Virus record (IMG/VR): IMGVR_UViG_2684623127_000005
Strand: one strand, 5' to 3'
Origin: a virus
Lineage: Duplodnaviria; Heunggongvirae; Uroviricota; Caudoviricetes
Length of the DNA stretch: 64,000 nt
The position numbers and the translations under genes were made by a program. The notes under the pieces are model-generated. The model ran no database searches and was not told the origin of the DNA. It saw only the letters and a program-made list of their open reading frames with translations. Position 1 is the stretch's first letter. Every line of letters starts with the position of its first letter. This document shows positions 1 through 64,000 of this stretch, piece after piece.

Positions 1-1287
1 TCAGAGTCTGGCTCTATGGGGCATGTATGGGACACTCTCCGTCAACTGCTTATTGAGTAGTTCTATTTGCCCGATATTGTTATCTTTCATCCATGCTCCG
101 TAAACGTTGAATACCATTTGTGCATTTGCATGGCCCATTTGGTTTGCTATGAAGCTTGGATTCGCTCCTGCCGATAATGCCCAGCAGGCATAAGTATGCC
201 TAGACTGATAGGCTTTTCTGTGCCGCAGTCCTGCTCGCCTTAATGCAGATGCCCAGGAATCTCTGATGGAATCTGCTTTATAGTGGTGACCGACTTGCTG
301 GCATTTTTTTACCAGTTGCGGATTAAAAACAAACGTGCATTCATGGCGTGCGGTGCGACCGAACTCCCGAAGCTTGACGTCAATTTGATACTGAGGGCCA
401 AGTCTTGTCATTTCAGCCTGGCTTTTCAGGGCATCAACAGCTGGTTGAACAAGATGAATAACACGATCAGTTCCCGCTTCTGTTTTTGGTAGAGTGAACT
501 CCCCGAGTTTTGTATAATTACGACGGATAGTCATTGTTTTAGCTTTTAAATCAATATCCTCCCAGGCGAGAGATATTAGCTCACCGTGACGAATGCCTGT
601 GTATACTGCTAAGGACCACAGGTTTTTTGTTTGTTGATGGTGACAGGCATCAATAAAACGAATAAATTCGTCACGTGTGAGCGGATCTGGTTCTGTTCTG
701 GATCTCTTTAATGGTGTCAGGCCGTTAAATGGGTTTGACACGATATAGCCGTTATCAGCCGCAAATTGAAACATTCCTGCAATTGTCGTCATGTAGTAAT
801 TAACCGTAACTACTGACCTCCCTTTAATCGGCGTTGTTTTTCCGTTAGAAAGATTATGATACCCGGTCAATAAATCTTTCCTGATAAACAGTAAATCTTC
901 CTTTGTTACCGACGAAGCAAGACGTTTTTCCCCTATGCGAGGAAGCATGTTTCTCACCACGGATTGATACCGACTGAATGCATTACTTCCTATCTCAATT
1001 TTCTTAAGGTCCAACCATTTTTCCGAAAGTGCCTTAACGGTTATCTCTCTTTTTCCCAGACCAAAGTGTTTCAGGTTAGGGGAATTAGGGAACTGCGCGG
1101 CGTAGTCGAAACTCCCCATTCTGATTGCAAAACAAACAGAAGTGCGAAGCTCACCAGCGATCTTCCGGTTTTTGGCGGTGTCAGGAACACCGAGGTTTTC
1201 TCTGACACGTTTGCCATTATAGTGAAACCATATACGGAGTGATCCTCCATGGTTTTCAACGCCTGTCGGGTATGATGCGTTACTCAT
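1..1287 (-). CDS. int: Phage tyrosine integrase (prophage 1); C-terminal 12 codons overlap the att core
   Basis: 428-aa ORF with the C-terminal catalytic region of tyrosine recombinases (R..HxxR..Y pattern, ...RHTYACWALSAG...); sits at the prophage left end next to an excisionase-like gene. Confidence 0.9.
   Translation of the reverse strand: MSNASYPTGVENHGGSLRIWFHYNGKRVRENLGVPDTAKNRKIAGELRTSVCFAIRMGSFDYAAQFPNSPNLKHFGLGKREITVKALSEKWLDLKKIEIGSNAFSRYQSVVRNMLPRIGEKRLASSVTKEDLLFIRKDLLTGYHNLSNGKTTPIKGRSVVTVNYYMTTIAGMFQFAADNGYIVSNPFNGLTPLKRSRTEPDPLTRDEFIRFIDACHHQQTKNLWSLAVYTGIRHGELISLAWEDIDLKAKTMTIRRNYTKLGEFTLPKTEAGTDRVIHLVQPAVDALKSQAEMTRLGPQYQIDVKLREFGRTARHECTFVFNPQLVKKCQQVGHHYKADSIRDSWASALRRAGLRHRKAYQSRHTYACWALSAGANPSFIANQMGHANAQMVFNVYGAWMKDNNIGQIELLNKQLTESVPYMPHRARL
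16..36. repeat. attL core candidate (21-bp exact direct repeat ATGGGGCATGTATGGGACACT, partner at 44949-44969)
   Basis: Exact 21-bp match read directly from the sequence; lies inside the int 3' end; flanking bases differ on both sides. Confidence 0.5.
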
Positions 1288-1320
1288 AAAACCTCCCAGA
1301 CGTCCAGGAGCATTAACAGG

Positions 1321-1575
1321 TTAACCGGAACTTGCATTTTTGGCACCTGGTTGTTTCTGGTTTTCGATCCATCGCATAATTTCTTCGATGTTGTACAGGC
1401 ATTCACTGTAATGCCCCGGATCACCTTCTACAGCGTAATGGCGGTATTCTTTTCCCTGCATCCATGACTTTCTTCTGGCTCGCTCGATGGTGCCAGGCTT
1501 TAGCCCTGTTGATGCAATGAGGACTCTCTCCGTACACCATTTGCTGGGGGTTATCTGATAGATGATTGTCTGCAT
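1321..1575 (-). CDS. xis: Excisionase-like small DNA-binding protein
   Basis: 84-aa ORF immediately upstream of int on the same strand; small basic protein in the usual xis position. Confidence 0.5.
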   Translation of the reverse strand: MQTIIYQITPSKWCTERVLIASTGLKPGTIERARRKSWMQGKEYRHYAVEGDPGHYSECLYNIEEIMRWIENQKQPGAKNASSG

Positions 1576-1766
1576 GCCAACCTCATAAAACTTTCATCCA
1601 CGGCAGTGGCACCACACTTCAAACATTCGCTTCACATCTTCTGTACAACACGGTGTTGTTTATGCAGCGAACAATTTTTACCGGGTAACCGGCACTGTCG
1701 GTATACAGTTGTCCCTGATTAATCAGAGCGAACATTTTTTCTCCTGCTCTCTGAATAGTGAGAACT

Positions 1767-2150
1767 TCAGAGCCGTATGTTTGTAGCGGGTTCAATGCTG
1801 ATAATTTCTGCTGAGATAAGCATCCCGGCAAGCCAGAGTTCCCCGGACAGGTCTTCATCCTGGCATATCAGTTCGCCAATATTAATGGTGGCCATGATAT
1901 CCGTTTTCCCTGTGCGCTCATCCAGGACTTCTTCATAAGGCAGCGTTGCGTACAGGCTTTCAATAGCGCAATTGATAACATCCAGTCCGGTCAGATTGCC
2001 GCCGACAGTAACTTCGAATGTTTCGCGGTATTCCCATAGTCCGAAAGTTAATCGAACGGTTTGTTTTGCCATGCGTCCGCACGACGTCAGATTCGGGTCA
2101 TAGTTCATTATTTGCGGTTGAGTATTCTGGTTGTTCATCTGATTTTCCAT
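1767..2150 (-). CDS. Hypothetical early-left protein (start uncertain; ORF extends to 2213)
   Basis: Open frame in the early-left operon between the SPFH gene and xis; no recognisable motif. Confidence 0.3.
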   Translation of the reverse strand: MENQMNNQNTQPQIMNYDPNLTSCGRMAKQTVRLTFGLWEYRETFEVTVGGNLTGLDVINCAIESLYATLPYEEVLDERTGKTDIMATINIGELICQDEDLSGELWLAGMLISAEIISIEPATNIRL

Positions 2151-2178
2151 TAACCCGGCGGTTTGCCGGGCGTGTAAG

Positions 2179-3006
2179 TTATTTAATCTGGATAAATGGT
2201 GTATTGGCACCACTGGTCATGTATTGCGGCAGTGTACCGTTCCACTTGTTGATGGCTTCCAGCTCCATGACGCCAGGGTTCTGGCGCAGAGCTTCGCCGC
2301 GTAAACGAATGGCATCGGCTTCTGCCAGGGCTTTTGTTCGAATGGCATCAGCCTGTCCGGCAGCTTCTGCACGCAGCATGTTGGCCTCCGCTTCACGTTG
2401 CTTGACTTCCTGTTCGCGCTGCAGGGTTTTCTGGTTTGCCGTGACTTTGGCGTTAATGCTGTCGATAACGGTTGGCGGGTATTCCGGTTTACCTACATAA
2501 GAGAGGCTCATTACCTGAACGCCGATGGGGGTCATCTCTTCCTGAATGTCTTTAAGTGCGGCATCCAGTAGTTCAGACTTGCCGCCGTCGATAAATTTGT
2601 CGGTGGTCATTTTGCTGGCCAGTCGATTGAGTGCGTCGGCGATCTTCTGGCGCAGGTCAGTGGCGGTAATGTCATCCACGCCTTTGCGGTAGGTCTGAAA
2701 CACCGTGGTAACTTTGGATGGATCAACTTTGTAGGCAACACCGATGTGATAGCCGATGGTTGTGCCGTCACTCATCTGGAAGCTGAACGGCTCATCGTAG
2801 GTCTTCATTTGTTTGAAGGTTGGGAAGATGTAAACTTCAGTATTCCAGCCAGTCCAGTAGCGACCAACACCGACCACCTCACCGACGCCTTTATCGTCGC
2901 CCAGTTTATTTACTTTGATGCCAACATTACCGGGTTCAACGCGATCGCAGCCGACAAGGCCAATGGTCGGCAGAACAATGGCTAAAGCAAAAATAATTTT
3001 TTTCAT
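2179..3006 (-). CDS. SPFH/band-7 (stomatin/prohibitin-like) family lipoprotein
   Basis: 275 aa; N-terminal lipoprotein signal (...LPTIGLVGC); central SPFH-type domain followed by a charged Ala/Glu/Arg/Gln-rich coiled-coil tail (REQEVKQREAEANMLRAEAAGQADAIRTKALAEADAIRLRGEA) typical of the HflK/C, QmcA and prohibitin family. Confidence 0.7.
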   Translation of the reverse strand: MKKIIFALAIVLPTIGLVGCDRVEPGNVGIKVNKLGDDKGVGEVVGVGRYWTGWNTEVYIFPTFKQMKTYDEPFSFQMSDGTTIGYHIGVAYKVDPSKVTTVFQTYRKGVDDITATDLRQKIADALNRLASKMTTDKFIDGGKSELLDAALKDIQEEMTPIGVQVMSLSYVGKPEYPPTVIDSINAKVTANQKTLQREQEVKQREAEANMLRAEAAGQADAIRTKALAEADAIRLRGEALRQNPGVMELEAINKWNGTLPQYMTSGANTPFIQIK

Positions 3007-3191
3007 TTTTTATCCTTAGTGAAAGAAAGACCCTTGTAAATGGCATAAATGCAGGGCGGGGTCAGAAACGCCAGTGCAAAGCCAGAAGTAACTGCTATCG
3101 TATCCTTCATGGATATAAGGAACGGAACGAGTAATCCGTAAATGCATGCGATAATTGCCAGTAAAATTACTATTGTGAAATACAGTCTCAT
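3003..3191 (-). CDS. Small two-helix membrane protein, translationally coupled (ATGA overlap) to the SPFH gene
   Basis: 62 aa with two hydrophobic helices (IVILLAIIACIYGLLVPFLI and AVTSGFALAFLTPPCIYAIY); its stop overlaps the SPFH start codon. Confidence 0.5.
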   Translation of the reverse strand: MRLYFTIVILLAIIACIYGLLVPFLISMKDTIAVTSGFALAFLTPPCIYAIYKGLSFTKDKK

Positions 3192-3375
3192 TGGTATGTG
3201 GTATCCCGATATTTTTAACTGACAGACAGCGCAATAAAGAGAATAATGATTTCTGTTATTGTCAGTACTGTGGCAAGGATTAAAAGCAGTTTTACTCTGC
3301 TTAATTCACGGTTGTTTTTCATATAAATGGTTAGTAAAAAACGGAAGAATTATATTCTTCTTAATATTTAATGTG

Positions 3376-3948
3376 TCACTGGCCTTCTGGCATACCATGA
3401 GTATTCAGGTCGTTAATCATTTCATCCAGAAGGAGTTCAAGCCCTTCTCGCCCCATGTCTGAAACAATGAAACCTTTATCTGGGTATGTAATGAGCATTT
3501 TCTGATAAAGAAACAGCGCTCTACCCATTCCTTCTGCCTCGCCGTATTTTTGAATTAAATTCCATTCAATATACTGCTGTAAGGCAAACCGAATGGGGCC
3601 GGGATATATCGTCATAACCCCATGCTTCCCGTTATATATTACGGCGCGATCTGTTGTTCCGTGTTCATTCGGGACATCAATTGTGCCGTTCTTGTCTTCT
3701 TCTTCGTTGATGAATGTCGTCACATACAACCATCGCCACTGGGCAACCTTCATCTCAACCGGAAGTTTTCCCAGTAATCCTGCTTCGTCAGCTTGCGCGA
3801 GACACTGAAGGATACGTAAACCTCGCACATTAGGAGTATCGAATTCTCCAGCATCCAGACGGCGTATGGCGTCGTGATAATCAATAGTCATACTGCCTGT
3901 TTGTATACCATTGGCTGTTGCTTCAGCCTGGAATTCAGCGTATTGCAT
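3376..3948 (-). CDS. Hypothetical protein (190 aa), early-left operon
   Basis: Long ORF on the same strand with compact spacing to neighbours; no motif recognised. Confidence 0.5.
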   Translation of the reverse strand: MQYAEFQAEATANGIQTGSMTIDYHDAIRRLDAGEFDTPNVRGLRILQCLAQADEAGLLGKLPVEMKVAQWRWLYVTTFINEEEDKNGTIDVPNEHGTTDRAVIYNGKHGVMTIYPGPIRFALQQYIEWNLIQKYGEAEGMGRALFLYQKMLITYPDKGFIVSDMGREGLELLLDEMINDLNTHGMPEGQ

Positions 3949-3953
3949 GAAAT

Positions 3954-4136
3954 TTATTCCTCATCTTCATCTGCTGGTGCAATAACGTCATATCCTGCCT
4001 TTTCTGCAATAAACAGGAATATTGAAAGATTTCCTACAAATTCATCGTCATGAACATGACGAATTAATATTACTTTCCCGTTTTTGATGGTCAGCAATAC
4101 TCTGGTTTGTTCGTGTTCTGCTGTTTTCTGATGCAT
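3954..4136 (-). CDS. Hypothetical small protein (60 aa)
   Basis: Short ORF ending 6 nt before the 190-aa gene; acidic C-terminus. Confidence 0.3.
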   Translation of the reverse strand: MHQKTAEHEQTRVLLTIKNGKVILIRHVHDDEFVGNLSIFLFIAEKAGYDVIAPADEDEE

Positions 4137-4334
4137 TATTATCTCCCGTATGCTTTACGCAGAAACAAGCAGGCAATATGCATGTGATTTTTCCCGTGTT
4201 GTGCAATAAGGCAGGCTGTTTTGTGTGATGCCTTATGTTTTATAAAAGTCATAATAAAACCTCCTGTGGATTAAGTGTGTGATAATCCCCGGCGATTAAG
4301 CCGTAATATAGTATCTGGAGATGACTTGTTCTAT

Positions 4335-4535
4335 TTAACTGGATAGTTCTTTTTCAGCTGCTGCTTCAGCATAGCAACGTACAAATTCAAGAACTTCATC
4401 ACCTGTTCTTTTTATTGCGTCGTTGTCTGACATTTGTAATACGATAACTGCGCATAATAAATTATGGATATTGTTTGCAAAGGAATCCGGTGCCAGGCAT
4501 AAGCCTTCATACTTATCATGGATATTGCCAGTCAT
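4335..4535 (-). CDS. Small protein homologous to the N-terminal domain of the adjacent tandem-HTH protein
   Basis: About 66 aa from the internal Met; DSFANNIHNLLCAV...GDEVLEFVRCYAEAAA aligns with DSFALTIANLLSAV...GFDVLEFTHEYALAIA of the upstream gene; start abuts that gene's stop. Confidence 0.4.
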   Translation of the reverse strand: MTGNIHDKYEGLCLAPDSFANNIHNLLCAVIVLQMSDNDAIKRTGDEVLEFVRCYAEAAAEKELSS

Positions 4536-5269
4536 TGTTGCTGCTCCTTTGCTTCTGATTTTCCCGTTAACAACCACATCAGGTCACAATTAAGCGCACT
4601 GGCCAGTGGTACTATATGATCAGCAGGAACTTCACAGATGCCGCATTCCCAGTCGTTTATGGGGTCACTGTAGGTATGAATCATGCGGGCAAGATCAGAT
4701 TCGGTTAATCCCAGCTTTGTACGGGCGCTTTTGATGCGTGCGCCAATACTTTCCGCATGGACTTCAGTCGTATTTACACGAATAGCTGACTCGCTGTTTT
4801 TTTCACTTAGTAGAGAAAGCGGATCGCATCCCAGGACGTTTGCCAGGGGGATAAGCATGCTGATGGTTGGCTCGAACTCTCCACTCTCCCATTGCAGAAT
4901 AATCTCTTCGTCAAGATCGAGTAGTCTGGCTAGTTCGGTAGTCGTCAAGCCGCAGGCTTCACGTTTGGTGCGTATGCAGGCTATCTTGTTGCCTGATCGG
5001 ATAGAATGTTGTTGTTTTGTCGATGCGATCGCTAAAGCATATTCATGAGTAAATTCTAGCACATCAAACCCAACCTCTTTTAATCGCGTATCATCTAGGA
5101 GGTTGAAGGTGCGAACAGCACTGAGCAGGTTTGCGATGGTTAATGCAAAAGAATCGAGATCTAAATCATCACATAAAACCTTGTTGTAAGTATTGAGGCT
5201 ACATGTTTTTGGTGTTGTTTGTAAGGCTTCCATATCATCACCATGCAATTCTAAGTTGAAGTTAATCAA
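4532..5269 (-). CDS. Tandem helix-turn-helix (XRE-type x2) regulator with a novel N-terminal domain
   Basis: 245 aa; two XRE-like HTH segments (GLTTTELARLLDLDEEIILQWESGEFEPTISMLIPLANVLGCDPLSL and LGLTESDLARMIHTYSDPINDWECGICEVPADHIVPLASALNCDLMWLL); first gene left of cI. Confidence 0.6.
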   Translation of the reverse strand: MINFNLELHGDDMEALQTTPKTCSLNTYNKVLCDDLDLDSFALTIANLLSAVRTFNLLDDTRLKEVGFDVLEFTHEYALAIASTKQQHSIRSGNKIACIRTKREACGLTTTELARLLDLDEEIILQWESGEFEPTISMLIPLANVLGCDPLSLLSEKNSESAIRVNTTEVHAESIGARIKSARTKLGLTESDLARMIHTYSDPINDWECGICEVPADHIVPLASALNCDLMWLLTGKSEAKEQQQ

Positions 5270-5381
5270 TATATAATTGATGGTGAGATATTATGTGTCA
5301 GGAAAACGACTGTCAATTAAAAATTGATAAACTTGATTTTTTTTGTGATGGATGACCAATAATTTAATTTAAAATCAATAA

Positions 5382-6071
5382 CTAACCAAATCTGTTGATA
5401 TTGAATGGTACAGATGAGATTACTTTTGACTGGATATAGAGCAGCGCCATTCCCTCTTTTTCGATGCTCCATGGCTGATAGTTGGGATTGTCTGATAAGA
5501 CCATGATCTTGCTTCCAATTTTTTGAAGTCGTTTGACGTAACATTCGCCATCAAAGCAAAATGCATAAATGCCATCGCCGTCAAAGTAAGTTACTGTTTT
5601 ATCTAAAAACAGTAAGTCTCCCGGGGAGATTGTTGGGGCCATGCTGTCCCCTCTGGCGTTACCGATTTCTATGTTCTTGAATGCTCTGTTACCGACCAGG
5701 CGGCGGGCATATTCAGGATCAAGTTCTATTGAGCGTACTACATCAATTAGATCTCCCCGTACATGAGTTCCGTCGCCGCAACTGAATTCAACATCCAGTA
5801 CATTGAACACAACGCTGTCTTCTCTTGTATGGTGTTTTTCAGCTGAAGAGAATGTCGATGAGGCATCTTCACCCAAAAACCAGGATTGTGGATAACCACT
5901 AATTACTGATAGCTGTGCAAGTTTATCGCTTCTGGGAAACGTCTTTCCTGTAGTCCAGTATTGTACTGATTGCGCGCTTACACCCAGCTTACGGGCTAGT
6001 TCAGCCTGACTCCAGCCTTTCGTTTTCAGCATCATTGCTATCCGATTTTCTGTGCTTTTTACATTCTTCAT
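5382..6071 (-). CDS. cI: CI-type prophage repressor (HTH_XRE N-terminus + LexA/S24-like peptidase C-terminus)
   Basis: HTH (WSQAELARKLGVSAQSVQYW) followed by an S24-like domain with GDSM and a downstream Lys (YVKRL); divergent from cro; start taken at the internal ATG at 6071 (AGGAA RBS), ORF reaches 6101. Confidence 0.85.
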   Translation of the reverse strand: MKNVKSTENRIAMMLKTKGWSQAELARKLGVSAQSVQYWTTGKTFPRSDKLAQLSVISGYPQSWFLGEDASSTFSSAEKHHTREDSVVFNVLDVEFSCGDGTHVRGDLIDVVRSIELDPEYARRLVGNRAFKNIEIGNARGDSMAPTISPGDLLFLDKTVTYFDGDGIYAFCFDGECYVKRLQKIGSKIMVLSDNPNYQPWSIEKEGMALLYIQSKVISSVPFNINRFG

Positions 6072-6203
6072 GGTGAGTTCCTGTCGAAGCTTTATACACA
6101 TAAATATTAACTTGATTTTAGTGTATTCGATCCTTTTGAAACTTGCATGTTAATTTATTCTTGATGTATTCTTGATTTGTAAAGTTAATGTTGGAGCTGC
6201 GCT
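6072..6203. promoter_or_regulatory. cI-cro intergenic operator/promoter region (OR) with repeated CTTGAT-containing motifs
   Basis: Tandem TATTCTTGAT at 6156-6165 and 6167-6176; AACTTGATTTT at 6109-6119 recurs left of cI at 5330-5340 (OL candidate). Confidence 0.45.
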
Positions 6204-6461
6204 GTGATAAAACTGAATGATTACGACATGTTGCGTAAATTGATCCCTCAAAACGCCATAGCGAGATACATCGGTGTTACGCCACAAGCGGTGAATCTGT
6301 GGTTTTCTAAAAACTCCGTTCCTTCTCGTTTTGTTTTACGGGTGTGTGAATTGGTTGAATGGAAGGTTACTCCGCATGGGTTAAGACCTGATCTATACCC
6401 TTATCCCGAAGATGGAATTCCTGATTCGTTACGAAAATCAAACGGTATTACCAGAGATTAA
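6204..6461 (+). CDS. cro: Cro-like HTH regulator
   Basis: 85-aa ORF divergent from cI with HTH (QNAIARYIGVTPQAVNLWF); GTG start at 6204 or ATG at 6228. Confidence 0.7.
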   Translation: MIKLNDYDMLRKLIPQNAIARYIGVTPQAVNLWFSKNSVPSRFVLRVCELVEWKVTPHGLRPDLYPYPEDGIPDSLRKSNGITRD

Positions 6462-6506
6462 AGACTGACTGTCACAAGCAGTAATTCACGATGAATACGT
6501 TTTGGC

Positions 6507-7250
6507 GTGAGTTCTGAAATGTCATCCTCAAGGAGCAATCAGATGAACACCGCAATTTTTAACGATAAAGCATCCATGACCAGCGTTGAGATTGCAGAGC
6601 TGGTGGGCAGCCAACACAAAGATGTTAAACGCAGCATTGAAAGACTCATGGGGAAGGGAGTTATCCGAAGTGCGCCAATGGCGAATTTCGAAATAATCAA
6701 CAACTTAGGATTGAAAAGAAATGTAGCTGCTTACGTATTCGAAGGTGAACAAGGCAAACGCGACAGTATCATTGTTGTCGCGCAGATTTGCCCTGAATTC
6801 ACCGCCCGCCTGGTAGACCGCTGGCGTGAACTGGAAGAACAGATCCGTAAGCCAATGAGCGAAATCGAAATGGTTGCCGCGATGGCTCTTGAAGCCGTTC
6901 GCCAACAGAAACGGATCACTCAGGTGGAAGAAAAAGTCATCCACGTTGCTGAAACAGTTGAGCAAATTAAAAAGGGCACTATTCGTGAGGGCTATGCCGG
7001 ATATCGCCAACTGAAAGCAAAAACCGGTTTGTCAGATGATAAATGCTGCAATCTGGTGAACGCCTATCAAATTCCTACAGACACACATGAGTTCATGACG
7101 CCGGACGGATTGTTGTCACGTCGCGCAATTGTTGCTGTGGAACCGTTTATGGCTGCTTTTTATCGGGTTATGGAGGAAGCAGAACCGCGAGGGACTCGCT
7201 GGTATCACCCGAAAATGGGGTTATTTCAGGTTATTGGTTGGCAGCGGTGA
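6507..7250 (+). CDS. rha: Phage regulatory protein, Rha family
   Basis: N-terminus MNTAIFNDKASMTSVEIAELVGSQHKDVKRSIERL is typical of Rha-family regulators; probable start at the internal Met near 6543. Confidence 0.65.
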   Translation: MSSEMSSSRSNQMNTAIFNDKASMTSVEIAELVGSQHKDVKRSIERLMGKGVIRSAPMANFEIINNLGLKRNVAAYVFEGEQGKRDSIIVVAQICPEFTARLVDRWRELEEQIRKPMSEIEMVAAMALEAVRQQKRITQVEEKVIHVAETVEQIKKGTIREGYAGYRQLKAKTGLSDDKCCNLVNAYQIPTDTHEFMTPDGLLSRRAIVAVEPFMAAFYRVMEEAEPRGTRWYHPKMGLFQVIGWQR

Positions 7251-7658
7251 AAAAAAGCCGGGAGTAACCCGGCTCACTCAACATCAATAACGGGGAGCTG
7301 TTTCGCATAAAACGGCTCCGAAACATCCAAGAACAGTTCTAAAGATATCAGCAGCTATATGATCATTTCAAGACCAAATATTGATTCTGCAATTTCGGGA
7401 CGTTACACTGTCTCCGCACCTTATAAAGCGGGTGCCGGGGGTCGCAGCCCGGAATTGCTCGAGGCGATATACGACGCGCCAGCGTCTTTTTTATCGTCCA
7501 TGCTCGCGCACGCCAGAATTATGGTGGGCTGGGCAGGGGAGCCGAAAGGCTCGCCGGTTTCCTTGAGCGCCGGTACTGCGAACCCTGTTCAGTTCACCAC
7601 CCATGAGTTTCGCAGCTCCGGTGGTGGAAGTTTTTCACTGCTCAAGGAGGCTGCCATC

Positions 7659-8021
7659 ATGGCTACAGTCCCAACTTCCCCATACCTGAAAATTGAAGTT
7701 GTCAACGGCAAGGCCGTTATTTTCTCCCTGCATGTTGCCTGCCACTTTAAGCGCATGCACCAGAACATCGTCGACAAAATCGAGTATCTGAACTGCTCAC
7801 GCGAGTTTTTTACCCGCAATTTCATACCGGGTACTTATCACATCTACGGTGACTCCCTGCGTGGTTATTACATCACCCTTGATGGTCTGATGATGCTTCA
7901 GCTTGGGTTAAGTCTACGCACAATGCGGTACTACGAGAGCTGCATTGAAGCATTCCATGAGGCAGAAATCAGCCTCAGTCACACCGCTTTCCGCCGTAAT
8001 CAATGGGAGGTGCGCCCATGA
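7659..8021 (+). CDS. Hypothetical protein (120 aa)
   Basis: ATG at 7659 preceded by an AAGGAGG RBS; the upstream part of the 7359 ORF is low-complexity and probably non-coding. Confidence 0.4.
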   Translation: MATVPTSPYLKIEVVNGKAVIFSLHVACHFKRMHQNIVDKIEYLNCSREFFTRNFIPGTYHIYGDSLRGYYITLDGLMMLQLGLSLRTMRYYESCIEAFHEAEISLSHTAFRRNQWEVRP

Positions 8022-8251
8022 TTCGCCGCGTCGTTAATTCCCTGTATCACCGATACAACCGTTGCCCCCGTGTGGGGCAGTGGTTCACCACCAGCAACGG
8101 CCACGTTCTGCGGGTTTGCCTGGTCAATACAGAAAGCCAGATGGTTGTCTGCCAGGTTCAGGGACGTACTCATACCCTGAGTTATCCGCTGGTGGCTTTT
8201 CAGTCCGGGAAAATGTTTAAGCGTCTGGGAGGTGGCTATGCGTCCGTCTGA
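8018..8251 (+). CDS. Hypothetical small protein
   Basis: ATG at 8018 with a GGAGGTG RBS; overlaps the previous stop. Confidence 0.3.
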   Translation: MIRRVVNSLYHRYNRCPRVGQWFTTSNGHVLRVCLVNTESQMVVCQVQGRTHTLSYPLVAFQSGKMFKRLGGGYASV

Positions 8252-9146
8252 TCTTCTGCTCGATTTTGGGCATCCGGTTGCTTATTACCCTGGGCTCGTT
8301 AAATACATGGGAAGTCCGCACGCTGTTATTTTCTTTGGTCAGATTTTTTACTGGCAGGATAAAGCACATGCAGCGGAAGGCGTACATAAAACGCGTGAAG
8401 AGATACAACACGAAACTGGACTTACATTTGAACAACAGGCTGTAGCGCGTAAGCATCTTGTGTCCAGAGGCATTTTGGTTGAAACCAACAAGCGTCTTGA
8501 GCACAAAATGTTCTACCGTATAGATTGTGAGCGCCTTAATGAAATTATCAATGAAAACAATCAGTTTTCCCGAAATGGGGAAACCCGTTTTCGGGAAACT
8601 GTAAAACCCAATTTCGCGGAGGAGGGAAAGCCTTCACCGCGGACACGGGAAACCACTCGCCGCGGAGAAGGGAAAACCAATTTCGATCTTACAGAGAATA
8701 CAACAGAGATTACTTCAGAGAATACTACAGAGAGTAAAAACACTATTGGCGCATCCGCTGACGCGTCTGCACCAGCGCGTTCTGCCCGACAGGAATATTC
8801 ACCGGAATTTGAACAGGCCTGGCAGGAATATCCCAAACGTGCTGGTGGTAATTCCAAGTCAGCAGCCTTCAAAGCCTGGAAAGCCCGAATCAGGGAAGGT
8901 GTGACACCAGAAACCATGCTCAACGGTGTGAAACGCTATGCTGCCTGGGTGCGTGTCTCAGGAAATACCGGCACCCAGTTCGTGAAGCAGGCGTCGACGT
9001 TCTTTGGACCCGATCGTCACTTCGAAGATTTCTGGCAACAGCCAGCAGCTCCCGGAGGTGGGCGACAGCGACAGGTCGATGTCCTGGCTGGCCTGGGAGC
9101 CATGTCTGACAAATTCGGTAAATCCAGTGACAAATTGACATTCTGA
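8232..9146 (+). CDS. Replication initiation protein (O-like / replisome organizer)
   Basis: 304 aa immediately upstream of the DnaC-like and DnaB-like genes; N-terminal winged-helix-like region and low-complexity linker as in phage initiators. Confidence 0.55.
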   Translation: MAMRPSDLLLDFGHPVAYYPGLVKYMGSPHAVIFFGQIFYWQDKAHAAEGVHKTREEIQHETGLTFEQQAVARKHLVSRGILVETNKRLEHKMFYRIDCERLNEIINENNQFSRNGETRFRETVKPNFAEEGKPSPRTRETTRRGEGKTNFDLTENTTEITSENTTESKNTIGASADASAPARSARQEYSPEFEQAWQEYPKRAGGNSKSAAFKAWKARIREGVTPETMLNGVKRYAAWVRVSGNTGTQFVKQASTFFGPDRHFEDFWQQPAAPGGGRQRQVDVLAGLGAMSDKFGKSSDKLTF

Positions 9147-9147
9147 G

Positions 9148-19533: not shown

Positions 19534-19749
19534 ATGTACCAGATGGAAAAAATCACAACAGGTGTGTCATACACCACGTCAGCGGTGGGAACGGGCTACT
19601 GGTTCCTGCAGTTGCTGGACAGGGTTTCCCCGTCTCAGTGGGCGGCAATAGGCGTGCTGGGGAGTCTGCTGTTTGGTCTGCTGACGTACCTGACGAACCT
19701 GTATTTCAAAATCAGAGAGGACAGGCGTAAGGCGGCACGGGGAGAGTAA
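19534..19749 (+). CDS. S: Holin, phage 21 S (pinholin) family, dual-start motif
   Basis: ...[50 protein letters not shown] closely matches S21; MYQMEK N-terminus gives two starts. Confidence 0.8.
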
Positions 19750-19753
19750 GCTG

Positions 19754-20287
19754 ATGAGCAGGAAACTCCGCTATGGTTTATCGGCTGCCGTTCTGGCGCT
19801 GATTGCCGCAGGTGCTTCTGCGCCTGAAATCCTCGACCAGTTTCTGGATGAAAAGGAAGGTAACCACACCACGGCATACCGTGATGGTGCGGGTATCTGG
19901 ACCATCTGCCGTGGAGCCACCCGGGTGGATGGTAAGCCTGTGATTCCTGGCATGAAGCTGTCGAAGGAAAAATGCGACCGGGTTAACGCTATCGAACGGG
20001 ATAAGGCGCTGGCATGGGTGGAGCGTAATATAAAAGTTCCACTGACCGAGCCACAAAAAGCAGGTATCGCGTCATTCTGTCCGTACAACATTGGTCCCGG
20101 TAAGTGTTTCCCGTCGACGTTTTACAGACGAATTAATGCAGGTGATCGAAAAGGTGCCTGCGAAGCGATTCGCTGGTGGATTAAGGACGGCGGCAGAGAC
20201 TGCCGTATTCGTTCAAACAACTGTTACGGTCAGATATCCCGTCGTGACCAGGAGAGCGCGCTGGCGTGCTGGGGAATCGACAGATAA
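19754..20287 (+). CDS. R: SAR endolysin (phage lysozyme with N-terminal signal-anchor-release domain)
   Basis: N-terminal weakly hydrophobic SAR segment (LRYGLSAAVLALIAAGASAP) plus lysozyme catalytic region (E...D...T spacing, ...NHTTAYRDGAGIWTICRG...). Confidence 0.85.
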   Translation: MSRKLRYGLSAAVLALIAAGASAPEILDQFLDEKEGNHTTAYRDGAGIWTICRGATRVDGKPVIPGMKLSKEKCDRVNAIERDKALAWVERNIKVPLTEPQKAGIASFCPYNIGPGKCFPSTFYRRINAGDRKGACEAIRWWIKDGGRDCRIRSNNCYGQISRRDQESALACWGIDR

Positions 20288-20558
20288 GAAGAATATTTTG
20301 CTGAAAAATGAGGTTTGCTTACATGGACGGATAACACGAAATCCTGCGAACTGGCAAAATGTAAGTGAATAAAGTCAACAAGATTGTTTCATGAAGAGGC
20401 ACCGTAATGGTGCCTTTGTCATTTCTGCGCTTCGCACAAGCGTAAATAAACCAAAGAACCTTTCAGGATGACCCTTGAGGATACCGGTTTGGCTGTCGGT
20501 GCCTTTCTGTGGGCTGGATTCCTGTGAGACAAGGTTCATCACTAAAAGGAAATAACCG

Positions 20559-21128
20559 ATGAATATGATGGCCGTGCCGTTTCACGGCAACTCTCTTTAT
20601 GTAGTTAACCATAATGGCGAACCATACGTTCCCATGAAACCTGTCGTTGCGGGGATGGGGCTGGCCTGGCAATCACAGTTGGCTAAGTTAAGACAGCGTT
20701 TTGCGTCAACTATAACGGAAATCGTTATGGTTGCTGAGGATGGGAAACAACGCAATATGGTGTCCATGCCACTTCGAAAACTTGCCGGCTGGCTACAAAC
20801 CATTAATCCCAACAAAGTAAAACCCGAAATCCGCGATAAGGTCATCCGGTATCAGGAAGAGTGCGACGATGTTCTTTACGAGTACTGGACGAAGGGTTTT
20901 GTCGTTAATCCCCGTAAAATGAGCGTGATGGAAGAACTCAACCAGGCTTGTGCTGACATGAAACGGGATAAAAACATTGCCAGTGTGTTTGCTACCGGGC
21001 TGAATGAGTGGAAACAGGTTAAAGCCGCGCATGTATCAAAAATCCGTACGCTGGTAAATGAAGCGAATATGCTGATTGATTTTGTCCTGGCTGATACAGG
21101 CAAAGGGAAAATAACAAAGGCGGATTGA
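20559..21128 (+). CDS. Antirepressor-like protein embedded in the lysis cassette
   Basis: 189-aa ORF between R and Rz; a similar gene occupies this position in Stx phages (recalled); family assignment tentative. Confidence 0.4.
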   Translation: MNMMAVPFHGNSLYVVNHNGEPYVPMKPVVAGMGLAWQSQLAKLRQRFASTITEIVMVAEDGKQRNMVSMPLRKLAGWLQTINPNKVKPEIRDKVIRYQEECDDVLYEYWTKGFVVNPRKMSVMEELNQACADMKRDKNIASVFATGLNEWKQVKAAHVSKIRTLVNEANMLIDFVLADTGKGKITKAD

Positions 21129-21281
21129 TGGGGTGGCTAATGATATCAGATAAACTCATAACGCTGGTGAAGAGCCTCTGTGTACTTGTCGGCATTTCAT
21201 TTTTAGTCATGCTGGTTGCCATTTTCTTTTCCACCGCCTGGCGAGTCCTGACGTTATCGGGACTGGTGGGGTGAAAGAGAG

Positions 21282-21749
21282 ATGAACCGTGTTCTGTGTG
21301 TGGTGATTATTGTCCTGGCGGTTGGCTGTGGTGCGCTGTGGCTGGCAACAAACCATTACCGTGACAACGCGCTCACCTACAAAGCGCAGCGTGATAAAAA
21401 AGCCAGAGAGCTGGAACAGGCGAATGCCACCATTACTGACATGCAGGTGCGCCAGCGTGATGTTGCTGCGCTCGATGCAAAATACTCGAGGGAGTTAGCC
21501 GATGCGAGAGCTGAAAATGAAACTCTGCGTGCTGATGTTGCCGCTGGTCGTAAGCGCCTGCGGATCAACGCCATCTGCTCCGGTACCGTGCGTGAAGCCA
21601 CCGGCACCTCCGGCGTGGATAATGCAACCGGCCCCCGACTGGCAGACACCGCTGAACGGGATTATTTCATCCTCAGAGAACGGTTGATGACAATGCAGAA
21701 GCAGCTGGAAGGGGCACAGGACTATATCCGCACTCAGTGCCTGAACTAA
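21282..21749 (+). CDS. Rz: Rz i-spanin
   Basis: N-terminal TM helix ([18 protein letters not shown]), coiled-coil periplasmic domain, position after the endolysin. Confidence 0.75.
21517..21687 (+). CDS. Rz1: Rz1 o-spanin (lipoprotein embedded in the +1 frame of Rz)
   Basis: [15 protein letters not shown] lipobox followed by a Pro-rich periplasmic segment, entirely inside Rz. Confidence 0.65.
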
Positions 21750-21984
21750 GTTTTGCTGATGCGCCGTATCGTCACCGTATTCCTGCATTAACAGAGACCG
21801 CAGCCCGACAGGGAGACTCCTCTGCGAGAGTGTGCGGGGATAATCAAAAACGATACACACCGGGGTTTACCGCGTTAACGGAGCGCGGTGTTGTCCCCTC
21901 ATAGTCGCCAGTCCGGTGCGATGGTGGAAGAAACTGGATTTTGTTGCAAATGATAACCATTATCATTTTTGCGGGTCCTCCTGG

Positions 21985-22025
21985 TGGGGTGGGCCTGAAC
22001 ACGGGGCGGGCGGCGCGGAAAAAGG
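21985..22025. other. Candidate cos site (cosN-like GC-rich segment) upstream of the terminase
   Basis: ACGGGGCGGGCGGCGCGG resembles lambda cosN (ACGGGGCGGCGACCTCGCGG); AT-rich flank; Nu1-like TerS immediately downstream. Confidence 0.4.
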
Positions 22026-22203
22026 CGCATTTTTGTGATTTTATCGTCATCATCATCATGATGGTAACTTGTTGTTTTTAATGCTGTTAGTATTAAAAAG
22101 ATGATGATTGTGGTTGTTTTTTGTTCGACATCTTTATATGGCGGCATTTCTTTACAAAAAAACAGAGTCACTTCTGTTCTGCGGTTTATGTGGAGGGATG
22201 TAA

Positions 22204-22680
22204 ATGGACGGCGAGCTGAAAAATATGAAGTTAAATATTAATCAACTGGCAGCCCTTTCAGGTCTGCACCGGCAGACTGTTGCCGCCAGAATGGCGGATG
22301 TTCCTCTTGCACCAGGCAGTAATGAAAAGAAAAAACTGTATCTCCTGACGGATTTGATAACTTCGTTGCTGGAAAAACCACCATCTTCCGAAGATGAGGA
22401 TATGGATCCTCACGCTCGTAAGGCATGGTATCAGTCCGAGCGCGAGCGTCTTAAATTTCAGCATGAAACTGTTCAGCTTGTGCCAGTCAGTGATGTCAGG
22501 CGGTCCTTTTCTGTCGTGGTGAAAGCGATAGTTCAGGTACTGGAAACCTGGCCTGACCGGCTGGAGAGGGACAGGGGGTGGACTGCATCACAACTGAATG
22601 AAGTACAGATTGTGGTTGATGAGATCCGCGACACACTGGAAAAGGCAGTCATTGACTGTTGTGATGAGGCCGATATGTGA
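22204..22680 (+). CDS. Terminase small subunit (Nu1-like HTH)
   Basis: N-terminal HTH (INQLAALSGLHRQTVAARMADVPL) similar in pattern to lambda Nu1; coupled to the large subunit. Confidence 0.6.
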   Translation: MDGELKNMKLNINQLAALSGLHRQTVAARMADVPLAPGSNEKKKLYLLTDLITSLLEKPPSSEDEDMDPHARKAWYQSERERLKFQHETVQLVPVSDVRRSFSVVVKAIVQVLETWPDRLERDRGWTASQLNEVQIVVDEIRDTLEKAVIDCCDEADM

Positions 22681-24800
22681 ATCAGGTGAACGAGAGCCAT
22701 AGCCGCGCATCCGATATCTGGCGCGAAGTGGCCTCGCTGTTTCGCCCACCCAGCCGGTTACCAGTAGCGGAAGCCATCAGGCGTTATATGCGGGTTCCAC
22801 GGGGAGCCAATACTTCCGGTCCGTGGGAGTCATCGCTGACGCCCTATATGATTGACCCCATTAATACATTATCAGCCCGTGAATATGACGCGGTGGTGTT
22901 TGTGGGACCTGCGCGAACCGGGAAAACCGAAGGGCTGATTGATGGCTGGATTGTGTACGGCATCATCTGTGATCCGGCGGATATGCTGGTGGTGCAGATG
23001 ACTGAGACGAAGGCGCGTGAGCATTCCAGAACGCGTCTTTCCAGGACGTTTCGCCACAGTCCGGAGGTCAGCAAGCGCCTCAGTCCTTCCCGTAATGACA
23101 ACAACGTCCACGATAAAATGTTTCTTGACGGCTCCTTCCTGAAGATTGGCTGGCCGTCGATCACCGTCTTTTCCTCTTCGGATTACCGTCGTGTGGCGCT
23201 GACGGATTATGACCGTTTCCCTGAAAATGTGGACGGGGAAGGGGATGCCTTCACGCTGGCCTCAAAGCGTACCACCACCTTTATGTCCTCGGGGATGACC
23301 CTGGTCGAGAGTTCACCGGGGCGGGATATCACCGATACCAAATGGCGTTGTGGTGGCGCACATGAGGCACCGCCAACAACGGGGATCCTGTCACTGTATA
23401 ACCGGGGAGACCGCCGCCGGTGGTACTGGCCGTGTCCGCACTGCGGGGAATATTTTCAGCCGGTGATGGATAACATGACCGGATACCGGAATAACCCGGA
23501 TTTTGTGGCTGCCGGTCAGGCTGCCCGTCTGATGTGTCCGCATTGTCGCGGGCTGATTGCCCCTGAGCAGAAACGCGAACTGAATAACCAGGGGATCTGG
23601 CTTCGTGAAGGTGAACGGGCGGCGGCGGACGGCAGTATCACCGGAACGCCACGAAACTCCCGGATTGCGTCATTTTGGATGGAGGGGCCAGCTGCGGCGT
23701 TTCAGACCTGGGAACAACTGATTTTTAAACTGCTGGCGGCAGAAGAAGAGTATGAGCGAACCGGCAGTGAAGAGACCCTGAAAGCGGTGGTGAACACCGA
23801 TATCGGACGACCCTATCTGCCCCGTTCAGCCACGGAACAGCGTAAAAGTGAACTGCTTGAACAGCGTGCCGAGCCGTTTCCCCGGCGATCTGTGCCGGAT
23901 GGTGTGCGTTTTATTGAGGCAACGGTTGACGTACAGGGCGGTAAAAATCGCCGTTTTGTTGTGCAGATCACCGGATACGGAGAGCAGGGGGAACGCTGGA
24001 TTGTTGATCGCTACAACATCCGGCATTCACTGCGCTGCAGTCCCAACGGTGAAAGTCTGCCGGTTGATCCGGCGGCATATCCGGAGGACTGGGATTTGTT
24101 GCTGACGGATGTGTTCCATAAAACATGGCCGCTGGCTTCTGATCCGGATGTGCGCATGCGTCTGATGGCCATGGCGGTGGATACGGGAGGGGAAGCCGGG
24201 GTGACAGATAACGCCTATCGTTTCTGGCGTCGTTGCCGGAGTGACGGACTGGGCAACAGGGTGTTTCTGTTCAAGGGGGATGGACTTCGCCGTGACAGGC
24301 TGATTAACCGAACCTTCCCGGATAATACCGGCAGAAGTGCCCGCCGTGCCAGAGCCAGTGGCGATGTCGCGCTGTGGCTGGTTCAGACGGATGCGTTTAA
24401 GGATCGTGTAAATAATGCCCTGTGGCGTGACACACCAGGGCCGAACTATATCCACTTTCCCGACTGGCTGGGGCGGTGGTTTTACGATGAGCTGACCTAT
24501 GAAGAGCGCGGCAGTGACGGAAAATGGCGAAAACCGGGCAGGGGCGCTAACGAAGCGTTTGACCTGCTGGTTTATGCGGATGCGCTTGCCGTTCTGCATG
24601 GTTACGAAAAGATCCGCTGGCCCTCCGCACCGGACTGGGCACAGCGGGAAACGTGGCTCGTCTTCCCGCAGGAGCGTTCTGGTGAAACGGTATCCCCGGA
24701 ACTGACGGCCGGGGCAGAAAAACGCCGTCGCCGGAAGAAAAAACTGCGGACGGAGCGTGCGGAAGATAATCCATGGATAACATCAGGAGGCTGGTTGTGA
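22677..24800 (+). CDS. Terminase large subunit (lambda gpA-like)
   Basis: 707 aa; Walker A-like (VGPARTGKTEG); GTG start overlapping the TerS stop. Confidence 0.85.
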   Translation: MNQVNESHSRASDIWREVASLFRPPSRLPVAEAIRRYMRVPRGANTSGPWESSLTPYMIDPINTLSAREYDAVVFVGPARTGKTEGLIDGWIVYGIICDPADMLVVQMTETKAREHSRTRLSRTFRHSPEVSKRLSPSRNDNNVHDKMFLDGSFLKIGWPSITVFSSSDYRRVALTDYDRFPENVDGEGDAFTLASKRTTTFMSSGMTLVESSPGRDITDTKWRCGGAHEAPPTTGILSLYNRGDRRRWYWPCPHCGEYFQPVMDNMTGYRNNPDFVAAGQAARLMCPHCRGLIAPEQKRELNNQGIWLREGERAAADGSITGTPRNSRIASFWMEGPAAAFQTWEQLIFKLLAAEEEYERTGSEETLKAVVNTDIGRPYLPRSATEQRKSELLEQRAEPFPRRSVPDGVRFIEATVDVQGGKNRRFVVQITGYGEQGERWIVDRYNIRHSLRCSPNGESLPVDPAAYPEDWDLLLTDVFHKTWPLASDPDVRMRLMAMAVDTGGEAGVTDNAYRFWRRCRSDGLGNRVFLFKGDGLRRDRLINRTFPDNTGRSARRARASGDVALWLVQTDAFKDRVNNALWRDTPGPNYIHFPDWLGRWFYDELTYEERGSDGKWRKPGRGANEAFDLLVYADALAVLHGYEKIRWPSAPDWAQRETWLVFPQERSGETVSPELTAGAEKRRRRKKKLRTERAEDNPWITSGGWL

Positions 24801-25009
24801 GCACAGAAGAAGCCAGAGAAATGATACAGCGGTACCGTGAAGCGGAAATGGCCGTACTGGAGGGAAAGTCTGTCATCTTCAACGGGCAGCAACTGACGCT
24901 GGAAAGCCTTTCTCAGATCCGCGCCGGACGTCAGGAGTGGGAACGCAGGCTTGCCGCGATGGTGAGCCGCAGGCGGGGAAAACCGGGATTTAAACTGGCG
25001 AGGTTTTAA
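24773..25009 (+). CDS. W: Head-tail joining protein, gpW-like (likely GTG start at 24797)
   Basis: About 70 aa ending ...RRRGKPGFKLARF (lambda W ends ...RRRGPAGFYV); AGGAGG RBS before the GTG at 24797. Confidence 0.5.
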   Translation: MDNIRRLVVSTEEAREMIQRYREAEMAVLEGKSVIFNGQQLTLESLSQIRAGRQEWERRLAAMVSRRRGKPGFKLARF

Positions 25010-26511
25010 TGGCAATTATTGATGATGTGATCGGCGTGTTTTCCCCCGGGTGGAAAGCAGCCAGACTGCGTTCAAGGGCGTTAATCATGGCCTATGAGGC
25101 GGTGAAACCGACCCGGACACATAAAGCCCGGCGGGAAAATCGCTCTGCTGATCAGCTCAGTAAATACGGTGCGGTTTCCCTGCGGGAGCAGGCCCGTTTT
25201 CTGGATATCAATCATGACCTGGTGATTGGTGTGTTTGACAAGCTGGAAGAGCGGGTGATTGGTGCCAGGGGAATTATTGTGGAGCCTCAGCCATTACGAA
25301 AAAACGGGGAAATGGCGGCTGAGCTGGCTGCGGATATCCGCCGTTTGTGGGCTGAATGGTCCGTGAGTCCGGATGTGACAGGGCAGTATACCCGTCCTGT
25401 GCTTGAACGTTTACTGCTGCGGACCTGGCTGCGGGATGGTGAAGTGTTTGCGCAGATGGTCAGTGGTGCGGGAAACGGTCTGGAACGGACGGCGGGAGTG
25501 CCATTCTGGCTTGAGGCGATGGAGCCGGATTTTGTTCCCATGCGCACTGATGAATCCGCCGGACTGAATCAGGGGGTTTTTCTTGATGAGTGGGGAAGAC
25601 CGAAAAAATATCTGGTTTATAAAAATTATCCGGTCAGCGGCCGGCAGAGTGATACGAAAGAAATCGCTGCCGGAAAAATGATCCACCTGAAGTTCACTCG
25701 TCGTCTGCATCAGACGCGAGGCTCATCCATGTTATCGGGGGTGCTGATGCGGATCAGTGCCCTTAAGGAGTATGAGGATGCGGAACTGACAGCGGCGCGT
25801 ATTGCTGCGGCGCTGGGACTGTATATCCGTAAAGGTGACGGACAGGACTATGAAGATCCGGGGATCAAAGAGACCGAGCGGGAAGTCCATATCACCCCGG
25901 GTATTATTTATGACGATTTGCGCAAGGGCGAGGATATCGGCATGGTCAAATCTGACCGTCCCAATCCCAACCTTGAAACTTTCCGCAACGGCCAGTTGCG
26001 TGCAGTGGCAGCAGGCAGTCGTCTGAGTTTTTCCAGTGCGGCGCGTAACTATAACGGCACCTACAGCGCCCAGCGGCAGGAGCTGGTCGAGTCCACGGAT
26101 GGTTACCTGATCCTGCAGGACTGTTTTATTGGCGCGGTAACCCGCCCGGTGTACCGGACATGGCTGAATATGGTGGTTGCGGCAGGTCTGCTGAAAATTC
26201 CGGCGGATGTGGAGATGAAAACGCTATATAACGCGACGTATTCCGGTCCGGTGATGCCGTGGATCGACCCGGTTAAGGAAGCTGAAGCCTGGAGAATTCA
26301 GATCCGGGGTGGTGCAGCGACAGAATCTGACTGGGTGCGTGCCGGTGGGCGCAATCCGGATGAGGTCAAACGTCGCCGCAAGGCTGAAATTGATGAAAAC
26401 AGCAGACTGGGGCTGGTCTTTGATACTGACCCCGTCAACGACAAAGGAGGCAACAGTGCCGGAACTGAACGACAGTATCAGCGCGACACCGAAAGCCAGC
26501 ATGAAGAATAA
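25009..26511 (+). CDS. Portal protein (lambda gpB family)
   Basis: 500 aa, position after terminase/W, lambda-B-like N-terminus. Confidence 0.85.
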   Translation: MAIIDDVIGVFSPGWKAARLRSRALIMAYEAVKPTRTHKARRENRSADQLSKYGAVSLREQARFLDINHDLVIGVFDKLEERVIGARGIIVEPQPLRKNGEMAAELAADIRRLWAEWSVSPDVTGQYTRPVLERLLLRTWLRDGEVFAQMVSGAGNGLERTAGVPFWLEAMEPDFVPMRTDESAGLNQGVFLDEWGRPKKYLVYKNYPVSGRQSDTKEIAAGKMIHLKFTRRLHQTRGSSMLSGVLMRISALKEYEDAELTAARIAAALGLYIRKGDGQDYEDPGIKETEREVHITPGIIYDDLRKGEDIGMVKSDRPNPNLETFRNGQLRAVAAGSRLSFSSAARNYNGTYSAQRQELVESTDGYLILQDCFIGAVTRPVYRTWLNMVVAAGLLKIPADVEMKTLYNATYSGPVMPWIDPVKEAEAWRIQIRGGAATESDWVRAGGRNPDEVKRRRKAEIDENSRLGLVFDTDPVNDKGGNSAGTERQYQRDTESQHEE

Positions 26512-28480
26512 ATCCTGGTTCAGGATGCAAGCTGGGGGGCCGGGTGACGCGGATATTTATATTTATGACGAGATTGGTTTCTGGGGAGTTACCGCGAAGC
26601 AGTTTGTCAGCGAACTGAATGCACTGGGTGATATCACCCACATTAATCTCCATATCAATTCACCGGGTGGCGATGTCTTTGAAGGCATCGCCATTTTTAA
26701 TGCCCTGAAAAATCAGGGGGCGACCATTACCGTGTATGTGGATGGCGTTGCCGCCTCGATGGCATCTGTGATTGCGATGGCCGGTGATACGGTCATTATG
26801 CCGGAAAATGCCTTCATGATGATCCATAAGCCATGGGGATTCAGTGGCGGGGATGCTGAGGATATGCGCAGTTATGCCGATTTGCTGGATAAAGTCGAAT
26901 CGGTACTGTTGCCAGCCTATGCGCAGAAAACCGGAAAAACCACCGATGAAATTGCCGCCATGCTGGCGGATGAAACCTGGATGTCCGGTGCCGAATGTCT
27001 GGCACACGGATTTGCTGACCAGGTGACACCCGCTGTTGAGGCAATGGCATGTATTCAGTCAAAACGTACAGAGGAATTTAAAAAGATGCCGGAATCCATC
27101 CGAAACATGATTACTCCGCCACGCAACAGTGCCCCGCGTGATACCACAGTGACAATCCCTGCACCGGCGGTAACAGAACCATCACCGGTACCGGCAGTGT
27201 CTGATGAGGCGACCATTCGCGCCCGCGTTATGGCTGAGCAGAAAGCCCGCATGTCAGGCATTAACGATCTGTTTGCCATGTTCGGCGGTCGCTATCAGAC
27301 GCTTCAGGCACAGTGCGTGGCTGATCCTGACTGTTCGCTGGAAATGGCCCGTGAACGTCTGCTGAATGAAATGGGCAAGGAGTCCTCGCCGACCAACAAA
27401 AATACACCGGCCCATATTTATGCCGGAAACGGCAATTTTGTGGGGGACGGGATCCGCCAGGCGATGCTGGCCCGTGCCGGATTTGAAAATGTCGAGAAGG
27501 ATAACGCCTATAACGGGATGACCCTGCGTGAATGGGCTCGCATGTCACTGACGGAGCGCGGTATTGGGGTGGCCAGTTATAACCCCATGCAGATGGTCGG
27601 GCTGGCGCTGACGCACAGCACCTCTGATTTTGGCAATATTCTGCTGGATGTGTCGAACAAGGGGCTGATCCAGGGCTGGGAGGAATCAGAAGAAACCTTC
27701 CAGAAGTGGACCCGTAAGGGACGCCTGTCAGACTTCAAAACAGCGTATCGCGTGGGGATGGGCGGTTTTGGTTCTCTGCGCCAGGTTCGTGAGGGGGCGG
27801 AGTATAAATACATCACCACCTCAGATCGCAAGGAGACCATTGCACTGGCCACTTACGGGGAGATTTTCTCCATCACCCGCCAGGCCATTATCAATGATGA
27901 TCTGAATATGCTGGTGGACGTGCCGATGAAGATGGGGCGTGCGGCGAAGGCAACGATTGGTGACCTGGTCTACAAGGTGCTGACGGATAACCCGAAACTG
28001 TCCGACGGTAAGGCGCTGTTCCATGCCGATCACAAAAATATTGCCACCGGGGGGATCTCCGTTTCCGGACTGGATGCGGCCCGTCAGATGATGCGCCTGC
28101 AGAAAGAAGGCGATCGTGCCCTGAATATCCGTCCGGCCTTTATGCTGGTACCGGTGGCACTGGAGACGGTGGCGAACCAGACCATCAAATCGGCCAGTGT
28201 GAAAGGGGCGGATGCAAACGCCGGTGTCATTAACCCTATCCAGAACTTTGCTGAGGTGATTGCAGAAGCGCGTCTTGATGCGGCAGACCCGAAAACCTGG
28301 TATCTGGCGGCGGCACAGGGCACTGACACCATTGAAGTGGCCTGGCTGGATGGTGTGGACACGCCATACATTGATCAGCAGGAAGGTTTCACCACTGACG
28401 GCATTGCCACAAAAATCCGTATTGATGCCGGAGTGGCACCACTTGACTGGCGCGGGCTGGTGCGTTCGTCGGTGGCCTGA
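26456..28480 (+). CDS. Prohead protease (ClpP/S49-like) fused to major capsid protein
   Basis: N-terminal part has ClpP-like motifs (INSPGGDVFEGIAIFNAL, ASMASVIAMAG, MIHKP); C-terminal approx 380 aa is capsid-like; GTG at 26456 with AAAGGAGG RBS (alternative ATG 26501). Confidence 0.7.
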   Translation: MPELNDSISATPKASMKNKSWFRMQAGGPGDADIYIYDEIGFWGVTAKQFVSELNALGDITHINLHINSPGGDVFEGIAIFNALKNQGATITVYVDGVAASMASVIAMAGDTVIMPENAFMMIHKPWGFSGGDAEDMRSYADLLDKVESVLLPAYAQKTGKTTDEIAAMLADETWMSGAECLAHGFADQVTPAVEAMACIQSKRTEEFKKMPESIRNMITPPRNSAPRDTTVTIPAPAVTEPSPVPAVSDEATIRARVMAEQKARMSGINDLFAMFGGRYQTLQAQCVADPDCSLEMARERLLNEMGKESSPTNKNTPAHIYAGNGNFVGDGIRQAMLARAGFENVEKDNAYNGMTLREWARMSLTERGIGVASYNPMQMVGLALTHSTSDFGNILLDVSNKGLIQGWEESEETFQKWTRKGRLSDFKTAYRVGMGGFGSLRQVREGAEYKYITTSDRKETIALATYGEIFSITRQAIINDDLNMLVDVPMKMGRAAKATIGDLVYKVLTDNPKLSDGKALFHADHKNIATGGISVSGLDAARQMMRLQKEGDRALNIRPAFMLVPVALETVANQTIKSASVKGADANAGVINPIQNFAEVIAEARLDAADPKTWYLAAAQGTDTIEVAWLDGVDTPYIDQQEGFTTDGIATKIRIDAGVAPLDWRGLVRSSVA

Positions 28481-28567
28481 TAACCGCGTTATCACAATCA
28501 CTGCCCGAAAGGGCTTTTTTTATGCCTGAAAAACAGCCCCACAGGGGCTGTCCGGAGAAACAGCATT

Positions 28568-28894
28568 ATGGCGAAAAATTTTGTACAGGACGGTACCACC
28601 ATTGAACTGGTGAATGCCGGAGATCAGACCATCCTGAGCGGTGCTGCGGTGGTGGTCGGCAGTATGGTGGCCGTGGCCATTACCGATATTCCTGCCGGTG
28701 AGGCCGGTGACGGTTTTGCCGAAGGCGTGTTCCTGCTGCCCAAACAGTCTGCTGACGACATTCAGTCCGGCGCGGTGGTTTATCTGAAGGACGGGGTTGT
28801 GCAGCTGGCTGCAGACGGTGCGGTGGCAGCGGGGGTAGCCTGGGAAAATGCCCCTGCAAACAGCGCCACTGTGGCGGTAAAAATCAATGTCTGA
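28568..28894 (+). CDS. Hypothetical head-associated protein (Gly/Ala-rich, 108 aa)
   Basis: Position between the capsid gene and head-tail joining genes. Confidence 0.4.
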   Translation: MAKNFVQDGTTIELVNAGDQTILSGAAVVVGSMVAVAITDIPAGEAGDGFAEGVFLLPKQSADDIQSGAVVYLKDGVVQLAADGAVAAGVAWENAPANSATVAVKINV

Positions 28895-29168
28895 TCTGTT
28901 TACGCGAATGTGTTGCCGGATGGACGTGGCGACCGTTCGGGTGATGGGCAAACAGGCGGAGATTAACGGCGTCGTGTACGACGTGATGCCGGAGGAAGAG
29001 TCCGCGGAGATGGGGGCGCTTTCGGGCAGCCAGTTGTCACTGGTGGTGTTTTCAGCCCGGTACCGTCCGGCCCGTCATGATGTTGTTGTGTTTGCGGGGC
29101 GCACACTGACGGTGACCCGTTATGACACGTACAACGGTAAACCCCGGATTTTTGTCGAACAGGAATGA
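28887..29168 (+). CDS. Head-tail joining protein (FII-like), tentative
   Basis: 93 aa directly upstream of the Z homolog; weak pattern similarity to lambda FII. Confidence 0.4.
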   Translation: MSDLFTRMCCRMDVATVRVMGKQAEINGVVYDVMPEEESAEMGALSGSQLSLVVFSARYRPARHDVVVFAGRTLTVTRYDTYNGKPRIFVEQE

Positions 29169-29794
29169 GTATGGCAATAAAAGGTCTGGCGCAGGCCATG
29201 AAAAATCTGGATGCAATTGATCGCCGTGCCGTTCCCCGGGCCTCTGCCACGACACTGAACCGAGTGGCGGGGGCCATTATTGCGAAAACGGCCTCTTCAG
29301 TTGCCAGGGAGCTGGCCGTTCCCCGTCGTCTTATCCGTGCCCGCATCCGGTTAAGTCCGGCACGACCGGATAAGGTTTACGCAAAGGTTTACATCAATAC
29401 CGGCAACCTGCCCGCCATCAAACTGGGGGAGGCCCGCGTTCGACTTTCCCGCAGAAAACGGAGAAAGAAAGGACAGCGTGCGGCCCTGAAAGGGGGCGGC
29501 AGTGTGCTGATTGTGGGGAAAAGACGGATCCCGGACGCCTTTATCACCCGGCTGGCTAACGGACGCTGGCATGTGATGCAGCGTATGCCGTGGGCATCAT
29601 CATCCACCGGCGCGGACAGCAAAGGGAGGCCGAAACGCCACCGTCTGCCGATCGAAGTGGTGAAGATTACGACTGCCGGACCGCTGGCAGAAACCTTTGA
29701 ACGTGAACGGGACCGGATGTACCGGGAAAAATTACCGGCGCAGATGATGAAAGCCATGACGCATCAGTTACGCCTGGTGCTGAAAAGAAAATGA
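29165..29794 (+). CDS. Z: Minor tail protein Z homolog
   Basis: MAIKGLAQAMKNL...LSRRKRRKKGQRAALKGGGSVL...NGRWHVMQR... matches lambda Z along its length (recalled). Confidence 0.75.
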   Translation: MSMAIKGLAQAMKNLDAIDRRAVPRASATTLNRVAGAIIAKTASSVARELAVPRRLIRARIRLSPARPDKVYAKVYINTGNLPAIKLGEARVRLSRRKRRKKGQRAALKGGGSVLIVGKRRIPDAFITRLANGRWHVMQRMPWASSSTGADSKGRPKRHRLPIEVVKITTAGPLAETFERERDRMYREKLPAQMMKAMTHQLRLVLKRK

Positions 29795-29806
29795 CTGGGA
29801 GGGTGT

Positions 29807-30205
29807 ATGAAACACCGTGAAATACGGGCGGCAGTTCTGTCTGCCCTGAAAGAAAATATTTCTGAGAGGGTGAGCTGGTTTGACGGTCGCCCGGTTTTTA
29901 TTGATGAACAGGAACTGCCTGCTGTTGCTGTTTACCTGACAGATGCGTCTGCTGCTGACGAGTTCGTTGATGAGGGAACCTGGGAGGCGACACTGCATAT
30001 TGAGGTTTTTCTCAGGGCAAAAGAACCGGACTCGGCACTGGATATGTGGATGGAAGAAAAAATTCTTCCTGCGCTGGAGGCAGTTCCCGGGCTCAGTGCA
30101 TTACTGCTGAAGATGAATCTTCAGGGGTATGACTACCGCCGGGATGATGAGTTTATGATGTGGGGATCGGCAGATCTCCTGTGGAAAATTACCTACGAGA
30201 TGTGA
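29807..30205 (+). CDS. U: Tail terminator protein U homolog
   Basis: [11 protein letters not shown]...AVAVYLT...LHIEVFL...GYDYRRDD...ITYEM matches lambda gpU. Confidence 0.85.
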
Positions 30206-30212
30206 GGACGAT

Positions 30213-30965
30213 ATGGCAACACCAAATCCCCTTGAGCCGGTAAAAGGTGCCGGTACCACTCTGTGGGTTTACAACGGCAAGGGTGATGCTTATGCAAACC
30301 CGTTGTCAGACGATGACTGGCAGCGACTGGCTAAGGTGAAGGATCTGACGCCGGGCGAGATGACGGCAGAACCCTACGATGATAACTACCTGGATGATGA
30401 AGACGCGGACTGGACCGCGACCGGGCAGGGGCAGAAGTCTGCAGGAGATACCAGTTTTACGCTGGCCTGGAAACCGGGAGAAGAAGGTCAGAAAGGGCTT
30501 ATAGGCTGGTTTGAAAGCGGGGATGTGCGGGCCTATAAAATCCGTTTCCCAAATGGCACGGTGGATGTGTTCCGTGGCTGGGTCAGCAGTATCGGTAAGG
30601 CCGTGACGGCGAAAGAAGTGATCACCCGCACGGTGAAAGTCACTAACGTGGGCAAACCTTCCGTGGCGGAAGAACGCAGCGAAATTACGCCGGCCACTGC
30701 AATTAAGGTGACACCGACATCCGGTACGGTGGCAAAAGGGAAAACAACCACCCTGACGGTTTCTTTTGAGCCGGAAAGTGCAACCGACAAGACGTTCAGA
30801 GCGGTTTCCGCCGATCCGTCGAAAGCCACCATTAGTGTGAAAGATATGACAATTACGGTAAACGGCGTGGCGACAGGTAAGGTGCAGATCCCTGTGGTGA
30901 GCGGAAATGGTCAGTTCGCCGCAGTGGCTGAAGTCACCGTTACTGAAGCGGGCGCTGCAGGGTAA
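30213..30965 (+). CDS. V: Major tail protein V homolog with C-terminal Ig-like domain
   Basis: 250 aa; lambda-V-like N-terminal domain and C-terminal Big_2-like segment. Confidence 0.85.
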
Positions 30966-30978
30966 ACGGAGGTAATAC

Positions 30979-31401
30979 ATGTTTCTGAAAACAGAACAAT
31001 TTGAATATAACGGTGTGTCCGTCACGCTTTCCGAATTGTCTGCGCTGCAGCGGTTTGATTATATAAAGTTTGTTTCAGACGCAGAACAACAGGAGACAAC
31101 GAAGCATGATGTCGTGCACATTAACCAGCGATATCTGGAAACGGCATCCCTGCTTGTGGCGATGTCGCTATGGCATTCCCATTCCCTCAAAGGCACTCTG
31201 GCCTCTCCGGAGACAGAGATGCAGCAGATCCGCCGTGAAGTGATGCTGGGATGGCCTGCTGATGCACTGAATCAGGCAACGAACCGGGTGCTTTATCTTT
31301 CAGGTATGCTGGATAACCGGCACGATGCCGATCCTGAACCAACCGGGAAAACAGAAGCGACTGAGCCGGTAACATCAAAAAAGCATTCGAAGGCGAGCTG
31401 A
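30979..31401 (+). CDS. G: Tail assembly chaperone G homolog
   Basis: MFLKTEQFEYNGVSVTLSELSALQR... matches lambda gpG. Confidence 0.8.
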   Translation: MFLKTEQFEYNGVSVTLSELSALQRFDYIKFVSDAEQQETTKHDVVHINQRYLETASLLVAMSLWHSHSLKGTLASPETEMQQIRREVMLGWPADALNQATNRVLYLSGMLDNRHDADPEPTGKTEATEPVTSKKHSKAS

Positions 31402-31736
31402 ACTTTGTCCTGAAACTGGCGCGTGAGATGGGGAGAGCCGACTGGCGCGCCATGCTTGCCGGGATGACATCCACCGAATATGCCGACTGGCGACGTTTTT
31501 ACTGCACGCATTATTTTCAGGATACCCAGCTGGATATGCATTTTTCCGGGCTGATGTACGCCGTACTCAGCCTGTTTTTTTGCGATCCGGATATGCATCC
31601 GGCGGATTTCAGCCTGTTCGCTCCGGAGGCAGAGGAAGGACAGGCGGAGACGCCGGACGAAAATGATGTACTGATGCAGAAGGCGGCGGGCCTCGCCGGT
31701 GGAGTCCGTTTCGGGGAGGAGGGAAGGAGGTTGTGA
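30979..31736 (+). CDS. GT: Tail assembly chaperone G-T fusion via programmed -1 ribosomal frameshift
   Basis: Slippery heptamer A-AAA-AAG at 31377-31383 in the G frame; the -1 frame stays open into the T-like ORF ending at 31736. Confidence 0.6.
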
Positions 31737-31770
31737 CAGTTATTGATGGTATCAGAGGACATTTCAGGAG

Positions 31771-34425
31771 GTGACCACGATGGCAGGTAATTTTGCCGAT
31801 CTGACAGCCGTGCTGACACTGGATTCTGCCCGTTTTTCTGAAGAGGCAGCGCGGGTAAAAAAAGAGCTGGGTGAAACCAGTGCGCTTGCTGATTTGATGT
31901 CCGGGAAAGTCAGTCAGTCTTTCAGAAAACAGGCTGATGCTGCTGAGCAGAGTCTGAGCCGACAGGCGCTGGCTGCACAAAAAGCCGGGATATCAGTCGG
32001 ACAGTATAAGGCTGCCATGCGCACACTGCCCGCACAGTTCACGGATATTGTCACTCAGCTTGCCGGTGGTCAGAATCCCTTCCTTATCATGCTGCAGCAG
32101 GGGGGGCAGATCAGCGATTCATTCGGTGGACCGCTCAGCCTGCTTACCCTGCTGAAGGAGGAACTTCTCGGGATCAGGGATGCCTCTGAATCATCAGAGG
32201 AGTCGCTGTCAGATACGGCAAATGCACTGGCTGAAAATGCCCGGAATGCCGGTGAGCTGGGACGATTTATGTCGGTGGCCCGTGTGGCGGCAGGTGGCGG
32301 GGTTGCCGTACTGGCCGCGCTTGCTGCCGCCGCCTGGCAGGCAGAGCAGGCTGACCGGGCCTTATTGCGTTCACTGACCCTGACCGGAGGGGCTGCTGCC
32401 ACCACAACGGCAGAATTGTGGAAAATGGCCGGGGTGATCAGCGATGAAGCCGGTGGTGGTATCAGACAGGCGGCAGAAAATCTGGCCCGTCTGGCAGAAA
32501 GCGGGAAATATACCGCCGGGCAGCTACGGATCATGGGGGAAACCTCTCAGAGATGGCTGCAGACGGTGGGGGACGATGCCGGGAAGGTGGAAAAAGCCTT
32601 TGAAGGGATTGCAGCAGATCCGGTGAAGGCGCTGGCCTCCCTGAATCAGCAGTATAACTTCCTGAGCGTTTCCCAGTTACGCCATATTGATGAGCTTGAG
32701 CGCACGAAAGGTAAACAGGCTGCGGTGACGGAGGCGATGTCCCTGTTTGCGGATGTCATGAATGCACGTCTGGAGCAACTTGATAAAGCGGCCACGCCGG
32801 TGGAAAAAATCTGGGACGATGTTAAAACCTGGACTTCTGACGCATGGGCATGGATAGGTGATCATACACTGGGGGCACTCAGTCTGATCACTGACGTGGT
32901 GGCAGGAACCGTTGAACAGGTGAAGCTGCTGCTTGTGCAGGGGGATCTGGCGCTGGCTGAATTTATTCAGTCAGCCTGGGAAACGACAAAGAATGTGCCC
33001 GGCGTTGGTGCGTTGTTTGGTGAACTGGCAGAAGAGAACCGCGTATTTATTGAGAAAACAAAACGTGATGAACTGGCGCTGAGAAAATCCATTGCGGAAC
33101 GGGATGCGCGTATACGCCAGGGGGAAATGGGGTACATCAACCGTTCGCGTGCAACAGGCGTCAGCAAAGGTCCGGGGCAGCAGGAAGCCGTCAGCCGTCT
33201 GGCTGAAGAGCTGACAGGTAAAAAGCATACATCACCGAAAACGCGCTCTGCCGGGGAGAGGGAAGAGGAGCAGGCAAGAGAGGCTCTGCTTGCCCTTGAA
33301 GCTGAGCTCAGGACGCTGGAAAAACACAGCGGTGCGAATGAGAAAATCAGCCGGCAGCGCCGTGATTTATGGAAGGCGGAAAGTCAGTATGCGGTCCTGA
33401 AAGAGGCTGCCACGAAACGACAGTTATCTGAGCAGGAAAAATCCCTGCTGGCGCATAAAGACGAGACGCTGGAGTACAAACGCCAGCTGGCTGAGCTGGG
33501 CGACAAGGTTGAATACCAGAAACGCCTGAATGAGCTGGCACAGCAGGCGGTGCGGTTTGAAGAGCAGCAGAGCGCGAAGCAGGCCGCCATCAGCGCAAAA
33601 GCCCGCGGTCTCACTGACCGTCAGGCGCAGCGGGAGTCTGAAGCGCAGCGTCTTCGGGACGTGTACGGTGATAATCCGGCTGCGCTGGCGAAGGCCACAT
33701 CGGCACTGAAGAACACCTGGTCTGCGGAGGAGCAGCTTCGTGGAAGCTGGATGGCCGGGCTGAAGTCCGGCTGGGGCGAGTGGGCGGAAAGTGCGACGGA
33801 CAGTTTTTCGCAGGTTAAAAGTGCTGCCACGCAGACCTTTGACGGTATTGCACAGAATATGGCGGCGATGCTGACCGGTGCAGAGGCAGACTGGCGGGGA
33901 TTCACCCGTTCGGTGCTGTCCATGATGACAGAAATCCTGCTTAAACAGGCCATGGTGGGCATTGTCGGGCGTATCGGCAGCGCCATTGGCGGTGCTTTCG
34001 GTGGTGGTGCGTCTGCCTCCACGGGGACGGCCATTCAGGCTGCGGCGGCGAACTTCCATTTCGCGACCGGGGGATTTACGGGGACGGGGGGTAAATATGA
34101 ACCTGCGGGAATTGTTCATCGCGGGGAGTTTGTCTTCACGAAGGAGGCAACCAGCCGGATTGGCGTCGGCAACCTGTACCGCCTGATGCGGGGCTATGCG
34201 GAAGGGGGTTATGTGGGCGGTGCCGGAAGTCCGGCGCAGATGCGGCGGACGGAAGGCATTAATTTTAATCAGAACAATCACGTGGTGATTCAGAACGACG
34301 GCACCAACGGACAGGCGGGGCCGCAGCTGATGAAGGCGGTGTATGACATGGCCCGCAAGGGGGCGCAGGATGAGCTCCGGCTGCAGTTGCGTGATGGCGG
34401 TATGTTATCGGGGAGCAGGCGATGA
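31771..34425 (+). CDS. H: Tail tape measure protein (lambda H-like)
   Basis: 884 aa, Ala/Gln-rich coiled-coil, between G/T and M. Confidence 0.9.
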   Translation: MTTMAGNFADLTAVLTLDSARFSEEAARVKKELGETSALADLMSGKVSQSFRKQADAAEQSLSRQALAAQKAGISVGQYKAAMRTLPAQFTDIVTQLAGGQNPFLIMLQQGGQISDSFGGPLSLLTLLKEELLGIRDASESSEESLSDTANALAENARNAGELGRFMSVARVAAGGGVAVLAALAAAAWQAEQADRALLRSLTLTGGAAATTTAELWKMAGVISDEAGGGIRQAAENLARLAESGKYTAGQLRIMGETSQRWLQTVGDDAGKVEKAFEGIAADPVKALASLNQQYNFLSVSQLRHIDELERTKGKQAAVTEAMSLFADVMNARLEQLDKAATPVEKIWDDVKTWTSDAWAWIGDHTLGALSLITDVVAGTVEQVKLLLVQGDLALAEFIQSAWETTKNVPGVGALFGELAEENRVFIEKTKRDELALRKSIAERDARIRQGEMGYINRSRATGVSKGPGQQEAVSRLAEELTGKKHTSPKTRSAGEREEEQAREALLALEAELRTLEKHSGANEKISRQRRDLWKAESQYAVLKEAATKRQLSEQEKSLLAHKDETLEYKRQLAELGDKVEYQKRLNELAQQAVRFEEQQSAKQAAISAKARGLTDRQAQRESEAQRLRDVYGDNPAALAKATSALKNTWSAEEQLRGSWMAGLKSGWGEWAESATDSFSQVKSAATQTFDGIAQNMAAMLTGAEADWRGFTRSVLSMMTEILLKQAMVGIVGRIGSAIGGAFGGGASASTGTAIQAAAANFHFATGGFTGTGGKYEPAGIVHRGEFVFTKEATSRIGVGNLYRLMRGYAEGGYVGGAGSPAQMRRTEGINFNQNNHVVIQNDGTNGQAGPQLMKAVYDMARKGAQDELRLQLRDGGMLSGSRR

Positions 34426-34751
34426 AAACATTTCGCTGGAAAGTGAAGCCGGATATGGAGGTGAACTCGCAGCCATCGGTGCGTGAAGTGCGTTTTGGTG
34501 ACGGGTATTCGCAGCGTATGGCGGCGGGGCTGAATGCTGACCTGAAAACATACCGTGTGACGCTTTCCGTGACCCGGGAGGAGGCCCGACATCTGGAGGC
34601 ATTCCTGGCAGAGCACGGAGGCTGGAAGGCATTTTTGTGGAAGCCACCCTATGCATACCGGCAGATAAAGGTGACCTGTGCCGGGTGGTCTGCGCGGGTC
34701 GGGATGTTGCGCGTTGAGTTCAGCGCGGAGTTTAAGCAGGTGGTGAACTGA
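34422..34751 (+). CDS. M: Minor tail protein M homolog
   Basis: MKTFRWKVKPDMEV...LRVEFSAEFKQVVN matches lambda gpM. Confidence 0.9.
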   Translation: MKTFRWKVKPDMEVNSQPSVREVRFGDGYSQRMAAGLNADLKTYRVTLSVTREEARHLEAFLAEHGGWKAFLWKPPYAYRQIKVTCAGWSARVGMLRVEFSAEFKQVVN

Positions 34752-35449
34752 TGCAGGATATTCACGAAGAAAGTCTGAACGAGTCGGTTAAATCAGAGCA
34801 GTCACCGCGGGTGGTACTCTGGGAAATCGACCTGACGGCGCAGGGCGGTGAGCGGTATTTTTTCTGCAATGAGCTGAATGAAAAAGGGGAGGCGGTTACC
34901 TGGCAGGGGCGGCAATATCAGGCATACCCGATTGACGGCAGTGGCTTTGAGATGAACGGGAAGGGCAGCAGTGCCAGACCGTCGCTGACGGTGTCGAATC
35001 TGTTTGGTCTGGTCACCGGGATGGCGGAGGACCTGCAGAGCCTGGTGGGGGCCACGGTGGTCCGCCGCCGGGTGTATGCCCGTTTTCTGGATGCGGTGAA
35101 TTTTGTGGCAGGCAATCCTGAGGCAGACCCTGAGCAGGAGCTGACGGACCGGTGGGTGGTGGAGCAGATGTCATCGCTGACGGCCATGACGGCCTCGTTT
35201 GTGCTGGCGACACCGACGGAGACGGACGGGGCGCTGTTTCCCGGTCGCATCATGCTGGCGAACACCTGTATGTGGGATTACCGGGGCGATGAATGCGGGT
35301 ATAACGGTCCGGCAGTGGCGGATGAGTTCGACAACCCCACCACGGATATCCGGAAGGACAGATGCAGTAAATGCATGCGCGGGTGTGAGATGCGCGGCAT
35401 GGTGGCTAATTTTGGCGGTTTCCTTTCCATCAATAAACTTTCGCAGTAA
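34751..35449 (+). CDS. L: Minor tail protein L homolog
   Basis: 232 aa, lambda-L-like with C-terminal Cys cluster. Confidence 0.85.
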   Translation: MQDIHEESLNESVKSEQSPRVVLWEIDLTAQGGERYFFCNELNEKGEAVTWQGRQYQAYPIDGSGFEMNGKGSSARPSLTVSNLFGLVTGMAEDLQSLVGATVVRRRVYARFLDAVNFVAGNPEADPEQELTDRWVVEQMSSLTAMTASFVLATPTETDGALFPGRIMLANTCMWDYRGDECGYNGPAVADEFDNPTTDIRKDRCSKCMRGCEMRGMVANFGGFLSINKLSQ

Positions 35450-35459
35450 ATCCTGTTTT

Positions 35460-36203
35460 ATGACACAGACTGAATCAGCGATTCTGGTGCATGCCCGGCG
35501 GTGTGCGCCTGCGGAGTCGTGCGGCTTCGTGATAGGCACCCCGGAGGGCGAACGGTACCAGCCCTGCGTGAATATCTCCGCAGAGCCGGAGGCGTATTTT
35601 CGTATTGCGCCGGAAGACTGGCTGCAGGCAGAGATGCAGGGGGAGATTGTGGCGCTGGTTCACAGCCACCCTGGTGGTCTGCCCTGGCTGAGCGAGGCCG
35701 ACCGGCGGCTGCAGATAAAGAGTGCCCTGCCCTGGTGGCTGGTCTGCCGGGGGGAAATTCACAAATTCCGCTGTGTGCCGCACCTGACCGGGCGTCGTTT
35801 TGAGCACGGGGTGACGGACTGTTACACCCTGTTCCGGGATGCATACCATCTGGCGGGGATAACGCTGCCGGATTTTGTGCGTGAGGATGACTGGTGGCGC
35901 AACGGTCAGAACCTTTACCTGGACAATATGGCGGCGACTGGTTTTTACAGGATTTCCCTGCCTTCCGCACAGCCTGGCGATATCCTGCTGTGCTGCTTTG
36001 GCGCATCGGTGGCCAATCATGCCGCCATATACTGCGGCAACGGTGAACTGCTTCACCATCTGCCTGAACAACTGAGTAAACGGGAGAGGTATTCTGAAAA
36101 ATGGCAACGACGAACGCATTCTGTCTGGCGTCACCGCCACTGGCACGCATCTGCCTTCACGGGGATTTGCAACGATTTGGCCGCCGCCTCAGCCTGTACG
36201 TGA
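35460..36203 (+). CDS. K: Tail assembly protein K homolog (MPN/JAMM + NlpC/P60-like)
   Basis: MTQTESAILVHARRCAPAESCGFV...HSHPGG... matches lambda gpK; start at the internal ATG at 35460. Confidence 0.85.
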   Translation: MTQTESAILVHARRCAPAESCGFVIGTPEGERYQPCVNISAEPEAYFRIAPEDWLQAEMQGEIVALVHSHPGGLPWLSEADRRLQIKSALPWWLVCRGEIHKFRCVPHLTGRRFEHGVTDCYTLFRDAYHLAGITLPDFVREDDWWRNGQNLYLDNMAATGFYRISLPSAQPGDILLCCFGASVANHAAIYCGNGELLHHLPEQLSKRERYSEKWQRRTHSVWRHRHWHASAFTGICNDLAAASACT

Positions 36204-36781
36204 ACACGGCAGCGGAAGCCATCCGTGCCCTGTCGCTGCAGATGCCGGGATTCCGCCGTCAGATGAACGAAGGCTGGTACCAGATACGTATTCGCGGTGA
36301 GGACACGGCACCGGAGGCGGTGTACGCCCGTCTTCACGAACAGCTGGGTGAGGGAACGGTCATCCACATTGTGCCGCGACTGGCCGGGGCCGGAAAGGGT
36401 GGACTGCAGATTGTGCTGGGGGCGGCAGCCATCGTGGGCTCTTTCTTCACTGCCGGGGCATCGATGGCGTTATGGGGTTCAGCCCTGGCAGCCGGTGGTT
36501 TTTCTGCCACCACGATGCTGTTTTCACTGGGTGCCAGCATGATACTGGGTGGTGTGGCACAGATGCTGGCCCCGAAGCCAAAAACACCGGAATACAGGGC
36601 AACGGATAACGGTAAACAGAACACGTACTTTTCGTCGCTGGATAACATGATTGCCCAGGGGAACCCGATGCCGGTGCCTTACGGTGAAATGCTGGTTGGC
36701 TCACGGCGAATCTCCCAGGACATCAGTACCCGTGATGAAGGCGGTGACGGGAAGGTGGTGGTTATCGGGCGGCAGGGGTAA
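36101..36781 (+). CDS. I: Tail assembly protein I homolog
   Basis: ...RICLHGDLQRFGRR...GKQNTYFSSLDNMIAQGNPMPVPYGEM... matches lambda gpI. Confidence 0.85.
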   Translation: MATTNAFCLASPPLARICLHGDLQRFGRRLSLYVNTAAEAIRALSLQMPGFRRQMNEGWYQIRIRGEDTAPEAVYARLHEQLGEGTVIHIVPRLAGAGKGGLQIVLGAAAIVGSFFTAGASMALWGSALAAGGFSATTMLFSLGASMILGGVAQMLAPKPKTPEYRATDNGKQNTYFSSLDNMIAQGNPMPVPYGEMLVGSRRISQDISTRDEGGDGKVVVIGRQG

Positions 36782-37027
36782 AGCATAAAAAAATCCCGCA
36801 GTGTATGGAGGCTGCGGGAACAGAAAATGAAGATTAACCACAGGGAGTTTTGTTTTTATTGGCCCGAAAAAACTGTAACGCCCGGGAATGATATCTGCCA
36901 CGGGGGCGTACAGAAAATGTGAAGAAATTCAGAAATTTTATTCCGTCATGACACAGGCACCCTCCGGGGTGCCTGTCGTTTTTGGGGCATAAACAGATTC
37001 AGACATCAGACAGGAGAGGGGGACAGA

Positions 37028-40000
37028 GTGGGTAAAGGTGGCGGCAAGGCGCACACGCCGGTTGAGGCAAAGGACAATCTTAAGTCCACGCAGATGATGA
37101 GCGTGATTGATGCCATTGGTGAAGGGCCGATTGAAGGTCCGGTGAAGGGGCTGCAGAGTATTCTGGTGAACAAAACCCCGCTGACGGACACGGACGGTAA
37201 TCCCGTGATACACGGTGTGACTGCGGTCTGGCGTGCCGGGGAGCAGGAGCAGACACCACCGGAAGGCTTTGAGTCCTCCGGAGCTGAAACCGGACTGGGC
37301 GTGGAAGTGACGAAGGCAAAACCGGTGACGCGCACCATTACGTCCGCGAACATTGACCGCCTGCGGGTTACCTTCGGGGTGCAGTCACTGGTGGAGACCA
37401 CCTCAAAGGGTGACCGTAACCCGGCATCCGTCCGCCTGCTGATTCAGTTACAGCGTAACGGTAACTGGGTGACAGAAAAGGATGTCACCATTAACGGCAA
37501 GACCACCTCGCAGTTCCTGGCGTCGGTGATTCTGGATAATCTGCCGCCCCGGCCCTTTAACATCCGGATGGTCAGGGAGACGGCGGACAGCACCACGGAC
37601 CAGCTGCAGAATAAGACGCTGTGGTCGTCATACACCGAAATCATCGATGTGAAACAGTGCTACCCGAACACGGCCATTGTGGGGCTGCAGGTGGATGCGG
37701 AGCAGTTCGGCGGCCAGCAGATGACGGTGAACTACCATATCCGCGGTCGCATCATCCAGGTGCCGTCAAACTACGACCCGGAAAAACGCACTTACAGCGG
37801 TATCTGGGACGGCAGTCTGAAACCGGCATACAGCAACAACCCGGCCTGGTGTCTGTGGGACATGCTGACCCACCCGCGCTACGGGATGGGGAAACGCCTG
37901 GGGACCGCGGACGTGGACAAATGGGCGCTGTATGCCATCGGGCAGTACTGTGACCAGCGTGTCCCGGACGGCTTCGGAGGGACAGAGCCGCGGATGACCT
38001 TTAATGCGTACCTGTCACAGCAGCGTAAGGCGTGGGATGTGCTCAGTGATTTCTGCTCGGCGATGCGCTGTATGCCGGTATGGAACGGCCAGACGCTGAC
38101 GTTCGTTCAGGACCGCCCGTCGGATGTGGTGTGGCCGTACACCAACTGCGATGTGGTGGTGGATGATAACGGCGTGGGGTTTCGCTACAGCTTCAGCGCC
38201 CTGAAGGACCGCCACACGGCGGTGGAGGTGAATTACACCGACCCGCAGAACGGCTGGCAGACCTCCACGGAACTGGTGGAAGACCCGGAAGCCATACTGC
38301 GCTACGGGCGCAACCTGCTGAAGATGGATGCGTTCGGCTGCACCAGTCGCGGTCAGGCCCACCGTGCCGGGCTGTGGGTGATAAAGACCGGACTGCTGGA
38401 AACGCAGACGGTGGATTTCACGCTCGGGTCACAGGGGCTGCGTCACACACCCGGTGACATTATTGAAATCTGTGATAACGACTATGCCGGGACCATGACC
38501 GGCGGACGTGTCCTGTCCATCGATGCCGCCAGCCGCACCCTGACACTGGACCGTGAGGTGACCCTGCCGGAGACAGGTGCCGCCACGGTGAACCTGATTA
38601 ACGGCAGCGGTAAGCCGGTGAGCGTGGCCATCACTGCACACCCCGCGCCGGACCGGATACAGGTCAGCACCCTGCCTGATGGTGTGGAGACATACGGTGT
38701 ATGGGGACTCTCCCTGCCGTCACTGCGTCGTCGCCTGTTCCGCTGTGTCTCCATCCGGGAAAACACGGACGGCACCTTTGCCATCACGGCGGTGCAGCAC
38801 GTACCGGAAAAAGAAGCCATCGTGGATAACGGGGCCAGCTTTGAGCCGCAGTCAGGCACCCTGAACAGCGTTATTCCACCGGCAGTGCAGCACCTCACGG
38901 TGGAGGTGAGCGCGGCTGACGGCCAGTATCTGGCACAGGCGAAATGGGACACGCCGCGGGTGGTGAAGGGGGTGCGCTTCAGTCTGCGACTGACCAGCGG
39001 AAGCGGAGAAGGCAGCCGTCTGGTGACCACCGCCATCACCGCGGATACAGAGCATCGTTCCAGTGGTCTGCCGCTCGGGGAATACACCCTGACAGTCAGG
39101 GCAATTAACAGCTATGGCCAGCAGGGCGAACCGGCCACCACCACCTTCCGGATTAACGCGCCAGCAAAACCCGCCACCATTGAACTGACGCCGGGGTATT
39201 TTCAGATAACGGCGGTCCCGCGTCTTGCGGTGTATGACCCGACGGTACAGTTTGAGTTCTGGTTTTCGGAGACAAAAATCGCAGACACATCTCAGGTGGA
39301 AACCTCTGCCCGTTATCTGGGGACCGGCAGTCAGTGGAGTGTATCCGGCCCGCACATTAAGCCCGGGAAGGATTTCTGGTTTTACGTGCGCAGCGTCAAC
39401 CTGGTGGGGAAATCTGCGTTTGTGGAAGTCAGCGGGCAGCCCAGCAATGATGGTGAAGGGTATCTGGAATTTTTCCGGGAAAAAATAGGAAAACTGCATC
39501 TGGCTCAGGGGCTGTGGGAGCTGATAGACAACAGCCAGCTTGCGGATGAGATGGCGGAGATGAAGACCACCATCACCGAAACCCGCAATGAAATCACACA
39601 GACGGTCAGTAAAACGCTGGAAGACCAGAGCGCCACCATTCAGCAGATACAGCGCGTGCAGAAGGACACAAATGATGACCTGGCTGCGCTGTACATGCTG
39701 AAGGTTCAAAAAACGAAAGACGGCATTCCCTATGTGGCCGGGATTGGTGCAGGGATTGAGGATACTGATGGCCAGCCACTGAGCAACATACTGCTGCTGG
39801 CTGACCGTATCGCGATGATAAATCCGGAGAGCGGCAACAGCACGCCGTTATTTGTGGCGCAGGGGAATCAGCTGTTCATGAACGACGTGTTCCTGAAACG
39901 ACTGTTTGCGGTGAGCATCACGTCATCCGGCAATCCTCCGGCATTTTCCCTGACGCCGGACGGGCGACTGACGGCGAAAAATGCGGATATCAGTGGCAGT

Positions 40001-40504
40001 GTGAATGCGAACTCAGGGACGCTCAACAACGTCACGATTAATGAGAACTGTCAGATTAAGGGGAAACTGTCAGCCAACCAGATTGAAGGCGATATTGTCA
40101 AAACGGTCAGCAAGTCTTTCCCCCGCACGAGCACTTATGCCAGTGGCACCATCACGGTAAGAATCAGTGATGATCAGAAGTTTGACCGGCAGGTCATGAT
40201 ACCGCCAGTGTTATTCCGCGGTGGTAAGCATGAGAATTTCAACAGTAATAACCAACAGTCATACTGGTATTCAACCTGCCGGTTAAGAGTGACCCGCAAT
40301 GGTCAGGAGATTTTTAATCAGTCCACGACGGATGCTCAGGGCGTATTTTCCTCAGTTATAGATATGCCTGCCGGACAGGGGACGCTGACACTGACATTCA
40401 CCGTATCTTCATCAGGAGCGAATAACTGGACACCAACAACCAGTATCAGCGATCTGCTGGTTGTTGTGATGAAGAAAGCCACCGCAGGCATCAGTATCAG
40501 CTGA
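37028..40504 (+). CDS. J: Host specificity / central tail fiber protein J homolog
   Basis: 1158 aa; [22 protein letters not shown]... co-linear with lambda J; GTG start. Confidence 0.9.
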
Positions 40505-40571
40505 ATTTTATAACCCATATACGGGCGCCAGAAATGGCGCCTTTTTTATTGCAGAAAAGCGAGAGGTAATT

Positions 40572-41171
40572 ATGCGTAAACTTTATGCCGCCATTTTGTC
40601 CGCAGCCATTTGTCTGGCCGTATCCGGTGCGCCTGCATGGGCATCTGAACATCAGTCCACGCTGAGCGCGGGGTATCTTCATGTCTCGACGAACGTTCCC
40701 GGCAGCGATGAACTGAACGGGATTAACGTGAAATACCGTTATGAGTTTACGGACACACTGGGGATGGTGACGTCGTTCAGCTATGCAGGAGACAGGAATC
40801 GCCAGCTGACCCATTACAGCGATACCCGCTGGCATGAAGATTTCGTTCGTAACCGCTGGTTCAGCGTAATGGCGGGGCCGTCTGTGCGCGTGAATGAATG
40901 GTTCAGCGCGTATGCGATGGCGGGAGTGGCTTACAGCCGTGTGTCGACTTTCTCCGGGGATTATCTCCGCGTAACTGACAACAAGGGGAAAACGCACGAT
41001 GTGCTGACCGGAAGTGATGACGGTCGCCACAGCAACACGTCTCTGGCGTGGGGAGCTGGCGTGCAGTTTAACCCGATCGAATCCGTGGCCATTGATATTG
41101 CTTATGAAGGCTCCGGCAGTGGCGACTGGCGCACTGACGGTTTCATCGTGGGTGTCGGTTATAAATTCTGA
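40572..41171 (+). CDS. lom: Lom/Ail-family outer membrane beta-barrel protein
   Basis: Signal peptide and Ail/Lom-like beta-strand pattern ending ...GVGYKF; position after J. Confidence 0.85.
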   Translation: MRKLYAAILSAAICLAVSGAPAWASEHQSTLSAGYLHVSTNVPGSDELNGINVKYRYEFTDTLGMVTSFSYAGDRNRQLTHYSDTRWHEDFVRNRWFSVMAGPSVRVNEWFSAYAMAGVAYSRVSTFSGDYLRVTDNKGKTHDVLTGSDDGRHSNTSLAWGAGVQFNPIESVAIDIAYEGSGSGDWRTDGFIVGVGYKF

Positions 41172-41229
41172 TTAGCCAGGTAACACAGTGTTATGACAGC
41201 CCGCCGGTTCAGGCGGGCTTTTTTGTGGG

Positions 41230-51273: not shown

Positions 51274-51501
51274 ATGTTTAAATCAGACGTAATTAATTTT
51301 TATGGGACGAAAGCCAAAGTAGCGAAAGCTGCTGGTGTTGATCCATCTGCTGTTTCTCAATGGGGGGAACTGGTTCCTGAAGGTCGCGCGATGCGCCTGC
51401 AAGAGGCATCCGGCGGGGAACTTCAGTACGACCCCAAAGTTTATGACGAATATCGTAAGGCAAAGCGGGCGGGGCGGTTGAACAATGAAAATCACCCCTG
51501 A
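51274..51501 (+). CDS. Cro-like HTH protein
   Basis: ATG at 51274 with GGAGG RBS; HTH (GTKAKVAKAAGVDPSAVSQW). Confidence 0.65.
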   Translation: MFKSDVINFYGTKAKVAKAAGVDPSAVSQWGELVPEGRAMRLQEASGGELQYDPKVYDEYRKAKRAGRLNNENHP

Positions 51502-52036
51502 ACAGGTTTGTGAGGCTCTGGATGCCTGGGTATGTCGACCAGGAATGACACAGGAGCAGGCGACGATATTAATCACGGAAGCATTCTGGGCTCTGAAAGA
51601 ACGCCCGAACATCGATGTTCAACGCGTCACGTTTAATGATGGCGAGGTTGATCAACGGGCGCTGGGCGTTAACCGGGTGAAGATATTCGAACGCTGGAAA
51701 GCTATCGACACCAGGGATAAGCGGGAAAAATTCACGGCGCTGATTCCGGCAATTATGGAGGCTATCCGAATTAGTGATTTCAGGTTGTATCGTGAGATCA
51801 GTGATGGAAAAAGCATTACGTACATGATCGCCGGATTAAACAAAGAATATGGCGATGTGGTGGAGTCCGGGCTGCTTTTTGCGGATCCAGCTGTTGTGGA
51901 ACGTGAGACTGACGAGCTTATAGAAAAAGCTATTGCTTTCAAGCATGCGTATCGTCAGCAATATCAATATTACTTTGCAGATAAACAAATATCTGCCAGG
52001 GGTTCGTATGAGTATCGATGCACTACGATGGGCTAA
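51485..52036 (+). CDS. Rac YdaT-like protein (tentative)
   Basis: 183 aa in the cII position of a Rac-like early-right operon; family from memory. Confidence 0.5.
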   Translation: MKITPEQVCEALDAWVCRPGMTQEQATILITEAFWALKERPNIDVQRVTFNDGEVDQRALGVNRVKIFERWKAIDTRDKREKFTALIPAIMEAIRISDFRLYREISDGKSITYMIAGLNKEYGDVVESGLLFADPAVVERETDELIEKAIAFKHAYRQQYQYYFADKQISARGSYEYRCTTMG

Positions 52037-53048
52037 AAAGGTGAAAACCGGCAGTTCATCCAGTAAGTCTGTATTGACCTGGCTTGCTGATATGTGCGGT
52101 GCCGATTTGTGTGCATACCCGTCTGTATCTGCACTGGCAGATGTAACGGAACTGAACAAAAAGACTGTGCAGGACAGCTTACGACACCTGATGGAGATTG
52201 GGTTAATTGTTGATACCGGTGAGAGAAAAGGCAGAACAAAGCAAATTGTGGTGTACCGACTTATCGGTGTAGAAGAAAGTGTTGCCGAGCCTGAATACAC
52301 CCAAAAACGGGTGTCTTTAAAGGTGGGTAAAATTGGTGCTGTTAATAAAAACAGTACCGAAAACGGTTATGTTTCAGCACAAAAGAGCCCCAAAAACGGA
52401 ACTCTTTGTTGCATGGAAAATAACCAAAGACACCCAAATTTTCCATCAAAGACACCCAAAAACGGATCACGGAACCCAAAGGAACCCAAAGATCTAAACC
52501 CCACACATAACGCACGCGAGAGTGCTCCGACCAGTGAGCAGGAAGTTTTGTCGTTACAGGCAGCCCCCCATGTATTCCTGGATGGCCTGAGCGAACCCAT
52601 CGGAAAATTTCCGATGACCGATAGCTGGTATCCGTCACGGGATTTTCGACGACGGGCTGCGTTGTGGGGGATGGCTTTGCCGGAGACAGAATTTACACCT
52701 GCTGAACTTACCGCATTCCGGGACTACTGGGCAGCGGAGGGGAAAGTGTTTACGCAGATTCAGTGGGAGCAGAAATTCGCCCGTCACGTAAATCACGTCA
52801 GGGCGCAGGTTAAACCAGTCAGCAAGGGGGTAAACCATGCAGCAGCACCAGGTGGCACCGCATCACGGGCAGTTCAGGAAATTCGGGCAGCACGTGAGCA
52901 GTGGGAACGTGAAAACGGATTTATCAGCGACGGAAACGGCCTGGAAGCTGTGGGAACTCATGGGGGAGGTTTATTCGAACCGCTGGACCCAGAAGAACGG
53001 GGCCGCACCTTCGAAGCTCTGGATTGCACAGATTGGCGCGATGACTGA
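52008..53048 (+). CDS. Replication initiator (O-like, N-terminal HTH)
   Basis: MSIDALRWAKKV...SVLTWLADMCG... N-terminal HTH; followed by and overlapping a P-like gene. Confidence 0.6.
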   Translation: MSIDALRWAKKVKTGSSSSKSVLTWLADMCGADLCAYPSVSALADVTELNKKTVQDSLRHLMEIGLIVDTGERKGRTKQIVVYRLIGVEESVAEPEYTQKRVSLKVGKIGAVNKNSTENGYVSAQKSPKNGTLCCMENNQRHPNFPSKTPKNGSRNPKEPKDLNPTHNARESAPTSEQEVLSLQAAPHVFLDGLSEPIGKFPMTDSWYPSRDFRRRAALWGMALPETEFTPAELTAFRDYWAAEGKVFTQIQWEQKFARHVNHVRAQVKPVSKGVNHAAAPGGTASRAVQEIRAAREQWERENGFISDGNGLEAVGTHGGGLFEPLDPEERGRTFEALDCTDWRDD

Positions 53049-53502
53049 GCAGCAAATCCGGCAGGTCTGCCGCCAGTGCATGGACCGCTGCCGGGCGGGT
53101 GAAACATGGCCTCCGGACCTGGCTGAGTTTGTGGCGCTGATTTCGGAAAGCGGGGCCAATCCATTTGGCCTGACGGTGGATGCTGTGATGGAGGAGTATC
53201 GCCGCTGGCGTAATGAGTCCTGGCGATATAACGGAAGCGACAAATATCCGTGGCCTCAGCCTGTGCTGTATCACATTTGCCTCGAGATGCGTTCAAAGGG
53301 GATTGAACGCCAGATGACCGAAGGGGAATTAAAACGGCTTGCAGAACGGCAGCTGACGAAATGGGCAAAGCATGTTAGTAACGGCCTGAGCGTTCCGCCA
53401 GTACGGCGACAACTGGCGGCACCAAAACGCCCGTTGGGACCAACGCCAATTGAGTTGCTGAAACAGGAGTATGAACGCCGGAAAGCGGCTGGTTTTGTCT
53501 GA
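53041..53502 (+). CDS. Replication protein P-family (helicase-loader-like C-terminal region)
   Basis: ...YPWPQPVLYHICLEMRSKG...LKRLAERQLTKW... parallels lambda P C-terminal half (...YPWKSNAHYWLVTNLYQN...LRRKAADELVHM...); ATG at 53041 overlaps the O stop. Confidence 0.65.
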   Translation: MTEQQIRQVCRQCMDRCRAGETWPPDLAEFVALISESGANPFGLTVDAVMEEYRRWRNESWRYNGSDKYPWPQPVLYHICLEMRSKGIERQMTEGELKRLAERQLTKWAKHVSNGLSVPPVRRQLAAPKRPLGPTPIELLKQEYERRKAAGFV

Positions 53503-53535
53503 TTTGAGAAGTATTTTTATCCGGAGGAAGTTTTA

Positions 53536-54306
53536 ATGGAAACCGTATTGCATGCACTGAAAGCGATGGGTAAAGCCAATTCTGTTGAACTGGCGGCACG
53601 AATTGATATCAGCCGTGAAGAAGTTCTCAACGAACTGTGGGAGCTCAAAAAAAATGGCGTTGTTGATAAAACGGGTCACACCTGGTTTCTGGCTGTCGAA
53701 GGTGAATCCCGGGTAACCGAAGAGCGGCCAGTAAAATCTGAAACACAGGATATGCTGACCGAAGAGGTCGCTCCAAAAGTTAGCGCTAACATGATGATTG
53801 AGTTTATCGCTCAGGAGGGGGCTAAAACCTGTGAAGAAATAGCGGGTAAGTTCGGTGTCAGTACTCGCAAGGTTGCTTCCACGCTGGCGGTGGTAACCGC
53901 AACGGGGCGGCTGGCACGCGTTAATCAGAACGGTAGATTTCGTTACTGCATGCCGGGCGATAATTTACCAGCAGAGCCGAAAGCCGCGCTGGTAACGGAA
54001 AATGATGGTAAGGCCTTTCCTCAGCCAGCAGGTGCTGCGTTACCAGTCCGGGAAGCCGCAACACAGGAAGAAATAAAAACTGAAAGTGTGGCGGTCACAG
54101 TGCAGTCACAGCCGTTGTTCACCAGAAAACATCCGGATGGTCTGATTTTACCATCGCTGCATGTGGCTAACCGCGAGCTGCGCCGGGCAAAAGGTCAGGT
54201 TCAGAAGTGGGAGCGTGTCTGCGCCGCGCTGCGGGAGCTGAACAAGCACCGGGATATTGTTCGGCAGATTGTCGATTCATCCGGTCGTATTGTGTCGGAA
54301 AAGTGA
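53536..54306 (+). CDS. Hypothetical protein (256 aa)
   Basis: Clean ORF in the nin-like region. Confidence 0.5.
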   Translation: METVLHALKAMGKANSVELAARIDISREEVLNELWELKKNGVVDKTGHTWFLAVEGESRVTEERPVKSETQDMLTEEVAPKVSANMMIEFIAQEGAKTCEEIAGKFGVSTRKVASTLAVVTATGRLARVNQNGRFRYCMPGDNLPAEPKAALVTENDGKAFPQPAGAALPVREAATQEEIKTESVAVTVQSQPLFTRKHPDGLILPSLHVANRELRRAKGQVQKWERVCAALRELNKHRDIVRQIVDSSGRIVSEK

Positions 54307-54702
54307 TTGCCGGAGGCGCTTATGGCGAAACCTTTTACACACGAACAGCGTGAAGAACTGAAGGCCCGAATTATCGGGCTGGTACGCAAAAATGAACGCA
54401 TGACGATATCACAACTGGAGAGAGCGACGGGAGCAGGCTGGCATTCAGTCAGACGTTGCCTTGTGGATGTACTGGCTTGTGGCGATTTATACATGCCCGG
54501 TAAATACGGTGTTTTTGCATCAGAACAGGTGTATCGCGTATGGCGTAAGGCAGCGGAGAAAACAACCGACCAGACATTGATTCGAAAGTTACCAGACGGA
54601 GAAATACGCCGCTATGACAGGCATCAGAACATAATTTGCAGTGAGTGCCGAAATAGCGAAGTTATGCAGCGTGTACTGGCGTTCTGTCAGGGGAATTTTT
54701 AG
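54307..54702 (+). CDS. Hypothetical protein (131 aa)
   Basis: ORF starting 1 nt after the previous stop. Confidence 0.5.
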   Translation: MPEALMAKPFTHEQREELKARIIGLVRKNERMTISQLERATGAGWHSVRRCLVDVLACGDLYMPGKYGVFASEQVYRVWRKAAEKTTDQTLIRKLPDGEIRRYDRHQNIICSECRNSEVMQRVLAFCQGNF

Positions 54703-54774
54703 GAGGTGGTGCTGTGAGTGAAATTAGCTATCAGGCTTCAATTGCCGCTGGCATTCGCATCAAAGGAGAGGTGC

Positions 54775-55131
54775 ATGGAAATAAAACCAGAAGATGAGTT
54801 AAGTAATATTGTTTTATTTCCGGTAAAAGAGGATGACCCACGTAATCAGGTTAATTTTCTTTATGAGCCATCGGAAAGACCATATTGCCATCACGCCTCT
54901 GTCCGGGTTGACGAAAAAGAGCGTCAGGTCCGCTGTAAAATCTGCGGTGCAGTTGTGGAGCCATTTGACTGGATGCTCTCTGTGGCGAAAAGAGAAACCA
55001 GACTGGCAGATGATGTAAGGCTCTTGCGTCAGGAGGAGCGGGAAAGGCGAAAAAATATAGAAAAGCTAATTCAGATTGAGCGTAACGCGAAAGCGCGGAT
55101 ACGCAGGGCGACAAAATCCAGAACTGAATAA
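54775..55131 (+). CDS. Hypothetical protein with CxxC pair (zinc-ribbon-like)
   Basis: ATG at 54775 with AAAGGAGAGG RBS; CHHAS...CKICGA motif. Confidence 0.45.
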   Translation: MEIKPEDELSNIVLFPVKEDDPRNQVNFLYEPSERPYCHHASVRVDEKERQVRCKICGAVVEPFDWMLSVAKRETRLADDVRLLRQEERERRKNIEKLIQIERNAKARIRRATKSRTE

Positions 55132-55225
55132 TTAAATTTAGCTCTGTTAAAAATTTAATCCTTAACCGGAGGGGGGGGAGGCGCCCTCAGAACATCAGGA
55201 GGCTGTCCGGCAGGGCGGTAGTTAA

Positions 55226-55399
55226 ATGCGAAAGTTCAAAATAATTATTGAAACGGGAATAGCCGGTGGAGATTTCGAGGATGAATTCGAAGTGGATGAT
55301 GATGCGACGCCTGATGAAATACATGACGAAGCAAAAGATATTTTCTTTAACTACTGCAATTACTCATATCACGAAATAAAAGACGAAGAGGAAGAATAA
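55226..55399 (+). CDS. Small highly acidic protein (57 aa), weak call
   Basis: ORF found by eye (below the ORF-track cutoff); more than a third of residues are Asp/Glu; weak RBS. Confidence 0.25.
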   Translation: MRKFKIIIETGIAGGDFEDEFEVDDDATPDEIHDEAKDIFFNYCNYSYHEIKDEEEE

Positions 55400-55658
55400 A
55401 ATGGCTGATTTTGCTTCAACTAAATATAACGCCAATTTTGAAGAATGGCATGAACTGTTAATGGACTATGTAGAGTTACCGCGGTGGAAGCATGGCGTGA
55501 TATGAAGTTGCATAAGAAGTTGCTTTCTTTATCTGGAAATAATATATCCTCTAACGGGAAAGAAATAGAAAATGGTGACTTTAATGAATCCAACCCCCAA
55601 TAAAAAGAGGTTGGGAATACTATGGTTAAATTAGAGTAAATATCTTGGATATCTAAAA

Positions 55659-56375
55659 TTAGGTTACTTTTACGCCTATAAAGGTGTAATCATCCATTAT
55701 GTTTTTCTCAATCCTTTTTCTTAAACTACTCGCAAAAGCTGTTGGTGAGAGCATTGTCTTCTCAGAAAACCTTGGTCTGACATCCCAATGCTTATAGGCA
55801 CCATCAGTCATTGCATAGAGTTGAAGATAGCCATTATAAATTAGCTGGCTAATCGGAAAAGACATTAACTCAAAATTCAAATCCGTTGTATTTGATAAAG
55901 CATTCGTTAGGACTGAAGATAGCCGTTCTTTATGATTTCTTAAATTACGTAATTTATGTTCACCAGAATCAAGGAGTTCTTGATATCTCGTTTGATCAGT
56001 GGTTAACTGATTTAGTTTATTGTTTTTATTGAAGTATACTCGGCAATCACCGGAATGACCAATTAACACTTCATTTTTTTTGATCTGAACAATTGTTAAG
56101 GTTGTGGCAGTGCTAATATCTAAATTGTCAATTTCTTTTTTAGCTGAATGAAATGCACTTTCAATTGAGAAAAAGGAAGTGCCTAGCGTGTGTCTAATGC
56201 CACGAATGGCTGCATGAGATGCAAGCATTGAATGTTCAGAGGAACCAACCCCATCAGCTACTGCAAAGACAATGTTAAAATCGCTATCAAAAGATGGCGG
56301 TAAATAAAAGTCTTCATTTTCTTTTTTTTGGGGTTGTTTTAGGCTAAAACATGCCATTTCAATTATGTTCTTCAT
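55659..56375 (-). CDS. PP2C-family Ser/Thr protein phosphatase
   Basis: FAVADGVGSSEHS metal-binding motif, GDCRVY, and C-terminal MTDG motif; overlaps the upstream kinase stop. Confidence 0.7.
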   Translation of the reverse strand: MKNIIEMACFSLKQPQKKENEDFYLPPSFDSDFNIVFAVADGVGSSEHSMLASHAAIRGIRHTLGTSFFSIESAFHSAKKEIDNLDISTATTLTIVQIKKNEVLIGHSGDCRVYFNKNNKLNQLTTDQTRYQELLDSGEHKLRNLRNHKERLSSVLTNALSNTTDLNFELMSFPISQLIYNGYLQLYAMTDGAYKHWDVRPRFSEKTMLSPTAFASSLRKRIEKNIMDDYTFIGVKVT

Positions 56376-57153
56376 GATTTACCTCCCCCGTCACTTTTAA
56401 AAAATCTTCCAGTAACTCCCGTGTGCTTTGATATCGTTCTTCAGGCCAATGTGCGCAACATTTTGCAATCAATCTTTTTAATTTTTCACTTCTTTCTGTG
56501 GGATATATATCAGTGATAATTTTACCTGCTGCAAATATGTCACTTTGAAAAGAAAAAAGACCGCTATCATGTATTTCGGGCGCTCGATATCCATCTGTGC
56601 CCATGTGATTAGGCTTAAATTTTGTTTTGATTTCGGCCCGTAAGGTATCTCTGTCTTTTACTAGACCAAAATCAGATATTTTATACTTTCCATCGGCATA
56701 ATAAAGTATGTTTCCTGGTTTTAAATCACGATGTATATAGTTGTTTTCATGTATGGTGATAATTCCTTTTAAAATCTGAGTAACAGCAGACTTCCTCTCC
56801 GCGTAGTTCATACCATTGCGGATGGCTTCATATAAGTTACACTCTGCCAATTCCATAACAAAATAAGGTTTATCACCATTTGTATTAAATAAAACTATTG
56901 GCGCTATTGAATCATAGTTTATTCTATTGAGAGTGCATTGTGTTTTGATCTCAACTAAAAAACGCTGTCTTAAATCAGTCAACTCTTTTATAGCGGTCTT
57001 GTCAAAGTCCGGGCAAGGTGAAAAGTATTTGCGAGCATATGTGGTCATGTGGGTCTGGGTTAAGTTATAGACATCAACCTTAAATACTTCGCCAAAACTC
57101 CCTTGTCCTAAACTGCGACCATCTTTAAGTAAATAATTACCGCACCGATCCAC
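56359..57153 (-). CDS. Hanks-type (eukaryotic-like) Ser/Thr protein kinase
   Basis: Gly-rich loop LGQGSFGEV, catalytic loop HRDLKPGNIL, DFG and APE motifs in canonical order. Confidence 0.8.
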   Translation of the reverse strand: MDRCGNYLLKDGRSLGQGSFGEVFKVDVYNLTQTHMTTYARKYFSPCPDFDKTAIKELTDLRQRFLVEIKTQCTLNRINYDSIAPIVLFNTNGDKPYFVMELAECNLYEAIRNGMNYAERKSAVTQILKGIITIHENNYIHRDLKPGNILYYADGKYKISDFGLVKDRDTLRAEIKTKFKPNHMGTDGYRAPEIHDSGLFSFQSDIFAAGKIITDIYPTERSEKLKRLIAKCCAHWPEERYQSTRELLEDFLKVTGEVNHEEHN

Positions 57154-57563
57154 GGCGCCCCCTTAACTCTCAGTAATGGATTGATAAGACTGGAAAAACA
57201 TGCATTACCTCCTTTTATACACGTTTGCTATTTTTATTGCAATGCCTCACCTGTGGGCACTTAGAAAGGTGAGATTCTGATGAGTCTTTAACTGATTGAA
57301 TTCGTTCCAATGTGGGAATCCCACATCGGGAGAACATTACCAATAGGGATAAAAACGATTTGTGGGAAAAGGGGAGTTAAGTAAAATTGCTGCGGGTGCT
57401 TGAGGCTATCTGTCTCAGGCATGAACACCAAAAGGCAGATAGAGAAAAGCCCCAGTTAACATTACGCGTCCGGCAAGACGCTTAACATTAATCTGAGGCC
57501 ATATCTATGCTCTACACACGTAGGTTAGCCTCTTACGTGCCGAAAGGCAAGGAGAAGCAGGCT

Positions 57564-57719
57564 ATGAAGCAGCAAAAGGCGATGCTAATCGCCCTGATCG
57601 TCATCTGTTTAACCGTCATAGTGACGGCACTGGTAACGAGGAAAGACCTCTGCGAGGTACGAATCCGAACCGGCCAGACGGAGGTCGCTGTCTTCACAGC
57701 TTACGAACCTGAGGAGTAA
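57564..57719 (+). CDS. hok: Hok/Gef-family type I toxin (upstream in-frame extension from 57507 is mok-like)
   Basis: MKQQKAMLIALIVICLTVIVTALVTRKDLCEVRIRTGQTEVAVFTAYEPEE is near-identical to Gef/Hok peptides. Confidence 0.8.
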   Translation: MKQQKAMLIALIVICLTVIVTALVTRKDLCEVRIRTGQTEVAVFTAYEPEE

Positions 57720-57935
57720 GAGACTGGCGGGGGAGAAATCCCTCGCCACCTCTGATGTGTCAGGCATCCTCAACGCACCCGCACTTAACCCGCTTCGGCG
57801 GGTTTTTGTTTTTATTTTCAACGCGTTTGAAGTTCCGGACGGCGCCGGAATAGAATCAAAAATACTTAAGTAGCGCGCAGGGAGAAGAGGGATGGACCCC
57901 GAACAGGGGAGTGCTATTTATCTGGAAGGATTCTG

Positions 57936-58196
57936 TTGATGAGAATCGAAGAATTACGTGAAATTTTTAGTGAAGATGGCCTCTATACTGTGCGCGTTGA
58001 GAATGGCGCTATTGTCAGCCACTGCCGTATTAAATGTTTACAGTCTCAACAAAGGAAGAGTGGAGCTGCGTTAATTCATTTTGTGGATGGGCTTGTGACG
58101 GATGGTTTTATTTTGCGTGCAAATGAATTTGTCACATCGTTGCCGTCTCTGAAAGAAGCTGGGATTAAGGCTGGTTTTTCTGCTTTTGAAGATTAG
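57936..58196 (+). CDS. Hypothetical protein (86 aa)
   Basis: ORF in the nin-like region. Confidence 0.4.
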   Translation: MMRIEELREIFSEDGLYTVRVENGAIVSHCRIKCLQSQQRKSGAALIHFVDGLVTDGFILRANEFVTSLPSLKEAGIKAGFSAFED

Positions 58197-58265
58197 TGAA
58201 TTCATCTACAATTCAGCGCAGGGCTGAACCCCTGCTGAGTAACACTGTGCCACCGGAGAAAGCCG

Positions 58266-58544
58266 ATGGCGCAAAATTCCAGACTACACAATTCTGATAA
58301 TTCAGCCGTCTTTGCCAGCGGGCACGGGCGGCGTTCTCATGCATTCAAATCTGACTGGTACCAGCATCCCCCATGCACTGAAGAACAGGCCGAATGGCTC
58401 ATTCAGTGTTACCGCAGGCGCGGATGCGAGGTTAAAAAAGCCCTTAGCCTCGACTACCGTCACTGGATAATCTCCGTCAGGCCCCCTTACTCCGAACGGC
58501 CACCGCGTCCGTCCCGCACATTCCAGCAACGGATCTGGAGGTAA
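58266..58544 (+). CDS. Hypothetical protein (92 aa)
   Basis: ORF ending 1 nt before the DUF968 gene. Confidence 0.4.
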   Translation: MAQNSRLHNSDNSAVFASGHGRRSHAFKSDWYQHPPCTEEQAEWLIQCYRRRGCEVKKALSLDYRHWIISVRPPYSERPPRPSRTFQQRIWR

Positions 58545-58545
58545 T

Positions 58546-59595
58546 GTGCGGGTATTACTTCGACCTGTTCTGGTACCGGAACTCGGTCTGGTTATCGTTA
58601 AGCCAGGCCGTGAATCAATGTCAGCATTCCATAACGGCAGAATACTGGTGGAGCCGGAACCAAAAAGCATGCGAGCTCTGCCGTCCGGGGTTGTACCTGC
58701 CGTTCACCAGCCGCTGGCGGAAGATAAATCACTACTGCCATTTTTCAGCGATGAGCGGGTGATCCGTGCTGCGGGTGGCGCTGGTGCACTGTCTGACTGG
58801 TTATTACGTCACGTGAAATCCTGCCAGTGGCTACACGGTGATTATCATCACAGCGAAACCGTCATTCACCGTTACGGTACCGGCGCGATGGTGTTGTGCT
58901 GGCACTGCGACAACCAGCTGCGGGAGCAGACATCTGATTCACTGGATCAACTTGCTCAACAGAATCTGGCCGCCTGGATGATTGACATCATCCGTCACGC
59001 AATGAATGGCGCACAGGAGCGTGAATTATCTCTGGCTGAATTATCCTGGTGGGCGGTCCGCAATCAGGTGGCGGACGCGCTACCGGAAGCGGTATTACGT
59101 CGTTCGCTGGGGTTGCGTGCGGAAAAAATCCGCTCCGTATACCGTGAAAGCGACATCATACCGGGAGAACAGACCGCCACCAGCATACTGAAGCAGCGCA
59201 CAAAAAATATTGCGCTACCGTCTCACACCCACCAGCAACAGAACCCACCACAGGAAAAGACGGTGGTCAGCATTGCCGTTGATCCGGAGTCTCCGGAATC
59301 CTTCATGAAACGACCTAAACGTCGCCGCTGGGTAAATGAGAAATACACACGCTGGGTAAAGACACAGCCGTGTGCGTGTTGTGGTAAGCCAGCCGACGAT
59401 CCCCATCACCTGATTGGTCATGGTCAGGGCGGAATGGGGACAAAATCTCACGATATTTTCACGCTACCGCTGTGTCGGGAGCATCACAACGAGCTTCATG
59501 CGGATCCGCTGGCGTTCGAAGAAAAGCATGGTTCTCAGGTTGATTTAATTTTTCGTTTTCTTGATCACGCCTTTGCAACTGGCGTGCTTGGGTAA
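58546..59595 (+). CDS. DUF968-like protein with C-terminal HNH-like motif (copy 2)
   Basis: GTG start with GGAGG RBS; C-terminal 110 aa nearly identical to copy 1, N-terminal region diverged. Confidence 0.6.
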   Translation: MRVLLRPVLVPELGLVIVKPGRESMSAFHNGRILVEPEPKSMRALPSGVVPAVHQPLAEDKSLLPFFSDERVIRAAGGAGALSDWLLRHVKSCQWLHGDYHHSETVIHRYGTGAMVLCWHCDNQLREQTSDSLDQLAQQNLAAWMIDIIRHAMNGAQERELSLAELSWWAVRNQVADALPEAVLRRSLGLRAEKIRSVYRESDIIPGEQTATSILKQRTKNIALPSHTHQQQNPPQEKTVVSIAVDPESPESFMKRPKRRRWVNEKYTRWVKTQPCACCGKPADDPHHLIGHGQGGMGTKSHDIFTLPLCREHHNELHADPLAFEEKHGSQVDLIFRFLDHAFATGVLG

Positions 59596-59607
59596 AAGAG
59601 GTGACTG

Positions 59608-59982
59608 ATGCTCATAGATTTGGTTTTACCTTACCCGCCGACGGTGAACACTTACTGGCGACGCCGTGGCAGCACATATTTTGTATCAAAAGCCGGGGAG
59701 CGTTATCGCCGGGCAGTGGCGCTTATTGTTCGCCAGCAGCGACTGAAATTAAGCCTGTCCGGACGGCTGGCAATAAAAATTATTGCAGAGCCACCGGATA
59801 AGCGCCGCCGTGACCTGGACAATATTCTGAAAGCACCGCTGGATGCGCTGACGCACGCGGGGTTGTTAATGGACGATGAGCAGTTTGATGAAATCAATAT
59901 TGTACGTGGAAAGCCAGTATCTGGTGGACGTCTGGGGGTGAAGATTTACCCCATAATGCTTGAAGGGCAGGTCAAAAAATGA
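59608..59982 (+). CDS. rusA: RusA Holliday junction resolvase
   Basis: ...RRDLDNILKAPLDALTHAGLLMDDEQ... matches the RusA catalytic core. Confidence 0.8.
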   Translation: MLIDLVLPYPPTVNTYWRRRGSTYFVSKAGERYRRAVALIVRQQRLKLSLSGRLAIKIIAEPPDKRRRDLDNILKAPLDALTHAGLLMDDEQFDEINIVRGKPVSGGRLGVKIYPIMLEGQVKK

Positions 59983-60800
59983 AACTGGAAGATTTACCGA
60001 AATACTACTCCCCAAAATCCCCTGGCCTGACCGATGCATCGGCCTCAACGTCAAAAGATGCGCTGAGTATCACTGATGTGATGGCCGCGCAGGGCATGAC
60101 ACAGAATCGGGCTGAGATGGGGTTTTCTGCGTTCCTTGGGAAAATGGGCATTAGTATGAATGACAGAGAGCGGGCAACAGAATTGCTGACAGAATATGCA
60201 CTCAGTCGGTGTGATCGCGTGGCGGCGTTAAGAAAACTCCCGGCAGAAATAAAACCGGCAGTGATGCGTATTATGGCTTCGTATGCGTTTGAAGATTATG
60301 CCCGTAGCGCGGCGAGCAAAAAACAGTGCTCCTGCTGTCACGGAAAAAAATTTATTGAAAGCGAGGTTTTTACAAACAAGATCCAGTATCCGGATGGTAA
60401 GCCGCCGGTATGGGCAAAGTGTACGAAAGGTGTGTATCCGTCTTACTGGGAAGAATGGAAAAAAGTCAGGGAGGTGGTAAAAGTTGCCTGTCCGGAGTGT
60501 GGCGGAAAGGGTGAGGTTTCCACCGCCTGTAAGGATTGCCGTGGGCGTGGTGTCGCCATTCATCGTGAAGAGTCGGTAAAACGTGGTATGCCTGTTATCA
60601 GAGACTGCCAGCGTTGTGGTGGTCGTGGCTGTGAAAGACTACCATCAACGGAGGCATTTAATGCCATATGTAATGTAACCGATGCCATATCTCTTGATAC
60701 ATGGAAAAAAACAGTTAAACGTTTTTACGATACGCTGGTGGTGCAGTTTGATATTGAAGAAGCATGGGCAGAACAACAACTGAAAAAGGTGACCAGATAG
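59979..60800 (+). CDS. Putative late antiterminator Q (large Q family with Cys-rich zinc-binding motifs)
   Basis: Position directly upstream of a terminator and the duplicated late segment; CPECGGKG / CKDCRGRG / CQRCGGRGC motifs. Confidence 0.5.
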   Translation: MKLEDLPKYYSPKSPGLTDASASTSKDALSITDVMAAQGMTQNRAEMGFSAFLGKMGISMNDRERATELLTEYALSRCDRVAALRKLPAEIKPAVMRIMASYAFEDYARSAASKKQCSCCHGKKFIESEVFTNKIQYPDGKPPVWAKCTKGVYPSYWEEWKKVREVVKVACPECGGKGEVSTACKDCRGRGVAIHREESVKRGMPVIRDCQRCGGRGCERLPSTEAFNAICNVTDAISLDTWKKTVKRFYDTLVVQFDIEEAWAEQQLKKVTR

Positions 60801-60882
60801 CTTTGTTGATTTTTCCCGAATCTGTGGTAAATTTGCCCTAACGATGGGCGTTTTATGCCTGACGTTAGAAGATTTTTTACAC

Positions 60883-60904
60883 CCCGCCGCCTGGCGGGTT
60901 TTTT
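60883..60904 (+). terminator. Rho-independent terminator (tR-prime candidate of prophage 2)
   Basis: CCCGCC-GCCT-GGCGGG followed by TTTTTT. Confidence 0.5.
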
Positions 60905-61026
60905 ATGACTGAAATCGCGTCAGTACAGTAAACGCGCTGGTGGCGGTGAATACCGGTCTTTCAGCTTGCTGGCTTTTTTGACAAGAGTTATTGGTGTGTC
61001 ACGTTAACCGAAAAAGGGAAAAAGAC

Positions 61027-61224
61027 ATGCTGAAACAGCAGGATATGACAGAAACTGCCAGAGCAGTGTTTAATGAATTAAGCGTCACCGAACCGGCGAC
61101 AGTCGGGGAGATTGCGCAGAATACTTACCTTTCACGCGAACGCTGCCAGTTAATACTGACCCAGCTTGTTATGGCGGGTCTGGCAGACTATCAGTTCGGT
61201 TGTTACAGACGCCTTCAGTCCTGA
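61027..61224 (+). CDS. Hypothetical small protein (copy of 13342-13539)
   Basis: 65 aa, differs from copy 1 at only a few residues. Confidence 0.45.
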   Translation: MLKQQDMTETARAVFNELSVTEPATVGEIAQNTYLSRERCQLILTQLVMAGLADYQFGCYRRLQS

Positions 61225-61374
61225 AGGCTTTTTTATTTGTGGTAAATGGGCGACTGGTGGGTGTTAGGGGCACTCACCAGCCATCTGCTCATGCGTCCGG
61301 ATCACAAGCAAACCTCAGGCCCACTGCTTTGCGCAAAAGCAGAATGAGCCTATCAGAGACAGGCTTAATGATCC

Positions 61375-64000: not shown

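What the first reader, a model, noticed from the sequence alone, without database searches (positions are those of the whole stretch)
1619..5269. Early-left accessory block: SPFH lipoprotein coupled to a small membrane protein, where recombination genes normally sit
The early-left arm of prophage 1 has no recognisable N, gam, bet, exo, kil or cIII. It carries instead an SPFH/band-7 lipoprotein (2179-3006) whose start overlaps the stop of a 62-aa two-helix membrane protein (3003-3191), preceded by a 190-aa unknown and an AT-rich gap (3192-3375). Membrane-scaffold proteins in this position are the classic place for superinfection-exclusion or abortive-infection functions. I do not recognise this arrangement from characterised Stx phages.
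Basis: partly seen in the sequence, partly recalled or inferred. Interest (0 to 1): 0.7.

Follow-up and report, generated by a model that had tools for sequence, protein, structure and literature searches.

The report
Phage SPFH lipoprotein with small membrane partner
The block is real, but it is a known, widely shared phage gene pair (the same pair as genes 19 and 20 of coliphage N4): a tiny two-helix membrane protein coupled to a lipid-anchored scaffold protein, found in both virulent and temperate phages, with a function nobody has tested.

Summary
On the minus strand, a 275-aa SPFH/Band-7 lipoprotein (2179-3006) starts inside the stop codon (ATGA) of a 62-aa two-helix membrane protein (3003-3191). 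Upstream lie an AT-rich gap and a 190-aa unknown. No N, gam, bet, exo, kil or cIII homologue is detected.

The novelty claim fails. The block is 100% identical to E. coli prophages at yecE and 98-99.9% identical to about 11 deposited Stx2 phages. It is present in the characterised Stx2e phage phiP27.

The pair is homologous to coliphage N4 gp19-gp20. A small membrane ORF lies on the same strand within about 420 nt upstream of the SPFH gene in all 15 diverse phages I examined. In the temperate phages where the flanks are clear, the pair sits inside early lytic operons. PADLOC finds no defence hit.

The SPFH model matches cage-forming HflK/C, prohibitin, erlin and stomatin over its full length. 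Both genes are under purifying selection.

My best reading is a periplasm-facing SPFH cage with a two-helix partner, made early in lytic growth to act on the host envelope. Exclusion of other phages is the likeliest role, but it is untested. A lysogen-expressed abortive-infection system is less likely. The 190-aa protein has a confident model and no structural neighbour. Interest is moderate.

The parts
3003..3191 (-). 62-aa two-pass inner-membrane protein, an N4 gp19-type partner. It has a conserved loop motif P-x-[LM]-[IV]-S and a basic C-terminal tail.
   Evidence: phrog_1130 at 7e-23. Two hydrophobic segments. Aligns with N4 gp19, Moo19 gp30, P88 gp11, KpS8 gp225 and others, with Pro23 invariant. 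Intact in 79 of 79 relatives. dN/dS 0.17-0.45.
2179..3006 (-). 275-aa SPFH/Band-7 lipoprotein, N4 gp20-type. Lipobox LVGC with Cys20, and Asp at +2. SPFH domain, a 65-residue helix, and a conserved C-terminal KWNG..P...PF motif.
   Evidence: Band_7 at 1.2e-30 and phrog_200 at 1.2e-112. AlphaFold2 model with pLDDT 80. Foldseek top hits are HflC, prohibitin, HflK, erlin and stomatin at E 1e-13 to 1e-11. C-D-R-V is conserved in about 95 of 120 close homologues. dN/dS 0.02-0.04.
3003..3006 (-). ATGA stop/start overlap, which implies translational coupling of the pair.
   Evidence: Sequence read directly. The same 4-nt overlap is present in 79 of 79 relatives. Start-overlaps of 1-20 nt occur in N4, Moo19, P88, Fraca, CKB-S1, Piffle, E253, Magneto, the P1 variant, the Klebsiella prophage and Staphylococcus phage 812.
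3192..3375 (-). AT-rich intergenic gap and mosaic junction. It contains a weak hairpin (3360-3344) followed by T6 (3341-3336).
   Evidence: GC fraction 0.34. Hairpin in the predicted fold. 96% conserved with phiP27. Stx1 phages share sequence only to the right of about 3390. The gap is absent in Fraca, P88 and the Klebsiella prophage. No Rfam hit. No sigma-70-like site on the coding strand at the scan threshold.
3376..3948 (-). 190-aa protein of unknown function (phrog_1515), a recurrent neighbour of the pair.
1767..2138 (-). DUF5406 protein downstream of SPFH, function unknown. It is not part of the conserved pair.
   Evidence: DUF5406 at 4e-22 and phrog_3409 at 2e-52. PGAP start coordinate. 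Absent next to the pair in N4, P88, Fraca and the Klebsiella prophage.
1619..1858 (-). DUF4222 gene fragment (pseudogene).
   Evidence: DUF4222 matches only residues 45-74. PGAP annotates it as incomplete.
3954..4136 (-). 60-aa protein (phrog_340), similar to C-terminal parts of anti-repressors.
4335..4535 (-). 66-aa protein (phrog_4587), function unknown.
4532..5269 (-). Double helix-turn-helix regulator (DicA-like, phrog_4836), the first gene of the leftward operon.
   Evidence: HTH_3 matched twice. phrog_4836 at 3e-92. NCBIfam DicA subfamily at 7e-17, below its cut-off.
5266..5327 (-). Leftward promoter-like site (TTGACA, 17-nt spacer, TAATAT) bracketed by two perfect 15-bp palindromes TCAATN5ATTGA.

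Best explanation
The core of the finding is a portable two-gene phage membrane module, homologous to coliphage N4 gp19-gp20.

Shown:
- A 62-aa protein with two hydrophobic helices is translationally coupled to a 275-aa SPFH protein that carries a lipoprotein signal peptide.
- A small membrane ORF lies upstream of the SPFH gene, on the same strand, in phages of very different families and lifestyles.
- Both genes are under purifying selection.
- The SPFH model has the full architecture of cage-forming SPFH proteins.

Inferred:
- The small protein sits in the inner membrane with both ends in the cytoplasm and a short conserved periplasmic loop.
- The SPFH protein is exported and lipidated on Cys20. 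In the enterobacterial temperate-phage lineage it is kept at the inner membrane by Asp at +2.
- It oligomerises through its 65-residue helix and conserved C-terminus into an HflK/C-like ring or cage on the periplasmic face of the inner membrane, over a patch that holds the small partner.
- The module is made together with early genes, from the leftward promoter at about 5290-5316, on induction or infection. It remodels or guards the envelope of the infected cell for the phage's own benefit.

The role I consider most likely is an early-acting block on entry of further phage DNA, or on damage from outside. This is analogous in logic to T4 Imm (a small two-helix inner-membrane protein) plus Sp (a membrane-anchored periplasmic protein). 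I consider a lysogen-expressed abortive-infection system less likely.
For: Anatomy.

Homology to N4 gp19/gp20: the Moo19 annotation and the N4 record, and the alignments.

Synteny: a small membrane ORF lies on the same strand within about 420 nt upstream of SPFH in 15 of 15 phages inspected. These are the window, phiP27, N4, Moo19, P88, Fraca, the Klebsiella prophage, KpS8, CKB-S1, Piffle, E253, Magneto, Staphylococcus phage 812, Pa222, the P1 variant and Tian. Ten of these partners are recognisably homologous.

Selection.

Fold: AlphaFold2 model with pLDDT 80. Full-length Foldseek matches to HflC, HflK, prohibitin, erlin, stomatin, flotillin and QmcA.

Topology: lipobox Cys is invariant in the alignment of seven diverse phage homologues. 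C-D-R-V is conserved in about 95 of 120 close homologues.

Lytic-programme placement: SPFH homologues occur in 717 phage records, dominated by virulent phages. The pair is embedded without a gap in the P88 early operon downstream of cox, and in the Fraca and Klebsiella early-left operons. In N4 it lies next to the RNAP II genes.

Neighbourhood hint: in N4 and Moo19 the gene directly upstream is a P22 gp17-type 'superinfection exclusion' family protein (Pfam GP17 at 2.9e-46). A gene annotated the same way lies next to the SPFH gene in the Vi01-like phage PhiSH19 (PMC3220722).

The prophage has its own holin, endolysin and Rz/Rz1, so the pair is not its lysis cassette.
Against: - There is no functional datum of any kind. 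The papers I found call the role of phage SPFH proteins unclear (PMC13239085) or offer only speculation.
- Cage formation, membrane location and contact between the two proteins are inferred, not computed. No multimer prediction was possible.
- The +2 residue is Y, E, S or N in other phages. By the E. coli +2 rule some of these would be sent to the outer membrane, which would not fit a complex with an inner-membrane partner.
- In this lineage an AT-rich gap with a weak terminator-like hairpin precedes the pair. Independent or lysogenic expression therefore cannot be excluded.
- No terminator is evident between cI and the left operon, so read-through from the cI promoter in lysogens is possible.
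- No sequence similarity to Imm, Sp, SieA or any known exclusion protein was found.
Confidence: 0.4

Rival explanations
1. HflK/C mimic. The periplasmic SPFH cage captures or shields the host membrane protease FtsH, or another inner-membrane quality-control factor. This would change the stability of phage or host membrane proteins. It would do from the early-left operon what lambda cIII does by another route.
For: The only sequence-level hits to solved structures and to NCBIfam are HflK and HflC (E 1e-3 to 3.5e-5). The top Foldseek hits include HflC and HflK in the FtsH complex. The SPFH domain faces outside the cytoplasm, as in HflK/C (inferred from the lipobox). FtsH is present in nearly all bacteria, which fits the wide host range of phages that carry the family. 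One paper on a Burkholderia phage raises this idea (PMC10269572).
Against: Scores are far below the HflK/HflC equivalog cut-offs (22.8 against 134 bits). There is only one SPFH gene, not a K/C pair. The anchor is a lipid, not a transmembrane helix. Structural similarity to prohibitin, erlin and stomatin is equally strong, so the resemblance is to the superfamily, not specifically to HflK/C. A conserved dedicated partner suggests the client is the phage's own small protein.
Confidence: 0.2
2. The pair is a lysogen-expressed moron that protects the host by superinfection exclusion or abortive infection against other phages.
For: Membrane and lipoprotein products of prophages are common exclusion factors (established knowledge: T5 Llp, phi80 Cor, P22 SieA). 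In this lineage the pair is set off by an AT-rich gap carrying a terminator-like hairpin. The pair is a swappable cassette, absent from Stx1 phages with the same backbone. SPFH is under very strong purifying selection within prophages. About 10% of complete E. coli genomes carry a homologue.
Against: No PADLOC hit. No sigma-70-like promoter on the coding strand in the gap at the scan threshold. The same pair lies inside lytic early operons, with no gap, in P88, Fraca and the Klebsiella prophage. SPFH homologues occur mostly in strictly virulent phages, which have no lysogen to protect.
Confidence: 0.12
3. Lysis-timing device. The small two-helix protein with a basic tail is holin-like, and the SPFH cage confines it (or the true holin) to delay or sharpen membrane permeabilisation.
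For: The partner has the size, two-helix layout and charged C-terminus typical of class II holins (established knowledge of holin classes). In Kayvirus the equivalent pair MbpV/MbpS lies directly after holin and endolysin, and the authors note that MbpV resembles holins (PMC7150955).
Against: Outside Kayvirus the pair is not near lysis genes. In this window it is 16 kb from the holin, endolysin and Rz/Rz1. In N4, P88, Fraca and KpS8 it lies among early genes. No holin family hit in Pfam or PHROGs.
Confidence: 0.13

Closest known systems
Coliphage N4 gp19 (membrane protein) and gp20 (lipoprotein); PHROG 1130 and PHROG 200
   Same: Homologous proteins. The SPFH protein of the N4-like phage Moo19, annotated as similar to N4 gp20, is 64% identical to the window protein; N4 gp20 itself was not compared directly. 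The partner keeps two helices and the P-x-[LM]-[IV]-S loop. Gene order is the same and the genes overlap.
   Different: N4 is strictly virulent. Its pair lies in the early/middle region after a P22 gp17-type gene. Its +2 residue is Tyr rather than Asp. Neither pair has a tested function.
E. coli HflK/HflC cage around FtsH (PDB 7vhq, 7wi3, 9cz2)
   Same: SPFH fold followed by a long helix. The bulk of the protein lies outside the cytoplasm. These are the best sequence and structure matches.
   Different: HflK/C is a heteromer of two paralogues, each anchored by a transmembrane helix and 334-419 aa long. Here there is one 275-aa lipid-anchored protein plus a 62-aa partner, and the scores are far below the family cut-offs.
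SPFH-NfeD operons (QmcA-YbbJ, PDB 8z5g; YqiJ-YqiK)
   Same: An SPFH gene is coupled in an operon to a small multi-helix membrane protein gene. The fold matches QmcA.
   Different: NfeD partners carry a C-terminal OB-fold domain, and QmcA faces the cytoplasm (established knowledge). The phage partner is 62 aa with no soluble domain and no Pfam hit. All its detectable relatives are stand-alone proteins of 36-90 aa. The phage SPFH domain is periplasmic.
Phage T4 Imm plus Sp (superinfection immunity)
   Same: Analogy only. An early-expressed small two-helix inner-membrane protein acts together with a membrane-anchored periplasmic protein on the infected cell's envelope (established knowledge).
   Different: No sequence or fold relationship was detected. 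The T4 proteins are encoded apart and have no SPFH domain.
Kayvirus MbpV/MbpS (Staphylococcus phages K and 812)
   Same: An SPFH membrane protein (22-25% identical by tblastn) preceded by a small membrane protein whose gene overlaps its start.
   Different: The host is Gram-positive. MbpS has a transmembrane helix anchor. MbpV has one helix and is 102 aa. The pair lies within the lysis-gene region. Function is untested (PMC7150955).

Membership tests
SPFH / Band-7 superfamily | Band_7 domain above Pfam's gathering score | tested here: met
   107.3 bits against 23.6, covering profile positions 2-176 of 176.
SPFH / Band-7 superfamily | Alpha/beta SPFH fold followed by a long coiled-coil helix, as in cage-forming members | tested here: met
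   AlphaFold2 model with strands at 17-94, helices at 96-158 and one helix at 178-242. Foldseek E 3e-13 to 1e-7 over 240-310 columns to HflC/K, prohibitin, erlin, stomatin, flotillin and QmcA.
SPFH / Band-7 superfamily | N-terminal membrane anchor | tested here: met
   Signal peptide with lipobox LVGC. The Cys is invariant in the alignment of seven diverse phage homologues. This is a sequence pattern only; lipidation itself was not tested.
SPFH / Band-7 superfamily | Assembly into a large ring or cage oligomer | not testable with these tools
   Only monomer prediction was available.
HflK/HflC FtsH modulators | Score above the NCBIfam equivalog cut-off | tested here: not met
   HflC 22.8 bits against 134.4; HflK 19.6 against 159.4.
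HflK/HflC FtsH modulators | Two paralogous SPFH subunits encoded together | tested here: not met
   Only one Band_7 protein among the ORFs of 1300-6100.
HflK/HflC FtsH modulators | Binding of FtsH | not testable with these tools
   Needs co-purification.
SPFH-NfeD operon | Partner carries an NfeD OB-fold domain | tested here: not met
   No Pfam, NCBIfam or PADLOC hit for the 62-aa protein. Its relatives are 36-90 aa.
SPFH-NfeD operon | Adjacent co-directional membrane-protein gene | tested here: met
   ATGA overlap. A partner on the same strand within about 420 nt upstream in 15 of 15 phages inspected.
N4 gp19-gp20-type phage module (PHROG 1130 + PHROG 200) | Full-length match of both proteins to the two PHROG families | tested here: met
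   phrog_200 at 1.2e-112 over residues 1-274; phrog_1130 at 7.3e-23 over residues 1-61.
N4 gp19-gp20-type phage module (PHROG 1130 + PHROG 200) | Small gene upstream, same strand, overlapping or abutting the SPFH start | tested here: met
Known anti-phage defence systems (PADLOC-DB v2) | HMM hit to a component of a described or candidate system | tested here: not met
   No hits for the SPFH protein, its partner, the 190-aa protein, DUF5406, or the 60-aa and 80-aa ORFs. Only generic HTH hits for the two regulators. DefenseFinder was not available.
Known superinfection-exclusion proteins (T4 Imm/Sp, P22 SieA/SieB, Cor, Llp) | Sequence homology | tested here: not met
   No such family among the Pfam or PHROG hits.
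Known superinfection-exclusion proteins (T4 Imm/Sp, P22 SieA/SieB, Cor, Llp) | Exclusion phenotype | not testable with these tools
   Needs plating and DNA-entry assays.
Lambda early-left functions (N, Gam, Bet, Exo, Kil, cIII) | Homologue present between int/xis and cI | tested here: not met
   None in Pfam, PHROGs or NCBIfam for any ORF in 1300-5400.

The most novel reading that the evidence does not exclude
The N4 gp19/gp20-type pair could be a distinct, widespread class of phage envelope device. In this reading, a periplasmic lipid-anchored SPFH cage is built over a dedicated two-helix partner. The infecting or induced phage uses it to fence off a patch of inner membrane, either to exclude competitors or to take control of host membrane quality control. 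It would be the first SPFH scaffold with a defined viral function. It would be present in model and therapeutic phages (N4, Kayvirus, Vequintavirinae, P1-like plasmids) and in about 10% of complete E. coli genomes.
Probability: 0.25. Interest if true: 0.75.

Novelty: new variant of a known kind. Interest (0 to 1): 0.45.

Why it matters
SPFH scaffolds are a current topic in structural membrane biology (HflK/C, prohibitin, erlin, stomatin and flotillin cages). I found no study that gives a viral SPFH protein a function.

This pair occurs in hundreds of sequenced phages, including the classical model N4 and Staphylococcus phages used for therapy. It also occurs in Stx-converting prophages of major STEC lineages. 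A conserved, dedicated two-helix partner gives a compact, clonable two-gene unit. Knock-outs in N4, or expression of the pair in K-12, could test what it does.

For this particular window, the finding carries no new sequence information: the block is already deposited and annotated many times.

Tried and rejected
- PADLOC on all ten ORFs: no defence hit apart from generic HTH matches.
- Sequence search of solved structures for the 190-aa and DUF5406 proteins: nothing.
- Rfam on positions 1-7000, to see whether the AT-rich gap encodes an RNA: nothing at E <= 0.1.
- Promoter and terminator scan: no enrichment over shuffles, and no coding-strand promoter in the gap. By eye, a TATAAT lies in the hairpin loop (3354-3349) with GTGACA 19 nt upstream. 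The spacing is too long to rely on.
- The search for related loci with a diverse SPFH alignment returned only 96-100% identical loci. These were useful for selection analysis but not for diversity, so I fetched diverse phages one at a time instead.
- Seven literature searches found no functional study of phage SPFH proteins.
- My first scripted check of upstream ORFs picked a longer out-of-frame ORF (window 3016-3234). I corrected this, and that ORF is treated as spurious.
- I first scored the P1 variant and Erwinia phage Tian as lacking a partner. ORF listing then found an unannotated 78-aa two-helix ORF in the P1 variant, and a two-helix ORF two genes upstream in Tian.
- Spanin identity was rejected, because Rz/Rz1 are present elsewhere in the prophage.
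- The 'serine protease' label in phiP27 and the LC5678xx records was rejected, because only Band_7 is detected.

Full report
**What is in the sequence**

The first 6.5 kb of the window is the left end of a prophage. All genes from 1 to 6101 are on the minus strand:
- integrase, 1-1287
- excisionase, 1321-1575
- a DUF4222 fragment, 1619-1858, annotated as a pseudogene by PGAP
- a DUF5406 protein, 1767-2138
- an SPFH/Band-7 protein, 2179-3006
- a 62-aa hydrophobic protein, 3003-3191
- an AT-rich gap, 3192-3375, GC fraction 0.34
- a 190-aa unknown, 3376-3948
- a 60-aa ORF and a 66-aa ORF
- a double helix-turn-helix regulator, 4532-5269
- a cI-type S24 repressor, 5382-6101

The cro-like gene (6204-6461) follows on the plus strand.

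The SPFH protein starts MKKIIFALAIVLPTIGLVGC|DRV, which is a lipoprotein signal with Cys20. Its ATG overlaps the TGA of the small ORF as ATGA, and an AAGGA lies 9 nt upstream. No ORF in the arm hits N, Gam, Bet, Exo, Kil or cIII families.

**Where it comes from**

The 4.1-kb block is 100% identical to E. coli 28RC1 and other STEC chromosomes, where the prophage lies next to yecE. It is 98-99.9% identical to 11 deposited Stx2a/Stx2d phage genomes. It is 87% identical over two thirds of its length to phiP27, the Stx2e phage sequenced in 2002, where the genes are L03 to L07.

The window also carries an Stx A subunit-sized RIP-domain gene and a standard holin, endolysin and Rz/Rz1 cassette. The claim that this arrangement is not found in characterised Stx phages is therefore wrong.

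The 'serine protease' label on the SPFH gene in those records appears to be a legacy mis-annotation. Pfam detects only Band_7.

**The arm is mosaic**

Stx1 phages share the backbone from cI down to the 190-aa gene. They then carry about nine other small genes in place of the SPFH cassette. The junction lies at about position 3390, which is the AT-rich gap. The gap is 96% conserved in phiP27. It contains a weak hairpin (3360-3344) followed by T6. It has no Rfam hit and no coding-strand promoter at the scan threshold.

**The pair is an old, widespread phage module**

tblastn finds SPFH homologues in 717 phage records. Most are virulent phages: N4-like Schitoviridae, Vequintavirinae, Bruynoghevirus, Ounavirinae, phiCbK-like phages, jumbo phages and Staphylococcus Kayvirus.

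The annotation of Shigella phage Moo19 identifies the two genes as counterparts of N4 gp19 and gp20. The N4 record shows gp19 (68 aa, membrane protein) overlapping gp20 (278 aa, lipoprotein) by 8 nt.

I inspected 15 phages from different families. Every one has a small membrane ORF on the same strand upstream of the SPFH gene.
- In 11 of them the two genes overlap at the SPFH start, by 1-20 nt.
- In Pa222 the partner ends 10 nt before the SPFH start.
- In KpS8 one short soluble ORF intervenes, and in Tian two do.

Ten of the partners align as one family. Pro23 is invariant, Ser27 and Gly37 are nearly invariant, and all have a basic C-terminal tail. A search of 1.84 billion representative proteins finds only 32 related clusters. 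All the credible ones are stand-alone proteins of 36-90 aa, so the partner is never fused to an NfeD OB-fold domain.

Among 79 close relatives from IMG/VR, the 62-aa ORF is always intact with the same overlap. Against the window sequence, dN/dS is 0.17-0.45 for the partner. It is 0.02-0.04 for the SPFH gene, at dS up to 0.59. Both are working genes.

By megablast, 536 of 5,426 complete E. coli genomes carry a homologue, and 218 carry the whole pair. About 199 copies are on P1-like phage-plasmids of about 95 kb. In the one P1 variant I inspected, the partner is a more divergent, unannotated 78-aa ORF.

**What the proteins look like**

With a 32-sequence alignment, the AlphaFold2 model of the SPFH protein has a mean pLDDT of 80. 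It shows an alpha/beta SPFH domain, one 65-residue helix (178-242) and a low-confidence C-terminus. That C-terminus carries the most conserved motif in the family, NP.V..LEAINKWNG.LP...G...PF.

Foldseek against the PDB gives full-length matches, at E 3e-13 to 1e-7, to HflC, HflK, prohibitin, erlin, stomatin, flotillin and QmcA. All of these form rings or cages on membranes.

By sequence, only HflK and HflC are detectable, and only weakly. Their scores are far below the curated cut-offs. The protein is therefore a member of the SPFH superfamily but not of the HflK/C family.

The lipobox places the whole SPFH domain outside the cytoplasm. Asp at +2 (C-D-R-V) is conserved in about 95 of 120 close homologues. 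Under the E. coli +2 rule, which I cite from established knowledge and did not test, this predicts retention at the inner membrane. Other phages have Y, E, S or N at +2, so the location across the family is uncertain.

By the positive-inside rule, the partner should have both ends in the cytoplasm and a short periplasmic loop that carries the conserved motif. This is inference.

**When it is likely expressed**

In the P2-like phage P88, the pair lies in the early operon downstream of cox and upstream of the replication gene. In the HK97-like phage Fraca and in a Klebsiella prophage, it lies in the early-left operon, with 4-nt overlaps to its neighbours and no gap. In N4 it follows the RNAP II genes.

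In this window, a promoter-like site (TTGACA, 17-nt spacer, TAATAT at 5316-5288) lies just downstream of cI and points into the arm. Two perfect 15-bp palindromes, TCAATN5ATTGA, bracket it. They do not recur in the cI-cro intergenic region.

Taken together, this favours expression with early lytic genes. It is not proven. The gap before the pair, and the lack of a clear terminator after cI, leave room for expression in lysogens.

**What it most likely does**

The shown facts are a coupled two-helix membrane protein and an extracytoplasmic lipid-anchored SPFH scaffold. They are conserved as a unit in virulent and temperate phages and sit among early genes.

From the behaviour of every structurally characterised SPFH protein, I infer a ring or cage on the periplasmic face of the inner membrane, over a patch that contains the partner.

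The role I rank first is protection or closure of the infected cell's envelope early in lytic growth (confidence 0.4). This would mean exclusion of further phage DNA, or of damage from outside, by analogy with T4 Imm plus Sp. Weak support comes from the adjacent P22 gp17-type 'superinfection exclusion' family gene in N4 and Moo19 and from a similarly annotated neighbour in PhiSH19 (PMC3220722).

The rivals are:
- capture of FtsH or similar host factors, as an HflK/C mimic (0.2)
- a lysis-timing device with a holin-like partner, suggested by the Kayvirus context (0.13)

**The other genes**

The 190-aa protein belongs to a narrow, mostly Escherichia family of hypothetical proteins. Its AlphaFold2 model is confident (pLDDT 87, pTM 0.84). 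It has no structural neighbour in PDB or BFVD. A 45%-identical homologue lies directly downstream of the SPFH gene, with a 4-nt overlap, in Klebsiella prophages. It is therefore a recurrent neighbour in two different gene orders. It also occurs without the SPFH pair in Stx1 phages. DUF5406 and the small ORFs remain unknown.

**Literature**

Seven full-text searches found no functional study of a phage SPFH protein.
- A 2026 paper on an N4-like phage states that the reason for its presence is unclear (PMC13239085).
- A Kayvirus paper speculates about help with Sec export (PMC7150955).
- A Burkholderia phage paper speculates about HflC-like control of lysogeny (PMC10269572).

**Verdict**

The block itself is already sequenced and annotated many times, and it is present in a characterised Stx phage. 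The defence interpretation is not supported by the tests available.

What stands out is the systematic pairing of a lipid-anchored periplasmic SPFH scaffold with a dedicated two-helix partner, across phage families and lifestyles, with no known function. I rate it as a new variant of a known kind (an SPFH scaffold plus a small membrane partner), of moderate interest.

Noticed in passing
window 5266-5327: Two perfect 15-bp palindromes TCAATN5ATTGA (5266-5280 and 5313-5327) bracket the leftward promoter-like site. They do not occur in the cI-cro intergenic region. The left operon may therefore answer to a repressor other than cI, perhaps the DicA-like double helix-turn-helix protein encoded just downstream.
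   Followed up: partly
[not shown]
   Followed up: partly
L091 3776-4012 (P1 variant MH422554) and about 199 E. coli plasmids of about 95 kb: P1-like phage-plasmids carry the SPFH gene. In the one P1 variant inspected there is also an unannotated 78-aa two-helix ORF that overlaps the SPFH start by 20 nt. The plasmid records were matched only over the SPFH body.
   Followed up: partly
phiP27 NC_003356 3307-3492 (L002): The 62-aa partner gene is not annotated in the phiP27 reference record, although tblastn finds it at 97% identity. The SPFH gene is labelled 'serine protease' in the GenBank phiP27 record and in the LC5678xx Stx phage records. This is a legacy mis-annotation.
   Followed up: yes
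homologue clusters (for example the sequences starting MKKRLSVIALAAICTMGIIGYDRV): Several SPFH homologue clusters have Tyr, Trp or Phe where the lipobox Cys should be. They would not be lipidated. They may be decayed copies or a variant anchored by an uncleaved signal peptide.
   Followed up: no
window 3016-3234, minus strand: A 72-aa ORF overlaps the partner gene out of frame. It is hydrophilic with no family hit, is probably spurious, and misled a first automated check.
   Followed up: yes
window 1619-1858: The ORF at the left edge of the finding is a DUF4222 remnant. Only residues 45-74 match, and PGAP annotates it as a pseudogene. It overlaps the 5'-extended reading frame of the DUF5406 gene.
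   Followed up: yes
L089/L098 (N4 7668-9092) and L004 1885-3331 (Moo19): In N4-like phages the pair directly follows a P22 gp17-type 'superinfection exclusion' family gene (Pfam GP17 at 2.9e-46). A Vi01-like phage paper lists an SPFH gene next to a gene annotated the same way.
   Followed up: partly
window 15132-16091 and 19534-21749: The prophage carries an Stx A subunit-sized RIP-domain gene and a complete lysis cassette: a 71-aa holin-like ORF, a lysozyme, and Rz with an embedded Rz1 lipoprotein.
   Followed up: partly

Follow-up and report, generated by a model that had tools for sequence, protein, structure and literature searches.

Gene organization and promoter of the locus

The window (the whole 64-kb stretch of DNA that was analysed) carries two overlapping genes leftward of cI. 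The big gene (4532-5233, minus strand) encodes a 233-aa acidic protein (charge -14, pI 4.75) in which an N-terminal hairpin is followed by two helix-turn-helix domains, HTH1 and HTH2. The small gene (4335-4535, minus strand) encodes a free hairpin of 66 aa, designated type A'. The nearby cI gene (5382-6071, minus strand) specifies a repressor of 229 aa, counted from the annotated ATG, which combines an HTH (Pfam HTH_3, 31 bits) with an S24 peptidase domain (Peptidase_S24, 63 bits) and is annotated as CI in LC567830. No terminator follows cI, so that read-through from PRM might express the two genes in lysogens. In this Shiga-toxin prophage, the two genes are the first leftward pair to be expressed once repression is lost.

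A predicted strong PL-type sigma-70 promoter (TTGACA-17 nt-TAATAT; 5288-5316, minus strand) drives the big and small genes; it scored 10/12 in a promoter scan, and its -35/-10 layout is kept in the type-A relatives R49 and phi467. The operator palindrome TCAATTAAAAATTGA (5313-5327) overlaps the -35 element and is one of just two exact TCAAT-N5-ATTGA sites in the 64-kb window. A further palindrome, TCAATATATAATTGA (5266-5280), lies just downstream of the PL start site, which is predicted near 5281-5287; its counterparts are TCAATTATAACTTGA in R49 and TCAATTTTAACTTGA in phi467. Operators of the same motif occupy the cI-cro intergenic region (6101-6164), namely TAAATATTAACTTGA at 6101-6115 and TTAATTTATTCTTGA at 6150-6164. 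Within the window, the relaxed motif T[N]AAT-N5-[AC]TTGA is confined to these four PL and cI-cro sites, where all six of its strand-matches fall, and none of 100 shuffles reached six. The motif shared with the cI-cro operators ties PL, to judge from these sites, to the immunity repressor. Since the PL palindromes are found elsewhere only in the cI-cro region, the big gene is assigned as the first PL gene of what we classify, from its sequence, as an N-less, phiP27-like, long-tailed Stx2 phage.

The possibility that the PL palindromes are autoregulatory sites of the big protein was considered and rejected, because the palindromes vary with the immunity type while the HTH domains are constant, and because the relaxed motif is also present in the cI-cro region. 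Moreover, no k-mer common to the PL regions of nine immunity types was found, which argues against a common autoregulatory site. An Rfam scan of positions 3000-7500 gave no match in the locus, its sole match being isrK at 7416-7492.

The earlier note had described the big gene as standing in the place of N. As a statement of map position this is correct, since profile searches and a boxA consensus scan found neither an N-like gene nor a boxA sequence between int and cI; like lambda N, the big gene opens the PL operon and is expressed at once when cI repression is lost. Lambda N itself is an antiterminator that works at nut sites, an RNA-binding protein that is Arg-rich, basic and disordered. 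As a statement of function the description could not be upheld: the big protein is acidic, without an Arg-rich motif or a nearby boxA, and an N-like function was rejected for a folded protein of such low pI that carries XRE domains and matches no N-family Pfam or PHROG entry.

Domain structure of the big protein

Read from a TTG codon, the big open reading frame covers 4532-5269 (minus strand). Translation most probably begins at the ATG at 5233, and the TTG at 5269 was rejected in its favour, given that the PHROG profile starts at residue 13 of the TTG form, that the ATG is preceded, at a distance of 4 nt, by a GGTGA Shine-Dalgarno-like sequence, and that the R49 and phi467 homologues begin at the same ATG with GGTG(A/G) before each. 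The protein is identical (100%) to the one named 'transcriptional regulator' in LC567830 and matches phrog_4836 (E 3e-92). Pfam HTH_3 matched it in two stretches with 56.8 bits (cut-off 23), which makes it a member of the XRE/Cro-C1 HTH superfamily (PF01381). No Pfam or NCBIfam model matched the N-terminal ~80 residues, and the earlier claim that the first leftward gene after cI encodes a novel N-terminal domain followed by two XRE-type HTH domains was confirmed. The XRE folds match P22 C2 and the 434 repressor and Cro (Foldseek, TM 0.8-0.9). In the AlphaFold model of the whole protein, a flexible linker joins the XRE domains and there are no confident inter-domain contacts (pTM 0.33).

The N-terminal part, residues 1-77 (5003-5233, minus strand), was delimited by AlphaFold and by BLASTP to the small protein as an alpha-hairpin, designated type A, with helices at residues 26-45 and 49-77 (pLDDT ~80). 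HTH1, residues 85-143 (4805-4981, minus strand), is a near-invariant XRE fold with a dN/dS of 0.04 at a dS of 0.78 and invariant alignment columns. It is universally retained: the single-HTH variants consist of the hairpin and HTH1 only. HTH2, residues 162-225 (4559-4750, minus strand), is a 434-repressor/Cro-like XRE domain that is missing from some relatives; it matches the 434 repressor (phmmer, E 2e-6), resembles P22 C2 in fold (Foldseek, TM 0.88-0.91), and has a dN/dS of 0.10.

Comparison with the 434 repressor sequence showed replacements at base- and phosphate-contacting positions of both domains. HTH1 has a net charge of -6 and an acidic 'recognition helix' (DLDEEIILQWESGEFEP), with Glu at all of the positions corresponding to Q28, Q29, K38 and K40 of the 434 repressor and with Q33 kept; in HTH2, Q29, K38 and K40 are replaced by D, I and E. 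As HTH1 is acidic with Glu at base-contact positions, DNA binding is not assured, and the premise that the big protein is a DNA-binding regulator may be wrong. The label of regulator in the earlier note is itself made uncertain by the acidic recognition helix of HTH1. If HTH1 does not bind DNA, it would exemplify an XRE fold that has been co-opted to bind a constant host target.

Searches against named families did not place the protein more closely. No anti-repressor (Ant/KilAC, Tum and others), defence or toxin-antitoxin antitoxin family in Pfam, PHROGs, NCBIfam or PADLOC was matched; HipB, MqsA, RstR, RmrA and capH gave only sub-threshold, generic XRE matches. The DicA model, after which the phi467 homologue is named (NCBIfam NF007257), reached 61.7 bits against a cut-off of 101 and covered HTH2 only. 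Pfam Phage_CII gave no match, and the gene lies leftward of cI, so that the protein does not belong with lambda CII. For the 'CII-like' name of phrog_4836, no supporting test was found in the literature.

The small gene and its relationship to the fused hairpin

The ATG of the small gene overlaps the TGA of the big gene as ATGA (4532-4535), and its AAGGAG ribosome-binding site (4544-4549, minus strand) lies inside the last codons of the big gene; AAGGAG is also present in L028-L030. The small protein matches phrog_4587 (E 1e-35) as well as the C-terminus of phrog_5451/L08 (E 8e-18), and no profile outside its own PHROGs. BLASTP aligned it with the N-terminal domain of the big protein at 21/44 identical residues (48%, E 5e-9), and each of the two proteins matches the PHROG profile of the other (phrog_4587 and phrog_4836; both E ~1e-5). 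AlphaFold predicts the same alpha-hairpin in both, with helices at residues 16-34 and 39-65 of the small protein (pLDDT 88, pTM 0.72). A hairpin family HMM retrieved exactly two ORFs from the 64 kb, the big (E 4.5e-28) and the small (E 2.8e-14). The proposal that the next gene encodes a homologue of the N-terminal domain alone is thus supported by a significant alignment, by the presence of a ribosome-binding site and by the conservation of the small gene.

The small protein, at 66 aa, is equivalent to the C-terminal half of the L08-type proteins (117-121 aa) and starts at a Met that is internal in L08. It might accordingly be regarded as a decaying remnant, left when an L08-type gene was truncated by a deletion and devoid of a function of its own. 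We judge this highly improbable, given that the small gene has its AAGGAG site, that its frame is intact in every locus, that hundreds of sequences contain the small protein, and that its AlphaFold model is confident. The dN/dS was 0.33 against the C-terminus of phiP27 L08 (dS 1.3) and 0.18 among close copies, with 0 frameshifts and 0 stops, a pattern by which the small gene is coding and under purifying selection. The codons upstream of the small ATG were examined as a possible L08 relic and rejected, as the DNA alignment there reflects the 3' end of the big gene in another frame.

The hairpin family and its conserved pairing

The hairpin family is small, with 57 matches among 1.84 billion representatives, and neither Pfam nor NCBIfam has a model for it. 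A PDB sequence search with the hairpin matched only designed helical bundles, a Foldseek search of BFVD returned nothing specific (E >= 0.6), and PADLOC likewise nothing specific; as modelled, the fold is a generic alpha-hairpin with no informative structural neighbour. Sequence comparison thus defines a small undescribed protein family, for which we propose the name phiP27 L10/L08 hairpin family. Its members are free-standing or N-terminally fused to 1-3 HTH domains and share a gapless motif over ~55 aa, [FY]xG[LF]xLxP..[AF]..NI..L[LI].A ... G[D]..[LI]..A..YA.AA. Both ORFs of the window have the motif, match the HMM and belong to the neighbourhood of a PL-proximal XRE gene. The closest parallels, phiP27 L10 and L08 and PHROGs 4836, 4587 and 5451, are true homologues with the same gene order, although L10 differs in having a type-B hairpin and a single HTH; these families are uncharacterised, and no functional study of the fused or free hairpin genes was found in the literature.

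The recurrence of the pair in other phages was evident from 23 related loci, comprising E. coli phages and contigs and distant IMG/VR phages. In 23/23 of them the fused gene is followed immediately by one for a free hairpin, with an ATGA overlap or a spacing of 1-5 nt in most. Gene order in phiP27, PhiR49_2, ASU11 and phi467 is as in the window, and the core of HTH module and 66-aa gene remains joined where both flanks differ. The related-locus search found no viral locus for P0196. Small hairpin ORFs form arrays of 2-3 in phi467, L012 and L023, and some free hairpins are fused to other N- or C-terminal pieces, as in L08 (121 aa), L022 (138 aa) and L020 (132 aa).

Re-assortment of hairpin types

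The fused hairpin exists in at least nine sequence types, which travel with the cI type. A mosaic junction at 4965-4975, in the linker before HTH1, marks the point at which identity to phages of other immunity types begins: in a megablast search with positions 4200-5400 as the query, the matches H12-H20 span query positions 1-766/773 only, and tblastn matches in phages of other immunity types begin at residue 87 of the big protein. In other phages, the fused-hairpin segment has been exchanged along with cI. Fused hairpins of one type are under strong constraint (dN/dS 0.06-0.12 within type A), those of different types are unrecognisably different, and this pattern would fit a surface that interacts with itself.

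The free hairpin follows other rules. The same free hairpin, as the 66-aa protein or as the C-terminus of the 117-121-aa L08 form, is found beside fused types A, B, C, D, E, G, H and I, and it has no detectable similarity to types B, E, G, H and I that it accompanies. In such mismatched phages it remains intact and under purifying selection (dN/dS 0.18, 0 disruptions). Three free-hairpin types each resemble one specific fused type (E ~1e-9 each); in phi467 and L012, whose fused hairpins are of types A and F, the free hairpins are of the non-matching types C' and G'. The earlier suggestion of a dedicated decoy or partner of the protein's own N-terminal domain consequently fails the co-variation test, the same free hairpin standing beside eight fused types. 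The pairing itself is, on these alignments, real and conserved in related phages, with the head and the free copy re-assorted between phages.

Given this mixing, it is conceivable that fused and free hairpins have independent functions, the hairpin being a versatile fold, the free copies early accessory proteins aimed at factors of the host or of rivals, and the adjacency and similarity a result of local duplication and domain shuffling at a PL-proximal hot spot rather than of contact between the products. Mixed and matched types, continued selection on the free hairpin in mismatched phages, arrays of small hairpin ORFs and fusions to other pieces would all be expected, and all hairpin-family proteins examined are acidic, as are many phage host-takeover proteins. 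However, such an origin does not readily explain why the free gene lies directly downstream in every locus, coupled or within 1-5 nt in most, nor why the free-hairpin HMM matches nothing further in the 64-kb window or in the retrieved loci; three separate pairs of free and fused types are also ill explained by a single old duplication. We regard independent functions as somewhat unlikely, though as an explanation to be reckoned with.

Conserved adjacency together with tolerated type mixing would also be accounted for if both hairpins competed for a shared third partner, following the logic of lambda CII and CIII. An invariant host factor, for instance a protease or chaperone, would grip the big protein by the fused hairpin, and the free hairpin, by engaging this factor, would shield the big protein or set its timing, with no need for matching types. 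In favour of this, the free and fused hairpins of group 1 share the surface-type residues G11, P16, N-I, Y55 and A56 across large divergence. Against it, the group-2 fused hairpins (types B, F, G, H and I) lack the shared family motif altogether, and a constant partner should fix the hairpin, as one seems to do for HTH1, whereas no part of the protein varies as much as the hairpin. Competition of this kind is, in our estimate, unlikely. The PHROG label 'CII-like regulator' is an annotation only and is not evidence for a shared partner.

In the loci examined, each fused-hairpin type goes with a single cI type and vice versa, short non-S24 repressors included, with 3-6 loci each for types A and B and one or two for each other type. 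Together with the position of the genes as the first expressed from PL, this correspondence is what would be predicted of an immunity modulator or anti-repressor, in which the fused hairpin binds the cognate cI or Cro and locks in the lytic decision after PL fires, and free hairpins act on type-matched repressors, possibly those of other prophages. A precedent is seen in Salmonella, where trans-acting anti-repressors of Gifsy phages are reported to cross-talk between prophages (PMC3121763). Nevertheless, the link could be pure linkage, which explains the correspondence equally well, there being no homologous sequence between OL and HTH1 through which recombination could separate the two. In addition, the proteins resemble no anti-repressor family, a cI with an S24 domain needs no anti-repressor, and the invariance of the XRE module is left unexplained. 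A LexA-controlled anti-repressor was rejected, since no LexA box lies within positions 3200-11300. An anti-repressor or immunity-modulating role appears improbable on balance.

Comparison with known regulatory systems

In the Sin system, the small protein heterodimerises with the regulator through shared helices and antagonises it. SinR/SinI of B. subtilis (PDB 1B0N), and likewise SlrR/SlrA, resemble the present pair in that an XRE protein with a two-helix oligomerisation element is accompanied by an adjacent ~60-aa homologue of that element alone, and a Foldseek search with the HTH domains described here has the DNA-binding domain of SinR among its structural matches. The order is reversed here, with the hairpin N-terminal and the free gene downstream; the chains carry 1-3 HTH copies; and there are at least nine unrelated-looking hairpin types, with a free copy that is unmatched to the resident type in most phages. 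Pfam SinI and SinR_C gave no match to either protein at E <= 1; the architecture is analogous and does not reflect shared ancestry.

H-NST is an oligomerisation-domain-only paralogue of H-NS that is encoded on mobile DNA and acts as a dominant negative, possibly in trans. By analogy, the likeness to H-NS/H-NST and to Hha-type modulators would lie in the logic of a trans-acting decoy, fold and family being unrelated. Two XRE domains joined by a flexible linker are likewise found in Wmk of the Wolbachia prophage WO and in engineered single-chain 434 repressors, but Wmk-type tandem-XRE proteins and single-chain repressors have no hairpin or free paralogue, and the NCBIfam Wmk model matched the big protein at 42 bits against a cut-off of 300, so that it is not a member.

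A further parallel is provided by YdaT of the lambdoid prophage CP-933P, a regulator and functional CII equivalent whose HTH-containing domain is flexibly tethered to a helical element; this element assembles into a four-helix bundle and determines the oligomeric state that DNA binding requires (PMC9986795). YdaT differs in lying on the rightward side after the cro-like ydaS, in having a C-terminal bundle helix and no free paralogue, in binding a defined inverted repeat, and in showing no sequence similarity to the hairpin proteins.

Proposed mechanism and implications

Starting from the demonstrated anatomy, paralogy, PL position with shared operators, adjacency and purifying selection on every part, our best guess, by analogy with SinR/SinI and with a probability of roughly 0.35, is that the big protein self-associates through its hairpin and that the free hairpin modulates this association. 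The two genes constitute a conserved early module, transcribed from the cI-repressed PL immediately when repression is lost, in phiP27-like lambdoid phages that lack N; many of these are Stx phages. Gene 1 supplies a ~55-residue alpha-hairpin, capped by a strand with the sequence F/Y-x-G-L-x-L-x-P and followed here by two XRE domains of the 434 Cro/repressor kind, and gene 2, translationally coupled in the window, the hairpin alone. The hairpin would serve as a self-association element, in the form of a four-helix bundle, through which the oligomeric state, and with it the activity of the XRE module, would be determined; it is the only candidate oligomerisation element in the single-HTH relatives. 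By forming mixed oligomers with a type-matched hairpin, the free hairpin would tune or cap this activity, following SinR/SinI or H-NS/H-NST logic. Because the target of the XRE module appears to be the same in all immunity types, it would be a host or conserved phage component and not the immunity operators.

The SinI-like reading is weakened by the free hairpins themselves, which resemble particular fused types but do not co-vary with the resident one. A variant that takes this into account holds that the hairpin is a type-specific self-association code and that free hairpins act in trans as dominant-negative decoys against the type-matched early hairpin-XRE proteins of other phiP27-like phages. 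It would explain why each free type imitates a single fused type, why it is usually found in a phage of another type, and why selection on it persists there; we consider it improbable all the same. If it were true, it would imply prophage-prophage interference or cross-talk in polylysogenic STEC, and might influence both the choice of the Stx phage that is induced and the amount of toxin produced. Modulation of the fused hairpin by the free one, if correct, would be a phage case of 'microprotein' control of an oligomeric regulator.

These considerations bear on the phiP27-type long-tailed Stx phages, which lack N and whose early circuitry is uncharacterised. Their two first products on derepression are conserved across many STEC prophages, and early-region differences have been linked to the Stx2 output of individual strains (PMC11333237). 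What sets the module apart is an XRE module that is near-invariant (dN/dS 0.04) in phages otherwise differing throughout, fused to an immunity-linked hypervariable hairpin and adjoined by at least one free paralogue. In the window the free hairpin A' and the fused hairpin A are of matching type, so that any effect of the former would be on the big protein of this phage itself. A with A' is also, to judge from contig counts, the commonest combination in nature, the type A proteins P0075, P0079 and P0081 accounting for more than 2000 contigs versus ~600 for other types.

Genomic setting of the two genes

The window is a lambdoid prophage, described here from its left end, whose early region follows the phiP27 layout. 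Integrase (1-1287, minus strand) and excisionase (1321-1575, minus strand) are followed by a block of small leftward genes and then by cI (5382-6071/6101, minus strand), a repressor with an HTH and an S24 peptidase domain. Divergent from cI is a YdaS/Cro-like gene (6204-6461, plus strand), and Rha/ASH-type genes and then replication genes lie to its right. The long-tailed Stx2d phage Stx2_112808 (LC567830) is 99.9% identical to the window over 4200-5400 and 99% identical over 10000-34000. Prophage matches to 4200-5400 were found in 101 of 5426 complete E. coli genomes, of serogroups O145, O111, O26, O157, O55 and others.

A tandem-HTH protein and its hairpin-only paralogue

The earlier note described a full protein with a small paralogue of its N-terminal domain at 4335-5269 (minus strand), and this description was borne out. 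The start listed for the big ORF is a TTG at 5269. The sequence points instead to the ATG at 5233 (233 aa), because the PHROG profile begins at residue 13 of the TTG form, the ATG is preceded by GGTGA, and the relatives R49 and phi467 start at the homologous ATG behind GGTG(A/G). Pfam recognizes two HTH_3 domains (56.8 bits; cut-off 23), whereas the first ~80 residues match no Pfam model. For the small ORF the best start is the ATG at 4535 (66 aa), with the ribosome-binding site AAGGAG at 4544-4549, 8 nt upstream. In most relatives the big gene stops three codons sooner, at a TAG; the window has CAG there (4532-4546), which adds QQQ to the big protein and thus produces an ATGA overlap of the small-gene ATG with the big-gene TGA.

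The two proteins are paralogous at the hairpin. The small protein aligns with the big N-terminal region at 21/44 identities (BLASTP, E 5e-9), each protein matches the other's PHROG profile, and a hairpin-family HMM run over the 64 kb matched exactly these two ORFs. AlphaFold predicted the alpha-hairpin alike in both. The small-protein model (pLDDT 88, pTM 0.72) has a short N-terminal beta turn (YEGLCLAP) and helices at 16-34 and 39-65; that of the big protein (pLDDT 71, pTM 0.33) has hairpin helices at 26-45 and 49-77, then two independent HTH domains on flexible linkers. The small gene evolves as coding sequence, since dN/dS is 0.33 (at dS 1.3) against the C-terminus of phiP27 L08 and 0.18 among close copies, with zero disruptions. 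Among the close copies, variation is purely synonymous at six codons and conservative at six more. That the small gene is a dead remnant is very improbable.

The hairpin defines a small new domain family, whose members are either fused or free. A profile search of the indexed 5.8-billion-protein set gave 48 clusters, and exhaustive HMMER gave 57 representatives among 1.84 billion cluster representatives. The alignment is gapless over ~55 residues. Its motif opens with [FY]-x-G-[LF]-x-L-x-P, continues with a helix that carries N-I and L-[LI]-x-A, and closes with a polar loop and a second helix, which contains G-[D], [LI], A and an invariant Y-A. Members are either free proteins of 60-90 aa or stand N-terminal to one, two or three XRE domains (for example, the clusters P0177, P0188, P0196 and P0206). 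No model in Pfam, NCBIfam or PADLOC covers the hairpin, and structure searches returned only generic alpha-hairpins.

The module lies behind a PL-type promoter

A near-consensus promoter, TTGACA-17-TAATAT (5316-5288, minus strand), lies between cI and the big gene. The perfect palindrome TCAAT-N5-ATTGA sits on its -35 element (5313-5327) and again just past the start site (5266-5280), and nowhere else in the window. The relaxed motif T-N-AAT-N5-[AC]TTGA adds only two places, 6101-6115 and 6150-6164, both between cI and cro; 0 of 100 shuffles attained the window's count. Since the palindromes are confined to the promoter and the cI-cro region, all four are operators for the immunity repressor or for Cro, which makes the promoter a PL. 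Relatives of other immunity types carry different palindromes at the same region, which resemble their own cI-cro region, and a k-mer search of the PL regions of nine immunity types gave no k-mer common to all.

The claim that the pair stands in the place of N holds for map position only, because Pfam and PHROG searches found no N-like gene between int and cI, and the boxA consensus is absent from the early region. A clear hairpin and T-run lies between cI and PL in R49 and in the related loci L008 and L012. The window phage has no intrinsic terminator after cI (5330-5381), so PRM read-through may reach both genes in lysogens.

Fused hairpins are exchanged together with immunity

Homologues of the big protein formed 143 clusters at E <= 1e-10, of which nearly all come from E. 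coli. In the N-terminal region at least nine sequence types (A-I) can be told apart, mostly without detectable mutual similarity; from the linker on, the sequence is nearly the same. Megablast identity of Stx1 and other phages to the window starts at ~4965-4975, which corresponds to residue 87. Each fused type is accompanied by a cI of its own, as seen in three to six loci each for types A and B and in one or two for each of the others, and the cI repressors of types E, F and I are short and lack the S24 domain. An anti-repressor role of the immunity-linked fused hairpin would produce this correspondence, but linkage alone gives the same pattern, which therefore lends the role no weight; we consider it improbable. 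dN/dS is 0.06-0.12 for the type A hairpin (at saturated dS), 0.04 for HTH1 (at dS 0.78; twelve loci, eight immunity types) and 0.10 for HTH2. The constraint on HTH1 is exceptional, and that on the type A hairpin is strong. The single-HTH relatives phiP27 L10, R49, phi467 and L012 keep HTH1 and only the tail of HTH2. The two genes are a cI-controlled, PL-proximal module of strictly adjacent members, with domain-level mosaicism and strong selection on all parts.

Free hairpins are mixed and matched with fused ones

A free hairpin gene lies immediately 3' of the fused gene in all loci examined (16 E. coli phages or contigs and 7 more distantly related IMG/VR loci; in two of these seven the hairpin is part of a larger downstream protein). 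It takes three forms: the 66-aa protein; the 117-121-aa L08, whose C-terminal half is the 66-aa protein, the start Met being internal there; and a pair of 63-aa proteins. Some relatives have arrays of two to three consecutive hairpin ORFs of 61-64 aa after the HTH gene, each of a different type (L007, that is phi467, 4001-4380; L012, 3961-4340; L023, 3198-3838). The tandem-HTH and 66-aa genes remain together where downstream genes differ.

Every free type has one specific fused counterpart: the 66-aa/L08 type (A') pairs with fused type A (47-50% identity, E ~1e-9), phi467 s1 with type C (40%, E 3e-9) and phi467 s2 with type G (33% over 60 aa, E 4e-9). Within one phage, the two types are usually mismatched. 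A' occurs beside fused types A, B, C, D, E, G, H and I, and the s1+s2 pair beside A and F; in mismatched phages the 66-aa gene is intact and constrained. In the window the types match (A and A'), an arrangement that is the commonest because type A is by far the commonest by contig counts.

SinI with SinR and H-NST with H-NS form mixed oligomers of a regulator and its domain-only paralogue. The fused hairpin may be a self-association domain of the four-helix-bundle kind, since it is constrained within a type and unrecognizable between types, as a self-interacting surface would be expected to be, and is the sole candidate oligomerization element in single-HTH variants; by analogy, a free paralogue of matching type would form mixed oligomers with it. 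We put the probability of this reading at roughly 0.35. Its main weakness is that free and fused types do not co-vary and the free gene persists in mismatched phages, a pattern that fits three other readings better. Independent functions of the two hairpins are a tentative possibility; competition of the two for a common third partner, on the CII/CIII model, is unlikely; and a trans effect of the free hairpin on proteins of matching type from other prophages, which overlaps with independent functions, is quite unlikely.

SinR/SinI is the nearest analogue by architecture, though not by sequence membership, and a prophage HTH regulator with a tethered helical bundle has a precedent in YdaT. By sequence, the HTH domains belong to the XRE superfamily and the proteins to the uncharacterized PHROGs 4836, 4587 and 5451 (phiP27 L10, L08). 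SinI/SinR_C, N, CII, DicA, Wmk, anti-repressor and antitoxin families gave no match or fell below cut-off (Pfam, NCBIfam, PADLOC).

An invariant acidic HTH domain

The HTH domains have the fold of 434 repressor/Cro and P22 C2. The big protein is acidic (net charge -14, pI 4.75), as is HTH1 (-6). Aligned to 434 repressor, the HTH1 recognition helix reads D-L-D-E-E-I-I-L-Q-W-E-S-G-E-F-E-P, with Glu at Q28, Q29, K38 and K40 and Q33 retained; its acidic residues are invariant in the family. HTH2 retains a basic first helix and has Asp, Ile and Glu at Q29, K38 and K40. The ancestral role was probably DNA binding, since more distant members have ordinary-looking recognition helices; in this subfamily HTH1, at least, may lack that activity. 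Given that HTH1 is invariant while the operators differ, whatever it targets must be shared by all the phages compared, and so belongs to the host or is conserved among the phages themselves.

No publication addressing the functions of either gene was found; Stx-phage papers (among them PMC11333237) describe how early regions vary and how this correlates with Stx2 yield, and assign these genes no function. The module is real and conserved, and represents a new variant on the theme of a regulator with a domain-only paralogue, here as the opening genes of the early-left operon in Stx phages that lack N. Two of its properties are unusual: the invariant acidic XRE domain, and the mixing and matching of free with fused hairpins.

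Neighbouring features

Between the small gene and the next lies a 37-aa ORF (4139-4252, minus strand; MTFIKHKASHKTACLIAQHGKNHMHIACLFLRKAYGR) with an AGGAGG ribosome-binding site, annotated in some GenBank records and left unannotated in others. It is probably a real micro-gene, since ten loci retain it and its changes are mostly synonymous or conservative. Upstream of it is a conserved non-coding stretch (4260-4300, minus strand; TATTACGGCTTAATCGCCGGGGATTAT) containing a small CGGC/GCCG stem, whose form is not canonical for boxB or a terminator. A 60-aa protein (3954-4136, minus strand; phrog_340) travels with a 190-aa phrog_1515 gene (3376-3948) and weakly resembles the C-terminal part of the PHROG 'anti-repressor' families 4792 (E 2.5e-5) and 2379 (E 1e-3). 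A Band_7/SPFH lipoprotein-like gene (2179-3006, minus strand) overlaps a 62-aa hydrophobic ORF (3003-3191, minus strand); the pair is kept in phiP27-like left arms and is adjoined by DUF5406 (1767-2213) and DUF4222 (1619-1858).

CTGT-N8-ACAG with one mismatch occurs 48 times in the whole window, against 20 expected from dinucleotide shuffles, and nowhere in 3200-11300; the excess probably reflects CTG/CAG codon bias. An Rfam match to the Hfq-binding sRNA isrK (7416-7492, plus strand; 56.4 bits, gathering score 50, E 1.4e-10) sits within an ASH/Rha-type ORF (7359-8021).

What the first reader, a model, noticed from the sequence alone, without database searches (positions are those of the whole stretch)
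55659..57153. Low-GC island with an overlapping Ser/Thr kinase and PP2C phosphatase in prophage 2
A complete Hanks-type kinase and a PP2C phosphatase overlap by 17 nt on the minus strand, opposite to the flanking early-right operon and in visibly AT-rich DNA. As I recall, a prophage-encoded Ser/Thr kinase (Stk of phage 933W) has been reported to exclude phage HK97, and kinase-based abortive-infection systems are known. The built-in phosphatase partner would make this a reversible toxin/antidote-like variant.
Basis: partly seen in the sequence, partly recalled or inferred. Interest (0 to 1): 0.7.

Follow-up and report, generated by a model that had tools for sequence, protein, structure and literature searches.

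The report
Mobile kinase–phosphatase pair in a prophage
A rare, AT-rich two-gene cassette in an E. coli lambdoid prophage encodes an intact protein kinase always followed by its own phosphatase; it travels between phages, satellites and other mobile elements, sits in known anti-phage hotspots, and is most likely an untested, stripped-down relative of known kinase-based phage-defence/toxin-antidote systems.

Summary
ORFs 56359-57153(-) and 55659-56375(-) encode a complete Hanks-type Ser/Thr kinase (264 aa) and a complete PP2C phosphatase (238 aa). They overlap by 17 nt, run antisense to the early-right operon, and have 36% GC against about 50% in the flanks.

The pair is a discrete 1.86-kb insert (55491-57346) between a DUF7167 gene and hok/sok. 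Only 35 of 5426 complete E. coli genomes carry it; the flanks occur in 4540.

The kinase-then-phosphatase pair is a conserved unit. All 80 kinase-anchored viral loci have the PP2C downstream. Three phosphatase-anchored loci keep the PP2C beside a truncated kinase. Catalytic residues are invariant or nearly so in both families, and dN/dS is about 0.1.

Its closest relative (84% aa) is the sole cargo of the P4-satellite psu-int defence hotspot.

It is not an orthologue of 933W Stk, nor a member of KKP, PD-T4-6 or MAD6.

The best reading is a minimal two-gene kinase (toxin/effector) and phosphatase (antidote/brake) conflict module, probably abortive-infection defence expressed from the prophage. 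No function has been tested. The concept was already shown for the three-gene KKP system in 2024, so this is a new variant of a known kind, of moderate interest.

The parts
55491..57346 (.). Cassette-specific DNA (moron): everything between the two breakpoints shared with related phages that carry other cargo at this site
   Evidence: blastn against three related phages (L005, L006, L007) loses homology at 55490 and regains it at 57346/57347. GC of the two genes is 0.359, against 0.502 in the flanks.
56359..57153 (-). Hanks-type (eukaryotic-like) Ser/Thr protein kinase, 264 aa, kinase domain only, RD-type, with a conserved activation-loop Thr177
   Evidence: Pfam Pkinase 1.4e-31. Catalytic residues are invariant or nearly so in 81 homologues. 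AF2 pLDDT 90 with a kinase fold. HRDLKPxN and G[T/S]xxYxAPE indicate Ser/Thr specificity. Thr at position 177/178 in 80 of 81 sequences.
55659..56375 (-). PP2C/PPM-family Ser/Thr phosphatase, 238 aa, catalytic domain only
   Evidence: Pfam PP2C_2 1.4e-10. Metal-binding Asp residues are invariant in 97 homologues. AF2 pLDDT 94; Foldseek TM 0.73-0.78 to PstP, MspP and tPphA.
56359..56386 (-). Translational-coupling junction: GGAGG (56386-56382) inside the kinase 3' end, phosphatase ATG at 56375, kinase stop at 56361-56359
   Evidence: Read directly from the sequence. The kinase-phosphatase junction is -17 to +10 nt in all 11 loci measured.
57214..57242 (-). Candidate sigma-70 promoter of the cassette: TTGCAA (57242-57237), 17-nt spacer, TATAAA (57219-57214)
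   Evidence: Read directly from the sequence. The scan tool missed it because it requires T at the last -10 position. The -10 and the spacing are kept in the 91% variant and in the P4-satellite variant. Homology with the P4 version extends to 57233. Not tested.
55590..55614 (-). 9-bp GC-rich hairpin 45 nt after the phosphatase stop; possible but non-canonical terminator (no U tract)
   Evidence: RNA fold. z-score is only -1.5, and the terminator scan did not call it.

Best explanation
The island is a self-contained, horizontally mobile two-gene 'KP' module: its own promoter, then the kinase, then a translationally coupled PP2C phosphatase. It is carried as a moron in a variable slot of a lambdoid prophage.

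Proposed mechanism; every step below is inferred:
1. The module is transcribed from its own promoter, antisense to the repressed early-right operon, so it is expressed in the lysogen.
2. The RD-type kinase would activate itself by activation-loop phosphorylation (Thr177). It would then phosphorylate many host and/or phage proteins, arresting growth.
3. The co-translated phosphatase continuously reverses this and keeps the cell healthy. This is type-VII-like toxin/antidote logic.
4. Infection by another phage tips the balance. A phage protein either inhibits the phosphatase or activates the kinase. The resulting phosphorylation burst aborts or stalls the infection, protecting the lysogen population and the prophage.
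5. During the prophage's own induction, rightward transcription through the cassette would run against it and could damp it.

Shown here: both enzymes are intact and under purifying selection. The pair is inherited as an obligate unit. It is rare accessory cargo. It occupies recognised defence hotspots and classic moron slots.

Not shown: toxicity, neutralisation, any phage phenotype, the trigger, and the substrates.
For: Intactness and selection:
- All catalytic motifs are present and conserved.
- The folds are confident.
- dN/dS is 0.06-0.12 for both genes.

Obligate pairing:
- The PP2C lies downstream of the kinase in all kinase-anchored neighbourhoods from genomes and phages.
- All 80 kinase-anchored IMG/VR loci have a PP2C downstream: 77 within 400 nt and 3 about 560-600 nt away.
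- 76 of 80 phosphatase-anchored loci have the kinase directly upstream.
- Junctions are -17 to +10 nt.
- No conserved third gene was found.

Asymmetric decay fits a toxin/antidote pair. Three viral loci keep an intact PP2C next to a 5'-truncated kinase remnant. The reverse was never seen.

Accessory and mobile:
- 35 of 5426 E. coli genomes carry it, against 4540 for the flanks.
- Breakpoints are sharp, and related phages carry different cargo at the site.
- The cassette is AT-rich relative to nearly every host, for example 0.37 against 0.59 in Aeromonas.

Location:
- The 84%-identical relative is the only cargo between psu and int of P4-like satellites in E. coli, Klebsiella and Enterobacter. 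That locus was shown to be an anti-phage hotspot (PMC9122126).
- Other members sit directly downstream of cI-like repressors.
- Others lie between Q and the lysis genes, between lysis genes and terminase, next to integrases, or on a small integrative mobilisable element.

The kinase scores against PADLOC defence-kinase models: mad6 1e-37, PD-T4-6 1e-32, Stk2 3e-25.

Precedent: KKP shows that prophage kinases restrained by a PP2C act as a toxin/antitoxin and as a defence triggered when a phage protein inhibits the phosphatase (PMC11341870).
Against: - No experiment exists for this family in the searched literature.
- PADLOC has no model for the phosphatase.
- The kinase hits are generic kinase-domain similarity, far below NCBIfam family cut-offs.
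- Hotspot and moron slots also carry non-defence cargo.
- In phages Flotzy and phiES15, and in several IMG/VR contigs, the pair is co-oriented with late genes. Expression there may be lytic rather than lysogenic.
- Two members (Acinetobacter, Aeromonas) lie in chromosomal sites without obvious mobile-element genes.
- The promoter is only a consensus match, and no canonical terminator was found.
- The three truncated-kinase loci are few and may descend from a single event.
Confidence: 0.45

Rival explanations
1. Lysogeny or host-physiology regulator. The kinase/phosphatase balance sets the phosphorylation state of a host regulator, for example a nucleoid-associated silencer. That in turn controls induction of this or co-resident prophages, which are abundant in STEC, or some host trait. 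Any defence effect would be absent or secondary.
For: KKP does exactly this through MvaU, in addition to defence (PMC11341870). Some members lie directly downstream of, and co-oriented with, cI-like repressors. The carrier strains are polylysogenic STEC and EPEC.
Against: The same cassette also occurs on P4 satellites, on a small mobilisable element, and in chromosomal sites of unrelated genera. A regulator tuned to one phage's switch would not transfer so easily. There is no DNA-binding or sensor domain in either protein.
Confidence: 0.2
2. Pure addiction (post-segregational killing) module. It stabilises whatever element carries it and has no anti-phage role.
For: The pairing and the asymmetric decay fit any toxin-antitoxin pair. 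It sits next to another stabilising toxin-antitoxin locus, hok/sok.
Against: Classical addiction needs an antidote that is less stable than the toxin. Nothing in the data suggests a labile PP2C. The kinase-first, antidote-second gene order and the enrichment in the psu-int hotspot resemble defence cargo more closely.
Confidence: 0.12
3. Phage-benefit host-takeover or counter-defence kinase, like T7 gp0.7, active during lytic growth. The phosphatase would limit collateral damage or timing.
For: Phage kinases can disarm host defences (bioRxiv 10.1101/2024.12.20.629319, listed). In Flotzy, phiES15 and several viral contigs the pair lies in the late operon, in the late orientation.
Against: In this window the pair is antisense to the lytic operon. 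Late expression is a poor time for counter-defence. Members on satellites, on mobilisable elements and in chromosomal islets have no lytic programme.
Confidence: 0.1
4. Orthologue of the 933W Stk exclusion kinase, or a secreted virulence effector kinase of EHEC.
For: Both are prophage kinases in STEC. 933W Stk aborts HK97 infection (Friedman 2011, cited). The low GC resembles effector morons.
Against: Identity to Stk is 27% over about 190 residues only, and Stk has no phosphatase partner. The family occurs in Vibrio, Acinetobacter, Aeromonas and Xenorhabdus elements and in non-LEE E. coli. An effector would not need a co-translated antagonist.
Confidence: 0.03

Closest known systems
KKP (PfpC-PfkB-PfkA) kinase-kinase-phosphatase module of Pf and other prophages (Guo et al., Nat Commun 2024, PMC11341870)
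   Same: It is encoded on prophages and satellites, including P2 and P4 hotspots. It combines Hanks-type Ser/Thr kinase activity with a PP2C (PF13672) phosphatase in one operon. The phosphatase neutralises kinase toxicity. It defends against lytic phages.
   Different: KKP has three genes in the order phosphatase, kinase, kinase. Its definition requires a cold-shock domain on PfkA and an FHA domain on PfkB, and toxicity needs both kinases. Here there is one 264-aa kinase with no extra domain, the kinase comes first, and the phosphatase is a bare 238-aa catalytic domain (the E. coli KKP phosphatase is 387 aa). Sequence similarity is only at superfamily level: 22-29% to the KKP kinases, and E=0.009 for the phosphatase.
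Stk of phage 933W (Friedman et al. 2011)
   Same: A eukaryotic-like kinase encoded on an STEC lambdoid prophage. It is expressed from the prophage and causes abortive infection of a superinfecting phage.
   Different: Stk is 348 aa, lies downstream of cI in the immunity region, and has no phosphatase partner. It is only 27% identical over the C-lobe. It is reported to be a tyrosine kinase, whereas this kinase has Ser/Thr-type HRDLKPxN and G[T/S]xxYxAPE motifs.
PD-T4-6 (Vassallo et al. 2022, PMC9519451) and staphylococcal Stk2 (Depardieu et al. 2016)
   Same: Both are kinase-domain anti-phage proteins. PADLOC PD-T4-6 and Stk2 models match the window kinase (1e-32 and 3e-25), so PADLOC-type tools would probably label this gene PD-T4-6-like.
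   Different: Both are single-gene systems. PD-T4-6 spans 1311 nt (about 436 aa) and carries a C-terminal extension beyond its kinase domain. Neither has a phosphatase partner.
'Pkinase | PP2C_2' cargo of P2 hotspots (system 150, 13 loci, Table S5 of Rousset et al. 2022)
   Same: A two-gene kinase-then-PP2C arrangement in an E. coli phage defence hotspot. It was catalogued and does not appear among the systems listed as tested in Table S2.
   Different: Its kinase is more than 400 aa with a long C-terminal region. Identity to the window proteins is 29% and 27%, so it is a separate family.

Membership tests
KKP (kinase-kinase-phosphatase) | Three-gene cluster: PP2C phosphatase followed by two kinases | tested here: not met
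   There is one kinase followed by the phosphatase. No second kinase lies within the cassette or its flanks. No conserved third gene appears across loci.
KKP (kinase-kinase-phosphatase) | PfkA-like kinase with a C-terminal cold-shock domain, and PfkB-like kinase with a C-terminal FHA domain | tested here: not met
   The kinase domain fills the whole 264-aa protein. Pfam finds no CSD or FHA. The AF2 model is a bare bilobal kinase.
KKP (kinase-kinase-phosphatase) | Phosphatase neutralises kinase toxicity; defence triggered by a phage protein | not testable with these tools
   This needs expression and infection assays. The only support here is indirect: obligate pairing and asymmetric decay.
933W Stk family | Close sequence relationship to Stk (orthology) | tested here: not met
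   BLASTP gives 27% identity over residues 104-258 only. 933W did not appear among the tblastn hits at E<1e-3.
933W Stk family | Stand-alone kinase in the immunity region downstream of cI | tested here: not met
   Here the kinase lies in the replication-to-nin region, antisense, with a PP2C partner. The neighbours of Stk have no phosphatase domain.
PD-T4-6 | Single-gene system: a protein of about 436 aa with an N-terminal kinase domain and a C-terminal extension | tested here: not met
   The window kinase is 264 aa and is paired with a PP2C. The PD-T4-6 coordinates span 1311 nt as a single CDS. The HMM match covers only the kinase core.
MADS MAD6 kinase | Reaches the NCBIfam equivalog cut-off and sits in a multi-gene methylation-associated system | tested here: not met
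   NF047741 scores 70.6 bits against a cut-off of 460. There are no MADS genes nearby.
Hanks-type (ePK) Ser/Thr kinases | All catalytic subdomain motifs and the bilobal fold | tested here: met
PP2C/PPM phosphatases | Metal-coordinating Asp residues of motifs 1, 2, 8 and 11, and the PPM beta-sandwich fold | tested here: met
Phage moron / defence-hotspot cargo | Discrete insert with deviant composition and its own expression signals at a site where related phages carry other genes; relatives located in experimentally defined hotspots | tested here: met
   Breakpoints and alternative cargo are shown. GC is shown. The P4 psu-int location of the 84% relative is shown (hotspot defined in PMC9122126). 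The promoter is only a consensus match.

The most novel reading that the evidence does not exclude
The KP pair is the minimal form of phosphorylation-based immunity: two bare catalytic domains with no accessory sensor domain. In this reading the phosphatase itself is the phage sensor, inhibited by a phage protein, and its faster evolution relative to the kinase would reflect that role. The resulting growth arrest would be reversible rather than suicidal. The antisense placement would let the host prophage switch the system off by transcriptional interference when it enters its own lytic cycle.
Probability: 0.15. Interest if true: 0.65.

Novelty: new variant of a known kind. Interest (0 to 1): 0.45.

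Why it matters
If the pair does defend, it would be the simplest kinase/phosphatase immune module known. Two single-domain enzymes with no accessory domains would make it a tractable system for three questions. How does a phage trigger tip a kinase/phosphatase balance? Which substrates matter? Can phosphorylation-based immunity be reversible rather than suicidal?

It would also add a phage-exclusion determinant to prophages of Shiga-toxin-producing E. coli (O157, O103, O145, O121, O45) and of pig ETEC. That matters for phage therapy and biocontrol, and for competition among the many lambdoid prophages these strains carry.

If the pair instead tunes prophage induction, it could influence Stx-phage release.

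The genes are already named generically in RefSeq, and the concept has a published precedent. The gain would therefore be incremental rather than conceptual.

Tried and rejected
- 933W Stk orthology was rejected after direct comparison.
- KKP membership was rejected on architecture and on direct BLASTP against E. coli KKP proteins taken from Rousset Table S1.
- PD-T4-6 and MAD6 membership was rejected. The hits cover only the kinase core, scores are far below the curated cut-offs, and the architecture is wrong.
- A conserved third component was sought among the genes downstream or upstream in eight loci. None are homologous to one another.
- An upstream 12-codon mini-ORF with a strong Shine-Dalgarno sequence was considered as a leader peptide. 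Its frame is not kept in the 91% and 80% variants, and the SD lies at or before the predicted transcription start, so it was dropped.
- A structured 5' UTR or a known RNA family inside the cassette was sought. There is no Rfam hit, and folding is no better than shuffled sequence.
- A canonical intrinsic terminator after the phosphatase was not found. There is only a hairpin without a U tract.
- PADLOC scans of neighbours in non-phage contexts gave only weak or candidate hits, apart from a SIR2 (PDC-S25) gene near the P4 copy.
- Literature searches for a characterised two-gene kinase-PP2C defence returned only KKP.
Full report
**1. Observation**

The kinase is at 56359-57153 on the minus strand (GTG start, 264 aa). 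The phosphatase is at 55659-56375 on the minus strand (ATG start, 238 aa). They overlap by 17 nt.

Pfam gives Pkinase at E=1.4e-31 and PP2C_2 at E=1.4e-10. Both starts have good ribosome-binding sites. AAGGGGG lies 4 nt before the GTG. GGAGG lies 6 nt before the ATG, inside the kinase 3' end, which implies translational coupling.

GC is 0.33-0.39 across the pair and about 0.50 on either side. All neighbouring genes are on the + strand. They include a DnaT-like/O-type replication gene, a P-like gene, DUF1627, DUF977, DUF7167, hok, DUF968, RusA and Q.

The region is 99.9% identical to a lambdoid prophage of E. coli O103:H2 12009. There PGAP already calls the two genes 'serine/threonine protein kinase' (WP_000373318) and 'PP2C family protein-serine/threonine phosphatase' (WP_000789359).

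**2. Both enzymes look active**

The kinase has every Hanks motif: G16xG18xxG21, K42, E68, HRDLKPGN (141-148), DFG (161-163), APE (191-193), D205 and R240. The phosphatase has the PPM metal-binding motifs: NED (20-22), DGVG (41-44), GDCR (109-112), DG (191-192) and DD (228-229).

In alignments of 81 kinase and 97 phosphatase cluster representatives, these residues are invariant or at least 90% conserved.

AlphaFold2 models are confident, with pLDDT 90.2 and 93.9. The kinase model matches full-length kinase domains. The phosphatase model matches bacterial PPMs (PstP, MspP, tPphA, Stp1) over its whole length at TM 0.73-0.78.

The HRDLKPxN and G[T/S]xxYxAPE signatures predict Ser/Thr specificity. 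The kinase is RD-type, and an activation-loop Thr at position 177/178 is present in 80 of 81 family members. By established kinase biochemistry, this suggests activation by loop phosphorylation, which a PP2C could reverse. That step is inference.

dN/dS against the 91% and 80% nucleotide variants is 0.06-0.12 for both genes.

**3. A discrete, rare, mobile insert**

Three related phages share the flanks but lose homology at exactly 55490 and regain it at 57346/57347. Each carries different small genes in between.

The flanks occur in 4540 of 5426 complete E. coli genomes. The cassette occurs in only 35:
- 29 at 99% identity or more, mostly O157, O103, O145, O121 and O45 STEC plus pig ETEC;
- four at about 91.5%, in the same slot;
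- two at 80%.

The 80% version is in a P4-like satellite, between the integrase and psu. Its 84%-identical kinase (P0002) is listed in 124 blocks of the collection's index. In every place shown it is the only cargo between psu and int of P4-like satellites in E. coli, Klebsiella and Enterobacter.

Homology between the lambdoid and P4 copies runs from the phosphatase stop (55661) to 80 nt upstream of the kinase start (57233). That stretch includes a TATAAA -10 element with a TTGCAA -35 at 17-nt spacing. The mobile unit therefore appears to carry its own promoter.

No canonical terminator follows the phosphatase, only a 9-bp hairpin without a U tract.

**4. The pair is an obligate unit across Gammaproteobacteria**

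The kinase belongs to a compact family of about 84 cluster representatives. They are 255-265 aa long and 34-92% identical. Below them there is a sharp drop to generic kinases of about 440 aa. The phosphatase family mirrors this and shares the same contigs.

Every neighbourhood examined has kinase then phosphatase on one strand, with a junction of -17 to +10 nt:
- a Vibrio integrative mobilisable element;
- a Xenorhabdus prophage;
- Acinetobacter and Aeromonas chromosomes;
- Pantoea, next to an integrase;
- a Ferrimonas prophage, directly after the cI-like repressor;
- Dickeya, next to a YafO toxin-antitoxin pair;
- phage Flotzy, between lysis genes and terminase;
- phage phiES15, between Q and lysis genes.

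In IMG/VR, 76 of 80 phosphatase-anchored loci have the kinase directly upstream. All 80 kinase-anchored loci have a family PP2C downstream, 77 within 400 nt and 3 about 560-600 nt away.

The four phosphatase-anchored exceptions are informative. One is cut by a contig end. The other three keep an intact PP2C next to only the last 75 or so residues of the kinase. So the kinase can be lost while the phosphatase stays, and the reverse was not seen. That is the asymmetry expected if the kinase is harmful when unopposed. The numbers are small.

Ten sampled viral contexts are the classic moron slots: after cI, between Q and lysis genes, between lysis genes and terminase, beside antirepressors, beside the integrase, and within tail genes. 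No conserved third gene exists. The cassette is AT-rich relative to almost every host.

**5. What it most likely does**

The psu-int locus of P4 satellites was shown experimentally to be a reservoir of anti-phage systems (Rousset et al. 2022, PMC9122126). The position right after cI is where lambda rexAB and 933W stk sit; that comparison rests on my own knowledge.

The kinase scores against PADLOC defence-kinase models: mad6 1e-37, PD-T4-6 1e-32 and Stk2 3e-25. The phosphatase has no PADLOC model.

The closest mechanistic precedent is KKP (Guo et al. 2024, PMC11341870). KKP is a prophage phosphatase plus two kinases. The kinases are jointly toxic by phosphorylating many essential proteins. The PP2C neutralises them. 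T4 Gp59 triggers defence by inhibiting the phosphatase. The same module also tunes prophage induction through a nucleoid protein.

I therefore favour a two-gene kinase (effector/toxin) and phosphatase (brake/antidote) conflict module. It would be expressed from the lysogen and give abortive-infection-type protection. Only the genetics and enzymology-by-homology are shown here. Toxicity, neutralisation, trigger, substrates and phenotype are all inferred.

The antisense orientation suggests that the prophage's own early-right transcription could damp the module during induction. This is speculative.

**6. Rivals**

- A lysogeny or physiology regulator, which is not exclusive of defence, as KKP shows.
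- A pure addiction module. The neighbouring hok/sok locus shows that this slot collects such cargo.
- A lytic-phase host-takeover or counter-defence kinase of the T7 gp0.7 type (listed). The late-operon orientation in some phages favours this. The antisense placement here and the non-phage carriers argue against it.
- An Stk orthologue or a secreted effector. The first is rejected by sequence, the second is disfavoured by the family's taxonomic distribution and its co-translated antagonist.

**7. Comparison with known systems**

- Not KKP. It has one kinase rather than two, no CSD or FHA domain, the opposite gene order, and bare catalytic domains. Identity to E. coli KKP kinases is 22-29%, and the phosphatase match has E=0.009.
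- Not 933W Stk. Identity is 27% over the C-lobe, and Stk has no phosphatase partner.
- Not PD-T4-6, which is a single protein of about 436 aa.
- Not MAD6. The score is 70 bits against a cut-off of 460.
- A different two-gene 'Pkinase | PP2C_2' pair was catalogued in 13 P2-hotspot loci by Rousset et al. (Table S5). Its kinase exceeds 400 aa and it is only 29% and 27% identical. Only the three-gene version appears in their table of tested systems.
- No paper in the searchable library characterises a two-gene kinase-PP2C defence.

**8. Verdict**

Novelty: a new variant of a known kind. It is a minimal, single-kinase, domain-only family that is mobile among lambdoid phages, P4 satellites and other elements, and it is experimentally untested.

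Interest is moderate (0.45). A specialist would not be surprised. The cassette's simplicity, its clear boundaries and its presence in STEC prophages make it a convenient and cheap system to test.

Noticed in passing
window 57394-57719: A hok/sok type-I toxin-antitoxin locus lies immediately right of the cassette. Rfam sok scores 117 bits and E 2.9e-27. The Hok ORF at 57507-57719 has Pfam E 2.9e-23. The cassette's right breakpoint (57346/7) lies just outside it, so two toxin-type modules are adjacent in this slot.
   Followed up: partly
window 55226-55399 (+): A 57-aa DUF7167 / phrog_1997 gene sits at the left edge of the variable slot. It is conserved in thousands of E. coli prophages, and its function is unknown.
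   Followed up: no
window 57163-57213 (-): AAGGAGG followed by a 12-codon mini-ORF (MFFQSYQSITES) lies just upstream of the kinase. The nucleotide sequence is conserved in the 91% and 80% variants, but the reading frame is not. It is probably promoter or 5'-UTR DNA rather than a leader peptide.
   Followed up: partly
L082 5781-5993, L083 5775-5993, L085 939-1157 (IMG/VR contigs): Only the C-terminal 75 or so residues of the kinase remain upstream of an intact PP2C. The kinase has been lost while the phosphatase is retained. The converse was not seen in 80 kinase-anchored loci.
   Followed up: partly
protein clusters of P0002 / P0122: In Salmonella enterica, almost all members of the 84% variant are 'partial' fragments of 80-130 aa at contig ends, for both kinase and phosphatase. 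The cause is unexplained. It could be assembly breaks in low-GC DNA, or an insertion or repeat inside the genes.
   Followed up: no
L021 2653-4005 (E. coli Z1323PEC0011): A SIR2-family gene matching the PADLOC candidate PDC-S25 (E 4e-77) lies next to the P4 satellite that carries the 80% kinase-phosphatase copy. The neighbourhood is rich in defence genes.
   Followed up: no
Rousset et al. 2022 Table S5, system 150: A separate two-gene 'Pkinase | PP2C_2' family occupies 13 P2-hotspot loci in E. coli. Its kinase is more than 400 aa with a long C-terminal region. It is 29% and 27% identical to the window proteins and does not appear in their table of tested systems.
   Followed up: partly
window 57727-57808: There is a sub-threshold Rfam isrK-like match (24.9 bits against a gathering score of 50). 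It overlaps a strong terminator-like hairpin at 57787-57804 just after hok. This is probably the hok mRNA 3' end.
   Followed up: no
window 13199-25509 vs 49855-64000: Late-region genes of the O103:H2 12009 prophage match a first region of the window at 96-99% identity. The early region matches 49855-64000 at 99.9%. This is consistent with two related lambdoid prophages in the window sharing mosaic segments.
   Followed up: no
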